NCBI GenBank assembly: GCA_024672315.1
Contig: GCA_024672315.1_4714.1
From: a phage
Reading direction: 5' to 3' (one strand)
DNA length: 64,000 bases
In this document: positions 1 to 64,000 of the stretch, in pieces
Layout of the letters: every line of letters starts with the position of its first letter
Numbering within the stretch: position 1 is the stretch's first letter
The notes under the pieces: model-generated
The model's input: only the letters and a program-made list of their open reading frames with translations
Databases searched by the model: none
Told to the model about the DNA's origin: nothing
Translations under genes and position numbers: made by a program

Positions 1-325
1 GAGTCAGCAATGCTTCGGAGGGCAGACCCAGAGCAATCGATGCGGATTCTTGCATATTACGAACTAATGCAACGTCACTGTAGTTAGCCGATTCGATAGT
101 CGGAGCAACATCAAAACTGATTTCCCGCAGTGCAGCAACAGCAGGGAAAGCACGATCAAGTGCATCTTCATGTTCGTCGATTGTCGCTAAACGTAATTCA
201 ACGCCATCAGCATCGATGACTTCAGCGGTCGGCTCCACAGCAAGCGCCTCAGCAACAATAGGATCTTTTTCAAACGCCTCAAGGCTGATATCGCCTTGGG
301 TCGCAAATAGCGGTATGTGTACCAT
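1..325 (-). CDS. hypothetical protein, N-terminal part only (gene runs off the left edge of the window)
   Basis: Minus-strand frame opening with ATG at ~323-325 (MVHIPLFATQGDISLEAFEKDPIVAEALAVEP...) with a GGAGA Shine-Dalgarno-like sequence about 7 nt upstream; absent from the ORF track because no stop lies in the window. Confidence 0.55.
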   Translation of the reverse strand, partial: MVHIPLFATQGDISLEAFEKDPIVAEALAVEPTAEVIDADGVELRLATIDEHEDALDRAFPAVAALREISFDVAPTIESANYSDVALVRNMQESASIALGLPSEALLT

Positions 326-365
326 GTGTTGTCTCCAGTAATGATTCAAAAGATAAACCTGAGCG

Positions 366-411
366 GCATAGAACCCTCTCCCAACCCGTCAGGGAAGGGA
401 GAGGGAATATG
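366..411. promoter_or_regulatory. conserved GC-rich intergenic stem-loop, family copy 1
   Basis: gcatagaa CCCTCTCCC aacccgtcagggaa GGGAGAGGG aatatg; 9-bp perfect stem; between two minus-strand genes; no U-tract on either strand. Confidence 0.8.
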
Positions 412-427
412 TCAGTTTATTAACTGA

Positions 428-1750
428 TTACTGCTGTGCTGCGTCAGCCGGTTTCTCAGCCGCTTGGCCGCCGTACTCTTTCAGCATTTTAGCAACGCCA
501 TCCAGGACAGCGTTACCTGCCTGAACACCGTATTTCATCAGACCAGTCTGCGGGTTCACGTAGCAGGAACGTGCGTCTTTCAGTGCAGACAGTACAGCTT
601 GAACACGCTGTTTTTCCTGAGCGGAAACTTCGCCTTTCTTAGACAGATCGGCTTCCATATCGTCACCGAATTTAACAGCGTCTTTGAAGCCCTGGGATTT
701 CTTACCGATGTTGCCTTTCAGCGCCAGCAGTTTGTCAGCCAGTACTTCAACACCGCTAACCGCACCAGCCAGCTGGTTCAGGGACAGGACGGTAGCTTCA
801 ACTTCTTTTGCTTCGCCGGAGCGTTCCCAGGTTACTTTACCATCATTGGCTTTGAAACCCCAACCTGCCGGGCCAGCAACGTCAGCAATCGCCGGAGCGT
901 TCAGTTTATCAGTGTATTCGGTGTGGGACTTAGATTTGACTAACTCAACGAATTTATCAGCACGATCGTCAGCAGCCTTCATTGCTTTCTCGAAGGTGTC
1001 AGCGATTTTGGTCGCGCCGGTAACCAGATCGTCGCCACCGATGTAGCCAGAAACGCCGCTACCCAGTTTAACTTTGGTATTTTTAGCAGCGCCTTTACGC
1101 TTGGCGATCATTTCTTTCAGTTTAGCAGCACGTGCTTTCAGTTTGGTTGCGCCGTCGAAGATACGATCCATGAACTTCACGAAGGTTTCCCAGGAAGTTT
1201 TCAGGAAGTTCTTGATGGTTGCCCACAGTTTCTGCCACCATTTTTGTTCTTCCAGGAAGATCATGTTGGTTGCATCGTAACGGGAAGCGGAACCACCGAA
1301 GCTTTCGAAGGACGGCATGGTTTCCGGCATTTTGAAACCGATAGTACCACACAGACGTTTCAGATTACGCATGTGTTCCTGAGCGGTTTGTGCAGACATA
1401 CCACCGTCTTTCAGGTAGCTTTCGGTTGCAACAACGGTTTCCGTCAGTTCATCCATGGCTTCGTCCATGGCTTCTGCGGTTTCGTCGTCTTTTGCAATTT
1501 CGATAACAACAGCATCAACCTGCTCGATATCACCACGAACTTCGATAGCCAGTTCGGTTTCAGCTGCGGTATCTTCAGCGATTTCAGCACGTTCGGTCAG
1601 TTCAGCTACAGCGTTTTCATCCGCTGCTGCAGCATCAGCTGCCGGTTCTGCTTCAACGGTTGCCGCTGCATCCGGATCGATCTCAGCAGCCAGTTGAACC
1701 AGCTGTGCGTTAGATGGATTTGCGACAAGACGATCAAAAATAGAAGGCAT
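428..1750 (-). CDS. hypothetical protein, strongly acidic Ala/Glu/Asp-rich (possible virion-internal or scaffold-like protein)
   Basis: 440-aa ORF; ATG with AAGGAA RBS; acidic low-complexity N-terminal half and Lys-rich helical-looking C-terminal half; plus-strand ORFs 464..1771 are antisense shadows. Confidence 0.8.
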   Translation of the reverse strand: MPSIFDRLVANPSNAQLVQLAAEIDPDAAATVEAEPAADAAAADENAVAELTERAEIAEDTAAETELAIEVRGDIEQVDAVVIEIAKDDETAEAMDEAMDELTETVVATESYLKDGGMSAQTAQEHMRNLKRLCGTIGFKMPETMPSFESFGGSASRYDATNMIFLEEQKWWQKLWATIKNFLKTSWETFVKFMDRIFDGATKLKARAAKLKEMIAKRKGAAKNTKVKLGSGVSGYIGGDDLVTGATKIADTFEKAMKAADDRADKFVELVKSKSHTEYTDKLNAPAIADVAGPAGWGFKANDGKVTWERSGEAKEVEATVLSLNQLAGAVSGVEVLADKLLALKGNIGKKSQGFKDAVKFGDDMEADLSKKGEVSAQEKQRVQAVLSALKDARSCYVNPQTGLMKYGVQAGNAVLDGVAKMLKEYGGQAAEKPADAAQQ

Positions 1751-1814
1751 AATTTGTTTCCTTTACAATAAATTACACATTAGCTAATGTGGCTTAAGTG
1801 AACCGTCAGCTCAC

Positions 1815-2345
1815 TTAAAAGCCCTTAAAACCCGGTGCCATAGGTTGCCCAAACACCGCATTCAAAGTACATATGATGTCCTGGATGCCATTGTCCCAAT
1901 GGAGCCAAGTACGCACCATCTCTTCGTCTGACAACGTGATATAACTCATAAGTTTACCGCTGCTTTCCAGACGTTGGTGTGAACTTAGCGACTGGCGATC
2001 TGACCAGTTATCAATCAATTGACCAGCAATCTGAACGTTCGTGTCTCGTCTACCCGTGTGAATGAACCGCAGCATGTCACGGATAAACTCCAGACTGGTG
2101 AAGTTCAGATTTGGGTTATGGCTGTTCATTTCCACCCAATCGGTGATGGGGTACATCAAACGATAAAGGGTAGAAAGAACCTGACGCTCATATTTCCAGT
2201 CATCGAGAGGAGTACCATCGACCAGACGCTGATACAAACTAACAACGTCCCGATCGTAGTTCTCCTGGCGTTTTACACCGTTAACCGGGAATCCGAAGAA
2301 CCCGGTACCGTATAGCGTTAAAGGGACGTCACGAAGTGCACTCAT
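1815..2345 (-). CDS. hypothetical protein
   Basis: 176-aa ORF; its ATG overlaps the stop of the upstream gene (ATGA at 2342-2345). Confidence 0.75.
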   Translation of the reverse strand: MSALRDVPLTLYGTGFFGFPVNGVKRQENYDRDVVSLYQRLVDGTPLDDWKYERQVLSTLYRLMYPITDWVEMNSHNPNLNFTSLEFIRDMLRFIHTGRRDTNVQIAGQLIDNWSDRQSLSSHQRLESSGKLMSYITLSDEEMVRTWLHWDNGIQDIICTLNAVFGQPMAPGFKGF

Positions 2346-3244
2346 ACAGCCGCCTCTTCTTTTCGTTTAATATCGTAACGAAGTTTCTTCAGTCGCTCTT
2401 CGTGATATTCGATCTGCTGCTGGATTTTTGGATCGTTGCCCGCATTCTGTTGCTTTTGCTTCAGCGACAAAATCCAATACTCCAACGCTTGGGCTTCTTC
2501 TTTGGCCGCTTGTAACGACGCTTCTTCACGTTCACTGCGCCAGATGCGATAACGATAAATAAGCGTGTTGGTCATTTGAGTGTCGGACCATGAGCCCATA
2601 CGCATCGGGTCAGTATTACCCGCGTTGTATAAGCCATTACCAACACCGTCTTCATCAGAAACCACAACATCCGGGATTTTATCCAACCCAGCAAGAATCT
2701 GTTGTTTCTGTCCACACAGCACCTCGGTGGCGATGGCGAAACCGTACATGTTGGCGGTCAGGTAAGCAATCTCGTTTTTGGTGAAGAACTCACCAAGTGC
2801 TTTATCACCACCCGGCATGCTTTCGCAGATGACCGTTGCACGAAGTAGCGTACGAGCGTAGCTAACGTAGAAGCCCAGGGATTCAACAAGACGTACCAGA
2901 GCGGCTTCTTTGAAACTTAGGCCGTCAGCAGCAACATCGATTTCCAGGTTTTTGTTAACACGTTTAACAATTTCTGGAATCAGGTCAACAGCATTGCGTA
3001 GCGCTAAGTGAACGTTTTCTACCCAGCTTCCAGAGCGAACGCGGGTTAAACGCTGGTGCAGATCCTTATCAGCAAGTTTCCATAAGGCGCTTTCTCCCTT
3101 TTGGAGAAGCGAAGCGGATGTCTCGTAGTAAGGAATCGCGGTGTTGTTGATTTCGTCACGGATTGATTCGAGTGCGTCAGCAACACCGGTGCGTTTAAAA
3201 AGCGGCTTCAAACCGCGAATGAATTCTTTAAAATCGATTGCCAT
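2342..3244 (-). CDS. hypothetical protein
   Basis: 300-aa ORF with AGGTG RBS-like sequence upstream of ATG. Confidence 0.8.
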   Translation of the reverse strand: MAIDFKEFIRGLKPLFKRTGVADALESIRDEINNTAIPYYETSASLLQKGESALWKLADKDLHQRLTRVRSGSWVENVHLALRNAVDLIPEIVKRVNKNLEIDVAADGLSFKEAALVRLVESLGFYVSYARTLLRATVICESMPGGDKALGEFFTKNEIAYLTANMYGFAIATEVLCGQKQQILAGLDKIPDVVVSDEDGVGNGLYNAGNTDPMRMGSWSDTQMTNTLIYRYRIWRSEREEASLQAAKEEAQALEYWILSLKQKQQNAGNDPKIQQQIEYHEERLKKLRYDIKRKEEAAV

Positions 3245-3283
3245 GAGTGAGCACCTATGCTATTTCGAAACAGGTTGCATGTA

Positions 3284-4390
3284 TTAACGAATCTGTGGGA
3301 CGTTTCCGGTACGGAGCGCCTGGAGGATCGTCAGAAGATCGGAACCCGAGGTTGACGAACTGTTGGATTTTTCCAGTTGCTTGAAGCTTACGGTGGTCCC
3401 TTGATCCAAGCTGTGGAAATAGAAGGTCACCATCTCTTCAGCTTCGTCGATGATGATCAACTGCATTGCGAGGGCTTCAGCCATGACTTTCTGACGTGTG
3501 GTATAGTCAGATAAACGACGTCCGATCTTACGCTCGATGGCTTCCTGGTTAGCCTTAGAGATGATATAGGTGGAGGCAATGGCTCCAGAAGAAGGGATCT
3601 TTGTGCTCGCTGCAGCTTTTGCGGCATTGATGCGCGCAGCATTAACAGCCTTACGGATACCCTCTTTATCCATGCGTGAGATTCGTTTGTGTTCACGAAC
3701 CAGATCGCTAAGCAGGATCATATCGCTCCAGAAAGACAGCTCACCTGCCATCATGCGATGCCAACGTGCTCGCCAGGTGTTCTGTGGGCCGCCAATCGCT
3801 AAAATCGACGCAAGCACTTCCGCTGGAGAGCTTGCGATACGCATGCTGATATTCAGCGGCATTTTCATCGTTGCTTGACCATCGGTCAGCGTCACGGTTA
3901 AGAACTTGCCGGTGACCGCGTTCGCATCTTTGTTCAGCAATTCGATCGCTGCGTCGCTGGCTCCAACATCGATGCTATTTTTTTGTTTCCCCTGCAGGTT
4001 GAATCCTTTGTCATCAAGGAAAACAAGGCTTTTGCTATCCGCACTTTCCAGCGCTAATTTAACAGCCTTATCCGTCAGGTTAGCGTTACGGTTTGGATTC
4101 ACACGACCCAGCGTTTTATCGACACTGATATTACCCACCTGCATGATGGTATTCAACGCCAGTAAATAGAACCCGGTATACATGTTTTCAGCGGTGCGCA
4201 TGCAGTTGCCTAACGCATTGCGTGCGTCGCTATAATACAACTCACGTTCGAAGATCAACGGCGCGATAACGCGTGAAGGTTGTGAGAGTTCAACCAGCGA
4301 ACCTGGCTGGATAAGTTTATTAACTTCGTAGACTTTAGCGATACCGGACGCAACAACGTTAACAGCGTCGGCAATTTCTGATGCTACCAT
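3284..4390 (-). CDS. hypothetical protein
   Basis: 368-aa ORF, first gene of a minus-strand block; divergent from the plus-strand gene starting at 4425. Confidence 0.8.
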   Translation of the reverse strand: MVASEIADAVNVVASGIAKVYEVNKLIQPGSLVELSQPSRVIAPLIFERELYYSDARNALGNCMRTAENMYTGFYLLALNTIMQVGNISVDKTLGRVNPNRNANLTDKAVKLALESADSKSLVFLDDKGFNLQGKQKNSIDVGASDAAIELLNKDANAVTGKFLTVTLTDGQATMKMPLNISMRIASSPAEVLASILAIGGPQNTWRARWHRMMAGELSFWSDMILLSDLVREHKRISRMDKEGIRKAVNAARINAAKAAASTKIPSSGAIASTYIISKANQEAIERKIGRRLSDYTTRQKVMAEALAMQLIIIDEAEEMVTFYFHSLDQGTTVSFKQLEKSNSSSTSGSDLLTILQALRTGNVPQIR

Positions 4391-4424
4391 ATTGAAATCC
4401 TTATTTACAAATAAAGGAAAGAAA

Positions 4425-5630
4425 ATGTCTAATTACTACGACCAAGCTATTCAAACCATTCAGGAGAATAATGCGTCGTTAACACCCGAAGCTGTGGAGG
4501 CAGCGGGCAATGCGGTGTTATTCACTGATTCGGATTGGGCAATAGCGCGGAAGAATATTCGTACCAGTGTCGGTCAAGGGACATACGAGGACAGTATCGC
4601 CAGACGGTATCGGAATGTGTCACCTATTCCGGGTAACAGTCCGATTCCGATTAACCGCGATCATGCCGGTATTACCTTCTTCACACGACCTAATTTACAT
4701 CTTACCGACGCGAACTTAAAACGAGATCGACGTTTGTGGTCGTTACGTACGGATAATCCTAACAGTATTCAGGCTGTTGTCCGTGACTACTTGGACCCTG
4801 TGGGTGCCAGAAAGCGGAACCATCGAGGACGTGCCATCGTCGATGAGCGCAATCCATTCATAAGTATACTGACGGACAACCTAACGGATATCAGCGGTTT
4901 CAATGACATGGAAATGCAGGTTTACCAGGGTAAACCGGGATTACGTCAAGAAACCGTTGTGATGGCTGACGGTTCGGTGGATATGTTTCAACCCTATAAC
5001 CTGAACGCGACATTCAAGAACATCATGGGTAACCCTATCATGTTCCTTCATTATATTTGGTTGATTTACATCGCAGGCGTGCATAATGGTGAACTGACGC
5101 CAAGCCCTCAGGCCATCATCGACAATGAAATGGATTATTGGACAAGATGTTATCGCATCATCCTGGATCCAACTGGGATGTATGTTCGTTATATCTTCGC
5201 ACCGACCGCGATGTTTCCCGTCGGGTTACCGATCGGTAATATGGCTAACTACAGCATCGATAAACCCTTCACGCAGGATAACGAACGTATCACTATCCCA
5301 TACCAAGCGGTTGGTAACAACGCATTCGATGAAATTCTGAAGGATGAATTCAATCGCCTTGTCCTGATGTTCTATTACGGTGAGAACGATACCCGTACGT
5401 TCCTTGAAGATGAGGAGTTGGTACCTATCTCACCCTACGAGCGTCGAATCATGTCGTATCGTGTCGATATGTATCCATTTATTCATCCGTTGACCTCAGA
5501 GCTTCTTTGGTTCGTACCCGCTGATGATTACAACGAATTCTATCTGGATCTTGAACCATCGGCGTTACCACCGGATACGTTCAGTCGCGATCTTGTCCGA
5601 ACCACCATTCCGCAAAATTACGAGGGATAA
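4425..5630 (+). CDS. hypothetical protein
   Basis: ORF track starts at TTG 4392; I prefer the first ATG (residue 12, MSNYYDQAIQ...) which has an AAGGAAAG RBS; only ~34 bp separates it from the divergent gene 3284..4390. Confidence 0.75.
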   Translation: MSNYYDQAIQTIQENNASLTPEAVEAAGNAVLFTDSDWAIARKNIRTSVGQGTYEDSIARRYRNVSPIPGNSPIPINRDHAGITFFTRPNLHLTDANLKRDRRLWSLRTDNPNSIQAVVRDYLDPVGARKRNHRGRAIVDERNPFISILTDNLTDISGFNDMEMQVYQGKPGLRQETVVMADGSVDMFQPYNLNATFKNIMGNPIMFLHYIWLIYIAGVHNGELTPSPQAIIDNEMDYWTRCYRIILDPTGMYVRYIFAPTAMFPVGLPIGNMANYSIDKPFTQDNERITIPYQAVGNNAFDEILKDEFNRLVLMFYYGENDTRTFLEDEELVPISPYERRIMSYRVDMYPFIHPLTSELLWFVPADDYNEFYLDLEPSALPPDTFSRDLVRTTIPQNYEG

Positions 5631-5633
5631 TAA

Positions 5634-8627
5634 ATGAGCGTAACCAACAAAGATCTTGCTGAACAGCTCAATCGCTATATGCTTTCACCTATTGAAATGC
5701 AGGCTGTTGCAAGCGATATGATCCGTTTGGCCTCTGATGGCGAGTTAACCCTGGTTGACCCCAGCTGTCCGTTTGTTTATCTGCTGGAGGTTGCAACGGC
5801 AACGGCTGCGAACCAGAACGCACGAGATGAGTCCCGTGTTCGCGAACTGTATCCGAAGCTTGCAACCAACTGGAGCCAGCTCTATCGTTGGATGTATGAT
5901 GAGTCGTACGTCGGACGTTTCGCAATGCCAGGTAAAACGGAAATCATTTATTCGTTAGGGTATCAGGAAATCCTCGATCGCGCTGTAGAAATTCCAAACA
6001 CCGCCACCTCCGATGATTTAAGCCGTTCTTACAGCCGTAAGTTAGTGATACCGCGTACGACGGCGTTTACGGTGGCCGGAATGGATTTCGGGTTGCATTA
6101 TCCCATCGAAATCCAGGTGCAAGCGCACGACCAGATCCGTGTCGTTTATAACACTGATAACATCAGCCCGCTGCAAACCTTGGAGAGTAACCAAGTTGAG
6201 TACGGGGTTGTTCGTGTAAAAGCGGGTAAAGTGTTGGTGATGCGTATCCCGCTGTTCCAGTTTAAAACGCTGGTAAAAGATGTGCCGTTTAACAGCGTTC
6301 ACGGGATGAACAGCAGCATTACCTTCGAAGATCAGTTTTACCATTGTCGTGCGTATATGTCGTCGGATAATGATACCTGGACGGAGATAGCGACAACACA
6401 CAGTCAGCAGATCTACGATCCGTTAACACCAACCATCGCGTTACAAGTGGAAGGGAACAAACTGAACTGGCGTGTTCCTGAAATTTATTTGTCTCAAGGC
6501 ACGATGGATAAAAGCACCATTCGGCTTGAGGTGTTGACGACGAAAGGGAAAATCAGTGTCGACCCGTCTGATTACGACGTGACCGATTGGAAAGATAACT
6601 ACATCGATTTGTCGCCAAAAGCCGAACAGAAATACAGTGCGCCGCTAAGCGCGTTCAACATTAAAGGGATTTATAGCGAAGGGGCATTGTCGGGTGGACG
6701 ATCTGCGTTAACGTTCGAGGAACAACGTGAACGCGTTATGGCAGGCGTGAACAAAACCAAGGTGCCAATCACAGGAACGCAGGTAGAGCTGGTACTTCAA
6801 GATGCGGGTTACGGGATGGTGACCACTATCGACAACGTAACCAATCGTTCGTTCCTGGCAACCCGAGATTTACCGCAATTGAGCGACAGCGTGCCGCAAG
6901 CCGGTTCGTTGATGGGGTCTTTCTATACGTCAGCCGCAGCATTGGTGAAAAGTAAGTTTGTCGCTGATAACGGTGATCGTATTACGATTAAACCGGATTG
7001 CTTGTATCGTGACAGTAACGGAAGCATCGCGCTGTTGTCAGACGATGAAATTGACCGTATTAATGCAGGCAACTCCGATGCGAAGTTGAACGCGGTAAAC
7101 AACGCCATGTTGTTTTACAGTCCGTTTCATTACGTATTAGACGCAACAAGCGATTTCGACATCCATGCTTATTACCTGGATGCCCCTAAGATCGGCACAC
7201 AAGCATTCCTCGACGCGAACGAGACAATCCCGTTAACCGCTATGGTGACCGGATACCGTCTGGATCGTATCGCTGAAGGATATCGTCTAAGCCTCATTGT
7301 AGAAGGTAACGACGCATGGAAGGCGCTCGACGATAAAAACGTGCATATCCAGCTGGGGTTCAATCCGCGGGGTGAGGGTGATTATGCGACGATGTTAGCA
7401 TCACCGACAACCGATGAACAAGGTCGTCGTTTGTTCACCTTCGATATCACCACGAATTATGATTTTACGCGAATCCTGGCCGATGATTCCACGGCGTATG
7501 AACCATATATCGCATTGACTTCGTTCTCGATGTATGAATCAACACCGCGGGATTATTGGGCATCGCTGCAGCAGTATTTGGAAATCTTCCATGTGGTGAC
7601 GGATTACGCACCGGAAGATGTCGACGGTATTTTACACAGTGCTTCCGATAATTACCTGGTTAAGAAACTCACGCTTCAAAATGGGTATTGTTTCTACCGT
7701 GAACGTCTCACCGCAACCTTTGGTTATGATCTGGACGGTCTTTGGATGCGCTCTCGTACGGTGGCCTCGGAGATTACGTATAAACGTTATACCGAGAACA
7801 TCCCGTGGGTGTATGATGAAGATATTCCAGCGACGGATGAGACCGGTTCGGTTATCATCGAGCAAGGTGATGATGGTACGTTGTCGGTTAAATATCTACA
7901 TCGTAAAGGTGACCCGAAATTAAACAGTGATGGAAGCCAAGCCTATCGTTATCTGAAAGGCGACATCATGAAAGATAATTACGGTAATCCGATCCCTGTC
8001 GATGAACGTGAAGTTCTGCGTAACCTGGACATGTTCTTTATTGATGCGTCGTATCTGCTAGCGAACGATACGGACGTGATTGACTATCGTAACACGATTC
8101 CTACTCAGCTTATTGAGTGGATTCAGAACGATATCAGCACGTTCAGGAATTTCTGTTATGAGGAAACAGAGATTTCACTGTATCCTAAGCAATCGCTGGG
8201 GTATGTGGATGTGATTGTGGAAAACGGATTGGAAACAACGCTTCCTGCTGCCTTATCGTTCAACGTGACGCTTTACTTACCAGCTAAGCAATACGCGGAT
8301 TTGGATCTACGTCAAGTCCTTCAAGCGATGGTATCGAAAGTCATCAACGAATGCTTAACGTCCCGTACGGTGGCTAAAGCAGAAATGATCGCGATGATTC
8401 GTGATGAGGGTGGTGATGACATCCTGAACGTTGAAATCGATGATTTTGGACCAGGTAAGAACCTCAGTGTTTATACCGCGAAGAACGATGGTGTTCGTTG
8501 TGCGGTGAAGAAAGAGCTTTATGTTAAAGCGGATGGTATCTTGTCCGTACGTGAAGCGATCGATGTAAGTTTTGTGAAACATGCACAAAGCAACAGTTCA
8601 GCGCTAGCGCAAGGCCTTCGTGTCTAA
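5634..8627 (+). CDS. hypothetical large protein (997 aa), probably structural
   Basis: Long ORF starting 4 nt after the previous stop with GAGGGA RBS; no catalytic motif recognised. Confidence 0.85.
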   Translation: MSVTNKDLAEQLNRYMLSPIEMQAVASDMIRLASDGELTLVDPSCPFVYLLEVATATAANQNARDESRVRELYPKLATNWSQLYRWMYDESYVGRFAMPGKTEIIYSLGYQEILDRAVEIPNTATSDDLSRSYSRKLVIPRTTAFTVAGMDFGLHYPIEIQVQAHDQIRVVYNTDNISPLQTLESNQVEYGVVRVKAGKVLVMRIPLFQFKTLVKDVPFNSVHGMNSSITFEDQFYHCRAYMSSDNDTWTEIATTHSQQIYDPLTPTIALQVEGNKLNWRVPEIYLSQGTMDKSTIRLEVLTTKGKISVDPSDYDVTDWKDNYIDLSPKAEQKYSAPLSAFNIKGIYSEGALSGGRSALTFEEQRERVMAGVNKTKVPITGTQVELVLQDAGYGMVTTIDNVTNRSFLATRDLPQLSDSVPQAGSLMGSFYTSAAALVKSKFVADNGDRITIKPDCLYRDSNGSIALLSDDEIDRINAGNSDAKLNAVNNAMLFYSPFHYVLDATSDFDIHAYYLDAPKIGTQAFLDANETIPLTAMVTGYRLDRIAEGYRLSLIVEGNDAWKALDDKNVHIQLGFNPRGEGDYATMLASPTTDEQGRRLFTFDITTNYDFTRILADDSTAYEPYIALTSFSMYESTPRDYWASLQQYLEIFHVVTDYAPEDVDGILHSASDNYLVKKLTLQNGYCFYRERLTATFGYDLDGLWMRSRTVASEITYKRYTENIPWVYDEDIPATDETGSVIIEQGDDGTLSVKYLHRKGDPKLNSDGSQAYRYLKGDIMKDNYGNPIPVDEREVLRNLDMFFIDASYLLANDTDVIDYRNTIPTQLIEWIQNDISTFRNFCYEETEISLYPKQSLGYVDVIVENGLETTLPAALSFNVTLYLPAKQYADLDLRQVLQAMVSKVINECLTSRTVAKAEMIAMIRDEGGDDILNVEIDDFGPGKNLSVYTAKNDGVRCAVKKELYVKADGILSVREAIDVSFVKHAQSNSSALAQGLRV

Positions 8628-8642
8628 AACAAAATAGCATGA

Positions 8643-8687
8643 GCATAACCCTCCTCCAACCCAACAGGGAAGGAGGAGGGAATATGC
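8643..8687. promoter_or_regulatory. conserved GC-rich intergenic stem-loop, family copy 2
   Basis: gcataa CCCTCCTCC aacccaacagggaa GGAGGAGGG aatatgc; between convergent genes 5634..8627 (+) and 8690..11476 (-). Confidence 0.8.
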
Positions 8688-8689
8688 TG

Positions 8690-11476
8690 TTATCTTACGT
8701 TATTGCTATTCTGCTGTTCGCTGAACCAACCGTACACCTTGAGATCGGTACCGTATTTCAATGCGATATACGCATTCAATGCAGCACAGAACAAAGACAC
8801 GAATGCCCATATCAGCGAAGGATCAACATCTTCCGTTACCACCGGGAGAGTATTATCCGGTTCCCACGATGGAGAACTGTCCATGAACGTCGTGTACCAT
8901 TCCCGCCGTTGTTCTTCAGTGGTAAAGTCGCTATGAGGTTCCAACGCTTCTTTTGCCAGACGTCGATATTCGAACACATACGTTGCGAAAGCCGATGAGT
9001 TACCAGATTCGCCTTCATAGTTCGGATCCACCGCACAACAGAGTTCTGTGGAATCTAACAAAGCAATCGCTTGTGTGATGCTGTCGGCAGTGCCTGCACC
9101 ATAGAGCTCGATAGACCGCGAAAGCTTTTCACAGAACGTATTTAACGCGGCAGGATTGGACACCTGAAGGTCAAGGCCTAATGTCCACGGATAGTTACTG
9201 AACACGCCCGTAAACCGCGGCAGGACACCCAACAGATGTTGTCCGATTACAGCACGGTTATAAACAGCCCGGTTATAGACTTGAAACGCAGCCTCCAAGG
9301 CTTGGTTATAATGACGACGAAGTTCGTCACGCGAGTTGCGGAATCTGTTTGCCGCAAGACTCGTGGCTGCGACGCTACAAACATCGTAATTGGTGGACGA
9401 GAGCACAGTTTCGTTAAGATCGAACGATTCCTGTTTCAACGATCCGCTAACCGCTGCTGCTTCGCTGTTTGCTTTATCGACAACTGTACTCAAAGCGTTG
9501 ATGTAACGCTTAGCCCGGACTTCCAGCCATTGTGCGATACCGAGAACATCCACAGCGGCTTTAGCAAGGTCACGTGCGTTCACGATTTCGTTCTTCAATG
9601 CCCCTAAACCTTTATTCTCAGGCGAAGAGGCTTGTTGACGAATCATGCTGTTCAACATGGTAAGCAGATTATCCAACTCATGTCCACTGACCTTGTTACG
9701 TGCATCGGTAACTGGTCCTTGCAGGAATTTACGACAACCATCGTTGTATCGAATCAGTTTGTCCACATCGATAGATTCGTTCGTGGATTCCTTGAACTGA
9801 TCCTTCAATTCTTCACGGTAGTCATGGATTTCACTTGCGAGATTATCGATAGTGATACCATCGTGTCCAAGAAGAACTTTATTGAAGTTACCTTTCTCGA
9901 ATGCAAGAGCAAGACCTTCACGAATCTTAGCGAGTTTATCCTGATCGAGTTCGCGACCGTTCGATAGCTCTTTCACTTCCGAGCTGATTAGTGCCGCAAC
10001 GTTACCCAGATTGTCGGTAACGCCTTTGAATGTTCCCGACCAGATCGTTCCTGCTTCAGCATATTTCGCAATGGTCTGAATACCGACGGTGTGCAGCGAC
10101 GCTAAACGTTTCTTCGTGCCTTCGGTAAGCAGAGCGTCTTTAGCTCGCGTAAGCTGGCTGTTATTCGCTTCCGCCTGCTGAATCGCCGCTTTCGCACTTC
10201 CATTACGCCAGCTCTTAACCAGCCAATCGACCAAACGTTTTAGGATGTTGACGGTGTATTCCATCGTCCGCCGTAACGTTTCCCACGCGCTTTCTGCGGT
10301 ATAGATGCCGTACCCTTCCTGCACGAGATCGGTACGTGTGTATCCGTCGGCCGCTTCGATTTCTTCTTGCGTTTTATCCCAAAGCTCTTCGCTACGAACA
10401 GCAGTAGCGGTTTCAGATACCGACATAACAAGCTCAGCAACAGCTTCAGCGTAAGTCAGTACGGTACGCACACATTGCACTAACATGCGCTGGTAAACGA
10501 TACGTGCGTTTTGCAGACGTGCGATAACCGCTAAATAACCGATGTTATCAAGATTTTCATCGGTTTGAGCAGATTCAACGCGTTCTAACAGTTGTTTAAC
10601 TAGCGCCGCTGTTTCTGGGTAATCGTTCACGACGTCACGCATGATTCGTGATGCGAAAACCGCAGTACCTAAAACGGTGAGAAGTGTTTTACCGTCCCAT
10701 TCTTTCGGTGCCGCTACCGATTCAGCAGGGATGAGATTTCCCGCTTGGTCGAAGTACGGCATAAGGACATTGATATCAGTCGACGGAACAGCAGTAATTG
10801 CGTTGTACTCTTCATCCACGCCATCGTTGCCAGACGGTTGTAATGCGAGCGCTTGTTCGAGGATTTTGCGGTCAACAGCGTAAAGCGCCGACAGAGCCTG
10901 TGTTACCGCAACCAGATCAACGATCGGCGACCAGAGCTGTGCGAGCTTACCTTCGTATTTCTGTACAGCGATAGCAAGGTCTTCTTTTACGTCTGGATGA
11001 TCGATCAAACCACCCAATGTTTCATGGATGGCAGAAAAACGTTCAGAATGCGCTTGAGTCAATGCGGTAAAATCGTCAACGTACGACGCATTTTCTTCAA
11101 GACGCGTAAGTTCCTGCTCCAGAAGATCTTTTACTTGCGTGGCGGATGCGTTTCTCAACTGTTCCCCGATAATCGCGATGGCTTTATCGACAACACGGCA
11201 GGCTTCATTGAAACCGGTCGTTGAAGGTAACTCGGTCCATAATGCCAGCGGCTTACCTTCCATTGCGTCAGGAAGGGAATATGACAGCATTGCTAGTTGT
11301 TGACGTGATACCTGTTTGTCACGATGTAATGTTTCTTTCAACGCCAGAAGCTCATCAAGACCCACGCTGCTAGGGATCGTGGGATGTGATACGGCGTTGA
11401 TATTTCCTGTCAATGACTCAAGAACCAATAAACCATTTTCAGCGGAAGATAACCCTGCTTTAAGGTATTTGTTCAT
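8690..11476 (-). CDS. hypothetical large alpha-helical protein (928 aa)
   Basis: Long ORF, helical/coiled-coil-like composition; convergent with 5634..8627; GGAG RBS sits directly 3' of a perfect 12-bp hairpin. Confidence 0.85.
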   Translation of the reverse strand: MNKYLKAGLSSAENGLLVLESLTGNINAVSHPTIPSSVGLDELLALKETLHRDKQVSRQQLAMLSYSLPDAMEGKPLALWTELPSTTGFNEACRVVDKAIAIIGEQLRNASATQVKDLLEQELTRLEENASYVDDFTALTQAHSERFSAIHETLGGLIDHPDVKEDLAIAVQKYEGKLAQLWSPIVDLVAVTQALSALYAVDRKILEQALALQPSGNDGVDEEYNAITAVPSTDINVLMPYFDQAGNLIPAESVAAPKEWDGKTLLTVLGTAVFASRIMRDVVNDYPETAALVKQLLERVESAQTDENLDNIGYLAVIARLQNARIVYQRMLVQCVRTVLTYAEAVAELVMSVSETATAVRSEELWDKTQEEIEAADGYTRTDLVQEGYGIYTAESAWETLRRTMEYTVNILKRLVDWLVKSWRNGSAKAAIQQAEANNSQLTRAKDALLTEGTKKRLASLHTVGIQTIAKYAEAGTIWSGTFKGVTDNLGNVAALISSEVKELSNGRELDQDKLAKIREGLALAFEKGNFNKVLLGHDGITIDNLASEIHDYREELKDQFKESTNESIDVDKLIRYNDGCRKFLQGPVTDARNKVSGHELDNLLTMLNSMIRQQASSPENKGLGALKNEIVNARDLAKAAVDVLGIAQWLEVRAKRYINALSTVVDKANSEAAAVSGSLKQESFDLNETVLSSTNYDVCSVAATSLAANRFRNSRDELRRHYNQALEAAFQVYNRAVYNRAVIGQHLLGVLPRFTGVFSNYPWTLGLDLQVSNPAALNTFCEKLSRSIELYGAGTADSITQAIALLDSTELCCAVDPNYEGESGNSSAFATYVFEYRRLAKEALEPHSDFTTEEQRREWYTTFMDSSPSWEPDNTLPVVTEDVDPSLIWAFVSLFCAALNAYIALKYGTDLKVYGWFSEQQNSNNVR

Positions 11477-11491
11477 AAAACACTCCGTTGA

Positions 11492-11522
11492 CCTAGGTGG
11501 AGGCCAATAACCTCCACCTAGG
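11492..11522. promoter_or_regulatory. perfect 12-bp-stem hairpin between the two ~930-aa genes
   Basis: CCTAGGTGGAGG ccaataa CCTCCACCTAGG; on the coding strand its 3' arm ends ~16 nt before the ATG of 8690..11476, directly 5' of the GGAG RBS. Confidence 0.8.
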
Positions 11523-11557
11523 GTTGAACAACGCGTACGGTTATACGGTACGCACGA

Positions 11558-14350
11558 TTACGCTAATTTACCGAAACCGGCTTTCTGTAGTTTCTCGTTG
11601 ATCAGTTTTGCTTCAGCGAAAACATAATCACGATACGCAGTGACTAATCCATCCACCCGTGAACGCAAGGCTTCTTCGAAGCTATACCACGCAGCGATTT
11701 CACGAATCTGTGCGTTGATATAATCAACGGTTGAGCGAAGCTCGGTTGCGTTTTCTTGCGGGATGGCTTTCACCTGGCGAGCAACGTCATTTAAACGACG
11801 GAACTGTGTTTCGATTTCTTTAAACTTACTGTCGGCAAGTTTGCTGAATTCGTCACCGGAACGGGTAAATAACAGATAGCTGTTGCCGTCAAGTGCGGTT
11901 GCTAACTGCTGAAGTACGTTGGTGTCCGGATACACAGGAGTACCGCTTTGCAGTACTTTCTCACCGAATTCCGCGAAGTCCTTCGGCGGTAAGTGTGCAG
12001 ACGTTGTTAACTCGTTGAAACGGAAAGTCAGCGAATTATCATACAGCATCCGGTACGCTTCCATACCCTGTTTCATAGTACCGGCCAGGTTAGCCAGACG
12101 CGGAGCAATCTCGCCTTCTTTAGCGCGTTTCTGGTCTTCTAACGCCCCTTCGAGTTCTTTACACTGGTCGTTCAGATACACGATACGATCGGGACGCAGA
12201 CGACGCATCTCACGAAGAATAGTATCCAGCTTACCTTCCTGGAAATAACCTAACGTTAATGACGTACACGCTTGCTGAAGACGATCGAACACCGGTAAGG
12301 TCACCATCTCCTTACGGATACCATCAACAATCGCAGAAACAGCCGAAAGTTTCTGTTCGGTGGTTAATGGAACGTCAGAGACCGACTTGCTGGGCGCACC
12401 AACAACGTTACGCATTGCGTCGGTATCCTCGGTTTTATCAACCTCTTTACGAACATGCTCATCAGGAACATAAACGTTCGCGTTACGTTTCGCCTGCTTG
12501 ATGGCGTCGTTGGCCGCTTTTTCGGTGGCTGCTACGCTATCAGCACGTTTCTTCAAGAGTTCAATAATCCAGAGCAACAGACGACGAATCGCAGTATAGG
12601 CCGTCGTGATGATGACACCGATAACAGCCATCTTCATGATACCGAACGATTCCATGGTCGGCTCTAATGCCTGGTCTGGCATATACCGTTCACGCAGTTC
12701 CAGATAGATCTGCTCATCTGGTTTGCTGATCTCACCACGATGCGAAGTCCGATAGATGGCTTCGTCAATCTCAACAAGATCTTTGCGTGCCTGACGATCG
12801 GATTCTGTTAAGTAAGCACAACCGGATACATCATCTTCGAAGCTTAAGAATTTGAAGAAGTCGCTGACATCGATCTTGATCTTCTTCGTTTCATTGTCAA
12901 CGTTAATGAAATCCGTTTTACGAGACTGCTGTTGAATCTTAATATCCTTTATCGGTTTAAGCGCTTTGTCTTTTAATGCCTGCATGATCTGTTTCCAGCT
13001 GGCATCGCGTTCAAGAACAAGGAAATAGTTCTTGAGTTCGAATGCGCGATAGCGGGCAACAAGTTGTTCTACCTGGACATGAGCGAGTTGTACGTCCATC
13101 AGCCAACGCGACAGCGCAGAAACCAAACGGCTATACGCAAGCAGCGTCTGGTACGTCAGCTTCATGTGTTTCTCGTAGAGCTCGATGTCTCCGCCCTGGA
13201 TGTCGGCTGTCGGGTTCATTTCCTTCGTTGCTTTGAAGACTTGTTCGGCTTCATTCAGCATCTGCTCGAACTTGACTTCATTGAACGCGTTGAATGGTTC
13301 GGCCAGTTCGTTCATCCGATCGTGCAGTTCGCGAACCCAAGCTTCTTTGTGATTACGAATGACCGCATCAGCGTGGAGTTCGGTTTGATGTTTCTGTACC
13401 CATTCTTCAATGATATCCGCAGCTGCAACAACGCCCGTGTTGTCAGAAATCAATGGAATGACGTTAGAGAGCGTACCCGCACATGCTGGTGTTTTCCAAT
13501 GATCGTTAAGCGTGTTGCGGAACGTAATGATGTCCGTCATAGACGTAGTGATATCGAGGAACGTGTTACCGTTACGACTCATGCTTGTGATGTTTGTGGC
13601 AAACGTCTTTTGTTGTTCTACAACGAATGGAATCAACGCCATCAACCAATCAGCAATACATTTTGCTTTTTCTTTCAGGTTTTTGTCGGCGATTTCTTTG
13701 AGATTAATTGCGCCGCCGTAACCTGCAAGTTCGTTATACACATCGTTCAAGGTCATCTGCGCGTCAAGCATTTCTTTGAAACGCGGATAATCTTCCCCTA
13801 ACGCATCGATGATATCCTGGATAACGTCGTCGGTTGTAGCGATAAATTTCTTCGTGTCGACTTTAGATTTCCAGATTATTTTCACCGCTTCTTTCATAAC
13901 GGTGAACATGATCTGCCAAATACGCTTAATAAGTTCCCAGACTTTCTTCGCACCATCGACAAACAGTTTAGAGACCTTGGCAACGAATCCTTCCTGCACC
14001 AATTCAACGCCGTTACGTGATGGGATTTCCGTGAAGAAAGCATCCGGCAGTTGTTTCGGGAATGCGTCACCAAGACGCATACGTAGTTCCGGTACATCAG
14101 CACGAGAAATACCGCGTGTTACTAATTGTTCGTGAAGACGAACGTTTTCTTCACCGGCAGCCACGAATTCGTCAACATCGAAGGAGACCATTGTTTCCTG
14201 ATCTTCGGTGGTAACGACGCTTGAACCATCGCTGGTCTGGATGTCCTCGTCAGGGAACGCCATGAGCATACCGTGACGCATTTCAACCACTCCGTAATCG
14301 GTTGCTAAACCGAATTCGTTGTGATCGGGGGTAATAACTGGAATACTCAT
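11558..14350 (-). CDS. hypothetical large alpha-helical protein (930 aa) with a hydrophobic segment; tape-measure- or ejection-protein-like composition
   Basis: Long ORF; hydrophobic stretch MAVIGVIITTAYTAIRRLLLWII; Lys/Glu-rich helical regions; assignment by composition only. Confidence 0.85.
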   Translation of the reverse strand: MSIPVITPDHNEFGLATDYGVVEMRHGMLMAFPDEDIQTSDGSSVVTTEDQETMVSFDVDEFVAAGEENVRLHEQLVTRGISRADVPELRMRLGDAFPKQLPDAFFTEIPSRNGVELVQEGFVAKVSKLFVDGAKKVWELIKRIWQIMFTVMKEAVKIIWKSKVDTKKFIATTDDVIQDIIDALGEDYPRFKEMLDAQMTLNDVYNELAGYGGAINLKEIADKNLKEKAKCIADWLMALIPFVVEQQKTFATNITSMSRNGNTFLDITTSMTDIITFRNTLNDHWKTPACAGTLSNVIPLISDNTGVVAAADIIEEWVQKHQTELHADAVIRNHKEAWVRELHDRMNELAEPFNAFNEVKFEQMLNEAEQVFKATKEMNPTADIQGGDIELYEKHMKLTYQTLLAYSRLVSALSRWLMDVQLAHVQVEQLVARYRAFELKNYFLVLERDASWKQIMQALKDKALKPIKDIKIQQQSRKTDFINVDNETKKIKIDVSDFFKFLSFEDDVSGCAYLTESDRQARKDLVEIDEAIYRTSHRGEISKPDEQIYLELRERYMPDQALEPTMESFGIMKMAVIGVIITTAYTAIRRLLLWIIELLKKRADSVAATEKAANDAIKQAKRNANVYVPDEHVRKEVDKTEDTDAMRNVVGAPSKSVSDVPLTTEQKLSAVSAIVDGIRKEMVTLPVFDRLQQACTSLTLGYFQEGKLDTILREMRRLRPDRIVYLNDQCKELEGALEDQKRAKEGEIAPRLANLAGTMKQGMEAYRMLYDNSLTFRFNELTTSAHLPPKDFAEFGEKVLQSGTPVYPDTNVLQQLATALDGNSYLLFTRSGDEFSKLADSKFKEIETQFRRLNDVARQVKAIPQENATELRSTVDYINAQIREIAAWYSFEEALRSRVDGLVTAYRDYVFAEAKLINEKLQKAGFGKLA

Positions 14351-14787
14351 GCATTCTCTCCTTGCAGTGCGTTAGCGAAAGCTGTTGCAAGTTGTGCAAC
14401 CAGTTTCGGATCGACGCCTTCGATAACGTCAGGAAGCCCTGCGGTTTCTTGGTCACGAACAGCAGCTGCTAATAACAGCATGGTTTCAGGTGCGGTCGGC
14501 TCATGCACCATGCGGTAACGCAGGCACCAGAAGTAGCGAGCAACGTCTAACGCATCAGCCAGCCCAATAACCAGTACCTTGTTCAGCTTATCCAACCCTT
14601 CACGGATTTTAGGGAGATGCTCGCGAACGAAAATGCTATCTGCGGTCAGATCTTCTTTTTCAGCGAATACCGGCATGCTGTAACCAGCAATGTAACCTGC
14701 GGCAATACTTAATGCGCGGGTCTGTTGTTCGGCCGGGAAATCACGAACCAGGTCTTTCAGCTGAACGGCGAAATCAGAAATATTCAT
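14347..14787 (-). CDS. hypothetical protein
   Basis: 146-aa ORF; stop overlaps the start of 11558..14350 (ATGA). Confidence 0.75.
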   Translation of the reverse strand: MNISDFAVQLKDLVRDFPAEQQTRALSIAAGYIAGYSMPVFAEKEDLTADSIFVREHLPKIREGLDKLNKVLVIGLADALDVARYFWCLRYRMVHEPTAPETMLLLAAAVRDQETAGLPDVIEGVDPKLVAQLATAFANALQGENA

Positions 14788-14819
14788 GTTAAATTCCTTT
14801 ATAGTAAAAATAGAAGAGA

Positions 14820-16130
14820 TTAGGCGATAATGGAATCAAGAGTCGCTGCGGTTTTGAACAGATCGCTGTTCATTGTAGAAGAAAGGGCTTGCTGAATTTC
14901 TTCCTGTTTAACCGCCTTACGAACCCCAGGACGAAGGGCGATAGTCACCATTTGCATGAACGTACGGTTGTTGTTCATTTCTTTCAGTGTATCATCGATT
15001 GTTTTAATCGTGTCTAGCGTAGTTGAACGGATATCGTTAGGGAGATCGCGATCTTTCAGGCGTATAATCAGATCCTGTTTGATCTTACGGAATCGTTCCA
15101 TATCGTTATCGTAAATGTTGTATGTTGGATCTAACCAAACTGCAAGCGCCATAGCGGCAACAAATATTGCCATACCGAGAATATTAACCGAGGTGAAACT
15201 GATTGCAATCAGAATAGCCACGGCGGCATCTTTAATGAAGGAGAGCCAGAACATCGTTTTGGACTTCATGGAGTCTTTGCTATAAAGCCGATACATTTTA
15301 GCAAGCCCGCTAACGAGATACTCCCCACCACCATGACGCGTAGCGAACTGATCAGCCATGAATTCGGAAGCAACGTCGGTATATCGTCCAGCGTTATTTA
15401 CATTTCGTAATTGCATCGCTTTGTTAGATACGTAAACCGTGTACCAGACACTACCATCGTCTGAATCACTGATTTTATTTACGTCGACGTTGGTATCCAG
15501 CGTTTTGTTTAACGCTTTAGCCAGTTCGATACGTTTTACCTTATCGGTTGTCCCCAACAGTTCACGCTGCACGGTCATGATTGAGGCTTCGACACGAACC
15601 GTTTCCGACAATGTTTCGAGGAAAGTAAATGCGTGCCCGATTTCATGCAGCATTATGGCTGCTTTTTCTTCCGGAAGAAAGGGTTCTGTCGCTGTTAGCA
15701 GTTCATACGTGATGGCAGAACGAATCTTCAACTCTTCAAAGATACCGTAAACACGACCTTTTTCTAAATCGACGTAACCGACAGGCACATCTTTAATCTT
15801 CTTAAGGAGTGCGACACCATCAGCACCGCGCATCCATAACCGATGATAGTCTGCCAGGATCGTGTTGTTTGTCGAAATATCCGGCGGGTACACGTAGGCA
15901 TTCATCTGGCCCATTTTCACGTCGACCGAGAATTCGATGTTCAACCCCGTATAGCGTTTAACCATCTCGGTTAAATGTCCGTCCTTGAAAACGTTTAAAA
16001 CATCTTTTTTATCCAGTCCCTGTTTGCTTCTGAAGAACTCGGTCATTTCCTTGAACAAGGAACCATCCTGAAACTTGATGGCCTCCATCGTTAATTCGTC
16101 ATGACCATACACGCGTTGTAGTAATGACAT
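14820..16130 (-). CDS. HExxH zinc-metallopeptidase-like membrane protein
   Basis: 436-aa ORF; HEIGH motif (..AAIMLHEIGHAFTFL..) and a C-terminal hydrophobic region (FWLSFIKDAAVAILIAISF..AIFVAAMALAVWL). Confidence 0.6.
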   Translation of the reverse strand: MSLLQRVYGHDELTMEAIKFQDGSLFKEMTEFFRSKQGLDKKDVLNVFKDGHLTEMVKRYTGLNIEFSVDVKMGQMNAYVYPPDISTNNTILADYHRLWMRGADGVALLKKIKDVPVGYVDLEKGRVYGIFEELKIRSAITYELLTATEPFLPEEKAAIMLHEIGHAFTFLETLSETVRVEASIMTVQRELLGTTDKVKRIELAKALNKTLDTNVDVNKISDSDDGSVWYTVYVSNKAMQLRNVNNAGRYTDVASEFMADQFATRHGGGEYLVSGLAKMYRLYSKDSMKSKTMFWLSFIKDAAVAILIAISFTSVNILGMAIFVAAMALAVWLDPTYNIYDNDMERFRKIKQDLIIRLKDRDLPNDIRSTTLDTIKTIDDTLKEMNNNRTFMQMVTIALRPGVRKAVKQEEIQQALSSTMNSDLFKTAATLDSIIA

Positions 16131-16141
16131 TGTACACTCTC

Positions 16142-16159
16142 TAAATTTACGTAAATTTA
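16142..16159. promoter_or_regulatory. 18-bp perfect palindrome (operator-like) in divergent intergenic region
   Basis: TAAATTTAC|GTAAATTTA; ~12 nt upstream of the ATG of the HExxH gene (14820..16130) and ~190 nt upstream of the divergent exonuclease gene. Confidence 0.6.
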
Positions 16160-16351
16160 AGGGCTAATGGATCGGCTGGCCGCACCAATCACAATGTGTC
16201 CGCTGCTATGCAACGGCATTCATAGAAATACCTTTTGACGGTAACATCACCGTTCATACCCCAAGCAATAAGAGTGGTCGGTTAAAAACAACAGAACGTG
16301 GGGATGATATAGAAAATCACCTTTTAACACTTATTACGAGTTTATCAAGCC

Positions 16352-17851
16352 ATGAGCGAACAAGAACGAAAACCTAAGAAGAAACTGCTCGGTATTCAAT
16401 GTCGACACATCAGTTATAACGAAGCGAACGATGGCAGCAAGAACGACCTCATGATCGCAAAAGAGATCATGTTCTTTGATGATAACACACAAGCGACGAA
16501 TCTTCGCTTCTTCGAGAATTACAAACGTCCGTTTTGGGTGACGGTAGAGAGTAAACGCAAGAACAAATATAAAAAGGAAAGCGAGAAGCTCTCGCACGTG
16601 CGTCGCTACGATGTCCGTCAAAGTGAACTGGTTGAAAAGATCAGTTCGGTGCTTTATAAAAGACGTGCTGATGATAACACCCGTCTACAGCAGCTTGCAC
16701 GGAGTCCATACCTCTATGGCACGGACGTTAGCGCCAGCTGTTATTTAAAAACTCAGTACAACACAAAATGGCCGGAATACGTCGATAAATTACCCGCTTC
16801 CATTGCCTGTTTCGATATCGAAACCGACGTTGTCCATGGACACGGTAAGATCGTCTGTATGTCTATTACAATGGGATACAATGCGATACTTTGCTATACC
16901 AAGGACTTCGTTGGTCATATTCCGAATGCCATTGAGAAAACCCATGAGAAGATTCGATATTACCTGGCCGAACGTCTGAACACCAAAGAAGATCCTCACG
17001 CGTTCGAAAAATATCAGTACGATGTGCGAATCGTAGAAAGTCCGGCACAAGCGGTCATCCAATGCATGCAGAAGGTTCACGAATGGCAGCCGGATTATCT
17101 CCTTGGCTGGAATATCGCGTTCGATATTCCGCGCATGCTCCAGGCACTGAACGAAGAAGGGTATCGTCCCGAGGATGTTTTCTCCGATCCTCGTGTACCA
17201 CCTAAATATCGCATTGCTCGCTGGGTACCACCGAAGACCGACAAGGTATCTGCTTCAGGGCGTAAAACCAACCTTACCCTTGAGCAAACCTGGCCGATGT
17301 TTTATACGATGGCTACGTATCAGGTTATGGATGCGATGTGTGGTTATAAGTTCGTTCGTTTAGGAAGACCGGATGAGGGACGCTATTCACTCGATGCGGT
17401 ATTAGAGCGAAATAAATGCCATACGAAATTAAAAGCAATTCCTGGTACAGAAGGGTTCACGGAGCTCGCCTGGCACGAAGAGATGCAAACGAACCATCAA
17501 ATCGACTACGGCGTATATAACCTTTGGGATAACCAGGGTATCGAGGCGTTGGACCAGAAAACAAAAGACTATTCGATGACCATCCCTATTCGTTTAGCGG
17601 CGTCGGATTTGAAAGATTTCAGTTCTAACCCTAAACGTATCTGCGATAAACTTTTCTTCGTTTATCTTAACCGTGGGGAAGTCATGGGATGCACCGCCGA
17701 CGACATGACCCAGGAAGAAGATAAGTGGGTTATCTCACGAACCGGACATATCGTCACATTGCCGTGCGATCTCATGGCGGACAACGGCATCCATCTCTTC
17801 TGGGATATGCCTAATTTAAGGAGCTATATTCGATTATTTGTTGCGGATTAA
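16352..17851 (+). CDS. DEDDy-type 3'-5' exonuclease protein resembling the proofreading domain of family-B DNA polymerases (no polymerase domain)
   Basis: 499 aa; Exo I-like FDIETD, Exo II-like WNIAFDIP, Exo III-like YNLWD in the right order; none of the polymerase motifs (DxxSLYPS, KxxxNSxYG, YGDTDS) in this ORF or downstream. Confidence 0.75.
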   Translation: MSEQERKPKKKLLGIQCRHISYNEANDGSKNDLMIAKEIMFFDDNTQATNLRFFENYKRPFWVTVESKRKNKYKKESEKLSHVRRYDVRQSELVEKISSVLYKRRADDNTRLQQLARSPYLYGTDVSASCYLKTQYNTKWPEYVDKLPASIACFDIETDVVHGHGKIVCMSITMGYNAILCYTKDFVGHIPNAIEKTHEKIRYYLAERLNTKEDPHAFEKYQYDVRIVESPAQAVIQCMQKVHEWQPDYLLGWNIAFDIPRMLQALNEEGYRPEDVFSDPRVPPKYRIARWVPPKTDKVSASGRKTNLTLEQTWPMFYTMATYQVMDAMCGYKFVRLGRPDEGRYSLDAVLERNKCHTKLKAIPGTEGFTELAWHEEMQTNHQIDYGVYNLWDNQGIEALDQKTKDYSMTIPIRLAASDLKDFSSNPKRICDKLFFVYLNRGEVMGCTADDMTQEEDKWVISRTGHIVTLPCDLMADNGIHLFWDMPNLRSYIRLFVAD

Positions 17852-17940
17852 CCTTCGTTCTGTAAAAGTTTACTTCATGTAAGAATTGTGTGCGGCATAA
17901 GAGAGGCCGATACATCTAGATATTACATGAGGTTTACGAG

Positions 17941-19131
17941 ATGGAAAAATCTATACATACTCAAACTGGAACTATTGACTATCGCGATTCAGCATATTTG
18001 CCGTACACAAATCATCGTTATCGTATATTTGAAGATGGCGAGTTGTACGACTATAAAGAAGATAGGGTCGTCCCTTACGAAGTTGTAGACGGTGTCCCTT
18101 ATGTTGAAATCGATTGGTATAGAGGCATTGGAAAATACGATCTCGGTATGATCATTCTCACCGTTCTTGAACGGGTTGCTTTACCAGATCACCTTTACGA
18201 TGAAATTGAATCGTTGTTTGTGGACGGAGATCCGACTAACTTTTCGTATAGCAATCACATCTACCGTTTCCGTAATGGGCCGTTAGAAGTTGAGGGATTC
18301 GAAGGTTATTGTTATATTCCGTTTGCATCTCGTTACGCGATAAATAAAGAAGGACATTGTATTAGTCTTCTTTCGTTGGATCCTATCACGTGGACGAAAA
18401 CGGTTCAGCAAGGCACACGTCTTGGCGGATACGCTTATCGTAAAGTGGTTCCTGATAGCGGGTTTACACCGCAGTTGTATCGTCACCGAGCTATCATGTT
18501 AGCGTTTACGAGATATGATGCTAACGTTGTGAACTTAACCGTAAATCATAAAAACGGAATTAAAGGTGACGATTGGTTTGACAACCTCGAATGGGCGACA
18601 TATGCCGAGAACAATCAACATGCTCGTATGGCAGGGTTGTGTATAGGTACGTCAAAACCTGTTTTGGTTTATGATTACCGTGCACGAATCGAACGTCGTT
18701 TTAATAGTATCGCAGAAGCGGAACGTGCTTATCCGTACGTACCGAAAGGACGTTTCAAATGGTGGGTAAACAATCCCCCGAAACGTATCCCAGAATGCGA
18801 TTTATACATCAAGTTTGCCACGGACAATACGCCTTGGCCAGAGTGGAAACTTGGAGAAGATCGTCGTGTCGAGGACACCGATGGTCGCGGTATTCTCGCT
18901 ATTAATAAAGAGACGAACGAACGACATGTGTTTCCATCAGTAACTGCTGCCGCAAATGCGTTAGGAATCTCCTGGATTACCGTAAGACGTCATTGCGATC
19001 GTCGTGCAGTACCTACGAAACAGCCTTGGTGTTTTCGTTATGCTGATGATATTGCCGCTATGCCCGATTTCGATGTTAGTAAATTAGTTCCTAAGAAGAA
19101 GCGTGTATTTAATGTTCCATTAGAACGATAA
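17941..19131 (+). CDS. HNH homing endonuclease
   Basis: 396 aa; HNH signature VNHKNGIKGDDWFDNLEWATYAENNQHA; GAGG RBS; immediately downstream of the exonuclease gene. Confidence 0.8.
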   Translation: MEKSIHTQTGTIDYRDSAYLPYTNHRYRIFEDGELYDYKEDRVVPYEVVDGVPYVEIDWYRGIGKYDLGMIILTVLERVALPDHLYDEIESLFVDGDPTNFSYSNHIYRFRNGPLEVEGFEGYCYIPFASRYAINKEGHCISLLSLDPITWTKTVQQGTRLGGYAYRKVVPDSGFTPQLYRHRAIMLAFTRYDANVVNLTVNHKNGIKGDDWFDNLEWATYAENNQHARMAGLCIGTSKPVLVYDYRARIERRFNSIAEAERAYPYVPKGRFKWWVNNPPKRIPECDLYIKFATDNTPWPEWKLGEDRRVEDTDGRGILAINKETNERHVFPSVTAAANALGISWITVRRHCDRRAVPTKQPWCFRYADDIAAMPDFDVSKLVPKKKRVFNVPLER

Positions 19132-19134
19132 CAG

Positions 19135-19649
19135 GTCCCCCTACTTGTAATGAGTGGGTGAACTCTCTTTAATTGCTGGAAACCTTTAATGCCCCTCCAC
19201 ACCACAACGCAATCCGAAAGGGTAAACGTGATGGTTGTCGAAAGACAGAAAAAAGTTGGAGGGGATTACCTATGTTGCAATAAAAGCCACCGCTTTCTTG
19301 GATAACGAAAGATGACGGTGGTACTAAGGGTAGAAGATAGAAATAAGGTAACCGTAGCAGCGAAGACCCTACGGACTGTCGTGACCGACTCGATGAGTTG
19401 GCGTGGTTAACACGGACAGGCTACGGGTAACGTTCAACGACCATCCGGTTGCGCGGAGTAGGAGAATTAGGATGTTCTCCGAAAAGGGAGAAGTCGGTCG
19501 AGGTGTTGTAGAAACACCGTTGGGTTTGCTAACGCGAATATAAGACAGGCTAAGATATGGTCTATTTTTCGTTGTGTTCATGTATAGAAATTACTGAACC
19601 ATCGTAAGAGCTCGATATATCTTCAAGCTATCCAAATGGGCAGATCCTG
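19135..19649. other. ORF-poor, stem-loop-rich region downstream of the HNH gene (candidate structured RNA or intron remnant)
   Basis: ~0.5 kb with no convincing ORF on either strand; nested hairpin CCACCG ctttc ttggataac gaaag atga CGGTGG (~19287..19320); no tRNA-like T-arm seen. Confidence 0.3.
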
Positions 19650-19865
19650 TTGAATCTATCCAGAGCATGTGTTTTTCGTGAGCTCTCGCGCATTGAGGGC
19701 GTCTCTGACTATCAATTCAGGAAGTTAGGTATCAACTTTATTACCGGAGGTAAAACGAACGCTGTAGACTTCTGTAGAATCGTTTATAAAGCACCGTCGA
19801 TGTTTGAACTTTTAGAACATTTCGATGCGACGCGCCCAAAAGAGGAAGCGCGGACCATCGAATGA
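19650..19865 (+). CDS. hypothetical small protein (doubtful)
   Basis: 71-aa ORF at the end of an ORF-poor region; weak RBS; could be non-coding. Confidence 0.2.
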   Translation: MNLSRACVFRELSRIEGVSDYQFRKLGINFITGGKTNAVDFCRIVYKAPSMFELLEHFDATRPKEEARTIE

Positions 19866-19910
19866 ATCAAGTATGTTGATCCTCGTTTAACAAAAAGAAA
19901 ACGCATGCGA

Positions 19911-19957
19911 AGCCCCTCCCCCTGGCGGAAGCCGGAGGGAGGGGTGAGGTTTATGCG
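19911..19957. promoter_or_regulatory. GC-rich intergenic stem-loop (related family)
   Basis: CCCCTCCC cctggcggaagccgga GGGAGGGG tgaggtttatgcg; 8-bp outer stem with inner GGC/GCC stem and GGAA loop; between the ORF-poor region and minus gene 19951..20436. Confidence 0.7.
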
Positions 19958-20436
19958 CGTTCGTTGCCAACCGTTACTTTGTAGTCAGCGTCGGTTAAGA
20001 AAATAGACAGGAATCCATGTTCTTTGCAAATCTGACTAAGGATGTCAGCAATGATTTCGTTGATCATCGGTTTGTTTGCAAGGGCATAGATGTACCCGGG
20101 TGTAAAAGAAAGTGCATGATTGATCATAGGCTCATGAGAAGCCAAGATAAGGATCACGTGATGCTTCCCATCGTCGGTAACGACCGCTTGCGTAGACACG
20201 AAGAAATCAGTGAAGCAGCAGCGATCACAGGCTTTAGGTATATACAAATCACCCAGAGCTTCGTCGCGTGCTTTTATGTGTGTTTCAGGGGTGATGCTGC
20301 TAAGTTGATCTTCAGCGAGATCCAAGACATCCTCAATCGTTTTAAGAATAGCGTTGCGGAAATCCTCGCGGTAGAATGGGATGATATCACGATCGTTCAT
20401 GTAATCGCCGGATTCGATAGTAAAGTTGATGTTCAT
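19951..20436 (-). CDS. hypothetical protein
   Basis: 161-aa acidic ORF with AGGAG RBS; preferred over the overlapping plus-strand ORF 20017..20439 by strand context and RBS. Confidence 0.7.
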   Translation of the reverse strand: MNINFTIESGDYMNDRDIIPFYREDFRNAILKTIEDVLDLAEDQLSSITPETHIKARDEALGDLYIPKACDRCCFTDFFVSTQAVVTDDGKHHVILILASHEPMINHALSFTPGYIYALANKPMINEIIADILSQICKEHGFLSIFLTDADYKVTVGNERA

Positions 20437-20546
20437 TGAATGCTCCTAGTGGTTATGTCGATTGATTGACGTGTTAATTTATGTTTGATGAGGTATACTT
20501 GAAACTACAAATAAGGCTCTTGGCGTTGCTGTTATGGTTCAGTTCT

Positions 20547-20999
20547 TTATCCCTTGTTGGATTCGTCAATATACTTGGTGTCGTAAGACAAATGCTGAAT
20601 TAATTTTCTAGGTCTGATGAATATACGACATGTGATAAACACATCAGGATCGTATTGTTCCACGCAACGTCCGAAGGCTCGTTTTGCGGACTGACGCATC
20701 AAGGTTAATTCCTGATCGTTCATCTCATCATCAAATTCGATGTGTATCGTGATTTTATCGGGAAATAAATAGATAGAGTAGTCGCTACCGATATCACCGT
20801 CGTCAAAACGATAATCGTTGTGGTAATGGTGGAGTTTACCTTCGTGTATCGTCTGGTACCACCCGACGATACTATCAAGACCCATACCCAGGCGTCCGAA
20901 TGCCTGATTAATAATATCTTCGACGATGGATGCGGGTGTGGGACCATTGAATAGACGATCTAAGCGCTTTTTCATCGATTTGTCGGTTTTCATGTTCAT
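20547..20999 (-). CDS. hypothetical protein
   Basis: 150-aa ORF with AGGAAAAG RBS. Confidence 0.7.
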   Translation of the reverse strand: MNMKTDKSMKKRLDRLFNGPTPASIVEDIINQAFGRLGMGLDSIVGWYQTIHEGKLHHYHNDYRFDDGDIGSDYSIYLFPDKITIHIEFDDEMNDQELTLMRQSAKRAFGRCVEQYDPDVFITCRIFIRPRKLIQHLSYDTKYIDESNKG

Positions 21000-21027
21000 T
21001 GTTTCTTTTCCTGTGTAGTCGGTATAC

Positions 21028-21067
21028 AGCCCTTCCCCGGCCTTGATGGCTAGGGAAGGGGCTATGC
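21028..21067. promoter_or_regulatory. GC-rich intergenic stem-loop (related family)
   Basis: AGCCCTTCCCC ggccttgatggcta GGGAAGGGGCT atgc; imperfect ~11-bp stem; between minus genes 20547..20999 and 21075..21473. Confidence 0.65.
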
Positions 21068-21074
21068 TACGTTG

Positions 21075-21473
21075 TTATGCTTCGCAATCAGCTGAAGGCG
21101 TCGCGCCTTTCTTACCAGCGATACGCCAAATCCGACACGCTGGGTAATGGTTAACCTCTAGAGAGCAAGGAATGTTATATTTCTCTTCCAGCGCATAAAG
21201 ACATTTCGTTAGCTGCTCCAGCGCGTTCTCGTCGTGTCGTAACGCGTGGTGGCCTAATCGATGTTGGTCGTTCTTTATATACGCCTCGAAGAGAACATGT
21301 TGGCGATGTACGCTGACGTTTACAGCCTCGAGTATAGCTTGGTCGAGCATACGACTAAAGCACATCAACGAGTCAGATACGTTTTCTCGCTTAACCAGAT
21401 CGATCATGGTGGGAATATACGAATGGTCGATGTTATCGATGACCGCTTTAGCGACGGAATCAGCAACGTTCAT
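21075..21473 (-). CDS. hypothetical protein, paralog of 21510..21905
   Basis: ORF track starts at 21503; ATG at residue 11 (MNVADSVAKAVIDNIDH...) aligns with the N-terminus of the neighbouring paralog (MSIVESIVKAVNDNIDH...); shared C-terminal EEKYNIP(C/F)SLEVN. Confidence 0.7.
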   Translation of the reverse strand: MNVADSVAKAVIDNIDHSYIPTMIDLVKRENVSDSLMCFSRMLDQAILEAVNVSVHRQHVLFEAYIKNDQHRLGHHALRHDENALEQLTKCLYALEEKYNIPCSLEVNHYPACRIWRIAGKKGATPSADCEA

Positions 21474-21509
21474 CTTTTTAATCCCTAGTTTGTTATTGAT
21501 CACGTATAT

Positions 21510-21905
21510 TTACTCTTTGACGTCAGTTGTCGTTTCGACATGCTTCTCACTACTGACGTACCAGAGCAGGTACGTTGGGAAAAGATTGACCTCTAAGCTA
21601 AATGGGATATTGTATTTCTCTTCCATTTTACAGAGATGTTCTTTAAGTAAATTTCTCGCGTCTCTGTCACCACGAACAGAGTGCCAGTCTAGTTCTTTGT
21701 TCTCCTTTACCAGGACCTCTACGATGATACGTTGCTCGTGAACCTCGGTTTTCACAGTGAAAAGTAAATCGCTGCTATCAAAACGGGTAAAACGAATGTA
21801 TGAACCAGGTGTTTTTTCTTGTTTGATAATATCGATCATGGTAGAAATGCGCGGATGATCGATGTTGTCGTTAACAGCTTTAACGATGGATTCTACAATG
21901 CTCAT
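21510..21905 (-). CDS. hypothetical protein, paralog of 21075..21473
   Basis: 131-aa ORF; clear similarity to the adjacent gene. Confidence 0.75.
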   Translation of the reverse strand: MSIVESIVKAVNDNIDHPRISTMIDIIKQEKTPGSYIRFTRFDSSDLLFTVKTEVHEQRIIVEVLVKENKELDWHSVRGDRDARNLLKEHLCKMEEKYNIPFSLEVNLFPTYLLWYVSSEKHVETTTDVKE

Positions 21906-21938
21906 TTTTTTATCCTTAATGTTATCGATTTGTAAATA

Positions 21939-22706
21939 TTACTTATTTTTGCTTTCTTTATAGACAGTTGTTACCCACGATGGGAAAGCCGGATGGAAAC
22001 AGAGCGTGAACGTAACTGTCGTATCGTATTTAAACGCACAGTTCACTAACCGGGTATCGAACGTTTTCCTTAGACCATCATCATCGTTATCGATGACAGC
22101 CATATCTCTTAATATCCCAAGCACGTTAACGCCGTCGAGTGTCTGGGTTACAACAAGTCGTCGTAATGGCCCGCATGTATAGTTACGTACAAATCCTTTC
22201 TTCGGGTCCGATACCCTGTTTAACGCATCGTGATTTTTGATGAATTCATCGGCGATCCAATAGATTTGTTCCCTTGCTTTATCGGGATCGTATTCTGCTA
22301 ATAGTTCCTTCGTGTCGAACGTTATCACGTTATTATCATTCGATTCAGAAGGGAAACATAAAACTAAACGAACAGGGTATTCGTATTGATCTGTTCTTGT
22401 TTCGAAAGCATTAGCTAAACACGGCTTGTATGCCTTTGCGTCGACATTGTCCAAACATGGATGCAATAATGCGTGAATAACGGCACCATCGTCAGTTAAA
22501 CCGAATTCCAGAAATTGTACCCTATCAGTATCCGCTACGGTTTTCTGAAGATACGCTTTACCGTTTACGATATCGGTATCCCACATATCGTCGTTTAACG
22601 ATTCTTCAAACTTATCGAATATATGGTTTACGAGATTGACGAGTTCATCAATACGGCACTGTTGGTTGAATTCGATTAATCGCTGAACTTTATCTTTGAT
22701 AGACAT
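21939..22706 (-). CDS. hypothetical protein
   Basis: 255-aa ORF; contains an EYDPD segment like the small paralog family downstream. Confidence 0.75.
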   Translation of the reverse strand: MSIKDKVQRLIEFNQQCRIDELVNLVNHIFDKFEESLNDDMWDTDIVNGKAYLQKTVADTDRVQFLEFGLTDDGAVIHALLHPCLDNVDAKAYKPCLANAFETRTDQYEYPVRLVLCFPSESNDNNVITFDTKELLAEYDPDKAREQIYWIADEFIKNHDALNRVSDPKKGFVRNYTCGPLRRLVVTQTLDGVNVLGILRDMAVIDNDDDGLRKTFDTRLVNCAFKYDTTVTFTLCFHPAFPSWVTTVYKESKNK

Positions 22707-22708
22707 GA

Positions 22709-23167
22709 TTACCCCTTAGCTCCTTCTTCGTCTGGAGAGTATTCCATCGTGTAGAATTCATAACCGTCGGAAAACTTGAGTGTTAATGTAATAGGGAAAT
22801 CGCACGGCATAGCTGATTTCGTAAATGCGTTATTAGCAACATCCGCCAACCGACGTATAGCATCAACCCCGCTGACGCTGAATGGTAGTTGTATGTTGAT
22901 AAGGATACGATGCTTGTAAACATAGAAAACAACGGTACTGTCAAGATAAACGCTATGAAACGGTATTGTTGGGATGCGTTCCACGATGGTAAAATACGTG
23001 CCGTCATTATCGCTATGTCCCATCGACCAAATATCGGATTTACGTAGATTTTGTTTGAGGGATTCGATACTTCGAGTGACGGTCTCAGCAACAGGCGTGA
23101 CGTAAGTGTCTCTATGCGAGTCGAAAAGTTCGTTGACGTTAGATTCGAATGAATACATTGTTGCCAT
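22709..23167 (-). CDS. hypothetical small acidic protein, paralog family member
   Basis: 152 aa; shares QLPFSV(S/N)G ... (F/L)T(M/L)EY(S/E)PD with 23167..23628. Confidence 0.75.
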   Translation of the reverse strand: MATMYSFESNVNELFDSHRDTYVTPVAETVTRSIESLKQNLRKSDIWSMGHSDNDGTYFTIVERIPTIPFHSVYLDSTVVFYVYKHRILINIQLPFSVSGVDAIRRLADVANNAFTKSAMPCDFPITLTLKFSDGYEFYTMEYSPDEEGAKG

Positions 23168-23628
23168 TATTCTACCTCTTTCTTCATCTTCATCGGAACA
23201 GAGAGTGCTGTTATCTCTGTTCCATTATCCGGTTCATACTCCAATGTAACGAGATTGCAGCCATCCGATAATTCATAATCGATCGCTAGGGGGAACGAGA
23301 TACCGTGCGACTTTATGCATTTACCAAATGTCTCGTTGGCTGTATACATTAGAAGTTGCTTTGCGGCAAGCCCGTTTACGCTGAAAGGTAATTGTGCTGT
23401 CGCAGCGATACGATTATTGTAAACTCTGATATCGGTGATATCTACAATCGTAGCATTGCCGTGTTGTGTTGTTGGAACGGATAGGTTGTAGAAGTAAGGT
23501 TCGGAGTCGGAATCGGACTCATTAAATAATTCCCAGCATCCGTCCTCCTGCAATCTTACCTCGAGTATTTCAAAGCTTTTAATTATCGATTCTACCAGCT
23601 GCTCACCGTAAGAATCCCACGTCGTCAT
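23167..23628 (-). CDS. hypothetical small acidic protein, paralog family member
   Basis: 153 aa; paralog of 22709..23167; stop and start overlap by 1 nt (TAATG). Confidence 0.75.
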   Translation of the reverse strand: MTTWDSYGEQLVESIIKSFEILEVRLQEDGCWELFNESDSDSEPYFYNLSVPTTQHGNATIVDITDIRVYNNRIAATAQLPFSVNGLAAKQLLMYTANETFGKCIKSHGISFPLAIDYELSDGCNLVTLEYEPDNGTEITALSVPMKMKKEVE

Positions 23629-23699
23629 TTTTTAACACCTTCGACACCTTTTAACCGATACGTGTCCCACCTAACAAGGGACACGATATCGTCGATTAA

Positions 23700-24194
23700 T
23701 TACTCTTCTGTGTTTTCATTGTCAGGATCGTAGTGGAATTCGAACAGCCCTGAACCGTCGTGTCCGTTGATTGTTAGTATAACTGGCATATCGAATCCTC
23801 GGACGCGCGAATGAAAACACTGTGCTAATTTTAGTTTGGCGTATGCCGCTATTTCATTGACGGCAATACACGACTCACCTGTTATACTCAGTATAACGTC
23901 GATACTAACAATGTTGTCGTGCAACGCAAAACGCCAGCGATCGATACGATTATTATCTTTAGCAGCTGTCTCGTTTACGAGATAGACTTTATCGTCAACC
24001 GACAAAGCAGGTCTCCAGCAACTGTTGTTCCTTAAATTCGCCTCGAATCGCAGCATCGTTGTGTCGATAATATCCCAACATGCAACTAGTACGGTATTGG
24101 GCACTAAATTGAGAAGAGCTGATACCCTATCCTTTATTTTAAGTGCTTCCGCAGGACGCCCGCAAATACCATGCATTTCAACTTTCTTATCCAT
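23700..24194 (-). CDS. hypothetical small acidic protein, probable paralog family member
   Basis: ORF track starts at GTG 24200; ATG at residue 3 has GAGGTG RBS; C-terminal ..FEFHYDPDNE resembles the family. Confidence 0.7.
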   Translation of the reverse strand: MDKKVEMHGICGRPAEALKIKDRVSALLNLVPNTVLVACWDIIDTTMLRFEANLRNNSCWRPALSVDDKVYLVNETAAKDNNRIDRWRFALHDNIVSIDVILSITGESCIAVNEIAAYAKLKLAQCFHSRVRGFDMPVILTINGHDGSGLFEFHYDPDNENTEE

Positions 24195-24237
24195 ATTCAC
24201 CTCTTTTTTAATCTAAATGTTAGTTGGGATAGGGCGA

Positions 24238-24840
24238 TCACATGCTTTCTAACATATCGATGATCATGGAACCCATACCGAAACTCGGTCTCTCGCCGAT
24301 GTACTCAGCAAGCTGACGATGAACGTCTTTTGGATTTCCTTCTTCACCATCAGCATCGATGTAGACCGAAAAAGAAAATGAATCGGAATCCACACTGATA
24401 ACCAGACGGCGTTCATTGCGTTCCTTAAGTGTATCGACAATAGCTGCTTTCAGTATTGCGATCGCATTCATCGCGTGCATGATATCTCCATCGGGTTTCG
24501 GCAGATCGATCTTTTCTTTCAGGTCGATATTGATGTTGGTTACAATTGGGTTGAGGTCGACCTTGACATAATCGTTGGGATACATGCGAATAATCGCACG
24601 ATCGATATCTGAACCGTAAAAGTCAACACGTGGCTTTAACACCTCTTTGTTTGGATCCATGTTTTCATCCATCCCTGCCTGCAAGAAACGTTCGACGTTA
24701 TCCAGTTCACGATAGACTGACGCTTCGATTTCTTTCAGATAGTTGGCTGCGGTTTCATGTTCTTTACGTAGCTCGTCTTTAAGGAGCTGTACTGTGGTTT
24801 CACTGGAACGAATGCTGTTCGCGAATTGGGTAATTGACAT
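24238..24840 (-). CDS. hypothetical protein
   Basis: ORF track starts at TTG 24870; first ATG (residue 11, MSITQFANSIR...) has AAGGAA RBS. Confidence 0.7.
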   Translation of the reverse strand: MSITQFANSIRSSETTVQLLKDELRKEHETAANYLKEIEASVYRELDNVERFLQAGMDENMDPNKEVLKPRVDFYGSDIDRAIIRMYPNDYVKVDLNPIVTNINIDLKEKIDLPKPDGDIMHAMNAIAILKAAIVDTLKERNERRLVISVDSDSFSFSVYIDADGEEGNPKDVHRQLAEYIGERPSFGMGSMIIDMLESM

Positions 24841-24888
24841 ATCGAATTCCTTAAATTCTCTTGGGTTCAATTAATGATGAAAAGCTGT

Positions 24889-24915
24889 AAAAAAAGAGGT
24901 GGGGCGAACCCCACC
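24889..24915 (-). terminator. rho-independent terminator candidate
   Basis: Hairpin GGTGGGG cgaa CCCCACC; on the minus strand it is followed by a T7 run (plus-strand aaaaaaag just upstream); directly downstream of 24941..25366. Confidence 0.7.
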
Positions 24916-24940
24916 AAAACGTCAGACACACGCAGGAAAA

Positions 24941-25366
24941 TTAATTCAGTGATGCATATAAGGCATAACGACTGTAGATCTCAACCGCCGGTCCGTTATG
25001 TGTTAACAGACCGTCTCGGCCGTAATACTGGAAAAATGAATAACGTTTGTCGAAGTGATAAACAAAAGCAATGTCTTTGCCGTCAAAACCCATGACGCGC
25101 GGCCTGTTTTTATCTAGCAACGCTTTGACTTTTAACAGTGTTGCCGCACGCGCTTTAACGTTAGGGATTAATCCATCACAATCGATATAAACCGTGTAAC
25201 CTGTTTCAGATGTTGCGACGGTTGTATTGCGATTGACGCGAAAGATTTTTGTTTTGTACGTATCATCTTCAAGAATTGGGTTTTGTTTTTCGTATTTTCG
25301 TTTACGTAGAAATTCTACAACGGTGATATAGTTAGCGGTAATATGCCCGGTTATAGCTTGTAACAT
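24941..25366 (-). CDS. hypothetical protein
   Basis: 141-aa ORF; preceded by the conserved ~110-bp upstream block also found before 51588..51905. Confidence 0.7.
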   Translation of the reverse strand: MLQAITGHITANYITVVEFLRKRKYEKQNPILEDDTYKTKIFRVNRNTTVATSETGYTVYIDCDGLIPNVKARAATLLKVKALLDKNRPRVMGFDGKDIAFVYHFDKRYSFFQYYGRDGLLTHNGPAVEIYSRYALYASLN

Positions 25367-25500
25367 CTTGACATCCTTTTATATTGGATTGATTGCAATT
25401 GTCTTAAATAGATGATAAGATATTTTGCTCTTATCACTAAGGTAATGCTTACGCGTCGCGTTCATGATGCATGGCATCATGAAGGTAATATAGTCGTGAA
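25364..25500 (-). promoter_or_regulatory. conserved upstream regulatory block, copy A (5' region of 24941..25366)
   Basis: Coding-strand sequence ..TTTCACGACTATATTACCTT..(spacer)..GCAATCAATCCAATATAAAAGGATGTCAAG-ATG; near-identical blocks precede 51588..51905; copy A carries an extra 8-bp-stem palindrome (CATGATGC atg GCATCATG). Confidence 0.7.
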
Positions 25501-25530
25501 ATAAACTGCGTTAACACGAAATAAAAACAG

Positions 25531-25589
25531 CATAGAAACCTCCTCCCCCATCCTTCAAGAGGACGGTGGGAAGAGGGAGAGATTAAATG
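25531..25589. promoter_or_regulatory. GC-rich intergenic stem-loop (related family, imperfect)
   Basis: catagaaa CCTCCTCCCCCATCC ttcaaga GGACGGTGGGAAGAGGGAGAG attaaatg; same catagaa(a) left flank as copy 1; downstream of 25583..25984. Confidence 0.55.
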
Positions 25590-25984
25590 TCGTGGACGGC
25601 AACGCCGTTTAACCAACAATACAGCTTAACGCGACAGGAATACCGCTTCGTTGCAGCAACCATTTCATCGCGTAAACGCTGGTAGATTTCATCCTGGTGT
25701 TCACGATCAATGGGGTAATCAGCCCAACATTCGATCATGACGTCACCATTCGTCAGAATCGTCGTACGCATCCTGTCCTGGATACGGCGGTCTTTCCCGG
25801 CATTAGGGAAATACATTCCTTCGGTACGAATAAGGTCGCCGCAGGGCATGACTAACCATTCGTTCGTTTTGCCGGTATTCTTATAATCCATTACGGCTTG
25901 CATTGCGGTGTCAACGCTAAAAGAAACATAATTCCAAACGGATGTCCAACGATAGATTGCGGGTTGTTCGAGTGTTTCGTTCAT
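25583..25984 (-). CDS. hypothetical protein
   Basis: 133-aa ORF with AGGAAAAG RBS. Confidence 0.7.
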   Translation of the reverse strand: MNETLEQPAIYRWTSVWNYVSFSVDTAMQAVMDYKNTGKTNEWLVMPCGDLIRTEGMYFPNAGKDRRIQDRMRTTILTNGDVMIECWADYPIDREHQDEIYQRLRDEMVAATKRYSCRVKLYCWLNGVAVHDI

Positions 25985-26030
25985 GGAGTGCTTTTCCTAT
26001 TTTTATTTTCTGCACAGGATAAATTCAACG

Positions 26031-26076
26031 GCATAAAGCCCTTCCCTGCCCTTATATGGGGCGGGAAGAGTTTATG
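26031..26076. promoter_or_regulatory. GC-rich intergenic stem-loop (related family)
   Basis: gcataaag CCCTTCCCTGCCC ttatat GGGGCGGGAAGAG tttatg; stem with two bulges; TATG-like flank on both strands. Confidence 0.65.
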
Positions 26077-26197
26077 ACCGCAATGAGAATCTCTCACGAC
26101 AAGCTCACGACGATTATCGCATCACCCCGCGAGTGAGGGAGATCAGGATCACCTCCTACGTCGTAACGACAGCAATCCCGTTACGTCGCTTTAGACG

Positions 26198-26824
26198 TTA
26201 TGCAAAGCGACGCATGTAACCTGCCAGATAGTTACGCGTATCGAAGTAGGCAATTTCAGGAATTGCGATATTAAGGTCGATAGCGCGGATTTCAACTTGG
26301 CGACGGCTTTCATCATAGATCGCATCCATCAGACGCAGTACTGTCAGGAAAGCCATGCGGGTATGGTAGTCCAGCGGCATGTTGTCGATACCGCGATACA
26401 GATAACGGTTTGCATTAAATGCCCCTTCGCTGTTATCTTTCCAGATCTTCAGAATATCAGCAAAGGCGGTGCGGAAAACCTCAGGATTATCCACATCCAG
26501 TAACGCACGGAAAGCAGACATTAAAGACCGCTGATGACGGATCAACGACTGCGGTGTTTGCGGCATGGTCGGACCCATTTCTTCCGCGTATTTCTGGAAC
26601 GGGGCAACCAGGGTTGCGGCACGAGAAGCCACGATAGAAACAGCTGGCGATTCTTTCGCCGCTGGTTTCGCAGGCTTTTCTTCAACAACGGTTTCCTTCT
26701 TCTCAACAGCGACCGTTTCCGGCTGTGCTACAACATCACTAACCGGAGCATCTGCAACGGTGGTTTCTACCGCAGTAATCTCCTCGTCCATTTTTGCAGA
26801 ACGTTGGTCTTTATTCTTGCTCAT
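26198..26824 (-). CDS. hypothetical protein
   Basis: 208-aa ORF, acidic low-complexity N-terminus; directly downstream of the RNAP beta-prime-like gene. Confidence 0.7.
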   Translation of the reverse strand: MSKNKDQRSAKMDEEITAVETTVADAPVSDVVAQPETVAVEKKETVVEEKPAKPAAKESPAVSIVASRAATLVAPFQKYAEEMGPTMPQTPQSLIRHQRSLMSAFRALLDVDNPEVFRTAFADILKIWKDNSEGAFNANRYLYRGIDNMPLDYHTRMAFLTVLRLMDAIYDESRRQVEIRAIDLNIAIPEIAYFDTRNYLAGYMRRFA

Positions 26825-26849
26825 GTTTATTTCCTTTTGTTTAACAAGG

Positions 26850-28151
26850 TTAACTAATATAAAGTTCAGGATCGTAAGGCGCTAACGATACACTGGCGTT
26901 ATGCATTGCTTTCATCATAGTGTTCATGAAAACGTTGTTTACACCGGTGATCTCTGCCCCGATCGCATCTGGGGTTGGAGCCATCGCGTTACCGCAACAG
27001 GTAGCACAGTATTCCAATGGGCCTGCTTTACAACGTTGAGGATCACGTAACTTGATGGTTTGTCCTTCCAAGGAAGCGAGTAATTCAGCATCGATAAGTT
27101 TAAGAGCCGCGCCGTCGATCATGTAACGGCCGACAAGCAGCTTATCTTTGATGTGGTCGCGGTTTACCGTGAAAAGAATATGCTCGTGGGTACCGCAGTC
27201 GTCCATCGTGATTTTAAGGTTCTGTGTCGCACGTTGTGATTCTTTCGCCGTCTGTCCAGCTAAAGCGGTCAACGCACCACGTGAGAACGAACCGGCACGT
27301 GCACTGTTGTTGTACTCCGCCCAATGGTCGACACGCATCCCTTCGGCCAGGCTGTGTGTGATAACGTTACGTTTACCGGGGTCAACGAAGTCGGCTTCAA
27401 CCCCCATCATGATGTGCGTTTTCTTTCGAGTATTACCGAAACTCTTGCCTGGGTTAATATAGAACCCTTCCGACTCATCGCCCTTAAAGGATTCCTTATC
27501 CATTTTGGTTAGCGTGGCTTCGAGTTTGATCAGTTCTTCAGGCGTGAACTTACCTTCCTCTTGTAAGCGCGCCAACTCTTTATCACGATAGGCAATAATA
27601 TCATCATCGACCGTTAACGCTTTATCACTCATTGACGGGACAATTAAACGGTTGATAGCGGTTAATGCGCTGATATTGTTGGTGAATTTCTTCACTTCGC
27701 TTGCGTACAACGGACCAATAGGACGTTCATTAGGATCGGGTATTCCCTCTTCGGGATCGTCCGCTACGCGTGGCGCAATCAGTGACTCCAGTGTGCCGCT
27801 GGTCAACCGTCCTGCCTGATATTCAATCTGAATACCGAAAGCATCATAAAGGACGTACATATTGAACAACGCTTCACCGAAGGTTGTGGTGGTTGTGTTC
27901 TTAACCGACGGTAAATCGCCAGGTGCGAGCTCCAACGGCTCCCAGAAACTCAACAAGGGTTTTGTTGGCTCGGTTTCCCATTGGTGTTCTTCACCGTCGA
28001 TGGTAACCGTAACGACGTTACCTTGACGACGTAATTTAGGCTGATACTTCTCAGCGCCGCCTTCCGTAAAAGCAAATGCGTCGTTAATCCATTCAAGATA
28101 TCGGTAGTGCCCTTCACGCATCGCGTAAAGGAAATATTCACGAGGTGTCAT
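26850..28151 (-). CDS. multisubunit RNA polymerase beta-prime-like subunit, middle fragment (bridge helix through Zn-binding segment)
   Basis: 433 aa; ..EGMRVDHWAEYNNSARAGSFSRGALTALAGQTAKESQRATQNL.., TMDDCGTHEH and RCKAGPLEYCATCCGNAM...DAIG...MMKAMHN align by eye with E. coli beta-prime ..[36 protein letters not shown].., TEDDCGTHEG and SCDTDFGVCAHCYG...EAIG...LTMRTFH (recalled from memory); the NADFDGD catalytic motif is absent, so the subunit is split. Confidence 0.75.
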   Translation of the reverse strand: MTPREYFLYAMREGHYRYLEWINDAFAFTEGGAEKYQPKLRRQGNVVTVTIDGEEHQWETEPTKPLLSFWEPLELAPGDLPSVKNTTTTTFGEALFNMYVLYDAFGIQIEYQAGRLTSGTLESLIAPRVADDPEEGIPDPNERPIGPLYASEVKKFTNNISALTAINRLIVPSMSDKALTVDDDIIAYRDKELARLQEEGKFTPEELIKLEATLTKMDKESFKGDESEGFYINPGKSFGNTRKKTHIMMGVEADFVDPGKRNVITHSLAEGMRVDHWAEYNNSARAGSFSRGALTALAGQTAKESQRATQNLKITMDDCGTHEHILFTVNRDHIKDKLLVGRYMIDGAALKLIDAELLASLEGQTIKLRDPQRCKAGPLEYCATCCGNAMAPTPDAIGAEITGVNNVFMNTMMKAMHNASVSLAPYDPELYIS

Positions 28152-28164
28152 GTAACAACTCCTT

Positions 28165-29037
28165 TTAAACCCGGGTCAGGTCACCGTGACGTGAAACGAA
28201 CTCTGATAACGCTCGGGTTGCTTCTTTGGATTCTTCAGCCATCGGGAAGTTTGCGGTAATAAGTTCTCGTAAGACAGGGACGAGTTCGTTATCTTCGAGA
28301 TCGGAAGCTAAAGCGAATGCGATCAGTTCTTGGGTGTATGCATACGGTTGCTGACGTAATGTAGTAAGCTGATCCCGACACTGCGCCATCAGCAGGTCCA
28401 GTGGAACCGCTATCGTACCCCCTTCATCAATATACTGGCTGAACACCGGTGGGAACGCATCACTGATGACACGAATACGTCGACGGATGCGATCAGGAAT
28501 CTGGATGTTTTCCTCGTCGACTACGTTCTCGCTGTCTTTCTCCAGCTTCTTGGTCAGCACCTGCTGAATGCGTGGAAGCAAGCTTGAATGCACGAAACTG
28601 ATTAATGGGGTTACATTCGCAGCATCGACGCCGTAAATGTGTCGCGTACATTCTGCTAACGCTTCAGCTGCGGTGTAGTCTTCATCTTCAACGATAGCGA
28701 GTAGAAAAGCGGTATCGTCGTGTGTTTCCAGGTCTAATAACGTAGACGCCAGCGCGTGAAGATATTTCAGGCTATCCAGAGATAGTTGCCCTTCGTTAAT
28801 TCGGATCCCGAAGGCAAGCAATTGTTGTTTATAAAGTTCGATACATCCGTTTGTTAAAATGATATCTAATTCGTTTAAATCGTATTGTTCCCCAGCACCC
28901 GACAACATCGTACTGCAGAACGTTTCCAGTTGTTCACATTTAAAATCTTGGTATAAACGATGCATGCAGTGCTGTAACAGCGTACGCCTTGTTTCAGGGA
29001 TCTTACCTTCTAACAAAGCCAAGACGGAATCAATCAT
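28165..29037 (-). CDS. hypothetical protein
   Basis: ORF track starts at GTG 29043; ATG at residue 3 has GGAG RBS; divergent from the plus-strand block starting at 29134. Confidence 0.7.
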   Translation of the reverse strand: MIDSVLALLEGKIPETRRTLLQHCMHRLYQDFKCEQLETFCSTMLSGAGEQYDLNELDIILTNGCIELYKQQLLAFGIRINEGQLSLDSLKYLHALASTLLDLETHDDTAFLLAIVEDEDYTAAEALAECTRHIYGVDAANVTPLISFVHSSLLPRIQQVLTKKLEKDSENVVDEENIQIPDRIRRRIRVISDAFPPVFSQYIDEGGTIAVPLDLLMAQCRDQLTTLRQQPYAYTQELIAFALASDLEDNELVPVLRELITANFPMAEESKEATRALSEFVSRHGDLTRV

Positions 29038-29133
29038 ATCCACTCCGATGCGGTAAATGTCTACTAGCTCTCATAATCTATTGAAGAAACTACCGGCTTA
29101 CGCCAACTTAGATTAATCAGGAGTAACCATCCC

Positions 29134-29607
29134 ATGCCAGTTTCATCCAAACCAAGAAAAAAATCCGTAGGAAACCCTAAAGCTCAGGAAACAACAGCAA
29201 TTCGTTGGGACGAGTTACGCGAACCTATCGAAAACTGCGAATTGTTATTAGGCACCCTGGGTGCGGCTATTTACCAAGCGACGCAGCCCTGTCGTTTACG
29301 ATTAACCCAAAACAAACGTGATGAGTTCGTTGCGTTATCAACAAGTACGAATAAAGATCTGACCGAACTTCAAACCGAGTTGACGACGATCAAGAACTCC
29401 ATCACACCGATGTACGGTAAAGAAGTTGATGAACAAAGTATTCTGTTACAGTACAACTACGGGATGTCGTTAATGAACATCCTGGAACGCGCATCCGATA
29501 TTCTGCGTCCTGACGTTGCACGCCTGAGCCAACTGCGTGTTGAAGGGATGGAGAACCAGATCCGATTCGCTAACAGTGTTAAATCTCAAGGAGCCACCGA
29601 AGCATGA
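29134..29607 (+). CDS. hypothetical protein
   Basis: 157-aa ORF with AGGAG RBS; stop overlaps next start (ATGA at 29604-29607). Confidence 0.7.
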   Translation: MPVSSKPRKKSVGNPKAQETTAIRWDELREPIENCELLLGTLGAAIYQATQPCRLRLTQNKRDEFVALSTSTNKDLTELQTELTTIKNSITPMYGKEVDEQSILLQYNYGMSLMNILERASDILRPDVARLSQLRVEGMENQIRFANSVKSQGATEA

Positions 29608-31289
29608 GCGAACAAGAAAAAGAAGTCGTGACGAATCAGGAAGCCGTTGAGCGTTCAGAGTCGTCCGCTGAAACAACGATTCCGGCAAGTTCCGATCCTG
29701 TTGGTTCCGCACAGCAGGAAAGTAAAGACGAAGTAAACACTACTAAAGAAGATGTAGTGGCTCCAGAAGCAACCCGTGAAGAAGAACCGTCACATCCGCC
29801 GTTGGTCGATTTCTCGAAGGCAACGATACGTTTCCAATGCGAAGACATTCGTCCTAAGAGTCCGAAGAAAACAAAACGCCAGCCGCTGGTGTTACCGCTG
29901 TATTCTCCGCGTGTACAGACAACGTATTACCGGGAATACATCAACGAAGCAATGGATACCGTACAAGCCATTGTCGCTCAACGCGGTAAACCGACAGACG
30001 AACAGTTTGATAAATTCAGTAAAGCGGTGGTGCAATCGGTTGCTGATGGTCAATACCATCCGCGTGGTCCAGCTCACGATCGCGCGTTGGAACGTAAGGG
30101 CAGTCAGTGGACTAACGTACCCGTAGACTCATCGGGTGTTGGTCGCGTTATTCCAGGCATTCCGCAACCGAACCATATTCCTGATGATGTCGAAGCGCCG
30201 CTGACAGGAACCGATGCGATCTATTTTGCTATCCGTAATACGAAATCAGGCGCACCTGCGGTAATGCCGTTATGGCATAGCGGTATTAAGCTGCAGTTCA
30301 ATCCGCCGTCAAATGAACGTGTTGCTATTATGCACGAACGTATTGCACGCGATAAAATCCTGGGTGGACGTGATAGCACCGGTTTCCTGTTTTCGGCAAC
30401 CTCGATTATCACCATGAAGCATGCTATCGAATTAGCATTAGAATGCTGTTACATGGCCAACGTACCGAACCTGGATATCCAGCGTTTGAAAGACATTATT
30501 CCGGTTACCGATGTTCCGGCGTTGTTGTTGAACGTGCTGGTAACCATGTACCCGTACGGATATCCTTACGTACAGACCTGCTATCAGAATCCAGAAACCT
30601 GCGACTATCGTGTCGAAGATACCGTAAGCTTTGCGAAACTCTATCAAGTTGACAACAGCGCAATTACCAAACGTATGCGACAGATCATGACCGAAGGTCC
30701 GGTCATGACCGATGAACTTTTGCGTGAGTATGCAAACGAGCTGGGTGAAACGAACTCCCGTACGCTGGATCTGTCCGACAACGGTTCTGTTATCATTGAA
30801 CTCGAAGTACCGAAGATCTCACGACAAATCGCCATGGGTGAACGTTGGTTAAGCGATACGCTGGAAGATCTGCGTGATATTCTATCGCGTCCGTCAATGA
30901 CCGAAGAAGAACGTGATCGTGTTATTCGTGAACGTCAGTTCTATAGCTGGATGCGTCAGTATGATGCGTGGATCAAATCTATGCATGTATCGGTAAACGG
31001 TACTATGCGTCGTGTAAGCGATGCAGATACGGCAACGGTATTAGCGCAGCTGTCTCGTGACAGCGACCTTCGTGAACGTTATATCGATGGGTTGATGCAA
31101 TTCATCGGTGATTCGACGATTGCGCTCGCAGCAATGCCTGCCTGGAAATGTCCGAAATGTAATGCCGATATTGCTGACAATCTGCGTGACCAGAAATACT
31201 ACGATCTGATTGCTTTGGATGTACCCCAGCTTTTTTTTACCCTAAACTCCGTCCAATCTCTTCAGGAGGGGATGGACGCGGTATTCTAA
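29604..31289 (+). CDS. hypothetical protein (561 aa), acidic N-terminus
   Basis: Long ORF; contains a T8 run at 31231..31238 forming a T_TTT_TTT heptamer in the zero frame 17 codons before its stop. Confidence 0.8.
   Translation: MSEQEKEVVTNQEAVERSESSAETTIPASSDPVGSAQQESKDEVNTTKEDVVAPEATREEEPSHPPLVDFSKATIRFQCEDIRPKSPKKTKRQPLVLPLYSPRVQTTYYREYINEAMDTVQAIVAQRGKPTDEQFDKFSKAVVQSVADGQYHPRGPAHDRALERKGSQWTNVPVDSSGVGRVIPGIPQPNHIPDDVEAPLTGTDAIYFAIRNTKSGAPAVMPLWHSGIKLQFNPPSNERVAIMHERIARDKILGGRDSTGFLFSATSIITMKHAIELALECCYMANVPNLDIQRLKDIIPVTDVPALLLNVLVTMYPYGYPYVQTCYQNPETCDYRVEDTVSFAKLYQVDNSAITKRMRQIMTEGPVMTDELLREYANELGETNSRTLDLSDNGSVIIELEVPKISRQIAMGERWLSDTLEDLRDILSRPSMTEEERDRVIRERQFYSWMRQYDAWIKSMHVSVNGTMRRVSDADTATVLAQLSRDSDLRERYIDGLMQFIGDSTIALAAMPAWKCPKCNADIADNLRDQKYYDLIALDVPQLFFTLNSVQSLQEGMDAVF
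31232..31238 (+). other. candidate -1 ribosomal frameshift slippery heptamer
   Basis: T_TTT_TTT in the zero frame of 29604..31289 (codons CTT TTT TTT at 31230-31238); -1 frame is open from 31190 to 31711. Confidence 0.35.
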
Positions 31290-31351
31290 TCGATCCGCGA
31301 TACGGGTTACACGACGGACAACTTGTTCGTAATGATGAAAAAATCTGGGAA

Positions 31352-31711
31352 TTGCTGTTAGCGCGTAAAGGCGACGGTGGCATGAAACTGAACATCGAAA
31401 TGGGTATTGCGTACGACACCATGTTTGGCTTGTACGACCGTGTTAACGAATGGACACCGTTGAAATGGGTTGCTCAGCATCCCGCTGAAGATCCCTGGGA
31501 CAGATTAGGGATTAAACCCTTAATCGAGGATTATGTTCGATTCGGTATTAAAGAGTTCATGACGCTGGATGCGTTTTTAAAAGCACCGTATCCTTACGCG
31601 CAAACGGTACTCAAAATCGCACAAGACGAACTGCGGAAACGTAGTGCGGTACTGGACGACGATGAGGACAAGTTACGACGAGAAGAAGAACGTTTACGAA
31701 ACGGAAAATAA
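31352..31711 (+). CDS. hypothetical protein; may be expressed as a -1 frameshift extension of 29604..31289
   Basis: ORF track start is TTG with no SD; the frame is open back to 31190 and is the -1 frame of the upstream gene; first ATG (31379) has only a weak, tightly spaced RBS. Confidence 0.45.
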   Translation: MLLARKGDGGMKLNIEMGIAYDTMFGLYDRVNEWTPLKWVAQHPAEDPWDRLGIKPLIEDYVRFGIKEFMTLDAFLKAPYPYAQTVLKIAQDELRKRSAVLDDDEDKLRREEERLRNGK

Positions 31712-31712
31712 A

Positions 31713-32222
31713 ATGGCGAGATTTACCAGTTTGATTGGGTTGGATATTTGGGAAACACCGGCTGACGTTCGGGTTATTCCTGTTAACACCGTCGGTGTGA
31801 TGGGACGTGGTCTTGCTAAGCAGGCAGCCGATCGTGTGCCCGGTCTTCTTGAAGCGTACCGTAAGCAATGTCAAGATGGGTTTAAGGTGGGCGAAGTCGT
31901 GTCATATCAGCATGGCGAGAACGATCAGCTCACCTACGTGTTGTTTCCATCAAAATCGGATTGGCGCGAAAAAACACGACGTGAGTATATCGTTAATGGT
32001 TTACTGGCGTTAAAAGCGTGGTTATTGGAGCTTCAGTTCGAAAGAGACGGCTTCTCATATCGGCGTCCGGCTGAACCGCTGATCGTTGCAATTCCTCCGG
32101 TTGGTTCTGGCTGCGGTAATATCGGCTACGGACAATCCGAAACAATCCAGCCTCAATGGGTACGCGCACAAATCAAACAGTATCTTGCCACCGTGCCAAA
32201 CGTTCATTTCTACTTGTTCTAA
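31713..32222 (+). CDS. macro domain protein (ADP-ribose binding/processing-like)
   Basis: ORF track starts at 31644 inside the previous gene; ATG at 31713 lies 2 nt after the upstream stop; motifs VIPVNTVGVMGRGLAKQ and IVAIPPVGSGCGNIGYG match the two glycine-rich macro-domain loops. Confidence 0.7.
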   Translation: MARFTSLIGLDIWETPADVRVIPVNTVGVMGRGLAKQAADRVPGLLEAYRKQCQDGFKVGEVVSYQHGENDQLTYVLFPSKSDWREKTRREYIVNGLLALKAWLLELQFERDGFSYRRPAEPLIVAIPPVGSGCGNIGYGQSETIQPQWVRAQIKQYLATVPNVHFYLF

Positions 32223-32232
32223 TGTAAAGGTA

Positions 32233-32277
32233 ACATAGCCCTCTCCCTTCCCTTACGGGTTGGGAGAGGGCTTATGC
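32233..32277. promoter_or_regulatory. conserved GC-rich intergenic stem-loop, family copy 3 (inverted orientation)
   Basis: acatag CCCTCTCCC ttcccttacgggtt GGGAGAGGG cttatgc; near-identical to the reverse complement of copy 1; between convergent macro-domain gene and 32288..32662. Confidence 0.8.
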
Positions 32278-32287
32278 TGTTATGTTA

Positions 32288-32662
32288 TTAATGTTCGTTC
32301 CAGATGGCATCTTCCGGTGGAACAATAGGATCTTTCTTCGGCATTGATGGCACTTCATGACGATGCTTACGGAACTGCCTATCAATAACCTCACGAAGCC
32401 GGTACGCGTCAACCCACGTTGATTTATTGAACAGCTCCAATGTCACAGTTAATCGTGTTCTCGACATTGAATAGCTTTTCTTTGCAATCAAATTGGGATA
32501 ATTCAGTTGAGCGAACCACGCACGTATTTGTGCTTCGGTAAAAGCGATGCTGTAATAACTAAGTTTACCGTCATTAAAATCGTGCGCGTGGGTGTAACGT
32601 CCAGCGTAACGCCAGACAAGATGCACATTCAGATCGATCCATGGTGGGGTGGTATCAGCCAT
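32288..32662 (-). CDS. hypothetical protein
   Basis: 124-aa ORF with GAGGG RBS; last gene of the tail-module block. Confidence 0.7.
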   Translation of the reverse strand: MADTTPPWIDLNVHLVWRYAGRYTHAHDFNDGKLSYYSIAFTEAQIRAWFAQLNYPNLIAKKSYSMSRTRLTVTLELFNKSTWVDAYRLREVIDRQFRKHRHEVPSMPKKDPIVPPEDAIWNEH

Positions 32663-32671
32663 GTGTTACCC

Positions 32672-33241
32672 TCAACGATTCTTCATCACTTTACCCAGGC
32701 TTTCGATATTATCCCAAAAGCGATTTTTACTTGGCGCATCGCCGACGATAACCGACATCAAATCACGACGTTCGCGACTGATGATGCCTTGTGATTTCCA
32801 GATCACCATCGTCCAGCAAGCAGCCAGAACGAACAGATGGTTAATGCTCGGTTTGGTTTGTGCGACGAACGCAAGCCATGCCCAGATACCGGTATATACC
32901 AACGTCACTAAAAAGAGAGAGATTGTTGCAACGACGACAACGAAGTTTTGGACAGCGGGCTGATTAGCCTTATCATGAATAGCGGTAAGATCAGGAAGAT
33001 TACCTTCAACTGAACTCGTTTCATCGATTTCCAATTCTTCGATTTCTTTTCGTGTGTCAGGAGCTAATCCAGCATCATCGAGATAGTTTTTTAACCGCTG
33101 AATACTTAATCGTTGACCGACAGGAATGTTGATGTTGTCGTAACTATTAAGCGCATCGACCAGTGAGCGCCCGTCAACGAGAACCAAGCTCGCAGTACCC
33201 ATCGTTTGCGGTTTTATTTTGTAAAGGTCTTTTACTTTCAT
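32672..33241 (-). CDS. hypothetical membrane protein
   Basis: 189 aa; two central hydrophobic helices (FVVVVATISLFLVTLVYTGIWAWLAFVA, LFVLAACWTMVIW); GGAGGTG RBS. Confidence 0.7.
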   Translation of the reverse strand: MKVKDLYKIKPQTMGTASLVLVDGRSLVDALNSYDNINIPVGQRLSIQRLKNYLDDAGLAPDTRKEIEELEIDETSSVEGNLPDLTAIHDKANQPAVQNFVVVVATISLFLVTLVYTGIWAWLAFVAQTKPSINHLFVLAACWTMVIWKSQGIISRERRDLMSVIVGDAPSKNRFWDNIESLGKVMKNR

Positions 33242-33262
33242 CTAGACACCACCTCCAACGTG

Positions 33263-35875
33263 TTAAGCGTCCGGCGTAAAATCAAAAGGAATGTCCGTAC
33301 GAATGATATCATAACGTTTTCCGAGGAAATAAAACTCTTCGGGAACCTGGCCTGGAATGATGCTATCACCGATGAACTGCGGATACGCCCAGATGTACTG
33401 AGTGAGTCCTTCGAACATATCCAGGTTATTTGCGTGGTTACCCATGATACGTTTCCAGAGTTCGCGTTTATACGGCGTTTTAACATCGAACCCATAAAGC
33501 GGTGCAAGATCTTCACCAGGAACAAATCCCAGGTAATAGTGGATCTGACTAACCGGGAAACCAAGCGTATCTCGCGGAATGGTGATCGCTTGCTCAGCCT
33601 TGGTGACATGCGTCTCAATAATCCAGTCATAGCACTCCGAATAGAACCGATCGAATTTCTCTGGATTATACCATGCTTTGGGAAGATTGAGTTTCTCCGT
33701 GAACGCATTCGACATGATCGTCGGTAAGAACGGAAGAATACCGGTTTTGATCTGCGTGTATTTCGATTTTACCCGGTTAACGAGATTCCAGCAACTGTAT
33801 CCTAATTGGTCGTTACAAAACTCAACGTAGAGATCGTAGTCACCGCCGGATAATGGGTTGTTGATGTCACCGATGTCTGCGGCATATTTGTTGGGATATC
33901 GGTTATTGAAAGCCAGTTTGGTTTGGTAATCGTAGATACACGGTTTGTTGTTCGCTGTATTGATCCACCACCAAGGTTCACCTACCTGCACACAAATGTC
34001 CTGGACATGAGGGTAGATGATATCAGCAAATGCGGTTAACACATCCCCTAACCACGCCATCGCCTGTTGGTTACACGGAGACAACAACCAAGACGGTGGC
34101 GTATATCCGGTTGCTGCGATGTTTCCTTCCCAATCCTGCTGCGCCCATTCGAACGGGCATGCGGTACTCATCAATTCGTAACTTAAACTGATAGTGACAG
34201 AGAAATGGTGTTTTGCAGCATATGCAGCGAAAGCTTCATGCCACGCGATACAGGGCGGATTTAATACATCCGTGGTGTTCACCAGTAACTTACCCGCACT
34301 TGGTGTCCAGACAGTATCGTAGAAATGCGACATGCCAACATAATGCACTAATTCATCCTGATATCCCGCATAAACCAGGTTCTCAAATACACGCTCCGGC
34401 GTGATGTTGTAATGGTCATCATAAGCGGTTATCGCACGAAGTTCGTGTGGCGTACAGTGGTGGCGATTAACCGTCATTTCCTGATACACCCCATCGATAG
34501 GAAGAATCTCGATGGTTAAGCCGAGGTCGATCGGTGTTTCCAGATAGGTCGTTTCAGTCGCATCTTCCTTATAATGTCGAGAACTCATGCTGAACATCAA
34601 CGACGTTACCGATTCGAGTTCGATAGGTTCGTCAGCATAGAACCCCGCCATTGCGTCGTTGAAATCGATCGTTACGATTGCGCTTCTACCGTCTTCAGAG
34701 ACATCTGTCGCATATCGGGTTAATGAGATATACTGACGGCTATCGTCTTTGTGTACAACGGTTAAAACCGGCGGGTGTTCGGTATCTGCAAAGTTACGCT
34801 GATCGCCAGTAAACGTGATCTTCGCTTTAAAGATCAAACCAAGCAACGACGTCATGGGATCATACGCAATACAGCCGTGATCCAGCGTATCCGTTGTCCG
34901 CCATTCTATCCCGACCAACCCGTTAGCGGTATGGCATCGCATATACGCATTAAGTACCATGTCTTCACTGACAACCGCGAAGTTCTCTGTTGACTGACCG
35001 TTGATAATCCAATACATCGGCTGCCAGAGGTTACGCGTACCTTTTGCGTAGCGGTAGGTTGGTGCGCCTTTAGGGTTGCCGTTATTGAGATGGAATACGG
35101 CAGTACCTTGATAATGGTCGTTCGTATTAATCGGAACACTGTAAGCATCACCGAGGTCCGTACGTTCCACCTTCGTGATTGTTGCGTTTTCAAATAACCT
35201 ACGTAGCGCGGGTAAACCGATATCTTCAGGCGCGTTTTCTCGACGAATCGCATCCGCGATGCGGTGGGCTAAGGCGGGGTAAATGACTTCACCCTGTTGT
35301 AGGTTTGCAAGACCTACAAAGCGATCGGGGCCGATACCAGCAATCAATAACTCGACACCACCCTTCGTTCTATCGTCGTTAAGATATTTCAGTCCGGTAA
35401 GGTCAAGATGCTGAATAAGCGACAACAGGTTGTAATTACGGTTCTCAACAGTTAGTACAAGATCGCCCGCCCAAACCAAACTTCCCTCATCCGCTGTTAC
35501 TTTAACGGATTGTCGGCCTGTTGTAGACGTTGTTGTCGTTTTATTTAATTGTCCTTGTAGGAAGTCGGTTGCGAGGTCAAAGGCAATACCGTAACGGTCA
35601 GCGACCGCTTGCATGATTTCACGTAACTGGGTATCTTCTTCAATGATAATCTTGACAGGTATTCCCAAGAACGCTTTAGCAAGGTCTCGTTTAACCAACG
35701 AGACGAATACGGATTTGTAGTATCGGCTTCCATCTTTCCCTTTAAAAAGAATGGAGGTTGTTTCGGGTGCCGATAGAACACGTGCAAATACAACATCGTC
35801 GGAAGTAAGAGAAAGTCCGTTTTTCTCGTTGACCAATCTTAGTATTTCATTTTGCGCGGTTTCATGTAACTTCAT
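33263..35875 (-). CDS. putative receptor-binding / tail-associated protein (870 aa) with shared N-terminal module
   Basis: N-terminal ~100 aa (..VFVSLVKRDLAKAFLGIPVKIIIEE..YGIAFDLATDF) is paralogous to the N-termini of 41064..41591 and 45408..46238; sits in the tail-fibre cluster. Confidence 0.6.
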   Translation of the reverse strand: MKLHETAQNEILRLVNEKNGLSLTSDDVVFARVLSAPETTSILFKGKDGSRYYKSVFVSLVKRDLAKAFLGIPVKIIIEEDTQLREIMQAVADRYGIAFDLATDFLQGQLNKTTTTSTTGRQSVKVTADEGSLVWAGDLVLTVENRNYNLLSLIQHLDLTGLKYLNDDRTKGGVELLIAGIGPDRFVGLANLQQGEVIYPALAHRIADAIRRENAPEDIGLPALRRLFENATITKVERTDLGDAYSVPINTNDHYQGTAVFHLNNGNPKGAPTYRYAKGTRNLWQPMYWIINGQSTENFAVVSEDMVLNAYMRCHTANGLVGIEWRTTDTLDHGCIAYDPMTSLLGLIFKAKITFTGDQRNFADTEHPPVLTVVHKDDSRQYISLTRYATDVSEDGRSAIVTIDFNDAMAGFYADEPIELESVTSLMFSMSSRHYKEDATETTYLETPIDLGLTIEILPIDGVYQEMTVNRHHCTPHELRAITAYDDHYNITPERVFENLVYAGYQDELVHYVGMSHFYDTVWTPSAGKLLVNTTDVLNPPCIAWHEAFAAYAAKHHFSVTISLSYELMSTACPFEWAQQDWEGNIAATGYTPPSWLLSPCNQQAMAWLGDVLTAFADIIYPHVQDICVQVGEPWWWINTANNKPCIYDYQTKLAFNNRYPNKYAADIGDINNPLSGGDYDLYVEFCNDQLGYSCWNLVNRVKSKYTQIKTGILPFLPTIMSNAFTEKLNLPKAWYNPEKFDRFYSECYDWIIETHVTKAEQAITIPRDTLGFPVSQIHYYLGFVPGEDLAPLYGFDVKTPYKRELWKRIMGNHANNLDMFEGLTQYIWAYPQFIGDSIIPGQVPEEFYFLGKRYDIIRTDIPFDFTPDA

Positions 35876-35897
35876 TAAAAACCTCAGCCCTTTAGAA

Positions 35898-36539
35898 TTA
35901 GATGTACTGCTTACCGCCCACGAAGGAAGTTAACCAGTTCCCGCTGACGAGTTGTGATACCCAGCCTGGAACGGCTCTACCATTCTGGCTCATGATGTTA
36001 CCACACCAACCAGGGAATCCGGGACGGATGTAATAGAAAGTTAAATTGTAGAGATGACAGTTCCATACCGCAACGTTATGTTTACCAGAAACCGCTTTAA
36101 AGACAAACGCGACAGGTAAAGGAGACGATAACAATTCGGTCACAGGGACGGCTGACCAGTTCGCATTCGCGTTCCACGGCTGCCAGGTATGACTACGCGA
36201 GTCGCAATATACGTTACCGTTGTTACCGCGCCCACCCGCATGCCACCACAGCGACGGACTCATGTTCTTAAGTGAGGTAAATTGTTGCGGTGGAATATTA
36301 GGAATAATAACAGGGTTGGTACCTTGTCCATGTTTCTTTTCTTTTGCGTTCACATACCCGCTTATCGATTCGAGGTATTTGGTACCAGGATAATTGTTCT
36401 GGACTTGTGTCGCAATATCACGAACGTCGAACGTCCAGCAGATCATGGTGTTATAGTAAGCGTCGGTGTTATCGTGCCATGAGTTACCATCTTGTAAACG
36501 TGCGCCGCTATTCGGTGTTTTATCTGTACTTATAGCCAT
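35898..36539 (-). CDS. hypothetical protein
   Basis: 213-aa ORF, Trp/Asn/Gly-rich; AGGA RBS. Confidence 0.7.
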   Translation of the reverse strand: MAISTDKTPNSGARLQDGNSWHDNTDAYYNTMICWTFDVRDIATQVQNNYPGTKYLESISGYVNAKEKKHGQGTNPVIIPNIPPQQFTSLKNMSPSLWWHAGGRGNNGNVYCDSRSHTWQPWNANANWSAVPVTELLSSPLPVAFVFKAVSGKHNVAVWNCHLYNLTFYYIRPGFPGWCGNIMSQNGRAVPGWVSQLVSGNWLTSFVGGKQYI

Positions 36540-36671
36540 GGTCTTGTCCTATACGTTGGTGGTTGAGGTGACGGATATCGGATGCGTGCTGGACGTGAAC
36601 CCTATAGTTCACGCTATCGCCATTTTCTACCTCGTTTCTATTCTCAAAAAGGAAATTTCATACGATGACGC

Positions 36672-36712
36672 CATAGCAGCTCCTCCTTCCCTGACGGGTT
36701 GGAGGAGCATAC
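36672..36712. promoter_or_regulatory. conserved GC-rich intergenic stem-loop, family copy 4
   Basis: catagca GCTCCTCC ttccctgacgggtt GGAGGAGC atac; loop identical to the reverse complement of copy 1's loop; between lipoprotein gene and 35898..36539. Confidence 0.8.
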
Positions 36713-36716
36713 TTAA

Positions 36717-37223
36717 TTACTTACTGATAACCTCAACGGAGTTGGGATCAGCGATCAATGCACGGTCGGTAGAACAATTGAAGAAGACCATCCCAACACC
36801 ATCGCCGTTCGAGTTCAGGGTTGAACTTGCGTAAGACAATGTTGGTTTGTTCATGCGGTAGAAGCGTTCGCTGGTTGCGGTATTGAACCCCAGGTCAACG
36901 TAGTCTTTCACCGTGGTATACAACTGGGTGGACTCGAAAACGGTTACCGGAGAGTCAACGGTAAACTGACTGCCTTCATCCACAACCAGAACTTTATCGT
37001 TCCAGATTTCAGTGGTTGAGAACTTCGGTTTCCAATGTTCGAATTCCTGGGTTGCGCCCCAGCAAGAATACACAGCGAGATTGCTGTTCTTCTCAACAGG
37101 TTTCAAACCCACCAGTTGCGTCAGGTCTTTATCCAGGTTCGGTAAACCTTCCAGCGTAGCACACCCACCCAGAGAAAGCACCATCAACATACCAAGAACG
37201 ATCGCGCAAAGTTTCTTCATCAT
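36717..37223 (-). CDS. putative lipoprotein
   Basis: 168 aa; N-terminus MMKKLCAIVLGMLMVLSLGGCATLEG = basic n-region, hydrophobic h-region and lipobox-like LGGC; AAGGAA RBS; immediately downstream of the tail-fibre gene. Confidence 0.7.
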   Translation of the reverse strand: MMKKLCAIVLGMLMVLSLGGCATLEGLPNLDKDLTQLVGLKPVEKNSNLAVYSCWGATQEFEHWKPKFSTTEIWNDKVLVVDEGSQFTVDSPVTVFESTQLYTTVKDYVDLGFNTATSERFYRMNKPTLSYASSTLNSNGDGVGMVFFNCSTDRALIADPNSVEVISK

Positions 37224-37277
37224 CGGATTTCCTTATGTGTTAACGGAAGTGATTTCCATAAGAATAATCGTCCGATG

Positions 37278-40200
37278 TTAATATCCCTGGTTTGTAGCTC
37301 CTGCTGTACCTGCGAACTTCAGCCATTGCCCTTCCGGCGACAATGCGCTCCGATAATGATACACTACAATCATATTTGTCAAACCGCTATAATCTGCTTT
37401 ATGTTGCGTAGTAATACGTATCGTATAATCCAACCCGTTAGGGAAGTTGAATACTTCAATGATCGTACCGGCGAGCTGGAGAGCACCGAACCCGGTGATT
37501 GTTCCTGTGCTTCCGGCGTTCATGCCCATCGCATCGCCGAATCCAATCCAGTAGCGTTTCCGAAACGCACCTTCGCTTTTCAGATAGTTGATGAAGTCAC
37601 TAAACGACATGTTCATACCACCAGATGAAAGCGTGGATGTTTTAATCGCCATGTTAGGGATATCGCTACTGGATGCTTTATATCCTAATTTCGTATCGAT
37701 TTCTGACTTCGTATACGTAGACAGATCCGCCGCAGTTAACGTGATATTCGCCGAACCATCGAACGCTTTCCCGTTGATCGTACGCGCAGTCCGCAACTTC
37801 GTTGCCGTTGCTGCGTTTCCTGAAGTATTCTGATTACCAGCGGTGTTGACACCTGGTAGGTTAATATTAGCGCTGCCGTCAAAAGACACTCCGCCTATTG
37901 TCCGGGCCGTCTTTAACTTGGTCGCTGTCGCCGCATTTCCTGTGGTATCTTGGTTACCTGTGGTATTAACACCAGGTAAGTTGATGTTTGCTGTACCGTT
38001 GAATGATACCCCACCTATCGTTCTTGCCGTTTGAAGCCTTGTCGCTGAAGCGGCATTACCCGTCGTGTTTTGGTTACCTGTTGCATTCACACCCGGGATA
38101 CTATCCTTAGATGTGTAAATCTGTGCCCATTCCGACCATTTCGCATCGGTTGTATCGCGACGTGAACGTAAATAAGCTGGAGCGTGCGCGCCCGAGGTAC
38201 CCGACCATCCAATGAGGATTTCACCTTCACCAACCGATGAAGCACCTTTAAGATGAACAATGTTACCGTAGGCTGTAGGGTATCCGTTATTGTACACTTC
38301 ATACATCTGAATACCCGTATTGCTGCCCTGGGTCGCATTAGCTAAAGCGGTGACCCGTCCCTTGGAAGCGAGCACGTTAATGCTAAAGCTAATATCAGTT
38401 GTACCGTCAAAGGCGACCCCATTAATCCTCCGCGCCGTTTGGAGTTTCGTGGCAGTAGCCGCATTACCAGAGGTACTCTGATTACCCGCTTTGTTCACAC
38501 CCGGTAAATCAATGTTGGCGGTCCCATCAAAGGACACACCCCCTATGGTTCTCGCCGTCCGAAGTTTTGTTGCTGAACCAGCGTTTCCGGAAGTGCTTTG
38601 ATTCCCCGACGCGTTGACACCCGGTAGGTTAATGCTCGCAGAACCATCAAAAGAAACTCCGCCGATCGTGATCGGTGTTTGCAGCTTCGTGGCTGTCGCA
38701 GCATTACCCGTCGTATTCTGATTGCCAACCGCATTAACGCCTGGTAATGCGATATCGGCCGTACCATCGAACGCAACACCACCGATTTTACGGGCGGTCT
38801 GTAGCTTGGTCGCTGTCGCCGCGTTGCCGCTGGTATTTTGCGTGCCCGCTTCATTTACGCCTGGTAAATCAATGTTCGCAGTACCGTCAAAAGAAACACC
38901 CCCGATGGTTCTCGCGGTCTGCAACTTCGTTGCACTTCCTGCGTTTCCGCTGGTGCTTTGATTTCCCGCTGCATTAACACCTGGTAGACTGATGCTGGCT
39001 GAACCATCGAAACTCACACCACCGATCGTAACAGCGGTTTTCAATTTCGTGGCGGTTGCTGCGTTACCGGTTGTATTTTGGTTGCCTGTCGCATTCACGC
39101 CAGGTAATGCAATATCCGCTGTTCCGTCAAAGGCAACGCCACCGATTTTACGTGCAGTTTGTAGCTTGGTTGCACTAGCAGCGTTACCGCTGGTATTCTG
39201 GGTGCCCGCTTTGTTAACACCGGGGAGATCGATGTTAGCAGAACCATCGAAGCTGACGCCACCTATCGTTCTTGCGGTAGCGAGTTTAGCTGCTGTGGCT
39301 GCATTATTACCCACTTTCAGCCAATCATCCCATGGACCATCCTGGCCGTTCCATGATGCCGTTAAACTACGTACGTAAATATTGCCGGTACGTACAGTGT
39401 AACGTTGCGTTCCACCGAATTGCCCGGTTGGGAGCACTTCAATGTAACCTGCGGCGTTTGCTTCAGGGAAATTGTGGGCGATGTCCGCGTTCGTTGTTAC
39501 TGGTTTAGACCAAATACCCACAGACGCTTCGACTGGGCCGAAGGTATTCAGATTTGCGTCTATCGCCATAGCGCCATTAAATTTCAGGTATGTCTCTGAC
39601 GATAACCCGATCGTTTTAGCAAACGCAGCTTTATCTACGATATCACTACCGTTATTCCCTGCTTGCAACGCCGTCTTAGCTGCCTTTATGGTTTCGGTCA
39701 ATCCAAGATACTGTAAGATCGCATCAACGCTTCCTTTGTTTAGCAGATTCAGACCTGTTGACGTTACGTTAGTTAGTCCGATTTGGTTCCGTCCAGTAAA
39801 ATAAGGGAGTTTATTCGCTTCTGTTGTTAGGTTAGACCACGCAGTCAACAACGCGTTCAAAGGCTGTTTACCCGCCAACGCATTGGTTACTGTCGTTGCG
39901 AAATTAGGATCGTTCCCTAAAGCTTGAGCCAGCTCATTAAGCGTATTTAGCGCTTCTGGAGACGAGTCGATCAGCGATGCGATAGCGCGCATCACAAATT
40001 CCGTGTTGGCAATCTGTCGACTGCTATCGTTCTCTGCAGCCGTAGGCGCTGCCGGGATACCGGTGAACACGGGGCTATTAAGATCTGCCTTGAGCGCGAT
40101 GAGACGTTTAAGTGCGTCGACATCGACTTTCAGGTTTTCCCACCCGATGAGAGAACCACCACTGCTGGCATGATAACGGTTATACCAGAAGTCACCGTTA

Positions 40201-41057
40201 ATGCCTAAAAAGAATATTCCCTTCTCTTCGTTTTGTGGGCCAGAACTGTTCCGTGACGAGCTGATGTAATTGATTTCAATAAGACCGGTAAACGTCACTC
40301 CTGGAATTATTTTATTGTCTCCAGCTGACTGTGATACCTGGTAAATCCCCGGGGTTGCGGCTTTAACCCATGTTAAGAATTCTGTTACTCCAGCGGTGCC
40401 GCTAAAATTCTTAACGTCGGTAAGTATTGCCCCATAACCGAACATACCGGGTAGAGCCACTCGTCCGCTGGTACGATCACGAATATCTGTTGCAACAACA
40501 GGCAATTGTTTACGAACGGCATTAACCGCTTTAGGTGTAGCCGATTTTGTCTCGTCGTCGCTATCGGTTGCATTACTTAGAATAGTTAAACCGCGCGTAG
40601 CAGTCGTTGCATCAGGAAGAAATGCGTTATCCAACACCTTAAGCTGTACTGCACTCGTATTACTAACAACGACATGCACTTGACAGTTAAGAACGCTGGT
40701 TGCGCCTTCGGCAGGCGTAGGCTTATATCTTTCTGGTGCACTGCAGACGGCAATCAGAACACCTTGGTCATCATACAGACCGATCTCACGTACCCAGAAC
40801 CCACCTTGACCAGCAGGAATAATACCCTCAACGATAATCCTGGTTGTGCTGTCACCATCCGCATGGATATTAGAAACTTCCCCACGATAAACTTCGTGAA
40901 CAAGCGCTGTTTGGCTGGCGGTCGGAGTTGGGATCGAGCCGTTACCATCACCAACGGCAAAGTGTGTGATTTTTAGTTTCTCACCGTCGGGAAGTAACGC
41001 GGCGGTGATACGTTCTGCTCCTTTATCGGTAACTACCGTTATATATGCTGTACTCAT
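37278..41057 (-). CDS. tail fibre protein
   Basis: 1259 aa; N-terminus (..FAVGDGNGSIP..ALVHEVYRG..GGFWVREIGLYDDQGVLIAV..YKPTPAEG..ATPKAVNAV) matches the conserved N-terminal domain of P2 gpH-type tail fibres (from memory); about ten tandem 40-aa repeats of type ATKLQTARTIGGVSFDGSANIDLPGVN..GNQNTSGNA. Confidence 0.9.
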   Translation of the reverse strand: MSTAYITVVTDKGAERITAALLPDGEKLKITHFAVGDGNGSIPTPTASQTALVHEVYRGEVSNIHADGDSTTRIIVEGIIPAGQGGFWVREIGLYDDQGVLIAVCSAPERYKPTPAEGATSVLNCQVHVVVSNTSAVQLKVLDNAFLPDATTATRGLTILSNATDSDDETKSATPKAVNAVRKQLPVVATDIRDRTSGRVALPGMFGYGAILTDVKNFSGTAGVTEFLTWVKAATPGIYQVSQSAGDNKIIPGVTFTGLIEINYISSSRNSSGPQNEEKGIFFLGINGDFWYNRYHASSGGSLIGWENLKVDVDALKRLIALKADLNSPVFTGIPAAPTAAENDSSRQIANTEFVMRAIASLIDSSPEALNTLNELAQALGNDPNFATTVTNALAGKQPLNALLTAWSNLTTEANKLPYFTGRNQIGLTNVTSTGLNLLNKGSVDAILQYLGLTETIKAAKTALQAGNNGSDIVDKAAFAKTIGLSSETYLKFNGAMAIDANLNTFGPVEASVGIWSKPVTTNADIAHNFPEANAAGYIEVLPTGQFGGTQRYTVRTGNIYVRSLTASWNGQDGPWDDWLKVGNNAATAAKLATARTIGGVSFDGSANIDLPGVNKAGTQNTSGNAASATKLQTARKIGGVAFDGTADIALPGVNATGNQNTTGNAATATKLKTAVTIGGVSFDGSASISLPGVNAAGNQSTSGNAGSATKLQTARTIGGVSFDGTANIDLPGVNEAGTQNTSGNAATATKLQTARKIGGVAFDGTADIALPGVNAVGNQNTTGNAATATKLQTPITIGGVSFDGSASINLPGVNASGNQSTSGNAGSATKLRTARTIGGVSFDGTANIDLPGVNKAGNQSTSGNAATATKLQTARRINGVAFDGTTDISFSINVLASKGRVTALANATQGSNTGIQMYEVYNNGYPTAYGNIVHLKGASSVGEGEILIGWSGTSGAHAPAYLRSRRDTTDAKWSEWAQIYTSKDSIPGVNATGNQNTTGNAASATRLQTARTIGGVSFNGTANINLPGVNTTGNQDTTGNAATATKLKTARTIGGVSFDGSANINLPGVNTAGNQNTSGNAATATKLRTARTINGKAFDGSANITLTAADLSTYTKSEIDTKLGYKASSSDIPNMAIKTSTLSSGGMNMSFSDFINYLKSEGAFRKRYWIGFGDAMGMNAGSTGTITGFGALQLAGTIIEVFNFPNGLDYTIRITTQHKADYSGLTNMIVVYHYRSALSPEGQWLKFAGTAGATNQGY
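37740..39300 (-). repeat. in-frame tandem repeats (~120 bp / 40 aa, about 10 copies in two blocks) inside the tail-fibre gene
   Basis: Repeating peptide ATKLQTARTIGGVSFDGSANIDLPGVNxxGNQNTSGNA; DNA periodicity visible (same motif recurs 120 nt apart, e.g. near 38404, 38524, 38644, 38764, 38884); blocks of ~7.5 and ~2.5 copies separated by a ~285-bp non-repeat insert (~38100..38380). Confidence 0.85.
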
Positions 41058-41063
41058 GTTGTT

Positions 41064-41591
41064 TTATCCTGGATAAATAGTGATGATATCACCAATGACG
41101 GTTGTGGCACCGGCGTAAAGATGAGCCGGAGATACATCGTGTTGGTTTGTCACAGTAAGATCCAATCGACCACGCCAAACCATGGAGGTATTCGCGATGG
41201 GGATAGAAATCTTTTTGGATATATCGTCACGAAAATCAATAACAGTGGCAAGGGTAACTGCATCAAAATCAACGTCGGGATCAAAGACGAACCCGTATTG
41301 ATCTGAAATCGCCCGAATAATCGCATGTATAGTTGTTGTCTCAACGGACTCTAAAACGATTTTTACCGGTATTCCTAAAAATGCCTTCGCGATATCGCGT
41401 CGAGCGTAAACGATAAAACTTTCACCGCACCACTTTGTTCCTTCATTTGCTGTGACGATCACTTTTGCCCTGTTAGCACCAGAACTCCCATCCAAGGTTA
41501 ATGTAAGATCGGAGCTGCTGAACACGCTACCGTTACGTTGGTTTATCAACGTAATCAGTTCGTCTTTCCATGGCGGGTAAAGTGAACGCAT
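41064..41591 (-). CDS. hypothetical protein with the shared N-terminal module (short paralog)
   Basis: 175 aa; ..FIVYARRDIAKAFLGIPVKIVLE..YGFVFDPDVDFD aligns with the N-terminus of 33263..35875. Confidence 0.7.
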   Translation of the reverse strand: MRSLYPPWKDELITLINQRNGSVFSSSDLTLTLDGSSGANRAKVIVTANEGTKWCGESFIVYARRDIAKAFLGIPVKIVLESVETTTIHAIIRAISDQYGFVFDPDVDFDAVTLATVIDFRDDISKKISIPIANTSMVWRGRLDLTVTNQHDVSPAHLYAGATTVIGDIITIYPG

Positions 41592-41697
41592 AAGCGCAAC
41601 CCTCCTCCAACAGTCAAATTAAATTGTAAAACTCCTCGAGATCAGAGTGCGATTCGAGGTAAACGTAAACAGTCCAGACGACCGCATAAAATTCCGC

Positions 41698-41755
41698 GCA
41701 TATTGCCCCTCTATCTCGCTTTGTCGAGATAGAGGGGAGGATAATACGATTATGC
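41698..41755. promoter_or_regulatory. GC-rich intergenic stem-loop (related family)
   Basis: gcatattg CCCCTCTATCTCG ctttgt CGAGATAGAGGGG aggataatacgattatgc; perfect 13-bp stem; a second perfect hairpin (ATGGGGCGG taa CCGCCCCAT, ~41774..41794) sits directly after the stop of 41798..45394. Confidence 0.8.
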
Positions 41756-41797
41756 TGCCGCACTCCAAAGTTCATGGGGCGGTAACCGCCCCATCGG

Positions 41798-44700
41798 TTA
41801 AATGGTTGGTTTTACATCACGTAATAAGGCAATATAATAGCCTAATCCTCGGAGGATCTCCCCACTCCAGAAACCAAAATACATTCCGTCTCTGCCGAGA
41901 TTAGCGCTATCTGGTGCAGGACTCCACCCACCATTCATTACGTCGTCAACAGTGTAATGGTTGATGTAGTTCTCAACGATTTCGTTATAAGCATTAACCG
42001 CAACAGAATAGCCTTTATCGTTGGGATGTCCGTACAACATTGCTAACGACGCACCCGCCAACCATAATCCCGCCATGTGACCAGTAAAGTCATTAGGGAT
42101 AAAAGCAGGGGGTTTATCCATCGGAAAATCCGTAGGGGATTGATAAGCGTTTTCCTGTTGATACGTAAACAAGAAATCGATCCAATGACTGATGTAAGTG
42201 GTTAATTTCTCAGGGACAGCCAAACCATGATCAAGCAGTCCAGCATAAAGCCTCACCGCTGAGAAGAAAGCCCTCGGCTGATAACCGGACCATGCCGTCT
42301 GATCGCCGAAGTGGTACATCGTAAAATCGTTAACTTTTGATCCGCTTGGCGCATCCCAACGATCCCACACGTACGCACTTGCCCCTGGCCCTAAAACCCC
42401 GAATTTCTGATAATACCACTGTTGTGAGTCATACCAGAAATTCACAACGTTCTGAATCATGAGGTCACGTCGTTCAGTCGGTACTTCCATATCCAGGAAG
42501 ACCCATGGATGTTGGTAGCCGGGATAAGGCTGACCACGCCAACTGTCGAACGTCGGTGCGTTAGGGATATAGTTGTTCGAGAACGGAATAATACCAGGAG
42601 TATAAGGCAGTGGGTCAAGACGTTGGTTGACAATCGTGCAATCGCCAACACGTAATGTTCCCTCTGCCTCAAAGGTTGCTTTTAACGTAAACAACATGGT
42701 ATATCCGTCATCCGTGGTGTAAGTTGACGGTGGATTGTTGATGGCGTAAAGCTTAAATACCCCTTCAGCGATATCGCTGTCGTCAGGCAAGAACAGAATT
42801 TCAGTTGAGCCATCGCCCCACACAGGTGCAGAAGGTTTAGGGTCAGTATCAGCGTGGCCCGGTTGATACCCTGAAAGCGTCCATCCGTTCACCGAAAGCG
42901 TCAACGTATTTCTTGCCGTGGTGGCCGGTAGCATATACCACCATCGCCAACCATTTGCATCTTCTACACGAACGTTGTAGTCAATCGACGCGAAATAACT
43001 GACCTGTCTTACGATCTGTTTTGCTGTTGGATTGAATTCAAATTGCCCGCCTGCTGCAGTAAGCTGCGCTTTTAGGAACAACCCATCCCAGGAATCTTCC
43101 ACCGCTTCGCTGAATTCTGTTGTGATGGCGACATCATCTTTCCAGCCGACTTTATCAGCCGATATCAACACAGAACCTGTAACAACATCACCGGTTGGTG
43201 TTGAAGCTTCATCAACCGCATCGGCAGGAATCAACGAGCCTATTTTGAAATCCCATTCTTTCGGTTCAGCGCTGGAAGGTAGTACCAGTTTGTACGTTTT
43301 GGCGTTCGCTTCGGTTTTGTCCAAAGAAAGCGATAATGAGATCTCAACCGGAATTGCAACACCTGCTGTATCTTTACCTCCGCAGGTTACACGAAGAATT
43401 GAATCACGATTGACGCGGAACGGAATGGCCTGCTGCTCAAGGTAAATTTGTGCTGAAGATGCTTGAATCACGATCCAGCCATCGGTATCACGCGTGATTG
43501 TAAACGGTGCTTTCGATGGGTATGTATACGTGTAAGCGATACCGTCGGTGTCGTAACGATCGGTTCCTTTTACCTGACGGAAGAACTTATCATTGGCGTC
43601 GATACGGGTATATTCTTCAATCGTAAACAACGATGCCTTGTACGCTTTCTGATAACGCTCCTGCTGCGTTAAACGGTATAAGGTGTAGGCTGCTTCACAA
43701 AACCACTGTTCAGCGTCTGACGCGTTTCCCATGTAGTCTCTGGTGACCGGCACCTGGATCGGTCGGTTATGCTGACATTCGTTCGTTTTGATAAGGTATC
43801 CGCCATATTCAACAGGAACACGGGGTGCCCATGCAACCAAGTAAGAACCGTTGACGGATTTATCTTTGAGTACGATAGTACCTACTTCATCGTCAGTACA
43901 CGCTTCAAGATCGTCTCCGTCAGCACTTACGTAACGTTTTGTGCGTAACGCAACTTTCTCGATAGGGAACACCGTACCCTTTGTATCCCAGTCAATTGTC
44001 CCATCATCATTGGTTTTGAACACATCCGCGTTCAAATTCTGCCAGCCGAGTTTACCCTCATAGACCTGAACAACAAGATCCATGTATTCCCCGAACGTTG
44101 GCGCACCGTGTGTTATTTTTCCGATACCGTTGGTGAATGTAACCGCTGTGTCATGGAAACCGCCATGTGTTGGGTAATCGTCTTTTGCAAGAGGATAATG
44201 GGCCAACACAGGTTGTTTACCATTAACAATCCAGTTAGCGATCCAGCGTGCTGGTGTATCCGGTGGTTCAAGGCCTGCATAGAACGCATTTATATACGCA
44301 TCGAACGATGCCTCCGCTAATGTGAGATAATGCGCTTTAAGCTTGGTATCATCCGTTGTATGACTGAATATACCCGCACCCAGAATTAACAACGACTGTC
44401 CTTCTGTTGTTGCGTCACCGTCCGGTTGTGCTTCTTGTCGTGTTGCTGCAATGAAATGACGGTTGTTTACCATGACTCCGCTTTCATTTAACACGTAATG
44501 ATCGGTTTCTGGATCGGTAAACGTTCCTGTGTTTCGGGTTAAGAATCTTGCATGACCATAACCAACGAAATTAACCGGCGACGCCGTAAGCACCCATTTA
44601 CCGATAAGTTGAGCGACGTCATTATAACGCTCCGATGCGGTGATTTGTTTCACGTACCAATCTTTACGGTTAAATGTCCAGAGCAGGAAGTAATAGGTTG

Positions 44701-45394
44701 TATTGATTTCCATCACTGGGAACGTCGGCGTTAACGGCTCCAGCGTTAAGTAGTTGCTCCAATCAATCTGTCCACCAACCACCGATGGGGTAATCTCTAA
44801 TAACTGACACCATTCATAACGGTTCGGTACACTACCGGACGTTGTTGGTAAAGGTAACTTGTATACGCCAGTACGATTCAGATCGAACGCTTTTCTAGCC
44901 GATCCTAAATCAACATAAATACTCGATGATGCGCTTGCATCAGATGCCTCCAAAGCACCTAGCGTTGACCGATACATTGAGATGAACAACGTATCTTTCC
45001 AGTAAGGGTTATCCTCGGTTGGTTCTAAAGCGATTTGTGCGGAGATGCTGTTCCATGTCCCTAACTGGTATGCTGCATTTAAAGATTCTTCCGTGAAATA
45101 ACTTTCCGCAATCGCCAGATGGAACTGTTCATTCAATAACGCGAGTGCACTGCGACCGGTAACATCCTCGTTACCGGTTTCTTTTTTCATGATCGCGCCG
45201 AACGGAAACAGTGTCGCGAATGACCGTTTTGGTTTATTAACCGTAACCGTCCCCGTGTATTTTCCAACACCATCAAGTTTTTGACTATCGCCAACAGCAG
45301 TGACTGCGATACCATCAACCGGGATATCTGTTTTATTTAGTATATTGAGTTGGTCAACCAGATCCTGCTTATCGTCAGGTAAGAATGTCGCCAT
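41798..45394 (-). CDS. large tail-associated protein (1198 aa), possible tail spike/fibre
   Basis: Long ORF in the tail-fibre cluster with AAGGTGGAG RBS; Trp/Tyr/Gly-rich C-terminal part; no motif recognised, call rests on position. Confidence 0.55.
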   Translation of the reverse strand: MATFLPDDKQDLVDQLNILNKTDIPVDGIAVTAVGDSQKLDGVGKYTGTVTVNKPKRSFATLFPFGAIMKKETGNEDVTGRSALALLNEQFHLAIAESYFTEESLNAAYQLGTWNSISAQIALEPTEDNPYWKDTLFISMYRSTLGALEASDASASSSIYVDLGSARKAFDLNRTGVYKLPLPTTSGSVPNRYEWCQLLEITPSVVGGQIDWSNYLTLEPLTPTFPVMEINTTYYFLLWTFNRKDWYVKQITASERYNDVAQLIGKWVLTASPVNFVGYGHARFLTRNTGTFTDPETDHYVLNESGVMVNNRHFIAATRQEAQPDGDATTEGQSLLILGAGIFSHTTDDTKLKAHYLTLAEASFDAYINAFYAGLEPPDTPARWIANWIVNGKQPVLAHYPLAKDDYPTHGGFHDTAVTFTNGIGKITHGAPTFGEYMDLVVQVYEGKLGWQNLNADVFKTNDDGTIDWDTKGTVFPIEKVALRTKRYVSADGDDLEACTDDEVGTIVLKDKSVNGSYLVAWAPRVPVEYGGYLIKTNECQHNRPIQVPVTRDYMGNASDAEQWFCEAAYTLYRLTQQERYQKAYKASLFTIEEYTRIDANDKFFRQVKGTDRYDTDGIAYTYTYPSKAPFTITRDTDGWIVIQASSAQIYLEQQAIPFRVNRDSILRVTCGGKDTAGVAIPVEISLSLSLDKTEANAKTYKLVLPSSAEPKEWDFKIGSLIPADAVDEASTPTGDVVTGSVLISADKVGWKDDVAITTEFSEAVEDSWDGLFLKAQLTAAGGQFEFNPTAKQIVRQVSYFASIDYNVRVEDANGWRWWYMLPATTARNTLTLSVNGWTLSGYQPGHADTDPKPSAPVWGDGSTEILFLPDDSDIAEGVFKLYAINNPPSTYTTDDGYTMLFTLKATFEAEGTLRVGDCTIVNQRLDPLPYTPGIIPFSNNYIPNAPTFDSWRGQPYPGYQHPWVFLDMEVPTERRDLMIQNVVNFWYDSQQWYYQKFGVLGPGASAYVWDRWDAPSGSKVNDFTMYHFGDQTAWSGYQPRAFFSAVRLYAGLLDHGLAVPEKLTTYISHWIDFLFTYQQENAYQSPTDFPMDKPPAFIPNDFTGHMAGLWLAGASLAMLYGHPNDKGYSVAVNAYNEIVENYINHYTVDDVMNGGWSPAPDSANLGRDGMYFGFWSGEILRGLGYYIALLRDVKPTI

Positions 45395-45407
45395 TATTTA
45401 CTCCACC

Positions 45408-46238
45408 TTAATCGTAACTAAAATAAAGTTTGCTGCTGACGCCGCTATCGGAATGAGGTTTTAACACCAGAACAGAGCTTCCGAACGACGGAAGTATTGG
45501 AACATTTAAATCGTTTGCGTCGGCAACTTTTCCATTATAAACGACACTGGCTGTTGTGATGAGTTCCCAAGCCGAGGCATAACTCATTGAAATCAGCGAT
45601 GAGGCTAAACGGAATGCGTTGTATCCTTCGGGAGTATCTCCAACCGACATCGAACGTATCGCATCTTGCGGCGGTAAATTTAGCTTGATGCCGTATGTAC
45701 TGAATGTGTGGAAATCCCCTTGTTTACTATCTTCTGGATAATACGAGGTTAGTGGTTCTCGTACCGTAAACAGTTCGCTAATATCGGCACTTACATCTTT
45801 TCGTGCGAGGAATTGAAACGTACCGTACCACGATGCTGACGCGTCAGAAAGAACGGGAACAGATATGGTTTTCTCGCCGCTTTCAAATTTAACCTGTGAC
45901 GCTAACGCTGAAGAATCAAAGATCGTTAAATCGATCTTCAACCCATACTTCTTAAACAGCTGCGTTAAGCAGTCTGCTGTCGTCGTCTTATCAGCAACGA
46001 CAATAAAAGGTTGGTGTTTGATAAAGAGCTTATTAATATCGCGACGTTGAAGATAAACCTGTACGGGGTCTTCGACGTAGTAAACCGATTGTGGTGTGGG
46101 GGCTATAGAAAGGCGTAACCGACCTGATGCACCATACCAGGCTGGCGTTAACGTAATGTCTGACAGAGACAGCGGATGCTGGAGATAAGCGTTTATTTTA
46201 GATAACGCTTCTTCCTGCCACGATGCTTCAGGATACAT
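45408..46238 (-). CDS. hypothetical protein with the shared N-terminal module
   Basis: 276 aa; ..VQVYLQRRDINKLFIKHQPFIVV..YGLKIDLTIFD resembles the N-terminal module of 33263..35875 and 41064..41591. Confidence 0.7.
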   Translation of the reverse strand: MYPEASWQEEALSKINAYLQHPLSLSDITLTPAWYGASGRLRLSIAPTPQSVYYVEDPVQVYLQRRDINKLFIKHQPFIVVADKTTTADCLTQLFKKYGLKIDLTIFDSSALASQVKFESGEKTISVPVLSDASASWYGTFQFLARKDVSADISELFTVREPLTSYYPEDSKQGDFHTFSTYGIKLNLPPQDAIRSMSVGDTPEGYNAFRLASSLISMSYASAWELITTASVVYNGKVADANDLNVPILPSFGSSVLVLKPHSDSGVSSKLYFSYD

Positions 46239-46296
46239 ACTGACCTCATAGATGATCGTTGATAGGAAAGAAACCTAATTCATACCATGGGAACCT

Positions 46297-46351
46297 CAAA
46301 AAAAAACGAAAAATAGGAAAACGGTGTTCATCCCTAAAAAGGATGAACACC
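46297..46351 (-). terminator. rho-independent terminator candidate
   Basis: Perfect 11-bp hairpin GGTGTTCATCC ctaaaaa GGATGAACACC followed on the minus strand by GTTTTCCTATTTTTCGTTTTTTTTT; directly downstream of 46373..46948. Confidence 0.75.
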
Positions 46352-46372
46352 GTGTACCGTTATATCGAACGA

Positions 46373-46948
46373 TTAGTAAGGAATCAGATCGTTAAGCTTT
46401 TCTTCTTCAATGACAAAGAAGTTGTTCTGGTCGTCTAAATCTGTTAACAGGACTTGTCCGACAGTAAAGCAAGTGCCGCCCTTCTTAGGCATCCATACCG
46501 GCTCATTCGTTACCTTATCGGGATACCATTTGAAACGATTGGTGTCTAAGAAGAACGCTGCTTTGTTCGCTTTATCGGTTGAACGATAGCTAACCAATGC
46601 AGGCCACTCAATCCAGGTGTTTGTGCACGGCACATGTAAAGGATACCATGCGCGCCAGCGTTTGCCTGGCCTGTTAGGATCAACCCAATACTCGGCAGTC
46701 AATACAGCATCTTTATAATGTTTCTGCATTAACATTTCGAGCACAAGCTCATTGCCTTTAGACGCATCTAAAGTCACTTCCGTCATATAAAGCGATTTAG
46801 GTAATTCAGACTGTTTTGCGGGTGTTACAACACCGGTAACCAACGGTCTGCTCGGTTTACGTTTCTGTTCTTTCCGACGTGTGTAAAAGAATAGTCCGAT
46901 AGATACAGCAACAAGGATAATAAACAACACTACCTTAATCCAATTCAT
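46373..46948 (-). CDS. hypothetical membrane-anchored protein
   Basis: 191 aa; N-terminal helix WIKVVLFIILVAVSIGLFFY followed by RRKEQKRK; stop followed by a hairpin plus T-run terminator. Confidence 0.7.
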   Translation of the reverse strand: MNWIKVVLFIILVAVSIGLFFYTRRKEQKRKPSRPLVTGVVTPAKQSELPKSLYMTEVTLDASKGNELVLEMLMQKHYKDAVLTAEYWVDPNRPGKRWRAWYPLHVPCTNTWIEWPALVSYRSTDKANKAAFFLDTNRFKWYPDKVTNEPVWMPKKGGTCFTVGQVLLTDLDDQNNFFVIEEEKLNDLIPY

Positions 46949-47694
46949 TCGTCAATATCTCCTTCTACAAACAGAGTCAATTTGATTTCAGGATCATAGA
47001 ACATGGTAATCACATCATCTTGCTCTACTGAACGCTGTGCTGTCCATATTAACTGTTCATCCCGAATATCAAATTTATGTCGTTCGTCACTCACCACAGC
47101 TTCCGCATCAACGTAATGGTAAACATCACCGAGAGGATTCTCAATCCAGCCGCGTACCATCAAACGTTCTTTTTGTTTACGTGTAAAGAAGCGATAAGGA
47201 TCTTCGCATGTGCGCCATACGTCCCCGTTCTCGTTAACCAGTTCATCATAAACTTTAGAGAGTTCGTCAGGTACCGGAATCAAAATGTTATCTTGATAGT
47301 TCGACCAGAAACGACGTACATCTTGGATCAACTCGTCGCCCGGGAGTTTAGTCGCTATGTTACTATAATCGATTTCAACAGTATCGATATCAAGACGGGT
47401 AAACGGAAGAGCGTCTAGGTTTCCCACCATGACCTCGATACCATCATGATGGACACGAATCCATCCGTCGAACCATCTGTACCCATCAGCTTGATATAAC
47501 GTTGTGTGATAAGTGACGACGTTAATATCCTCGAACGATTCTAATAAGGCTTTAGCGGCTAAAAGCGGCGAAAAGTTCTTCGATTGTCCTGGTTTACGTA
47601 TTTCTTCTTTGATGAACAATTTACCAAGCGTCGGGTGTTCAACAACAAAACCACAGGAAAGCATGATGCTTCCTTGATAACGTGCTTCTTGCAT
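46945..47694 (-). CDS. hypothetical protein
   Basis: ORF track starts at TTG 47712; ATG at residue 7 has GAGGAA RBS; stop overlaps downstream start (ATGA). Confidence 0.7.
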   Translation of the reverse strand: MQEARYQGSIMLSCGFVVEHPTLGKLFIKEEIRKPGQSKNFSPLLAAKALLESFEDINVVTYHTTLYQADGYRWFDGWIRVHHDGIEVMVGNLDALPFTRLDIDTVEIDYSNIATKLPGDELIQDVRRFWSNYQDNILIPVPDELSKVYDELVNENGDVWRTCEDPYRFFTRKQKERLMVRGWIENPLGDVYHYVDAEAVVSDERHKFDIRDEQLIWTAQRSVEQDDVITMFYDPEIKLTLFVEGDIDE

Positions 47695-47771
47695 TTTCCA
47701 TTCCTCAAACAAAAGATTGTCTTTTACGCGACATGATTACTAATACACAGGTTACTGAATTTCTGTAAAAG

Positions 47772-48272
47772 TTAATGTTTGTTCTTTACGAACTCTACCG
47801 CTTCCAGAATAGCAGCGTTTAATCGTTGACCGCGTTCCTCCATTGTCCCGCCATCGCGATGTTTGAAATTAACCGAGTGGATATCCCAAGCCCAGTAATG
47901 TGTCTCCGGCGTGTCGTCTTCTTTGGTGGGATCGCTCAATCTGTTAACCCCGATTCGCCAAATATAATCAGCGGGTTGTCGTCGTAAGCATTCACCTATA
48001 GCGTCTATATAAGACAACCCTTCGGTCGTCACAGCGACGATAACGTGCGGATGCTTACGAACAACCTTTGTGCTTGTTTTCCCATCAACGACCACTTTAC
48101 GGGTTACATTATCGTGTCCTTCGCATGACCACATCGGTGCAATACCAGGCGCATCTAACAACGCCTGGCACGCGGGTAATATTCCGGGTTCAATGACTCC
48201 TTCCTTGATAGCCATCCATGCACGTTCTTTGAATATCGCTAATTGTTCTTCGCTGACAACAAAAGAAAACAT
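47772..48272 (-). CDS. hypothetical protein
   Basis: ORF track starts at GTG 48302; ATG at residue 11 (MFSFVVSEEQ...) has AAGGAG RBS. Confidence 0.7.
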   Translation of the reverse strand: MFSFVVSEEQLAIFKERAWMAIKEGVIEPGILPACQALLDAPGIAPMWSCEGHDNVTRKVVVDGKTSTKVVRKHPHVIVAVTTEGLSYIDAIGECLRRQPADYIWRIGVNRLSDPTKEDDTPETHYWAWDIHSVNFKHRDGGTMEERGQRLNAAILEAVEFVKNKH

Positions 48273-48344
48273 AATTACTCCTTTCTGGTTCTTCCCCTCC
48301 ACAGCCTCAGGAAGAGAAGAACCGTTTGCTAAGTTGCTAAGTAA

Positions 48345-48602
48345 TTAAAATGCGTTGATTGGGTTGTTCAGCGCTTTATCGCGGATTTGAATCGCCGCCA
48401 ACATCGCTTTCTGGTACGAATCGTAAGCATCAACAGAAACCGTCATATCAACCAATTTCTCTAATACGGATTCAGCCGCTTTTACACGAACGCGGAACTT
48501 GGTGATGGCGTTATCTTTGTTACGGTAAACCGTGATATGGTGCAGCGGCTGAACGTTAGTTTTATTTGTTTTAACGGATTTAGTTGCTTTGATCGTTTTC
48601 AT
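48345..48602 (-). CDS. hypothetical protein
   Basis: 85-aa basic ORF with AAGGAA RBS. Confidence 0.65.
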   Translation of the reverse strand: MKTIKATKSVKTNKTNVQPLHHITVYRNKDNAITKFRVRVKAAESVLEKLVDMTVSVDAYDSYQKAMLAAIQIRDKALNNPINAF

Positions 48603-48649
48603 GATGATTTCCTTCTTTATTAGGATGATTACATTTAGTCAGTTTAACA

Positions 48650-48686
48650 GCATAAACCCTTCCTGCGTAATGCAGGAAGGGCATAC
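48650..48686. promoter_or_regulatory. GC-rich intergenic stem-loop (related family)
   Basis: gcataaa CCCTTCCTGC gtaat GCAGGAAGGG catac; perfect 10-bp stem; on the coding (minus) strand it is followed by TTTATGC, ~45 nt, AAGGAA RBS and the ATG of 48345..48602. Confidence 0.8.
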
Positions 48687-48695
48687 GGATTTGTT

Positions 48696-49193
48696 TTACG
48701 TGTGACGTCGTTTACCAAAGAAAATGTGACTGTCTACCACGGTGATATTGGTAGCATGTTTTCTGAAATGTTTAGGGCGAAGATGTTTCGCGTTAAAGAA
48801 TACGGCTCCTCGTGTTGGGTCGGCTTTATGGTAAGCCGCAATGTCAGTATAACGTAATGTTGCGACCTCTCGCGCTATTGCTCTTGCTCGCTCAAAAGCA
48901 GCATGATCGCGTATGATAATACGCCTTTGTTTTGTCCAGGGGAATTGACCTCTTTGCAGTACGACGTCTTTGACGTTCGTAGGGAATCGGTAGTCCATAG
49001 ATCGATTATGTATTAAAAACGCCACGGAGTATTGCCCTTTTACAGATTCGCCTCTGGCTTCCATATACACAGCGCATGCGACGATCTCTTTCCGGCAATC
49101 GATTCTAGGTCCTGCGTTCACTGATGCTTGACTGAACGGTGTGATAAGCAACATAACAAGCCCTAAAATCAACGTGTGTAAAATACCTTGCAT
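48696..49193 (-). CDS. secreted cell-wall hydrolase, SleB/CwlJ-like (candidate endolysin)
   Basis: 165 aa; signal-peptide-like N-terminus MQGILHTLILGLVMLLITPFSQASV; catalytic-domain pattern ..AVYMEARGESVKGQYSVAFLIHNRS..FP..V..QRGQFPW.. and ..GAVFFN.. typical of that family. Confidence 0.75.
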   Translation of the reverse strand: MQGILHTLILGLVMLLITPFSQASVNAGPRIDCRKEIVACAVYMEARGESVKGQYSVAFLIHNRSMDYRFPTNVKDVVLQRGQFPWTKQRRIIIRDHAAFERARAIAREVATLRYTDIAAYHKADPTRGAVFFNAKHLRPKHFRKHATNITVVDSHIFFGKRRHT

Positions 49194-49445
49194 CTTAATA
49201 ACCTCACGATAAGGTGCTGTCCACTGGCGTCTTGATAACGCATCCCATCATCGGGTTGTTCTATTCAGCGGGCAGCAGGTTAGCGTCAGATGTTTGCCCG
49301 ACATCCACGACAGAAATAAGCGGTACTGAAATTACGGTCTCCTCTGGTTTGGCAATAAACATAACGTTGGATAACAGAACCCATTTCCCGCATCCAACGC
49401 GGTAAAGGTGTACATCGTTTGAATTCATATAGTTTCTCAAAGATG

Positions 49446-49757
49446 TTAACCTCTACCGTCAAGCCATAGGTTGTATTTATCCCGAACATACGGATCGCGA
49501 TAAATACGTCGATAGACTTGATGTGGTATAAACTCGCAATGTACGAGTTCGTCGCTTAATTTATGACGTCGCTCCATACCGTTGTGTATACGACGTATCT
49601 CCCGGATATTAAAGGTTGTTTTATTCAAGAGAATAGACATAATGGCGGATCGATGATCCAGATTAAAGATCGCCATCACGCTTCGTATCTCACGTAAAAC
49701 AACTTCTCTATCGACAAGGATGCGATTAGTTAACTTAAGATTCTCCGTGATACCCAT
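49446..49757 (-). CDS. hypothetical protein
   Basis: ORF track starts at 49814; ATG at residue 20 (MGITENL...) has GAGGA RBS and reduces overlap with the upstream gene to ~23 nt. Confidence 0.55.
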   Translation of the reverse strand: MGITENLKLTNRILVDREVVLREIRSVMAIFNLDHRSAIMSILLNKTTFNIREIRRIHNGMERRHKLSDELVHCEFIPHQVYRRIYRDPYVRDKYNLWLDGRG

Positions 49758-50106
49758 AACCTTCATCCTCGACACGTCGACACATCGGTAAAAATAAACA
49801 CCAGCTTGTTGCACTGAGGATCGCTGTTGCGATGATATTTGCGATATCGCTCAGTCGAGCATCGACCTGCCACATAACAAGCATAAAAAGAACGTACGCG
49901 AACCCATACACAACAAACCGTTTGATGTTACGCGTCGACCATGTACAAATATACAAAAGGGGAAGCTGCCCTATAACACAAACGATGGTTCGGATAACGT
50001 AATAAACGCGTTCCGTCGTTGTTTCAAAATCGATATTCGCTGCAGAAATCCCAATCATTATAAAAGTGAAAATGAAATAGATTTTTGCGTATGTCTTTAA
50101 ACTCAT
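49735..50106 (-). CDS. hypothetical multi-pass membrane protein
   Basis: 123 aa; three to four hydrophobic helices. Confidence 0.6.
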   Translation of the reverse strand: MSLKTYAKIYFIFTFIMIGISAANIDFETTTERVYYVIRTIVCVIGQLPLLYICTWSTRNIKRFVVYGFAYVLFMLVMWQVDARLSDIANIIATAILSATSWCLFLPMCRRVEDEGYGYHGES

Positions 50107-50122
50107 GGTTTTTCCCGATCGT

Positions 50123-50317
50123 TTATTTGTGTTTTCCTACATTCCTCAACAAGGTAACGATAACGAATACCGCTATCATCAAGAAGACGAACCATAACCC
50201 TACGTTAATTCGGGCAGCAGGTTCATCGACCATGAAGAACATCATCCCACAAAACCCAATGACCATCCATGCTAGAACCATCCCCGTTAATCCCCGTAGT
50301 AGCATATGTCCCATCAT
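50123..50317 (-). CDS. small two-helix membrane protein (holin-like topology)
   Basis: ORF track starts at TTG 50356; ATG pair at residue 14 (MMGHMLL...) has AAGGAG RBS; two hydrophobic helices and basic C-terminus. Confidence 0.6.
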   Translation of the reverse strand: MMGHMLLRGLTGMVLAWMVIGFCGMMFFMVDEPAARINVGLWFVFLMIAVFVIVTLLRNVGKHK

Positions 50318-50327
50318 GAACTCCTTC

Positions 50328-50498
50328 TTACTTTTTCTGATAAAGCGATGATTCAAATTTTAGAAACATCACTAATGCGAATGCGAGTAATAACGCACGT
50401 ACCCACATACCTCCTTGATAACTGTTGTACAACATAAAGACCAGAGCGATGCCGCCCATATGCAGGCGGCACTTATCGAACAGTGTTGGTTTATACAT
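50328..50498 (-). CDS. hypothetical small membrane protein (not in ORF track; coordinates approximate)
   Basis: Hand-translated ~56 aa (MYKPTLFDKCRLHMGGIALVFMLYNSYQGGMWVRALLLAFALVMFLKFESSLYQKK); ATG overlaps the stop of 50491..50718 (ATGTATAA); no clear SD. Confidence 0.3.
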   Translation of the reverse strand: MYKPTLFDKCRLHMGGIALVFMLYNSYQGGMWVRALLLAFALVMFLKFESSLYQKK

Positions 50499-50718
50499 AA
50501 GTGATTAAACGTTGAATGATTTTTACTTTGCCTTTACCTGGACCTTTCTTGCGGCGATTCAACAGACGGATACGGGTTCGAGTTACAACGTCGCCGTCAT
50601 AATCAGCCTGGAACTGTGATAAAAAAGCAGGCTGTATCGGATCGACACCAGGATTGCTATAGAAAGGATTGAGACCTAAAAGAGGGTTAACTGGAATCAT
50701 CGCATTGTCCTTACTCAA
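50491..50718 (-). CDS. hypothetical protein
   Basis: 75-aa ORF abutting the stop of 50719..51069. Confidence 0.55.
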   Translation of the reverse strand: MSKDNAMIPVNPLLGLNPFYSNPGVDPIQPAFLSQFQADYDGDVVTRTRIRLLNRRKKGPGKGKVKIIQRLITYV

Positions 50719-51069
50719 TTATTTACCCAGATAGAGGTATTCACCACCCTGAACAACACCGGTTGCTGGATCAACAAGTATACGAACCCGTGCGTAGGTC
50801 TTGAAAGAGGGGTTGAAAACTTCGAAGTCTGCCACTTTCAATTTCACGCTGGGGTTGGTAGGGTTCTTAACTCCGGGAAGTTCTTTCGGGGTACCGAAAT
50901 CAACACCACATTCTTCAAGGTCTGCTGGCGTCATGCTCTCCATGGCCATGTAGATTGCTTTTGCTTTATCGTAAACCTCTGGGCTATCCAGCAATCCAGC
51001 CTGTGCTGAACCGACAACACTACCGAACAGAATAGCAACAGCAACAAACAATTTAGTTAACGTTTTCAT
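50719..51069 (-). CDS. hypothetical secreted protein
   Basis: 116 aa; signal-peptide-like MKTLTKLFVAVAILFGSVVGSAQA. Confidence 0.7.
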   Translation of the reverse strand: MKTLTKLFVAVAILFGSVVGSAQAGLLDSPEVYDKAKAIYMAMESMTPADLEECGVDFGTPKELPGVKNPTNPSVKLKVADFEVFNPSFKTYARVRILVDPATGVVQGGEYLYLGK

Positions 51070-51105
51070 GATATTTTCCTCGAAAGTAAAATGTTACAAT
51101 ACCTA

Positions 51106-51528
51106 TTAACGTACGGCCGCTACGCTGTTAGCGCATGCCTGAATATCATCGGTATTTACGATGATGGTTTCGTTAAACGCACGAATACGCGCACGACGTG
51201 CTTCTTTAAGGCTGGCGATTGCGCTAGTAGCTTGATCTGTATTCGCAAGGCTAATAACCGGGATCAAACGCATGTCAGGACTGCAGATATTCAATGCTTG
51301 GTATACACGTCCATTGATTCCTACGGTATCAGACATCGGATAGTGCGCACGGCATTGAAATTGACCCATGACAACAAGCGAACGATCGGAGATACCAATC
51401 TGATAACGACCGTCTTCGCTGTAGGCGTAACAGTTATTCCCACGAGCCATCCAGTTAGCCTGTGCTTGCGTGCTAACAAAAGCCAGAGTGGTGACGATAG
51501 CGAATACGATATTTTTGAACAGTTTCAT
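51106..51528 (-). CDS. hypothetical secreted protein
   Basis: ORF track starts at 51573; ATG at residue 16 (MKLFKNIVFAIVTTLAFVSTQAQA, signal-peptide-like) has GAGGA RBS. Confidence 0.7.
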   Translation of the reverse strand: MKLFKNIVFAIVTTLAFVSTQAQANWMARGNNCYAYSEDGRYQIGISDRSLVVMGQFQCRAHYPMSDTVGINGRVYQALNICSPDMRLIPVISLANTDQATSAIASLKEARRARIRAFNETIIVNTDDIQACANSVAAVR

Positions 51529-51587
51529 GATAAAGATCCTCGTTGAAATAAAATCGGTATAAAGGCCCCCCATTTAGGGGGACCTGA

Positions 51588-51905
51588 TTAGTTTGCGCGT
51601 AAGAAACGACCCAGAACCGTTACGATTGGAAACAGCCCTGTAACAGTATCATCGCCCGAAAACATCATCATTGTTCCGTTAACGGTGATGAAACGGATGT
51701 CTGTTGCGGACCCATCGATAGCGACAAAACGCATCGAGTTCGGTGGAAGGTCCTCAACCACTTCCACGAGATACTCGCGATTGTCAAAGGCTTCTTTAAC
51801 ACGACGCATGAAACGAATCAATGTTCCTTCCGCGTCGGCTTCCAAATGACCTAAGATATCGCGATTATTACGAATAGCAAATACAGCCATTTTAAACATA
51901 CACAT
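51588..51905 (-). CDS. hypothetical protein
   Basis: 105-aa ORF; preceded by the same conserved upstream block as 24941..25366. Confidence 0.65.
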   Translation of the reverse strand: MCMFKMAVFAIRNNRDILGHLEADAEGTLIRFMRRVKEAFDNREYLVEVVEDLPPNSMRFVAIDGSATDIRFITVNGTMMMFSGDDTVTGLFPIVTVLGRFLRAN

Positions 51906-52010
51906 CTTGACATCCTTTTATATCGGATTGATTGCTAATAATTCAAGGTGAAGCTGATTACTGCATTGCTTCACCTAAGTAATATAGCCGTGAAAATTAA
52001 TGTATTAACC
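51903..52010 (-). promoter_or_regulatory. conserved upstream regulatory block, copy B (5' region of 51588..51905)
   Basis: Coding-strand ..TTTCACGGCTATATTACTTA..(spacer)..GCAATCAATCCGATATAAAAGGATGTCAAG-ATG; identical to copy A over ~33 nt at the start codon and ~20 nt in the distal block. Confidence 0.7.
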
Positions 52011-52013
52011 TAT

Positions 52014-52970
52014 TCACGCTTTTGCTAAGTAGGGTTGGATCTCATTAATCCGTTTAACCACAACTTCAGGGAAAAGTTTGAGTATTTCATCAGGTGGTAT
52101 TGAACCTTCTGTCCAACGATAGCGTTCAACCATCTCGATGCGCGGACTCCCTCCGACGTCAGCGATACGAAAGATACAGGCGATGCCTAAATCGAAACAT
52201 ACGCTGTAAATATCTTCCGTACCTCCTTTATCAGCAAGTATTTTCGCAAAATGCTCGTTATCGGGAAGAATGGCTAAATTACGGATACACCAAACATTAT
52301 TCCCCATTTCTTCAAGTTTTGGGTAGGTTAAAGTGTGCCCGTATTGCGTTAACCATCGATGATTTTCGAGGTAGAAGTCCTTATCCCCTGGCCGATAACC
52401 CAGTATCACTCCCGTGTAGAAGAAATTGGGCATATCAAGCAGTTCTTGCACTGTCGGGCCGGTATGCTCCCAAAGACAGATTTGTTTACGGTCTATATCG
52501 TAATCTGTGACGTTACTCACCTCCCAACTTATCGTAAGTTCATCGGCAACGTGCCAACCTAAAGCGTGTTCGCCGCCAAGCAGATTAACAATGGTTGACA
52601 CTTCATACTTGTCAAATACGCCTAAATTACGCGGTGGTTGCATCGTACGTAATGGCTCCCACAACACACTGTAATCATAGAGCAAATGGCGACATAAACT
52701 TTTTGTTAGGGGCGTCTGTTCAGTGAACAGGGGAAGAATCACCGTATCCAATAACGGGCGTAACGGATGATCGTTCGGTGGTAACGGGGTAGCCAGCCGA
52801 CCTCCTTCTTTGGGGTAATCGAGACCAAACCCGTAACGCTCCGAAATGAGTGCAATCAGCACTTTTGCTACGCGGTTACGTAGTATGCGATGGATATCAT
52901 CACTGTAACTGAATTTCGGTTTATTACCGCAAACGAAGGTGAAGTATCTGGGCGTTAGCACAGCCATCAT
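52014..52970 (-). CDS. hypothetical protein
   Basis: 318-aa ORF; no motif recognised. Confidence 0.75.
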   Translation of the reverse strand: MMAVLTPRYFTFVCGNKPKFSYSDDIHRILRNRVAKVLIALISERYGFGLDYPKEGGRLATPLPPNDHPLRPLLDTVILPLFTEQTPLTKSLCRHLLYDYSVLWEPLRTMQPPRNLGVFDKYEVSTIVNLLGGEHALGWHVADELTISWEVSNVTDYDIDRKQICLWEHTGPTVQELLDMPNFFYTGVILGYRPGDKDFYLENHRWLTQYGHTLTYPKLEEMGNNVWCIRNLAILPDNEHFAKILADKGGTEDIYSVCFDLGIACIFRIADVGGSPRIEMVERYRWTEGSIPPDEILKLFPEVVVKRINEIQPYLAKA

Positions 52971-52977
52971 CTTTCCC

Positions 52978-53424
52978 TCAATCTAAATAGTACGTGATGG
53001 ATAGGTCTTTTCCATCGAATACAATATCCGTGCAGTCGTGAATGGTCGGTAATACCATTTTTGCTGCTATTGGGACGTATGCCTGCAGTTCCATGAAGTT
53101 ATTCATGCGGAACGCACGACGTACCATCAGCGGTGTTAGCGTAAACGTTACGCTGACGTTACCGCTTGGAAGCAGGTGCATTATCGCATGTCCGTGATCG
53201 CACCAGCAATGGTTTTCGATCCATCCGGTGTAAATCAGAATGTCTTTATCTTCGTCGTAATAAGCAATGCCGGTCTGCTTTAGATGACTAGTGAATCGAG
53301 AGGCTTGCTCGTAGCCTGCACGCAACATTCGAGCAACCAGTCGAGTATTGTTAGCGATTCGATTCTGTTCGTTGGTTTTTGTGGTTTTGAAAATTTCGAT
53401 ACGTTCTGCTTTTGTAATTTGCAT
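52978..53424 (-). CDS. hypothetical protein
   Basis: 148-aa ORF; Cys/His cluster HCWCDHGH. Confidence 0.7.
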   Translation of the reverse strand: MQITKAERIEIFKTTKTNEQNRIANNTRLVARMLRAGYEQASRFTSHLKQTGIAYYDEDKDILIYTGWIENHCWCDHGHAIMHLLPSGNVSVTFTLTPLMVRRAFRMNNFMELQAYVPIAAKMVLPTIHDCTDIVFDGKDLSITYYLD

Positions 53425-53502
53425 GATTACTGTCCTTTTGAAATATGTTTAGATAAGGAGGATTTACCCGGTATTAAAAGTTATTTGGTGTATGTAATGT
53501 TT

Positions 53503-54102
53503 TTACTTAGGTTCCAGTATTGGTCCGAACAACCAGAATGTCAGACGCTGGTAAACCTGTTCGATGACTGCAGCTTCTGTTTGCTCTTCTAGTGCTTTCC
53601 CTTTCTTATGTTGTATTTCTGGCGGGATGTCGCCGTTGTAAACATACCCTGTTGAGAAGTCCCACGCCAACCGTTTACCGAAAGTGGGTAAGAACACCTC
53701 TTCGAATCGGAACGCTTTCGAATTCCAATGAAGCAGCTGATCGGATTCAACATGTAAGGCTTTATTACGTTTGCTTGGCGTGTTTCCGAAGTACTGAACG
53801 ATAGCTGATTTCATAACCCGATCGGCGAAGTCTTTGGCTTCGGCCTCATCGAGGGGAGGCAGACGATGTGATAGATTCAGCTTGCGTTGTTCAACATCAA
53901 TCTTACGCATCGCTTTAATCAAATCACCAGGAACGATTTTACCCTTATGGCCTTCCTGTCGGTGTACGAAACACCCCTGGAATAGCACGCAAAGTTCTTG
54001 AGGTGCGCTACTTTCCATTCGCCCATAAGCAACAATCACCGATCGACGACGATCAATAACTTCGCGGATAAACCGCGGCTCAGTAATACTCACCACTGTC
54101 AT
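53503..54102 (-). CDS. hypothetical protein
   Basis: 199-aa ORF. Confidence 0.7.
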   Translation of the reverse strand: MTVVSITEPRFIREVIDRRRSVIVAYGRMESSAPQELCVLFQGCFVHRQEGHKGKIVPGDLIKAMRKIDVEQRKLNLSHRLPPLDEAEAKDFADRVMKSAIVQYFGNTPSKRNKALHVESDQLLHWNSKAFRFEEVFLPTFGKRLAWDFSTGYVYNGDIPPEIQHKKGKALEEQTEAAVIEQVYQRLTFWLFGPILEPK

Positions 54103-54146
54103 TTAAAGCCCTCTTTATCTTTTTCCATTTCTCTTTACATAACCAC

Positions 54147-54851
54147 TTAAGACGTTGCCATCTTACCTTCCAGAGACTTCTTCGGTAAACCATGGATAAC
54201 TCCTTCCGGGGTTAAGAACACACAGTCTGGATTCTGCGTTCGTGAACGGTCGTCTGGACTGTTCAACGAAAACAGCAATGCAGAAATACCTTTTGTCCGA
54301 TTTAACGTTGCGACGATCACATCAAGCTGCCGTAGCGCATCCGATACTGTTCGATGTGGAACGATTCGCGACTGTTTGAAGCTGGCTAACCGCCAAGTCT
54401 CGAACAAACAACGCAGTTTAAACACGTCGGACGGAATAGCTGTAGATCCCTGTTCGATAACCTCAACCCGATCCGCTTCAGGATAACCTACAGCAACCGC
54501 ACTAAAGTGTTTTACCCCATTATGAAAATCATCGATAGACGCTTCAGCGTATTTACATACCGTGCCAGAAACGACCATCACTTTTGCTAAACCGCGATAA
54601 TTGATCGTTAACGGAATACGAAATACGCGTAAAGCATGTTCCGGATTTAATGAGACGTCATTCACTTTCGCAGATACCAGCGCACCTCGTTCATATCGAG
54701 CTTTGAACGGCAGCCCATTATAAACGGGATTGATCACAACGCCCCCTGGGGAGGCGTTAGCGTTAAGATGGGTGTTAAGCCAATCGGATACTTCCTGTCT
54801 GCTGGTTACGATTAACATAAAACGGTCCTCCATTTCTTTTCCTTCATTCAT
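54147..54851 (-). CDS. hypothetical protein
   Basis: ORF track starts at 54872; ATG at residue 8 has GGAAGA RBS and overlaps the methyltransferase stop by ~8 nt. Confidence 0.65.
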   Translation of the reverse strand: MNEGKEMEDRFMLIVTSRQEVSDWLNTHLNANASPGGVVINPVYNGLPFKARYERGALVSAKVNDVSLNPEHALRVFRIPLTINYRGLAKVMVVSGTVCKYAEASIDDFHNGVKHFSAVAVGYPEADRVEVIEQGSTAIPSDVFKLRCLFETWRLASFKQSRIVPHRTVSDALRQLDVIVATLNRTKGISALLFSLNSPDDRSRTQNPDCVFLTPEGVIHGLPKKSLEGKMATS

Positions 54852-55494
54852 GGCGCATATCTTCCAAATCATCCTTTTGTTTTGTAAATTCTGATTGCTT
54901 GCGATAAACCTCCCATGAGTCGTATATACCGTAAAAGTTCAAATGGCGTGCATTTAAGTTCACAGTAAATTCTTCCACAGAGGCAAAATCCGAACGAAGC
55001 ATCGAATGGAAGGTGTCATCTCCAGTGCAGCCTCCGTATCCTTCACCCTGATAGACCAAAAGCTGGTGAGGTTGGATACGTGCGGCAACCAATGCAGCTT
55101 GTGGTTCGTCGTAAGGTGGCCATGACAGTAGAATAACGTCGTACTGTGAAAGATCGATGTTTGTGTAGTCGGCTTGCTGAATGTCCTCGATAAACGGGTG
55201 GGGATGTAATTCCGTATCGTAAGCGGTAATATCCTCAACACCGAGTTTACGTAACACGTAAGTCAGGTAACCTGTCCCACAACCCAGGTCAGCGACGCGT
55301 CGCCCGTAACAGATGCTCGCTAACTGGAGCGCGGTATCCATGGTTAACAATGACCACCCGATGCGCTGGGTATATTCTTCACGCACGATCCATTGTTGAT
55401 GGTGCGTCATTGGTTCTAAGATAGCAGCAAGCTGCTGGTACGGCAACGGCATTTTGGTTTCGCCTTGCGTGACTAATGCAATAACGTCGTTCAT
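54844..55494 (-). CDS. class I SAM-dependent methyltransferase (substrate unknown)
   Basis: 216 aa; motif I VADLGCGTGYLTYVL; a downstream ..LLSWPPYDEP.. resembles but does not exactly match the (D/N/S)PPY motif of amino-methyltransferases. Confidence 0.7.
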   Translation of the reverse strand: MNDVIALVTQGETKMPLPYQQLAAILEPMTHHQQWIVREEYTQRIGWSLLTMDTALQLASICYGRRVADLGCGTGYLTYVLRKLGVEDITAYDTELHPHPFIEDIQQADYTNIDLSQYDVILLSWPPYDEPQAALVAARIQPHQLLVYQGEGYGGCTGDDTFHSMLRSDFASVEEFTVNLNARHLNFYGIYDSWEVYRKQSEFTKQKDDLEDMRHE

Positions 55495-55512
55495 TTTGTT
55501 TCCTTTTTATCG

Positions 55513-55544
55513 GCATAAGCCCTCCCATGCCGGGAGGGTACAAT
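55513..55544. promoter_or_regulatory. GC-rich intergenic stem-loop (related family)
   Basis: gcataag CCCTCCC atgcc GGGAGGG tacaat; on the coding strand followed by TTATGCC, A-rich leader with AAGGAAAC RBS and the methyltransferase ATG. Confidence 0.75.
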
Positions 55545-55636
55545 TATTCATTTATGTGGGTAAAGGTGTGGATCGGCAGCCGTTGAGGCGATAACGCAAT
55601 AGAACGGCCGTTCATTAATAACTACTGTTTTGATGC

Positions 55637-56143
55637 TCATGCTAAAATTCCCTCATTACCTAACAGTCGATTACGATGACGTCGGTACATTTGACAAAGT
55701 GTTGTGATTTGATAATGTTTGTTGTAGCGTACCTCGATACGTTTTTGCACCTCTTTCCATGGAAGTTTATCGTATTGTCGATAACGATGGATTTCATTTA
55801 ACATACGAAGACGAGTAGGATCGGTGTTCTTTATCGTCGTGAGCTTCACGCGTTGATATCCACGCTGTAGTCCCGATTCGGAATACGTGACATCAAACTC
55901 ATCCTGAATGATGGTGATGATCTCCCGCCACCGACGGTTCTCGCCATCACGTAAATGGACAACCCGCGATAAGATATCGTTCCGATTACGATGACTCAGT
56001 TTGATGTTAAGCATTGAAGCAATCGCGCTAATTGCTCTCTGACTCCGTCCTAACGCTTCACCGATTTCTTTCGATGTCATGACGCCCGCGTTTCGGCGTA
56101 TGAATGCGATTTCGGTTGTTGTGTATTCTTTACCTACTGCCAT
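55637..56143 (-). CDS. Myb/SANT-like HTH-repeat protein, paralog 1 of 6
   Basis: 168 aa; HTH-like repeats (TEIAFIRRNAGVMTSKEIGEALGRSQRAISAIASMLNI) shared with the five upstream genes. Confidence 0.7.
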   Translation of the reverse strand: MAVGKEYTTTEIAFIRRNAGVMTSKEIGEALGRSQRAISAIASMLNIKLSHRNRNDILSRVVHLRDGENRRWREIITIIQDEFDVTYSESGLQRGYQRVKLTTIKNTDPTRLRMLNEIHRYRQYDKLPWKEVQKRIEVRYNKHYQITTLCQMYRRHRNRLLGNEGILA

Positions 56144-56607
56144 TTCTTACCACGTGTGTTATAATAGTAACGCTGACAAAGATGTGTGTGACGATACTCC
56201 CGTTTGAACTCGACGCTGATAATGCGAGCAACTTCTCTCCAGTTAACCCCTTCACGTCGAAGTGCTGTAATACGGTCTGAAATTCTGCACCATTCATCCG
56301 GGTCGTATCGTCGTAGCTTGAGTCGTCGTATTACGGAGGCGACGCTCGCTCTCGATCGGCCAAGATGATTTGACAGCTGTTTGACCGAGTATCTGTGGAT
56401 ATTGTCGCGAATATAGGAAATCTCGTTGTCCGTATATGCCTCATTGGTTCTCGACGAAGGGAACAGCATATACAGCTTATTCTTAATCGCGCTTTCTGTG
56501 CGTTGAAATACAGCAGCCAGCTCACTAACCGGTGGTCTGGGTATCCGGTCCGCGTAATCCTCGAGGCGTGAGAGTTCCTCATCTGTCCAGCGATGGTACT
56601 TGCGCAT
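56134..56607 (-). CDS. Myb/SANT-like HTH-repeat protein, paralog 2 of 6
   Basis: ORF track starts at 56709; ATG at residue 35 (MRKYHRWTDEELSRL...) has AAGGAG RBS; contains ..IRDNIHRYSVKQLSNHLGRSRASVASVIRRL.. Confidence 0.7.
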   Translation of the reverse strand: MRKYHRWTDEELSRLEDYADRIPRPPVSELAAVFQRTESAIKNKLYMLFPSSRTNEAYTDNEISYIRDNIHRYSVKQLSNHLGRSRASVASVIRRLKLRRYDPDEWCRISDRITALRREGVNWREVARIISVEFKREYRHTHLCQRYYYNTRGKKWQ

Positions 56608-57082
56608 GGGCAACTCCTTTGTTTTTCGTGTAGTAACACCAACGTTGATACAACGCATGTTTATTCGTTGTAATCCCAAATTTAACAACAACGTCGTAGG
56701 TAATAACATCCCAATTTTGGGTGACGTTAAGTCGTTCCGCGATAAACGCGATAATCGCTTCCCGTTCTTGCTTGGTTAGCGCACGACGAATTCCATTAAG
56801 CCGTATAAACTGACGAACCGAGTCATACGAACGGTTTAAATCGTACGCAATCTCCCGCAGCGATTTTTGTCTGATTACCGACTTGATGTACGCACGTTCT
56901 TCTTCCGTATACGGCCGATGCTTTTGACGTTGACGTATTCCTAAGCGTCCCAGACGCGCGTCGACGCTGGCGCGTGTTCGTCCTGTCCGTTGCGCGATTT
57001 CATCAATCGTCATCGACGTGTTCAAATACAGATGCGTAACATCTTTCAGCTCGTCGTCACGCCACGGTTGAGATCGTCCCAT
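56579..57082 (-). CDS. Myb/SANT-like HTH-repeat protein, paralog 3 of 6
   Basis: 167 aa; W-x2-(D/E)EL ... IDEIAQRTGRTRASVDARLGRL, then ..SLREIAYDLNRSYDSVRQ..; GAGGGA RBS; start overlaps upstream stop by ~26 nt. Confidence 0.7.
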   Translation of the reverse strand: MGRSQPWRDDELKDVTHLYLNTSMTIDEIAQRTGRTRASVDARLGRLGIRQRQKHRPYTEEERAYIKSVIRQKSLREIAYDLNRSYDSVRQFIRLNGIRRALTKQEREAIIAFIAERLNVTQNWDVITYDVVVKFGITTNKHALYQRWCYYTKNKGVAHAQVPSLDR

Positions 57083-57560
57083 CTTGTATCCCTCTTTTCT
57101 TTCTATGATGCCACCAACGCTGATAGACAGCCTGCTTCGTACGTGTTATACCGAAATGCGCATTAACCCGTTCAGCAATGTGGTGCCAATCCTGCGTTTC
57201 TTCCAACAATGTATCAACGAAGGCTATGAAGATCTTAGTATCAGCCTCGCTTAACCGCTTGAAACCATGACGATGTGCTATCGTTCTGATACTGTTTGGA
57301 TCCCTGTTTAAATCGCGCGCGAGCTGTTTATAACTTTTGTGTTTGCAGTGCACTCTGATGTATTCCAACTCATCGACACTGAAACGTTTATGCGGTTTAC
57401 GACGTTCAACATTTAAGTATATCAACCTCGATTTAATTGCACCGTACGTTGTTTCCATGATTTCTGCGATTTCACGGATTTTTAATTTCGGGTGACGATA
57501 GTACAATTCCAGCAACTGTTCATCATCCTTACGATTCCATCGTCGTACTGGAGGTTTCAC
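57057..57560 (-). CDS. Myb/SANT-like HTH-repeat protein, paralog 4 of 6
   Basis: 167 aa, GTG start with AGGAG RBS; three repeats (W..KDDEQLLELYYR..IREIAEIMETTYGAIKSRL; ..SYKQLARDLNRDPNSIRT..; ..WHHIAERVNAHFGITRTKQAVYQRW). Confidence 0.7.
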   Translation of the reverse strand: MKPPVRRWNRKDDEQLLELYYRHPKLKIREIAEIMETTYGAIKSRLIYLNVERRKPHKRFSVDELEYIRVHCKHKSYKQLARDLNRDPNSIRTIAHRHGFKRLSEADTKIFIAFVDTLLEETQDWHHIAERVNAHFGITRTKQAVYQRWWHHRKKRGIQDGTISTVA

Positions 57561-57573
57561 AACGAGATTTCTC

Positions 57574-58041
57574 CTATTCTACGCGTTTTAATGCTTGAGT
57601 GTAGTAGAGGCTATGAACACCGCTTAACGTGTAATGGGTGTTAAATTCGTTATTGATGATATTCCGTATTCTCTCCCAGGTGTTATTCTCTTTTCTAAGC
57701 GTATGTATTCGATAATAAATCATCTCTCGACGTTGCGCTTTGCATGCAACAATACCGTAACGGTAGCAGAGTTTAGCGATTGCGTCCACGCTACGGTTGA
57801 ACATCGCTGCAGCTTCTTTTACGCTATGCGTCTTAAGATAATCGGCTAACATCACGCGTTCTTCGAAACAGCAATAGCGGTGACGCGACATGAGTTTCCA
57901 GCGCTTGCGATTACGGTTAATTCGACCTTGAACAGAGCCTTCTGTTCGGTCAAGCCGTGCCGCAATCTCTTGCATCGGGATACCGTTTCGGTACAGGGTA
58001 ATCAATATCGCGTCTTCTTCGGGTGTCCAGTCCTTGACCAT
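57574..58041 (-). CDS. Myb/SANT-like HTH-repeat protein, paralog 5 of 6
   Basis: 155 aa; WTPEEDAILITLYRNGIPMQEIAARLDRTEGSVQGRINRNRKRW is a near-canonical Myb-type repeat. Confidence 0.7.
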   Translation of the reverse strand: MVKDWTPEEDAILITLYRNGIPMQEIAARLDRTEGSVQGRINRNRKRWKLMSRHRYCCFEERVMLADYLKTHSVKEAAAMFNRSVDAIAKLCYRYGIVACKAQRREMIYYRIHTLRKENNTWERIRNIINNEFNTHYTLSGVHSLYYTQALKRVE

Positions 58042-58053
58042 AGTGCCACCCCA

Positions 58054-60789
<2,736 letters not shown>

Positions 60790-60824
60790 GATGGGAGGGA
60801 CACAGGCAATACGCTTTTATTTCG

Positions 60825-61433
60825 TCACGACTTCACGACGCATTCGACTTCGTCGTTCATATAAGCTTCGTATAACGACAGCACTTCCTTCATTTTAATT
60901 TCAGGTAACGCGACGGAACGAATCGCTTTCAGGATATTCCGTGTTTGATGGTGTTTAACCTTCGCTTCACGGGATTTACAGAATTGACGGATACAGGTAT
61001 TAACCTTACCCCCTTCAGCACGTTCGAGGGCGACATGCAGTTTCAGGTCAAGTAATACTTCTGTGAGTTCCTGGGTGGCAGGATCGTTACGAATAAGCCG
61101 CACCGTCCGTTCATCTGGATTCAGCATCTCGAGGAACTGAAGCTTGATCTGTTCAGGTACGGGTTTCGTGTTCATCATGATGGCATCAAGCTGTTCCTTA
61201 ACACCCGGCTCATTAAACACGTAACGTTCGATGCTTACGACGTGTTCTTTTCCTGACTCGCCATAAACCGCCATCGCACGATAGTCATCAAACAGCACGG
61301 CATACAACAAATCCTGTTCCGGTCCGATGGTACCATCGATGAGCTTCGGCGCGTGCTTCTTCAGGAAGCCATAGCGAACAGCTTCATCCGGCATGAGCGT
61401 CCACGCATTAACGGGTTGCTTTACGAGTTCCAT
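60825..61433 (-). CDS. hypothetical protein
   Basis: ORF track starts at 61457; ATG at residue 9 (MELVKQPVNAW...) has GAGGTG RBS. Confidence 0.7.
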   Translation of the reverse strand: MELVKQPVNAWTLMPDEAVRYGFLKKHAPKLIDGTIGPEQDLLYAVLFDDYRAMAVYGESGKEHVVSIERYVFNEPGVKEQLDAIMMNTKPVPEQIKLQFLEMLNPDERTVRLIRNDPATQELTEVLLDLKLHVALERAEGGKVNTCIRQFCKSREAKVKHHQTRNILKAIRSVALPEIKMKEVLSLYEAYMNDEVECVVKS

Positions 61434-61701
61434 GTAACACCTCATCAAGATTATCACTTACACCTGGCGGTACCACGATACCGGTACGAATCACGGCAGC
61501 AACTTCCTGCATGCCTTTACCCTTCAACGCATAGGTTTCATGTACCGTATTACGTCGCGTCGTTAACCCAACAAATTTACATACAACCATGTTGTTTTCT
61601 GAAAGGTAAGCGGTGTCGAGTTCACCATGCAACAATTCTTTCTCTTTGGTATCAATACCCAATAACGCAATTTGATAAGCTGAAAGTTTCCAATAGCGCA
61701 T
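61408..61701 (-). CDS. hypothetical protein
   Basis: ORF track starts at 61728; ATG at residue 10 (MRYWKLSAYQ...) has GGGTG RBS; overlaps downstream gene start by ~26 nt. Confidence 0.55.
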   Translation of the reverse strand: MRYWKLSAYQIALLGIDTKEKELLHGELDTAYLSENNMVVCKFVGLTTRRNTVHETYALKGKGMQEVAAVIRTGIVVPPGVSDNLDEVLHGTRKATR

Positions 61702-61717
61702 GTTATCACCCAAACTG

Positions 61718-62134
61718 TTAAGAAGCATCCTGTTTAATGTTGATGAGTATTTCCGTTCGAACCGAATTAGTCAGCACAGCACGCATACGTTCAAGCATCA
61801 TCGGGTTATCCGTAACCACCACATCGGCGTAACACAACGGATGGCTTTCGAATGCTTCGGTGTCACTTACTAACAGAACACCCATCACATTTACGTATTG
61901 CGGTATGCGTCCACGGATGCGTTGCCACATGTCTTGAGTAAGGTCTTCGTTTTCTAATGCGACCACGATAACAGGGCTGATATTTACCGGGAAACGCGGA
62001 TGCACCGTGCGGCGAAAGGTTACCCAGCTTTCGACGTGGGATAATGCAAGTTCGAGAGAACAGCACTTTGGAGAAATCTGTATGTTTATTTGCTGAATCA
62101 ATGAAAGGGGGTTTTGTACAGTCGCTTCAGCCAT
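61718..62134 (-). CDS. hypothetical protein
   Basis: 138-aa ORF abutting the stop of 62135..63112. Confidence 0.7.
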   Translation of the reverse strand: MAEATVQNPLSLIQQINIQISPKCCSLELALSHVESWVTFRRTVHPRFPVNISPVIVVALENEDLTQDMWQRIRGRIPQYVNVMGVLLVSDTEAFESHPLCYADVVVTDNPMMLERMRAVLTNSVRTEILINIKQDAS

Positions 62135-63112
62135 TTACTTTTTCCTGAAAATTAATGTCGGTAAGCCGTTTCTTACAGCATAATACAACACTAAGAGGTT
62201 AATCTTGCCAGCGGATACCGTAAGCATTTTACGACGACGTGGTAAACTAACCGGTACGGTAGATGCCATCGTTGCGCTGTTCTTGAACGTTTGGGAATAA
62301 CGTCGCAGCGACGCTTCACCTAACAATGGAAGGAACAGATCCTCGGTAAGAATATCATCGCAGATATACGTAATCGCAAGTAACGGCGGATTCCATTCGT
62401 TCAGGAACTCGAAAATCTCGTTTGCGATACCCATCGCGTTATTGGGAAGCGGAACCTCACGAACGTATTTCTGATTGCCTTTATCCAACAGGATTCTTGA
62501 CATACAGTAGTCGTGGATTATACCCGCAACGTCATCCGCTGTTTCTGCGTTCTGCATCAACGCTCGTGCTTCTTCCCAGGTCAGTTGACGTTTTGTTTCG
62601 TAGTAGGTTGGTTTCAAAACCGCGTAAAAATCGTGGATTAAGCGACCAACATCCCCACGGGTTTTCTCCGCCAACGCGATCGCGTACGCTTTCTTCTCCG
62701 CATCCGTTAAGATCTGATTACGCCACAGCTCGTATTCGTCTAACAGCTCGGTGTATTTGGCTGTCCATTCAGAGGAAAGATAATAACCAATACTGTCAAT
62801 CAATGCGTGCGTTAAAACACCCAGACGCTCGCGTCTTGGATCGACCGACGGCTCATAGACAAAAGGTAGCTTCGGTTTTTCAAAGCCGCTGGCTACGACG
62901 GTATCTGAAAAAGCGTTAGCGAAAACACCCATCGGTTTCCATGACGTAAGGAGATCCTGATACAGCATTGGATGAACGTTATTAATCGCTGTGAGTTTAT
63001 CATCGAAAAGACTCACGCTTGGATGTTCGGCATTCGCAAGCTCAAAATAAATTCTTTCGAGCAACGCCTTTACCGCATCGCGTGTCTTATCGATTGGGCC
63101 AACAGAAGCCAT
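62135..63112 (-). CDS. hypothetical protein
   Basis: 325-aa ORF; plus-strand ORF 62422..62919 is its antisense shadow. Confidence 0.75.
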   Translation of the reverse strand: MASVGPIDKTRDAVKALLERIYFELANAEHPSVSLFDDKLTAINNVHPMLYQDLLTSWKPMGVFANAFSDTVVASGFEKPKLPFVYEPSVDPRRERLGVLTHALIDSIGYYLSSEWTAKYTELLDEYELWRNQILTDAEKKAYAIALAEKTRGDVGRLIHDFYAVLKPTYYETKRQLTWEEARALMQNAETADDVAGIIHDYCMSRILLDKGNQKYVREVPLPNNAMGIANEIFEFLNEWNPPLLAITYICDDILTEDLFLPLLGEASLRRYSQTFKNSATMASTVPVSLPRRRKMLTVSAGKINLLVLYYAVRNGLPTLIFRKK

Positions 63113-63126
63113 GTAAATTATCCTCG

Positions 63127-63393
63127 TTAAAAAGTACCCATGATCGATAGGGCAATATGGTCTTTATTCGCACGCGCTTGTAACGACATATCAAGACCGC
63201 TTTTCTTAATATGCCAACGTGCCACCAGTTCCGGTTGGTCAACGGAATACAGCCCTTCTCGATGTTGATTCAACCATTTAGCAATTGGATGCAATTTATC
63301 AGGATCGACCACACCCAATTCCAACCCACCGGGTGTTAATGGTTTAGAATAAAAGTCAAGTGCGTTCCGTAAAAAGTCATCCTCGATGCTCAT
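63127..63393 (-). CDS. hypothetical protein
   Basis: 88-aa ORF; ATG overlaps the stop of a small upstream ORF (ATGA). Confidence 0.65.
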   Translation of the reverse strand: MSIEDDFLRNALDFYSKPLTPGGLELGVVDPDKLHPIAKWLNQHREGLYSVDQPELVARWHIKKSGLDMSLQARANKDHIALSIMGTF

Positions 63394-63506
63394 CGTAGCA
63401 TACCTACCATGCCAATTACGGCAAACAGTACGCCGACGGCGCTATACGCAAGCAGCGCTTTAGCAACCCAAGATTTTATTTCCGTAAGCTCGTCATTATT
63501 CACCAT
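63390..63506 (-). CDS. hypothetical small membrane protein (not in ORF track; coordinates approximate)
   Basis: Hand-translated 38 aa (MVNNDELTEIKSWVAKALLAYSAVGVLFAVIGMVGMLR) with GAGGTG RBS 5 nt upstream of ATG; single hydrophobic helix. Confidence 0.35.
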   Translation of the reverse strand: MVNNDELTEIKSWVAKALLAYSAVGVLFAVIGMVGMLR

Positions 63507-63556
63507 GTTTCACCTCGTTCGGTTATTGTCTGATCTCATACCTTTACCTAAGCGTA

Positions 63557-63579
63557 TCCCCCGTCATTAAGACGGGGTG
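63557..63579. promoter_or_regulatory. GC-rich hairpin immediately 3' of gene 63584..63958
   Basis: CCCCGTC attaa GACGGGG; no U-tract. Confidence 0.6.
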
Positions 63580-63583
63580 CTTA

Positions 63584-63958
63584 TCACCAGAGACGATTAC
63601 CTTCCTCATCCCACCAAGCAATCGCTTGTGTCGACTCGAATGCATTAGGGCGTAACGTCATGCCCTTGTGGTCAACGATTAACCGCAACTCAGTACCGAA
63701 CCACTCAATCGAGATAAACAAACCCTTCCGAATGATTGCTTGATAACCTGATAGCCGGTCAAAGAGTCGTTGAAAGATTTCATCATGCTCACACGACACT
63801 AATGCTTCTGAATAGCGTCGCATCGATTTTGCATCGCTAGGTAAGCGTGTTTTACAGTCCCACCATAACACAGCGTACATCAATGCGGCATTACGCAATC
63901 GTAACGATTGAACTGGCGTTAGCTGCCGTCCTTCAACATCATCGATAATAACGTACAT
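63584..63958 (-). CDS. hypothetical protein
   Basis: 124-aa ORF; stop followed immediately by a GC-rich hairpin (63557..63579). Confidence 0.7.
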   Translation of the reverse strand: MYVIIDDVEGRQLTPVQSLRLRNAALMYAVLWWDCKTRLPSDAKSMRRYSEALVSCEHDEIFQRLFDRLSGYQAIIRKGLFISIEWFGTELRLIVDHKGMTLRPNAFESTQAIAWWDEEGNRLW

Positions 63959-64000
63959 TGCGTCTTATTCCGCGTTTGTTTCCTTAACATGGACACATTC

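Follow-up and report, generated by a model that had tools for sequence, protein, structure and literature searches.

The window analysed here is a 64,000-nucleotide stretch of DNA from a Goslar-like giant E. coli phage, with 94.9% identity to Goslar across positions 48000-52000. Goslar itself is a nucleus-forming jumbo phage. The cluster of interest (48696..51528) lies entirely on the minus strand. Its genes and flanking features are listed below from upstream to downstream, with homologues of Goslar gene products marked by an "h".

51979..51994, minus strand: early (virion-RNA-polymerase type) promoter motif TTCACGGCTATATTAC upstream of gp105h, an exact match
51947..51975, minus strand: conserved hairpin GGTGAAGC..loop..GCTTCACC immediately 3' of the promoter motif, with a stem that is the same in all lineages compared and a loop that is not
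51588..51905, minus strand: gp105 homologue (gp105h), an ORF of 105 aa, acidic and soluble; the operon's first gene
51106..51528, minus strand: gp104 homologue (gp104h), 140 aa, predicted periplasmic; signal peptide ending ..TQAQA, mature part beginning NW and containing 4 Cys
50719..51069, minus strand: gp103 homologue (gp103h), 116 aa, secreted; signal peptide ending ..GSAQA, mature part beginning GL, with a cystatin/PepSY-like alpha+beta domain
50491..50700, minus strand: gp102 homologue (gp102h), 69 aa, soluble and basic, with a conserved, strongly cationic C-terminus RIRLLNRRKKGPGKGKVKI
50328..50498, minus strand: orf56, a 56-aa membrane ORF with one clear transmembrane domain (TMD), residues 30-48
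50123..50317, minus strand: gp101 homologue (gp101h), 64 aa, two TMDs by topology prediction and a basic C-tail
49735..50106, minus strand: gp100 homologue (gp100h), 123 aa, fast-evolving, four TMDs (four hydrophobic segments)
49446..49757, minus strand: gp099 homologue (gp099h), an ORF of 103 aa, basic and soluble
49261..49478, minus strand: ultra-conserved block between gp099h and the hydrolase gene, from identity to the diverged Goslar-like contigs L007-L009
48696..49193, minus strand: gp098 homologue (gp098h), 165 aa, Sec-exported SleB/Hydrolase_2 peptidoglycan hydrolase, from Pfam, PHROG, SleB alignment and signal peptide features
48657..48682, minus strand: intrinsic-terminator-like hairpin directly 3' of the hydrolase gene (dG -25 kcal/mol, z = -7.45)

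A first-pass annotation of this DNA had reported six of these features (the hydrolase, the four-TMD and two-TMD proteins, the 56-aa ORF and the two secreted proteins), all of which are present at the coordinates above. It had placed the small genes downstream of the hydrolase gene; since all are on the minus strand, they lie upstream, and the hydrolase gene is the 3'-most of those it listed. The two soluble basic proteins (49446..49757 and 50491..50700) and a 252-nt spacer before the hydrolase gene had been missed.

Exported or membrane proteins are the products of 6 of 8 consecutive genes, vs. ~8% genome-wide (binomial P about 6e-6), and nowhere else in the genome are envelope proteins as densely encoded. 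Gene order and content are retained in lineages with only ~75% nucleotide identity, with an extra 102-aa gene between gp105 and gp104 in diverged relatives, and gp098h, gp101h, gp103h and gp104h are under strong purifying selection. The small proteins were found only in Goslar-like phages and matched no known family in Pfam or PHROG.

Small membrane and secreted proteins

The two TMDs of gp101h (residues ~12-30 and ~39-57) are joined by the loop DEPAAR and followed by the C-tail RNVGKHK, with both termini predicted to be inside (N-in/C-in). This is the topology of a class II holin or pinholin (~60-100 aa, two TMDs, N-in/C-in, charged C-terminus). Homologues are restricted to Goslar-like phages (76-98% identity), and comparison with L007 gives 17 synonymous and 8 nonsynonymous codons. 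No holin family was matched in Pfam or PHROG, and the multiple-Met start MMGHM is not conserved: most homologues have 63 aa, and L007 starts with MGHL. The earlier description of a two-helix, holin-like protein thus stands for the topology and not for the family. We regard gp101h as a possible pinholin, and by topology gp100h and orf56 are further candidate holins.

As first proposed, gp100h is a multi-pass protein; it matched no family in Pfam or PHROG, and differs from L007 at 27 synonymous and 67 nonsynonymous codons. The uncalled small membrane ORF is borne out as a gene: orf56 is unannotated in Goslar, is called at the same length in L007-L009, and shows third-position-biased divergence (11/7/19 by codon position), with its N-terminal 26 aa identical.

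Both gp103h and gp104h carry signal peptides ending in AQA, and neither has a lipobox Cys, a TMD or another membrane anchor. A lipobox scan of Goslar gave gp088 as the sole convincing lipoprotein; it is encoded elsewhere and has no C-terminal TMD. We therefore rejected the suggestion that the two proteins are spanin-like, although they are secreted and "periplasmic effectors" is a fair description. The four Cys of gp104h, which was seen in Goslar-like phages only, are invariant; its AF2 model is of low confidence (pLDDT 62), and its start at 51528 is supported by a 1-nt indel relative to Goslar upstream of it. The gp103h model has a generic alpha+beta fold for which cystatins outscore PepSY; gp103h and its family members had no Pfam PepSY match and no PDB sequence match. 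Some larger proteins also contain this domain, in tandem repeats. Fast evolution is seen in the N-terminal half of gp103h as well as in gp100h, as would be expected at a phage-phage or phage-host interface. Among the soluble proteins, gp105h is under purifying selection (34 synonymous and 14 nonsynonymous codons vs. L007), and gp102h had no family match in Pfam or PHROG.

The exported SleB-type hydrolase

The SleB/CwlJ-like assignment of the hydrolase is confirmed. Over the full length of the profile (positions 1-100 of 100), gp098h matches Pfam PF07486 Hydrolase_2 (E=5.5e-16, 59.5 bits vs. a cut-off of 27), and it also matches PHROG 938, "endolysin." It aligns to the catalytic domain of Bacillus SleB, retaining the YxE[AS]RGE motif as YMEARGE (residues 43-49), which pairs with YGESRGE of B. 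cereus and B. anthracis SleB (4f55, 4fet) and is kept in all Goslar-like relatives. The Glu of this Y-x-E-[AS]-R-G-E motif is presumably the catalytic residue, as in SleB structures. From this homology, gp098h is predicted to be active and is probably a lytic transglycosylase, like SleB.

The N-terminus of gp098h, MQGILHTLILGLVMLLITPFSQA followed by SV, is strongly hydrophobic (KD19 1.97) and contains an S-x-A site; Pro at -6 and S-Q-A at -3 to -1 fit signal peptidase I. Its hydrophobic core is rich in Leu, Ile and Val, with 26% G/A/S/T. Signal-anchor-release (SAR) domains of P1 Lyz and R21 have 50-65% G/A/S/T. The N-terminus thus looks like a cleavable Sec signal peptide, so that the earlier proposal of a secreted enzyme is retained, and that of a SAR endolysin, contradicted by the Leu-rich core and the signal peptidase site, is rejected. 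R21/S21 and P1 Lyz do offer a parallel, in that the enzyme is exported without a holin and a 2-TMD protein could depolarise the membrane. However, their SAR segments are Gly/Ala-rich and uncleaved, their enzymes belong to a different family, and the cluster described here is expressed early.

Homologues of gp098h in other phages likewise have cleavable signal peptides, as well as a Cys pair just before the catalytic Glu that is conserved in this secreted phage clade and absent from Bacillus SleB. Its nearest relatives, at most 45% identical, are in unrelated large enterobacterial myoviruses, which suggests horizontal acquisition. A related hydrolase occurs in >1000 phage records, many of which, among the matches listed, are labelled "endolysin," a label that may mislead. 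The closest parallels are the secreted SleB-like hydrolases of Vequintavirinae and related myoviruses (e.g., Pectobacterium phage CB7 gp83, Cronobacter CR3_087, Escherichia phage A73_73/74, Av-05 gp150), which share the Pfam family, the cleavable signal peptide and the Cys pair before YxEARGE. Their genes lie among non-structural or early-type genes (next to rIIA/rIIB in Av-05), and a conventional endolysin is encoded in addition (PMC7344957, PMC10793346). Near the SleB-like gene, phages A73 and CB7 also encode a small 2-TMD protein (in CB7, gp82, which overlaps gp83); in Certrevirus the overlapping 2-TMD gene has been proposed to encode the holin of the SleB-like enzyme, which is toxic in E. 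coli (PMC7344957). In contrast, the cluster described here belongs to a nucleus-forming jumbo phage, its enzyme is at most 45% identical to these, and its 2-TMD gene lies three genes upstream instead of overlapping the 3' end. The hydrolase is also accompanied by two secreted and two more membrane proteins and an ultra-conserved leader, and Goslar supplies direct evidence that the cluster's genes belong to the early programme.

Promoter, conserved spacer and expression timing

Preceded by C or T, TATATTAC occurs in eight copies in Goslar, all of them intergenic and on the minus (coding) strand. One copy is upstream of the chimallin gene gp246, and five other Goslar-like sequences carry the motif unchanged. 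In Goslar RNA-seq, all eight genes headed by it are early, and timing switches sharply from late to early where the motif lies. The hairpin at 51947..51975 is probably at the 5' end of the transcript; a second copy of the motif, at 25485, is also trailed by a similar hairpin. The terminator-like hairpin 3' of the hydrolase gene has compensatory stem changes across lineages and is followed by an invariant TTTATGC (48650-48656), and this arrangement of a GC-rich hairpin plus TTATGC recurs in other intergenic regions. Early-programme genes (gp097h-gp094h) run on past it.

The spacer before the hydrolase gene (49194..49445) overlaps ~200 nt of ultra-conserved sequence, which is at least 96% identical to L007-L009, vs. 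a locus average of 74-75%, with ~7 variable columns in 200 across 6 genomes. This block holds a hairpin (49365-49401) followed by TTATG (49360-49364), as well as a 55-aa ORF (49428..49261) with 0 synonymous and 4 nonsynonymous changes in frame. It is present in single copy and gave no Rfam match and no significant fold.

Expression in the present phage is inferred from Goslar, a near-identical relative, for which gene-level RNA-seq counts are available from a knockdown of ChmA, a condition that restricts expression to the early vesicle/vRNAP programme (Supplementary Table 2 of bioRxiv 10.1101/2023.09.20.558163). In that dataset, genes gp094-gp105 have log2FC values of +0.5 to +1.5, including +0.95 to +1.04 for gp098, which is thus early, +1.0 to 1.5 for gp101, +0.9 to 1.3 for gp103 and gp104, and about +1.0 for gp105. 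Chimallin behaves in the same way (+0.7 to 1.1), and structural genes drop about 10- to 100-fold (-3 to -8). Timing of gp094-gp105 is therefore not late, as it would be for a canonical lysis cassette, and the cluster's mRNA persists at 30 min. In Goslar, small uncharacterised genes form a single long early block, gp094-gp159. Because the counts are gene-level, a separate late start for the hydrolase within the spacer, at TTATG, is possible.

Goslar also encodes a canonical soluble endolysin, gp024, with GH108 and PG_binding_3 domains and no signal peptide (PHROG 315, E=3.6e-40), and this gene is late (log2FC -4.7 to -5.4; bioRxiv 10.1101/2023.09.20.558163). The first-pass annotation had named a separate canonical endolysin/holin pair as evidence against its lysis-cassette reading; gp024 supplies the endolysin half of such a pair, and no holin or spanin was recognised elsewhere in the Goslar genome.

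Interpretation of the cluster

Early switch-on in the Goslar RNA data points to an early envelope-modifying module rather than a late lysis cassette, and we give this reading of the cluster, as an early-expressed envelope module of a Goslar-like chimallivirus, a probability of roughly 0.55. Its purpose is best read as remodelling of the wall, priming for lysis or superinfection exclusion. Transcription by the injected virion RNA polymerase would begin at the TATATTAC promoter (51979-51994), giving a transcript that covers gp105h, gp104h, gp103h, gp102h, orf56, gp101h, gp100h and gp099h, with the hydrolase gene transcribed through the conserved spacer or by a restart within it. Within minutes, host Sec would insert the 4-TMD, 2-TMD and 1-TMD proteins in the inner membrane and export both small secreted proteins, together with the SleB-family hydrolase, to the periplasm, to be freed there by signal peptidase I. 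The hydrolase may then act on the sacculus or park at it, so that the wall is loosened or remodelled and also pre-armed for lysis, while its membrane and periplasmic partners would control it, block further phages as T4 Imm and Sp do, or both. Final lysis would most likely be the work of the separate, late GH108 endolysin and another holin, to which gp098 would at most contribute.

The lysis cassette proposed in the first-pass annotation is weakened by the early promoter and timing, the late gp024, and the lack of spanins and of phiKZ homologues. A non-canonical lysis system is a tentative alternative: the hydrolase would accumulate early in the periplasm, restrained by membrane energisation or by a partner in the periplasm, until gp101h acts as a pinholin and depolarises the membrane. 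The 4-TMD and 56-aa proteins would serve as antiholins or in timing, and the cationic gp102h would break the outer membrane in the manner of a disruptin. Early transcription is compatible with a lytic role, since an energised membrane could hold a periplasmic enzyme inactive until a holin fires, and several observations fit: the family of gp098h is annotated as endolysin, its cleavable signal peptide resembles those of other exported endolysins, a 2-TMD protein likewise accompanies the secreted SleB-like enzyme of phage A73 and of Certrevirus (PMC7344957), and Goslar has no other recognisable holin or spanin. The small size, predicted topology, basic tail and very strong conservation of gp101h, and the conserved cationic C-terminus of gp102h, also agree with it. 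Against this, the entire set belongs to the early vRNAP-driven programme, a canonical late endolysin is present, and gp101h has neither a holin family match nor a conserved multiple-Met start. Lacking a signal peptide, gp102h could reach the periplasm only after holin action, and early phage genes often encode small 2-TMD proteins that have other roles, such as T4 Imm.

We consider it unlikely that the genes form no functional unit, i.e., that they are unrelated early accessory genes with envelope products by coincidence, the SleB-like gene being a horizontally acquired moron of marginal function. The confinement of the small proteins, without known family, to Goslar-like phages would fit such a collection, as would the distant hydrolase relatives in unrelated myoviruses (<=45% identity), the long run of uncharacterised genes from gp094 to gp159, and the extra 102-aa gene of diverged relatives. 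However, chance accumulation is hard to reconcile with six of eight envelope products (P about 6e-6), with order and content retained at ~75% nucleotide identity, with the strong purifying selection on gp098h, gp101h, gp103h and gp104h, or with the extremely conserved spacer that joins the small genes to the hydrolase gene.

phiKZ is of the same family (Chimalliviridae), and its lysis cassette also clusters a wall hydrolase with membrane proteins: the i-spanin gp141, o-spanin gp141.1, class III holin gp142, regulator gp143 and endolysin gp144 (Manohar et al. 2026, PMC12894885). The cluster described here differs in lacking a lipoprotein/TMD spanin pair, in its early expression, and in its secreted enzyme, the phiKZ endolysin being soluble and holin-dependent. 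At the sensitivity of single-sequence searches, phmmer (E<=10) gave no match to gp141, gp142, gp143 or gp144 among six-frame ORFs of at least 40 aa from Goslar and the window.

The T4 superinfection exclusion proteins resemble those of the cluster in timing and predicted location, being early and small, one class in the inner membrane and one in the periplasm. T4 Imm is a 2-TMD membrane protein, and Sp is an all-helical protein secreted to the periplasm, where it inhibits the tail lysozyme of an incoming phage. In Goslar, the virion protein gp204 includes a GH19 lysozyme domain, a plausible target for an Sp-type inhibitor. However, the gp103h model is alpha+beta and cystatin-like, unlike Sp; T4 exports no wall hydrolase with its Imm/Sp genes; and no cluster product matched a Pfam superinfection-immunity family at E<=1.

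The Bacillus SleB-YpeB pair shares with the cluster the homologous catalytic domain of gp098h and the occurrence of the gp103h domain in tandem repeats of larger proteins, as for PepSY in YpeB. The differences are that no PepSY match exists at sequence level and cystatins score higher for the generic gp103h fold, that gp098h has no PG-binding domain, that the organism is a different one, and that the substrate would be vegetative Gram-negative peptidoglycan without muramic delta-lactam. A quite improbable elaboration of the envelope-module reading is that the early-exported SleB-type transglycosylase, with its own cystatin/PepSY-like partner as a SleB-YpeB counterpart, reshapes or pre-weakens the sacculus of a cell that has to accommodate the giant phage nucleus and virion bouquets, the nearly invariant 200-nt leader being a new cis-regulatory element or dual-coding micro-gene that meters the enzyme.

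These results bear on host lysis by the nucleus-forming jumbo phages of enterobacteria, as no counterpart of the phiKZ cassette, itself first defined in 2026, was detected in Goslar. Sorted by timing, the candidates are a late soluble GH108 enzyme on the one hand and, on the other, an exported SleB-type enzyme that is made early, along with its membrane and periplasmic companions; the result is a short, testable gene list. If the envelope-module reading is correct, the phage modifies the host envelope from the early vesicle stage, long before lysis, and an early exported hydrolase may be relevant to superinfection exclusion, changes in cell shape and the timing of lysis.

Gene content of the cluster

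Escherichia phage vB_EcoM_Goslar, a nucleus-forming jumbo phage of 237 kb in the family Chimalliviridae, shares 94.9% identity with the window over 48000-52000; this region corresponds to Goslar genes gp097-gp105. RefSeq labels gp098 as "endolysin" and the remaining genes of the region as "hypothetical protein." Window homologs of Goslar genes are written here with the suffix h. All of the ORFs listed in the first-pass annotation are present, and all lie on the minus strand. Their order on the coding strand, which is that of the list below, places the small genes upstream of the hydrolase gene and not downstream, as had been stated. The features of the cluster are genuine and together form a conserved unit. 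Envelope proteins account for six of eight consecutive products (vs. ~8% genome-wide), the densest such cluster in Goslar.

Cluster features in coding-strand order (all minus strand, window coordinates)
51588..51905: gp105h
51106..51528: gp104h, secreted, four invariant Cys
50719..51069: gp103h, secreted
50491..50700: gp102h
50328..50498: orf56, unannotated, 56 aa, one clear transmembrane domain (TMD)
50123..50317: gp101h, two hydrophobic segments, then a basic C-tail
49735..50106: gp100h, four hydrophobic segments
49446..49757: gp099h
49261-49478: conserved spacer block, gp099h/hydrolase gap
48696..49193: gp098h, SleB-like hydrolase

As first proposed, the 165-aa product of 48696..49193 is SleB-like, matching Pfam Hydrolase_2/SleB (E = 5.5e-16) as well as PHROG 938, "endolysin." In an alignment with the catalytic domain of SleB, its YMEARGE stands at the position of YGESRGE. 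The N-terminus, MQGILHTLILGLVMLLITPFSQA/SV (slash, predicted cut), is strongly hydrophobic and Leu-rich, with Pro at -6 and S-x-A ahead of the cut. Its description as signal-peptide-like stands, the predicted type being cleavable Sec, but the suggestion of signal-anchor-release does not, as the segment is not Gly/Ala-rich; on this composition, and with a cleavage site present, a signal-anchor-release endolysin was rejected. Homologs from phages A73, Av-05, and Arash have classical signal peptides and, just ahead of the catalytic Glu, a Cys pair that Bacillus SleB lacks, which fits a periplasmic enzyme. The Goslar protein gp098 was not seen among the proteins listed from virion mass spectrometry, in a preparation that does contain chimallin, so its absence there is uninformative.

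None of the small cluster proteins has a match in Pfam, PHROGs, or PADLOC. The gene for gp100h evolves fast (67 nonsynonymous vs. 27 synonymous codons against the diverged Goslar-like sequence L007), and homologs of gp101h are highly conserved and confined to Goslar-like phages. The uncalled small membrane ORF, orf56, is a genuine gene, because gene calls of the same 56-aa length exist in diverged Goslar-like contigs and its divergence is biased toward third positions. Secretion of gp103h and gp104h is predicted from signal peptides that end in AQA, and the gp104h start at 51528 is confirmed by a 1-nt indel relative to Goslar upstream of that position. A spanin-like role, also raised for these two proteins, is ruled out by the absence of a lipobox, a TMD, and a coiled-coil anchor.

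Searches with both proteins by tblastn against phages matched Goslar only; the AF2 model of gp104h (pLDDT 62) was too poor as a fold-search query, and a BFVD search with gp103h gave a single weak match, to an uncharacterised Klebsiella jumbo-phage protein. Profile searching with gp103h led to a small family of ~110-aa proteins, with tandem copies within larger proteins. A likeness of gp103h to YpeB serves as a lead only. An E. coli contig (GCA_013055565.1, 1-9142) has a chromosomal gp103h homolog, 54% identical, within an integrase-flanked island, adjoining DUF459, Ape1_N/GDSL esterase-like, and sulfatase-family genes, a neighborhood that hints at a link to cell-envelope modification. In the diverged relatives L007, L008, and L009, the gp105 and gp104 homologs are separated by an additional gene of 102 aa (5147-5455), which is absent from the window and Goslar.

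Expression timing and transcription signals

Goslar RNA-seq from a study of the early-infection vesicle compares control with ChmA-knockdown cells, in which the injected-polymerase program alone runs (bioRxiv 10.1101/2023.09.20.558163). The log2FC values in its Supplementary Table 2 form two clearly separate groups, with late genes, structural ones included (e.g., gp051-gp069, gp076-gp093, and gp204), at -3 to -8 and gp094-gp105 at +0.5 to +1.5; chimallin is at +0.7 to 1.1. Within the cluster, values are +0.95 to +1.04 for gp098, +0.9 to 1.1 for gp100, +1.0 to 1.5 for gp101, +0.9 to 1.25 for gp103, and +1.0 to 1.3 for gp104. On this pattern, the Goslar orthologs of the entire cluster, and the hydrolase with them, are part of the early program. 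The same timing would carry over to the present phage, given 95% identity and an identical promoter and terminator. At gp094h (46373-46948, minus strand) the early block meets the late tail genes, gp093 and below. This early protein of 191 aa has a single TMD at its N-terminus and a strongly basic stretch after it, a pattern that predicts N-out/C-in topology and a large domain in the cytoplasm.

What we take to be the phiKZ early promoter core, TATATTAC, occurs in Goslar as [CT]TATATTAC in eight copies, all intergenic and on the coding strand with a T-rich tract upstream; one lies upstream of the chimallin gene. In the window, TTCACGGCTATATTAC at 51979-51994 precedes gp105h and is followed by a hairpin. 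Motif-headed genes are early in 8 of 8 cases, chimallin among them, and the motif sits at the sharp late-to-early switches gp213/gp214, gp076/gp075, and gp176/gp175. The step in log2FC from ~+0.1 at gp106 to ~+1.0 at gp105 coincides exactly with it. Motif and hairpin stem are invariant among lineages only ~75% identical overall. The motif resembles what a consensus promoter of the Goslar virion RNA polymerase would be, and it fits the published chimallivirus early promoters, a conserved AT-rich element of ~10 nt (PMC7598289; PMC8244752). A sigma-70 promoter scan returned fewer matches than shuffled sequence and is therefore uninformative for this phage.

Recurring transcription-signal candidates
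Window 51979-51994 and 25485-25500, minus strand: promoter-type motif (A/T-rich)TTCAcGGCTATATTACyTnnGTGA, often with a hairpin after it
Goslar 2568, 113798, 142801, 160792, 166070, 172979, 201945, and 226696: promoter-type motif
Window 48650-48682, ~26050-26090, ~55520-55550, and ~41700-41740, minus strand: GC-rich hairpin directly followed by (T)TATGC, intergenic

A GC-rich hairpin of 11 bp (dG -25 kcal/mol, z = -7.45) lies directly 3' of the hydrolase stop codon, with compensatory stem changes among lineages and an invariant TTTATGC after it. This combination, which recurs, probably joins a terminator directly to a T-A-T-G start site of the late type. TTATGC is also found upstream of the MCP and tail sheath genes, an arrangement matching the T-A-T-G late start-site motif of phiKZ (PMC7598289). 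An Rfam search of window 47000-53000 gave no matches.

Lysis candidates and readings of the cluster

By tblastn, 1042 phage records contain relatives of gp098h; most are of large enterobacterial myoviruses, and outside Goslar identity reaches 45% at best. The neighbors of the hydrolase gene in Av-05 are rIIA/rIIB and other non-structural genes, and in A73 its 3' end is overlapped by a gene for a 70-aa protein with two TMDs. The CB7 relative is reported to have a signal peptide, to be toxic in E. coli, and to overlap a 65-aa class II holin candidate, with a conventional endolysin and a spanin pair encoded separately elsewhere in that genome (PMC7344957). In Phapecoctavirus genomes, a Hydrolase_2 protein is encoded in addition to a GH24 lysozyme (PMC10793346). 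In gene content, a secreted SleB-like enzyme with a nearby 2-TMD protein, on top of a normal endolysin, is thus a recurring arrangement.

The most conventional endolysin candidate of Goslar-like phages is the muramidase gp024 (Goslar 17700-18335, outside the window), a soluble 211-aa protein with GH108 and PG_binding_3 domains and no signal peptide, which matches the PHROG 315 endolysin (E = 3.6e-40). It is late (log2FC -4.7 to -5.4), was detected in virion preparations that also contain chimallin, and has no adjoining membrane-protein genes. Another late gene, gp204, encodes a GH19-type tail lysozyme domain. The phiKZ lysis cassette comprises gp141, 141.1, 142, 143, and 144 (PMC12894885), none of which has a phmmer-detectable homolog in Goslar or the window. 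The late 189-aa gp085h (32672-33241, minus strand; Goslar log2FC -3.8 to -5.6), with an acidic N-terminal soluble domain of ~100 aa, 1-2 TMDs, and a charged tail, is broadly reminiscent in layout of gp142, the class III holin of phiKZ, although sequence similarity is absent; each has a DUF7941 neighbor, gp086 (DUF7941-containing) beside gp085 and gp143 beside gp142. The sole convincing lipoprotein in the genome is gp088h (36717-37223, minus strand; 168 aa; MKKLCAIVLGMLMVLSLGGC/A), a late protein without a C-terminal TMD, encoded between tail-fiber and tail-fiber-assembly genes and matching PHROG 9559 (function not assigned). Candidate roles for it are those of an o-spanin-like lipoprotein or of a receptor-blocking one like Llp.

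The features first listed for the lysis-cassette-like cluster hold, but a conventional lysis cassette is disfavored because of the early timing, the absent spanins, and the canonical late endolysin elsewhere. We favor, at a probability of roughly 0.55, an early envelope module that would export a SleB-type lytic transglycosylase and supply small modulators to the membrane and periplasm. The Goslar cell-biology paper reports neither cell bulging nor a wall phenotype. The main rival, a holin-gated "pre-armed" lysis device, is doubtful in our judgment, and it is unlikely that, as a third option, the cluster is a set of accessory genes that happen to lie together.

A conserved spacer before the hydrolase gene

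The block at 49261-49478 (minus strand) is at least 96% identical to relatives in which the flanking genes share just 55-65% identity, and among six Goslar-like genomes ~7 of 200 columns vary, compared with 55-80% identity for its neighbors. Within it lie a hairpin with TTATG after it and an ORF of 55 aa, which in some contigs is called as a gene. This ORF has no Pfam match and its substitutions carry no coding signature, every change in frame being nonsynonymous; conservation nonetheless ends at its stop codon. A structured RNA was rejected on an MFE z of -1.0, no covariation, and variable sites that lend the alifold structure no support, and Rfam returned no matches for the spacer. Nor is it a repeat or mobile element, being single copy and absent from E. 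coli genomes and other phages. It may be a leader with a regulatory role, a region containing an internal promoter, or a micro-gene under dual constraint. Another block with identity of 96% or more to L007-L009 lies at 54056-54176 and covers the start of gp109h and a short intergenic stretch upstream of it.
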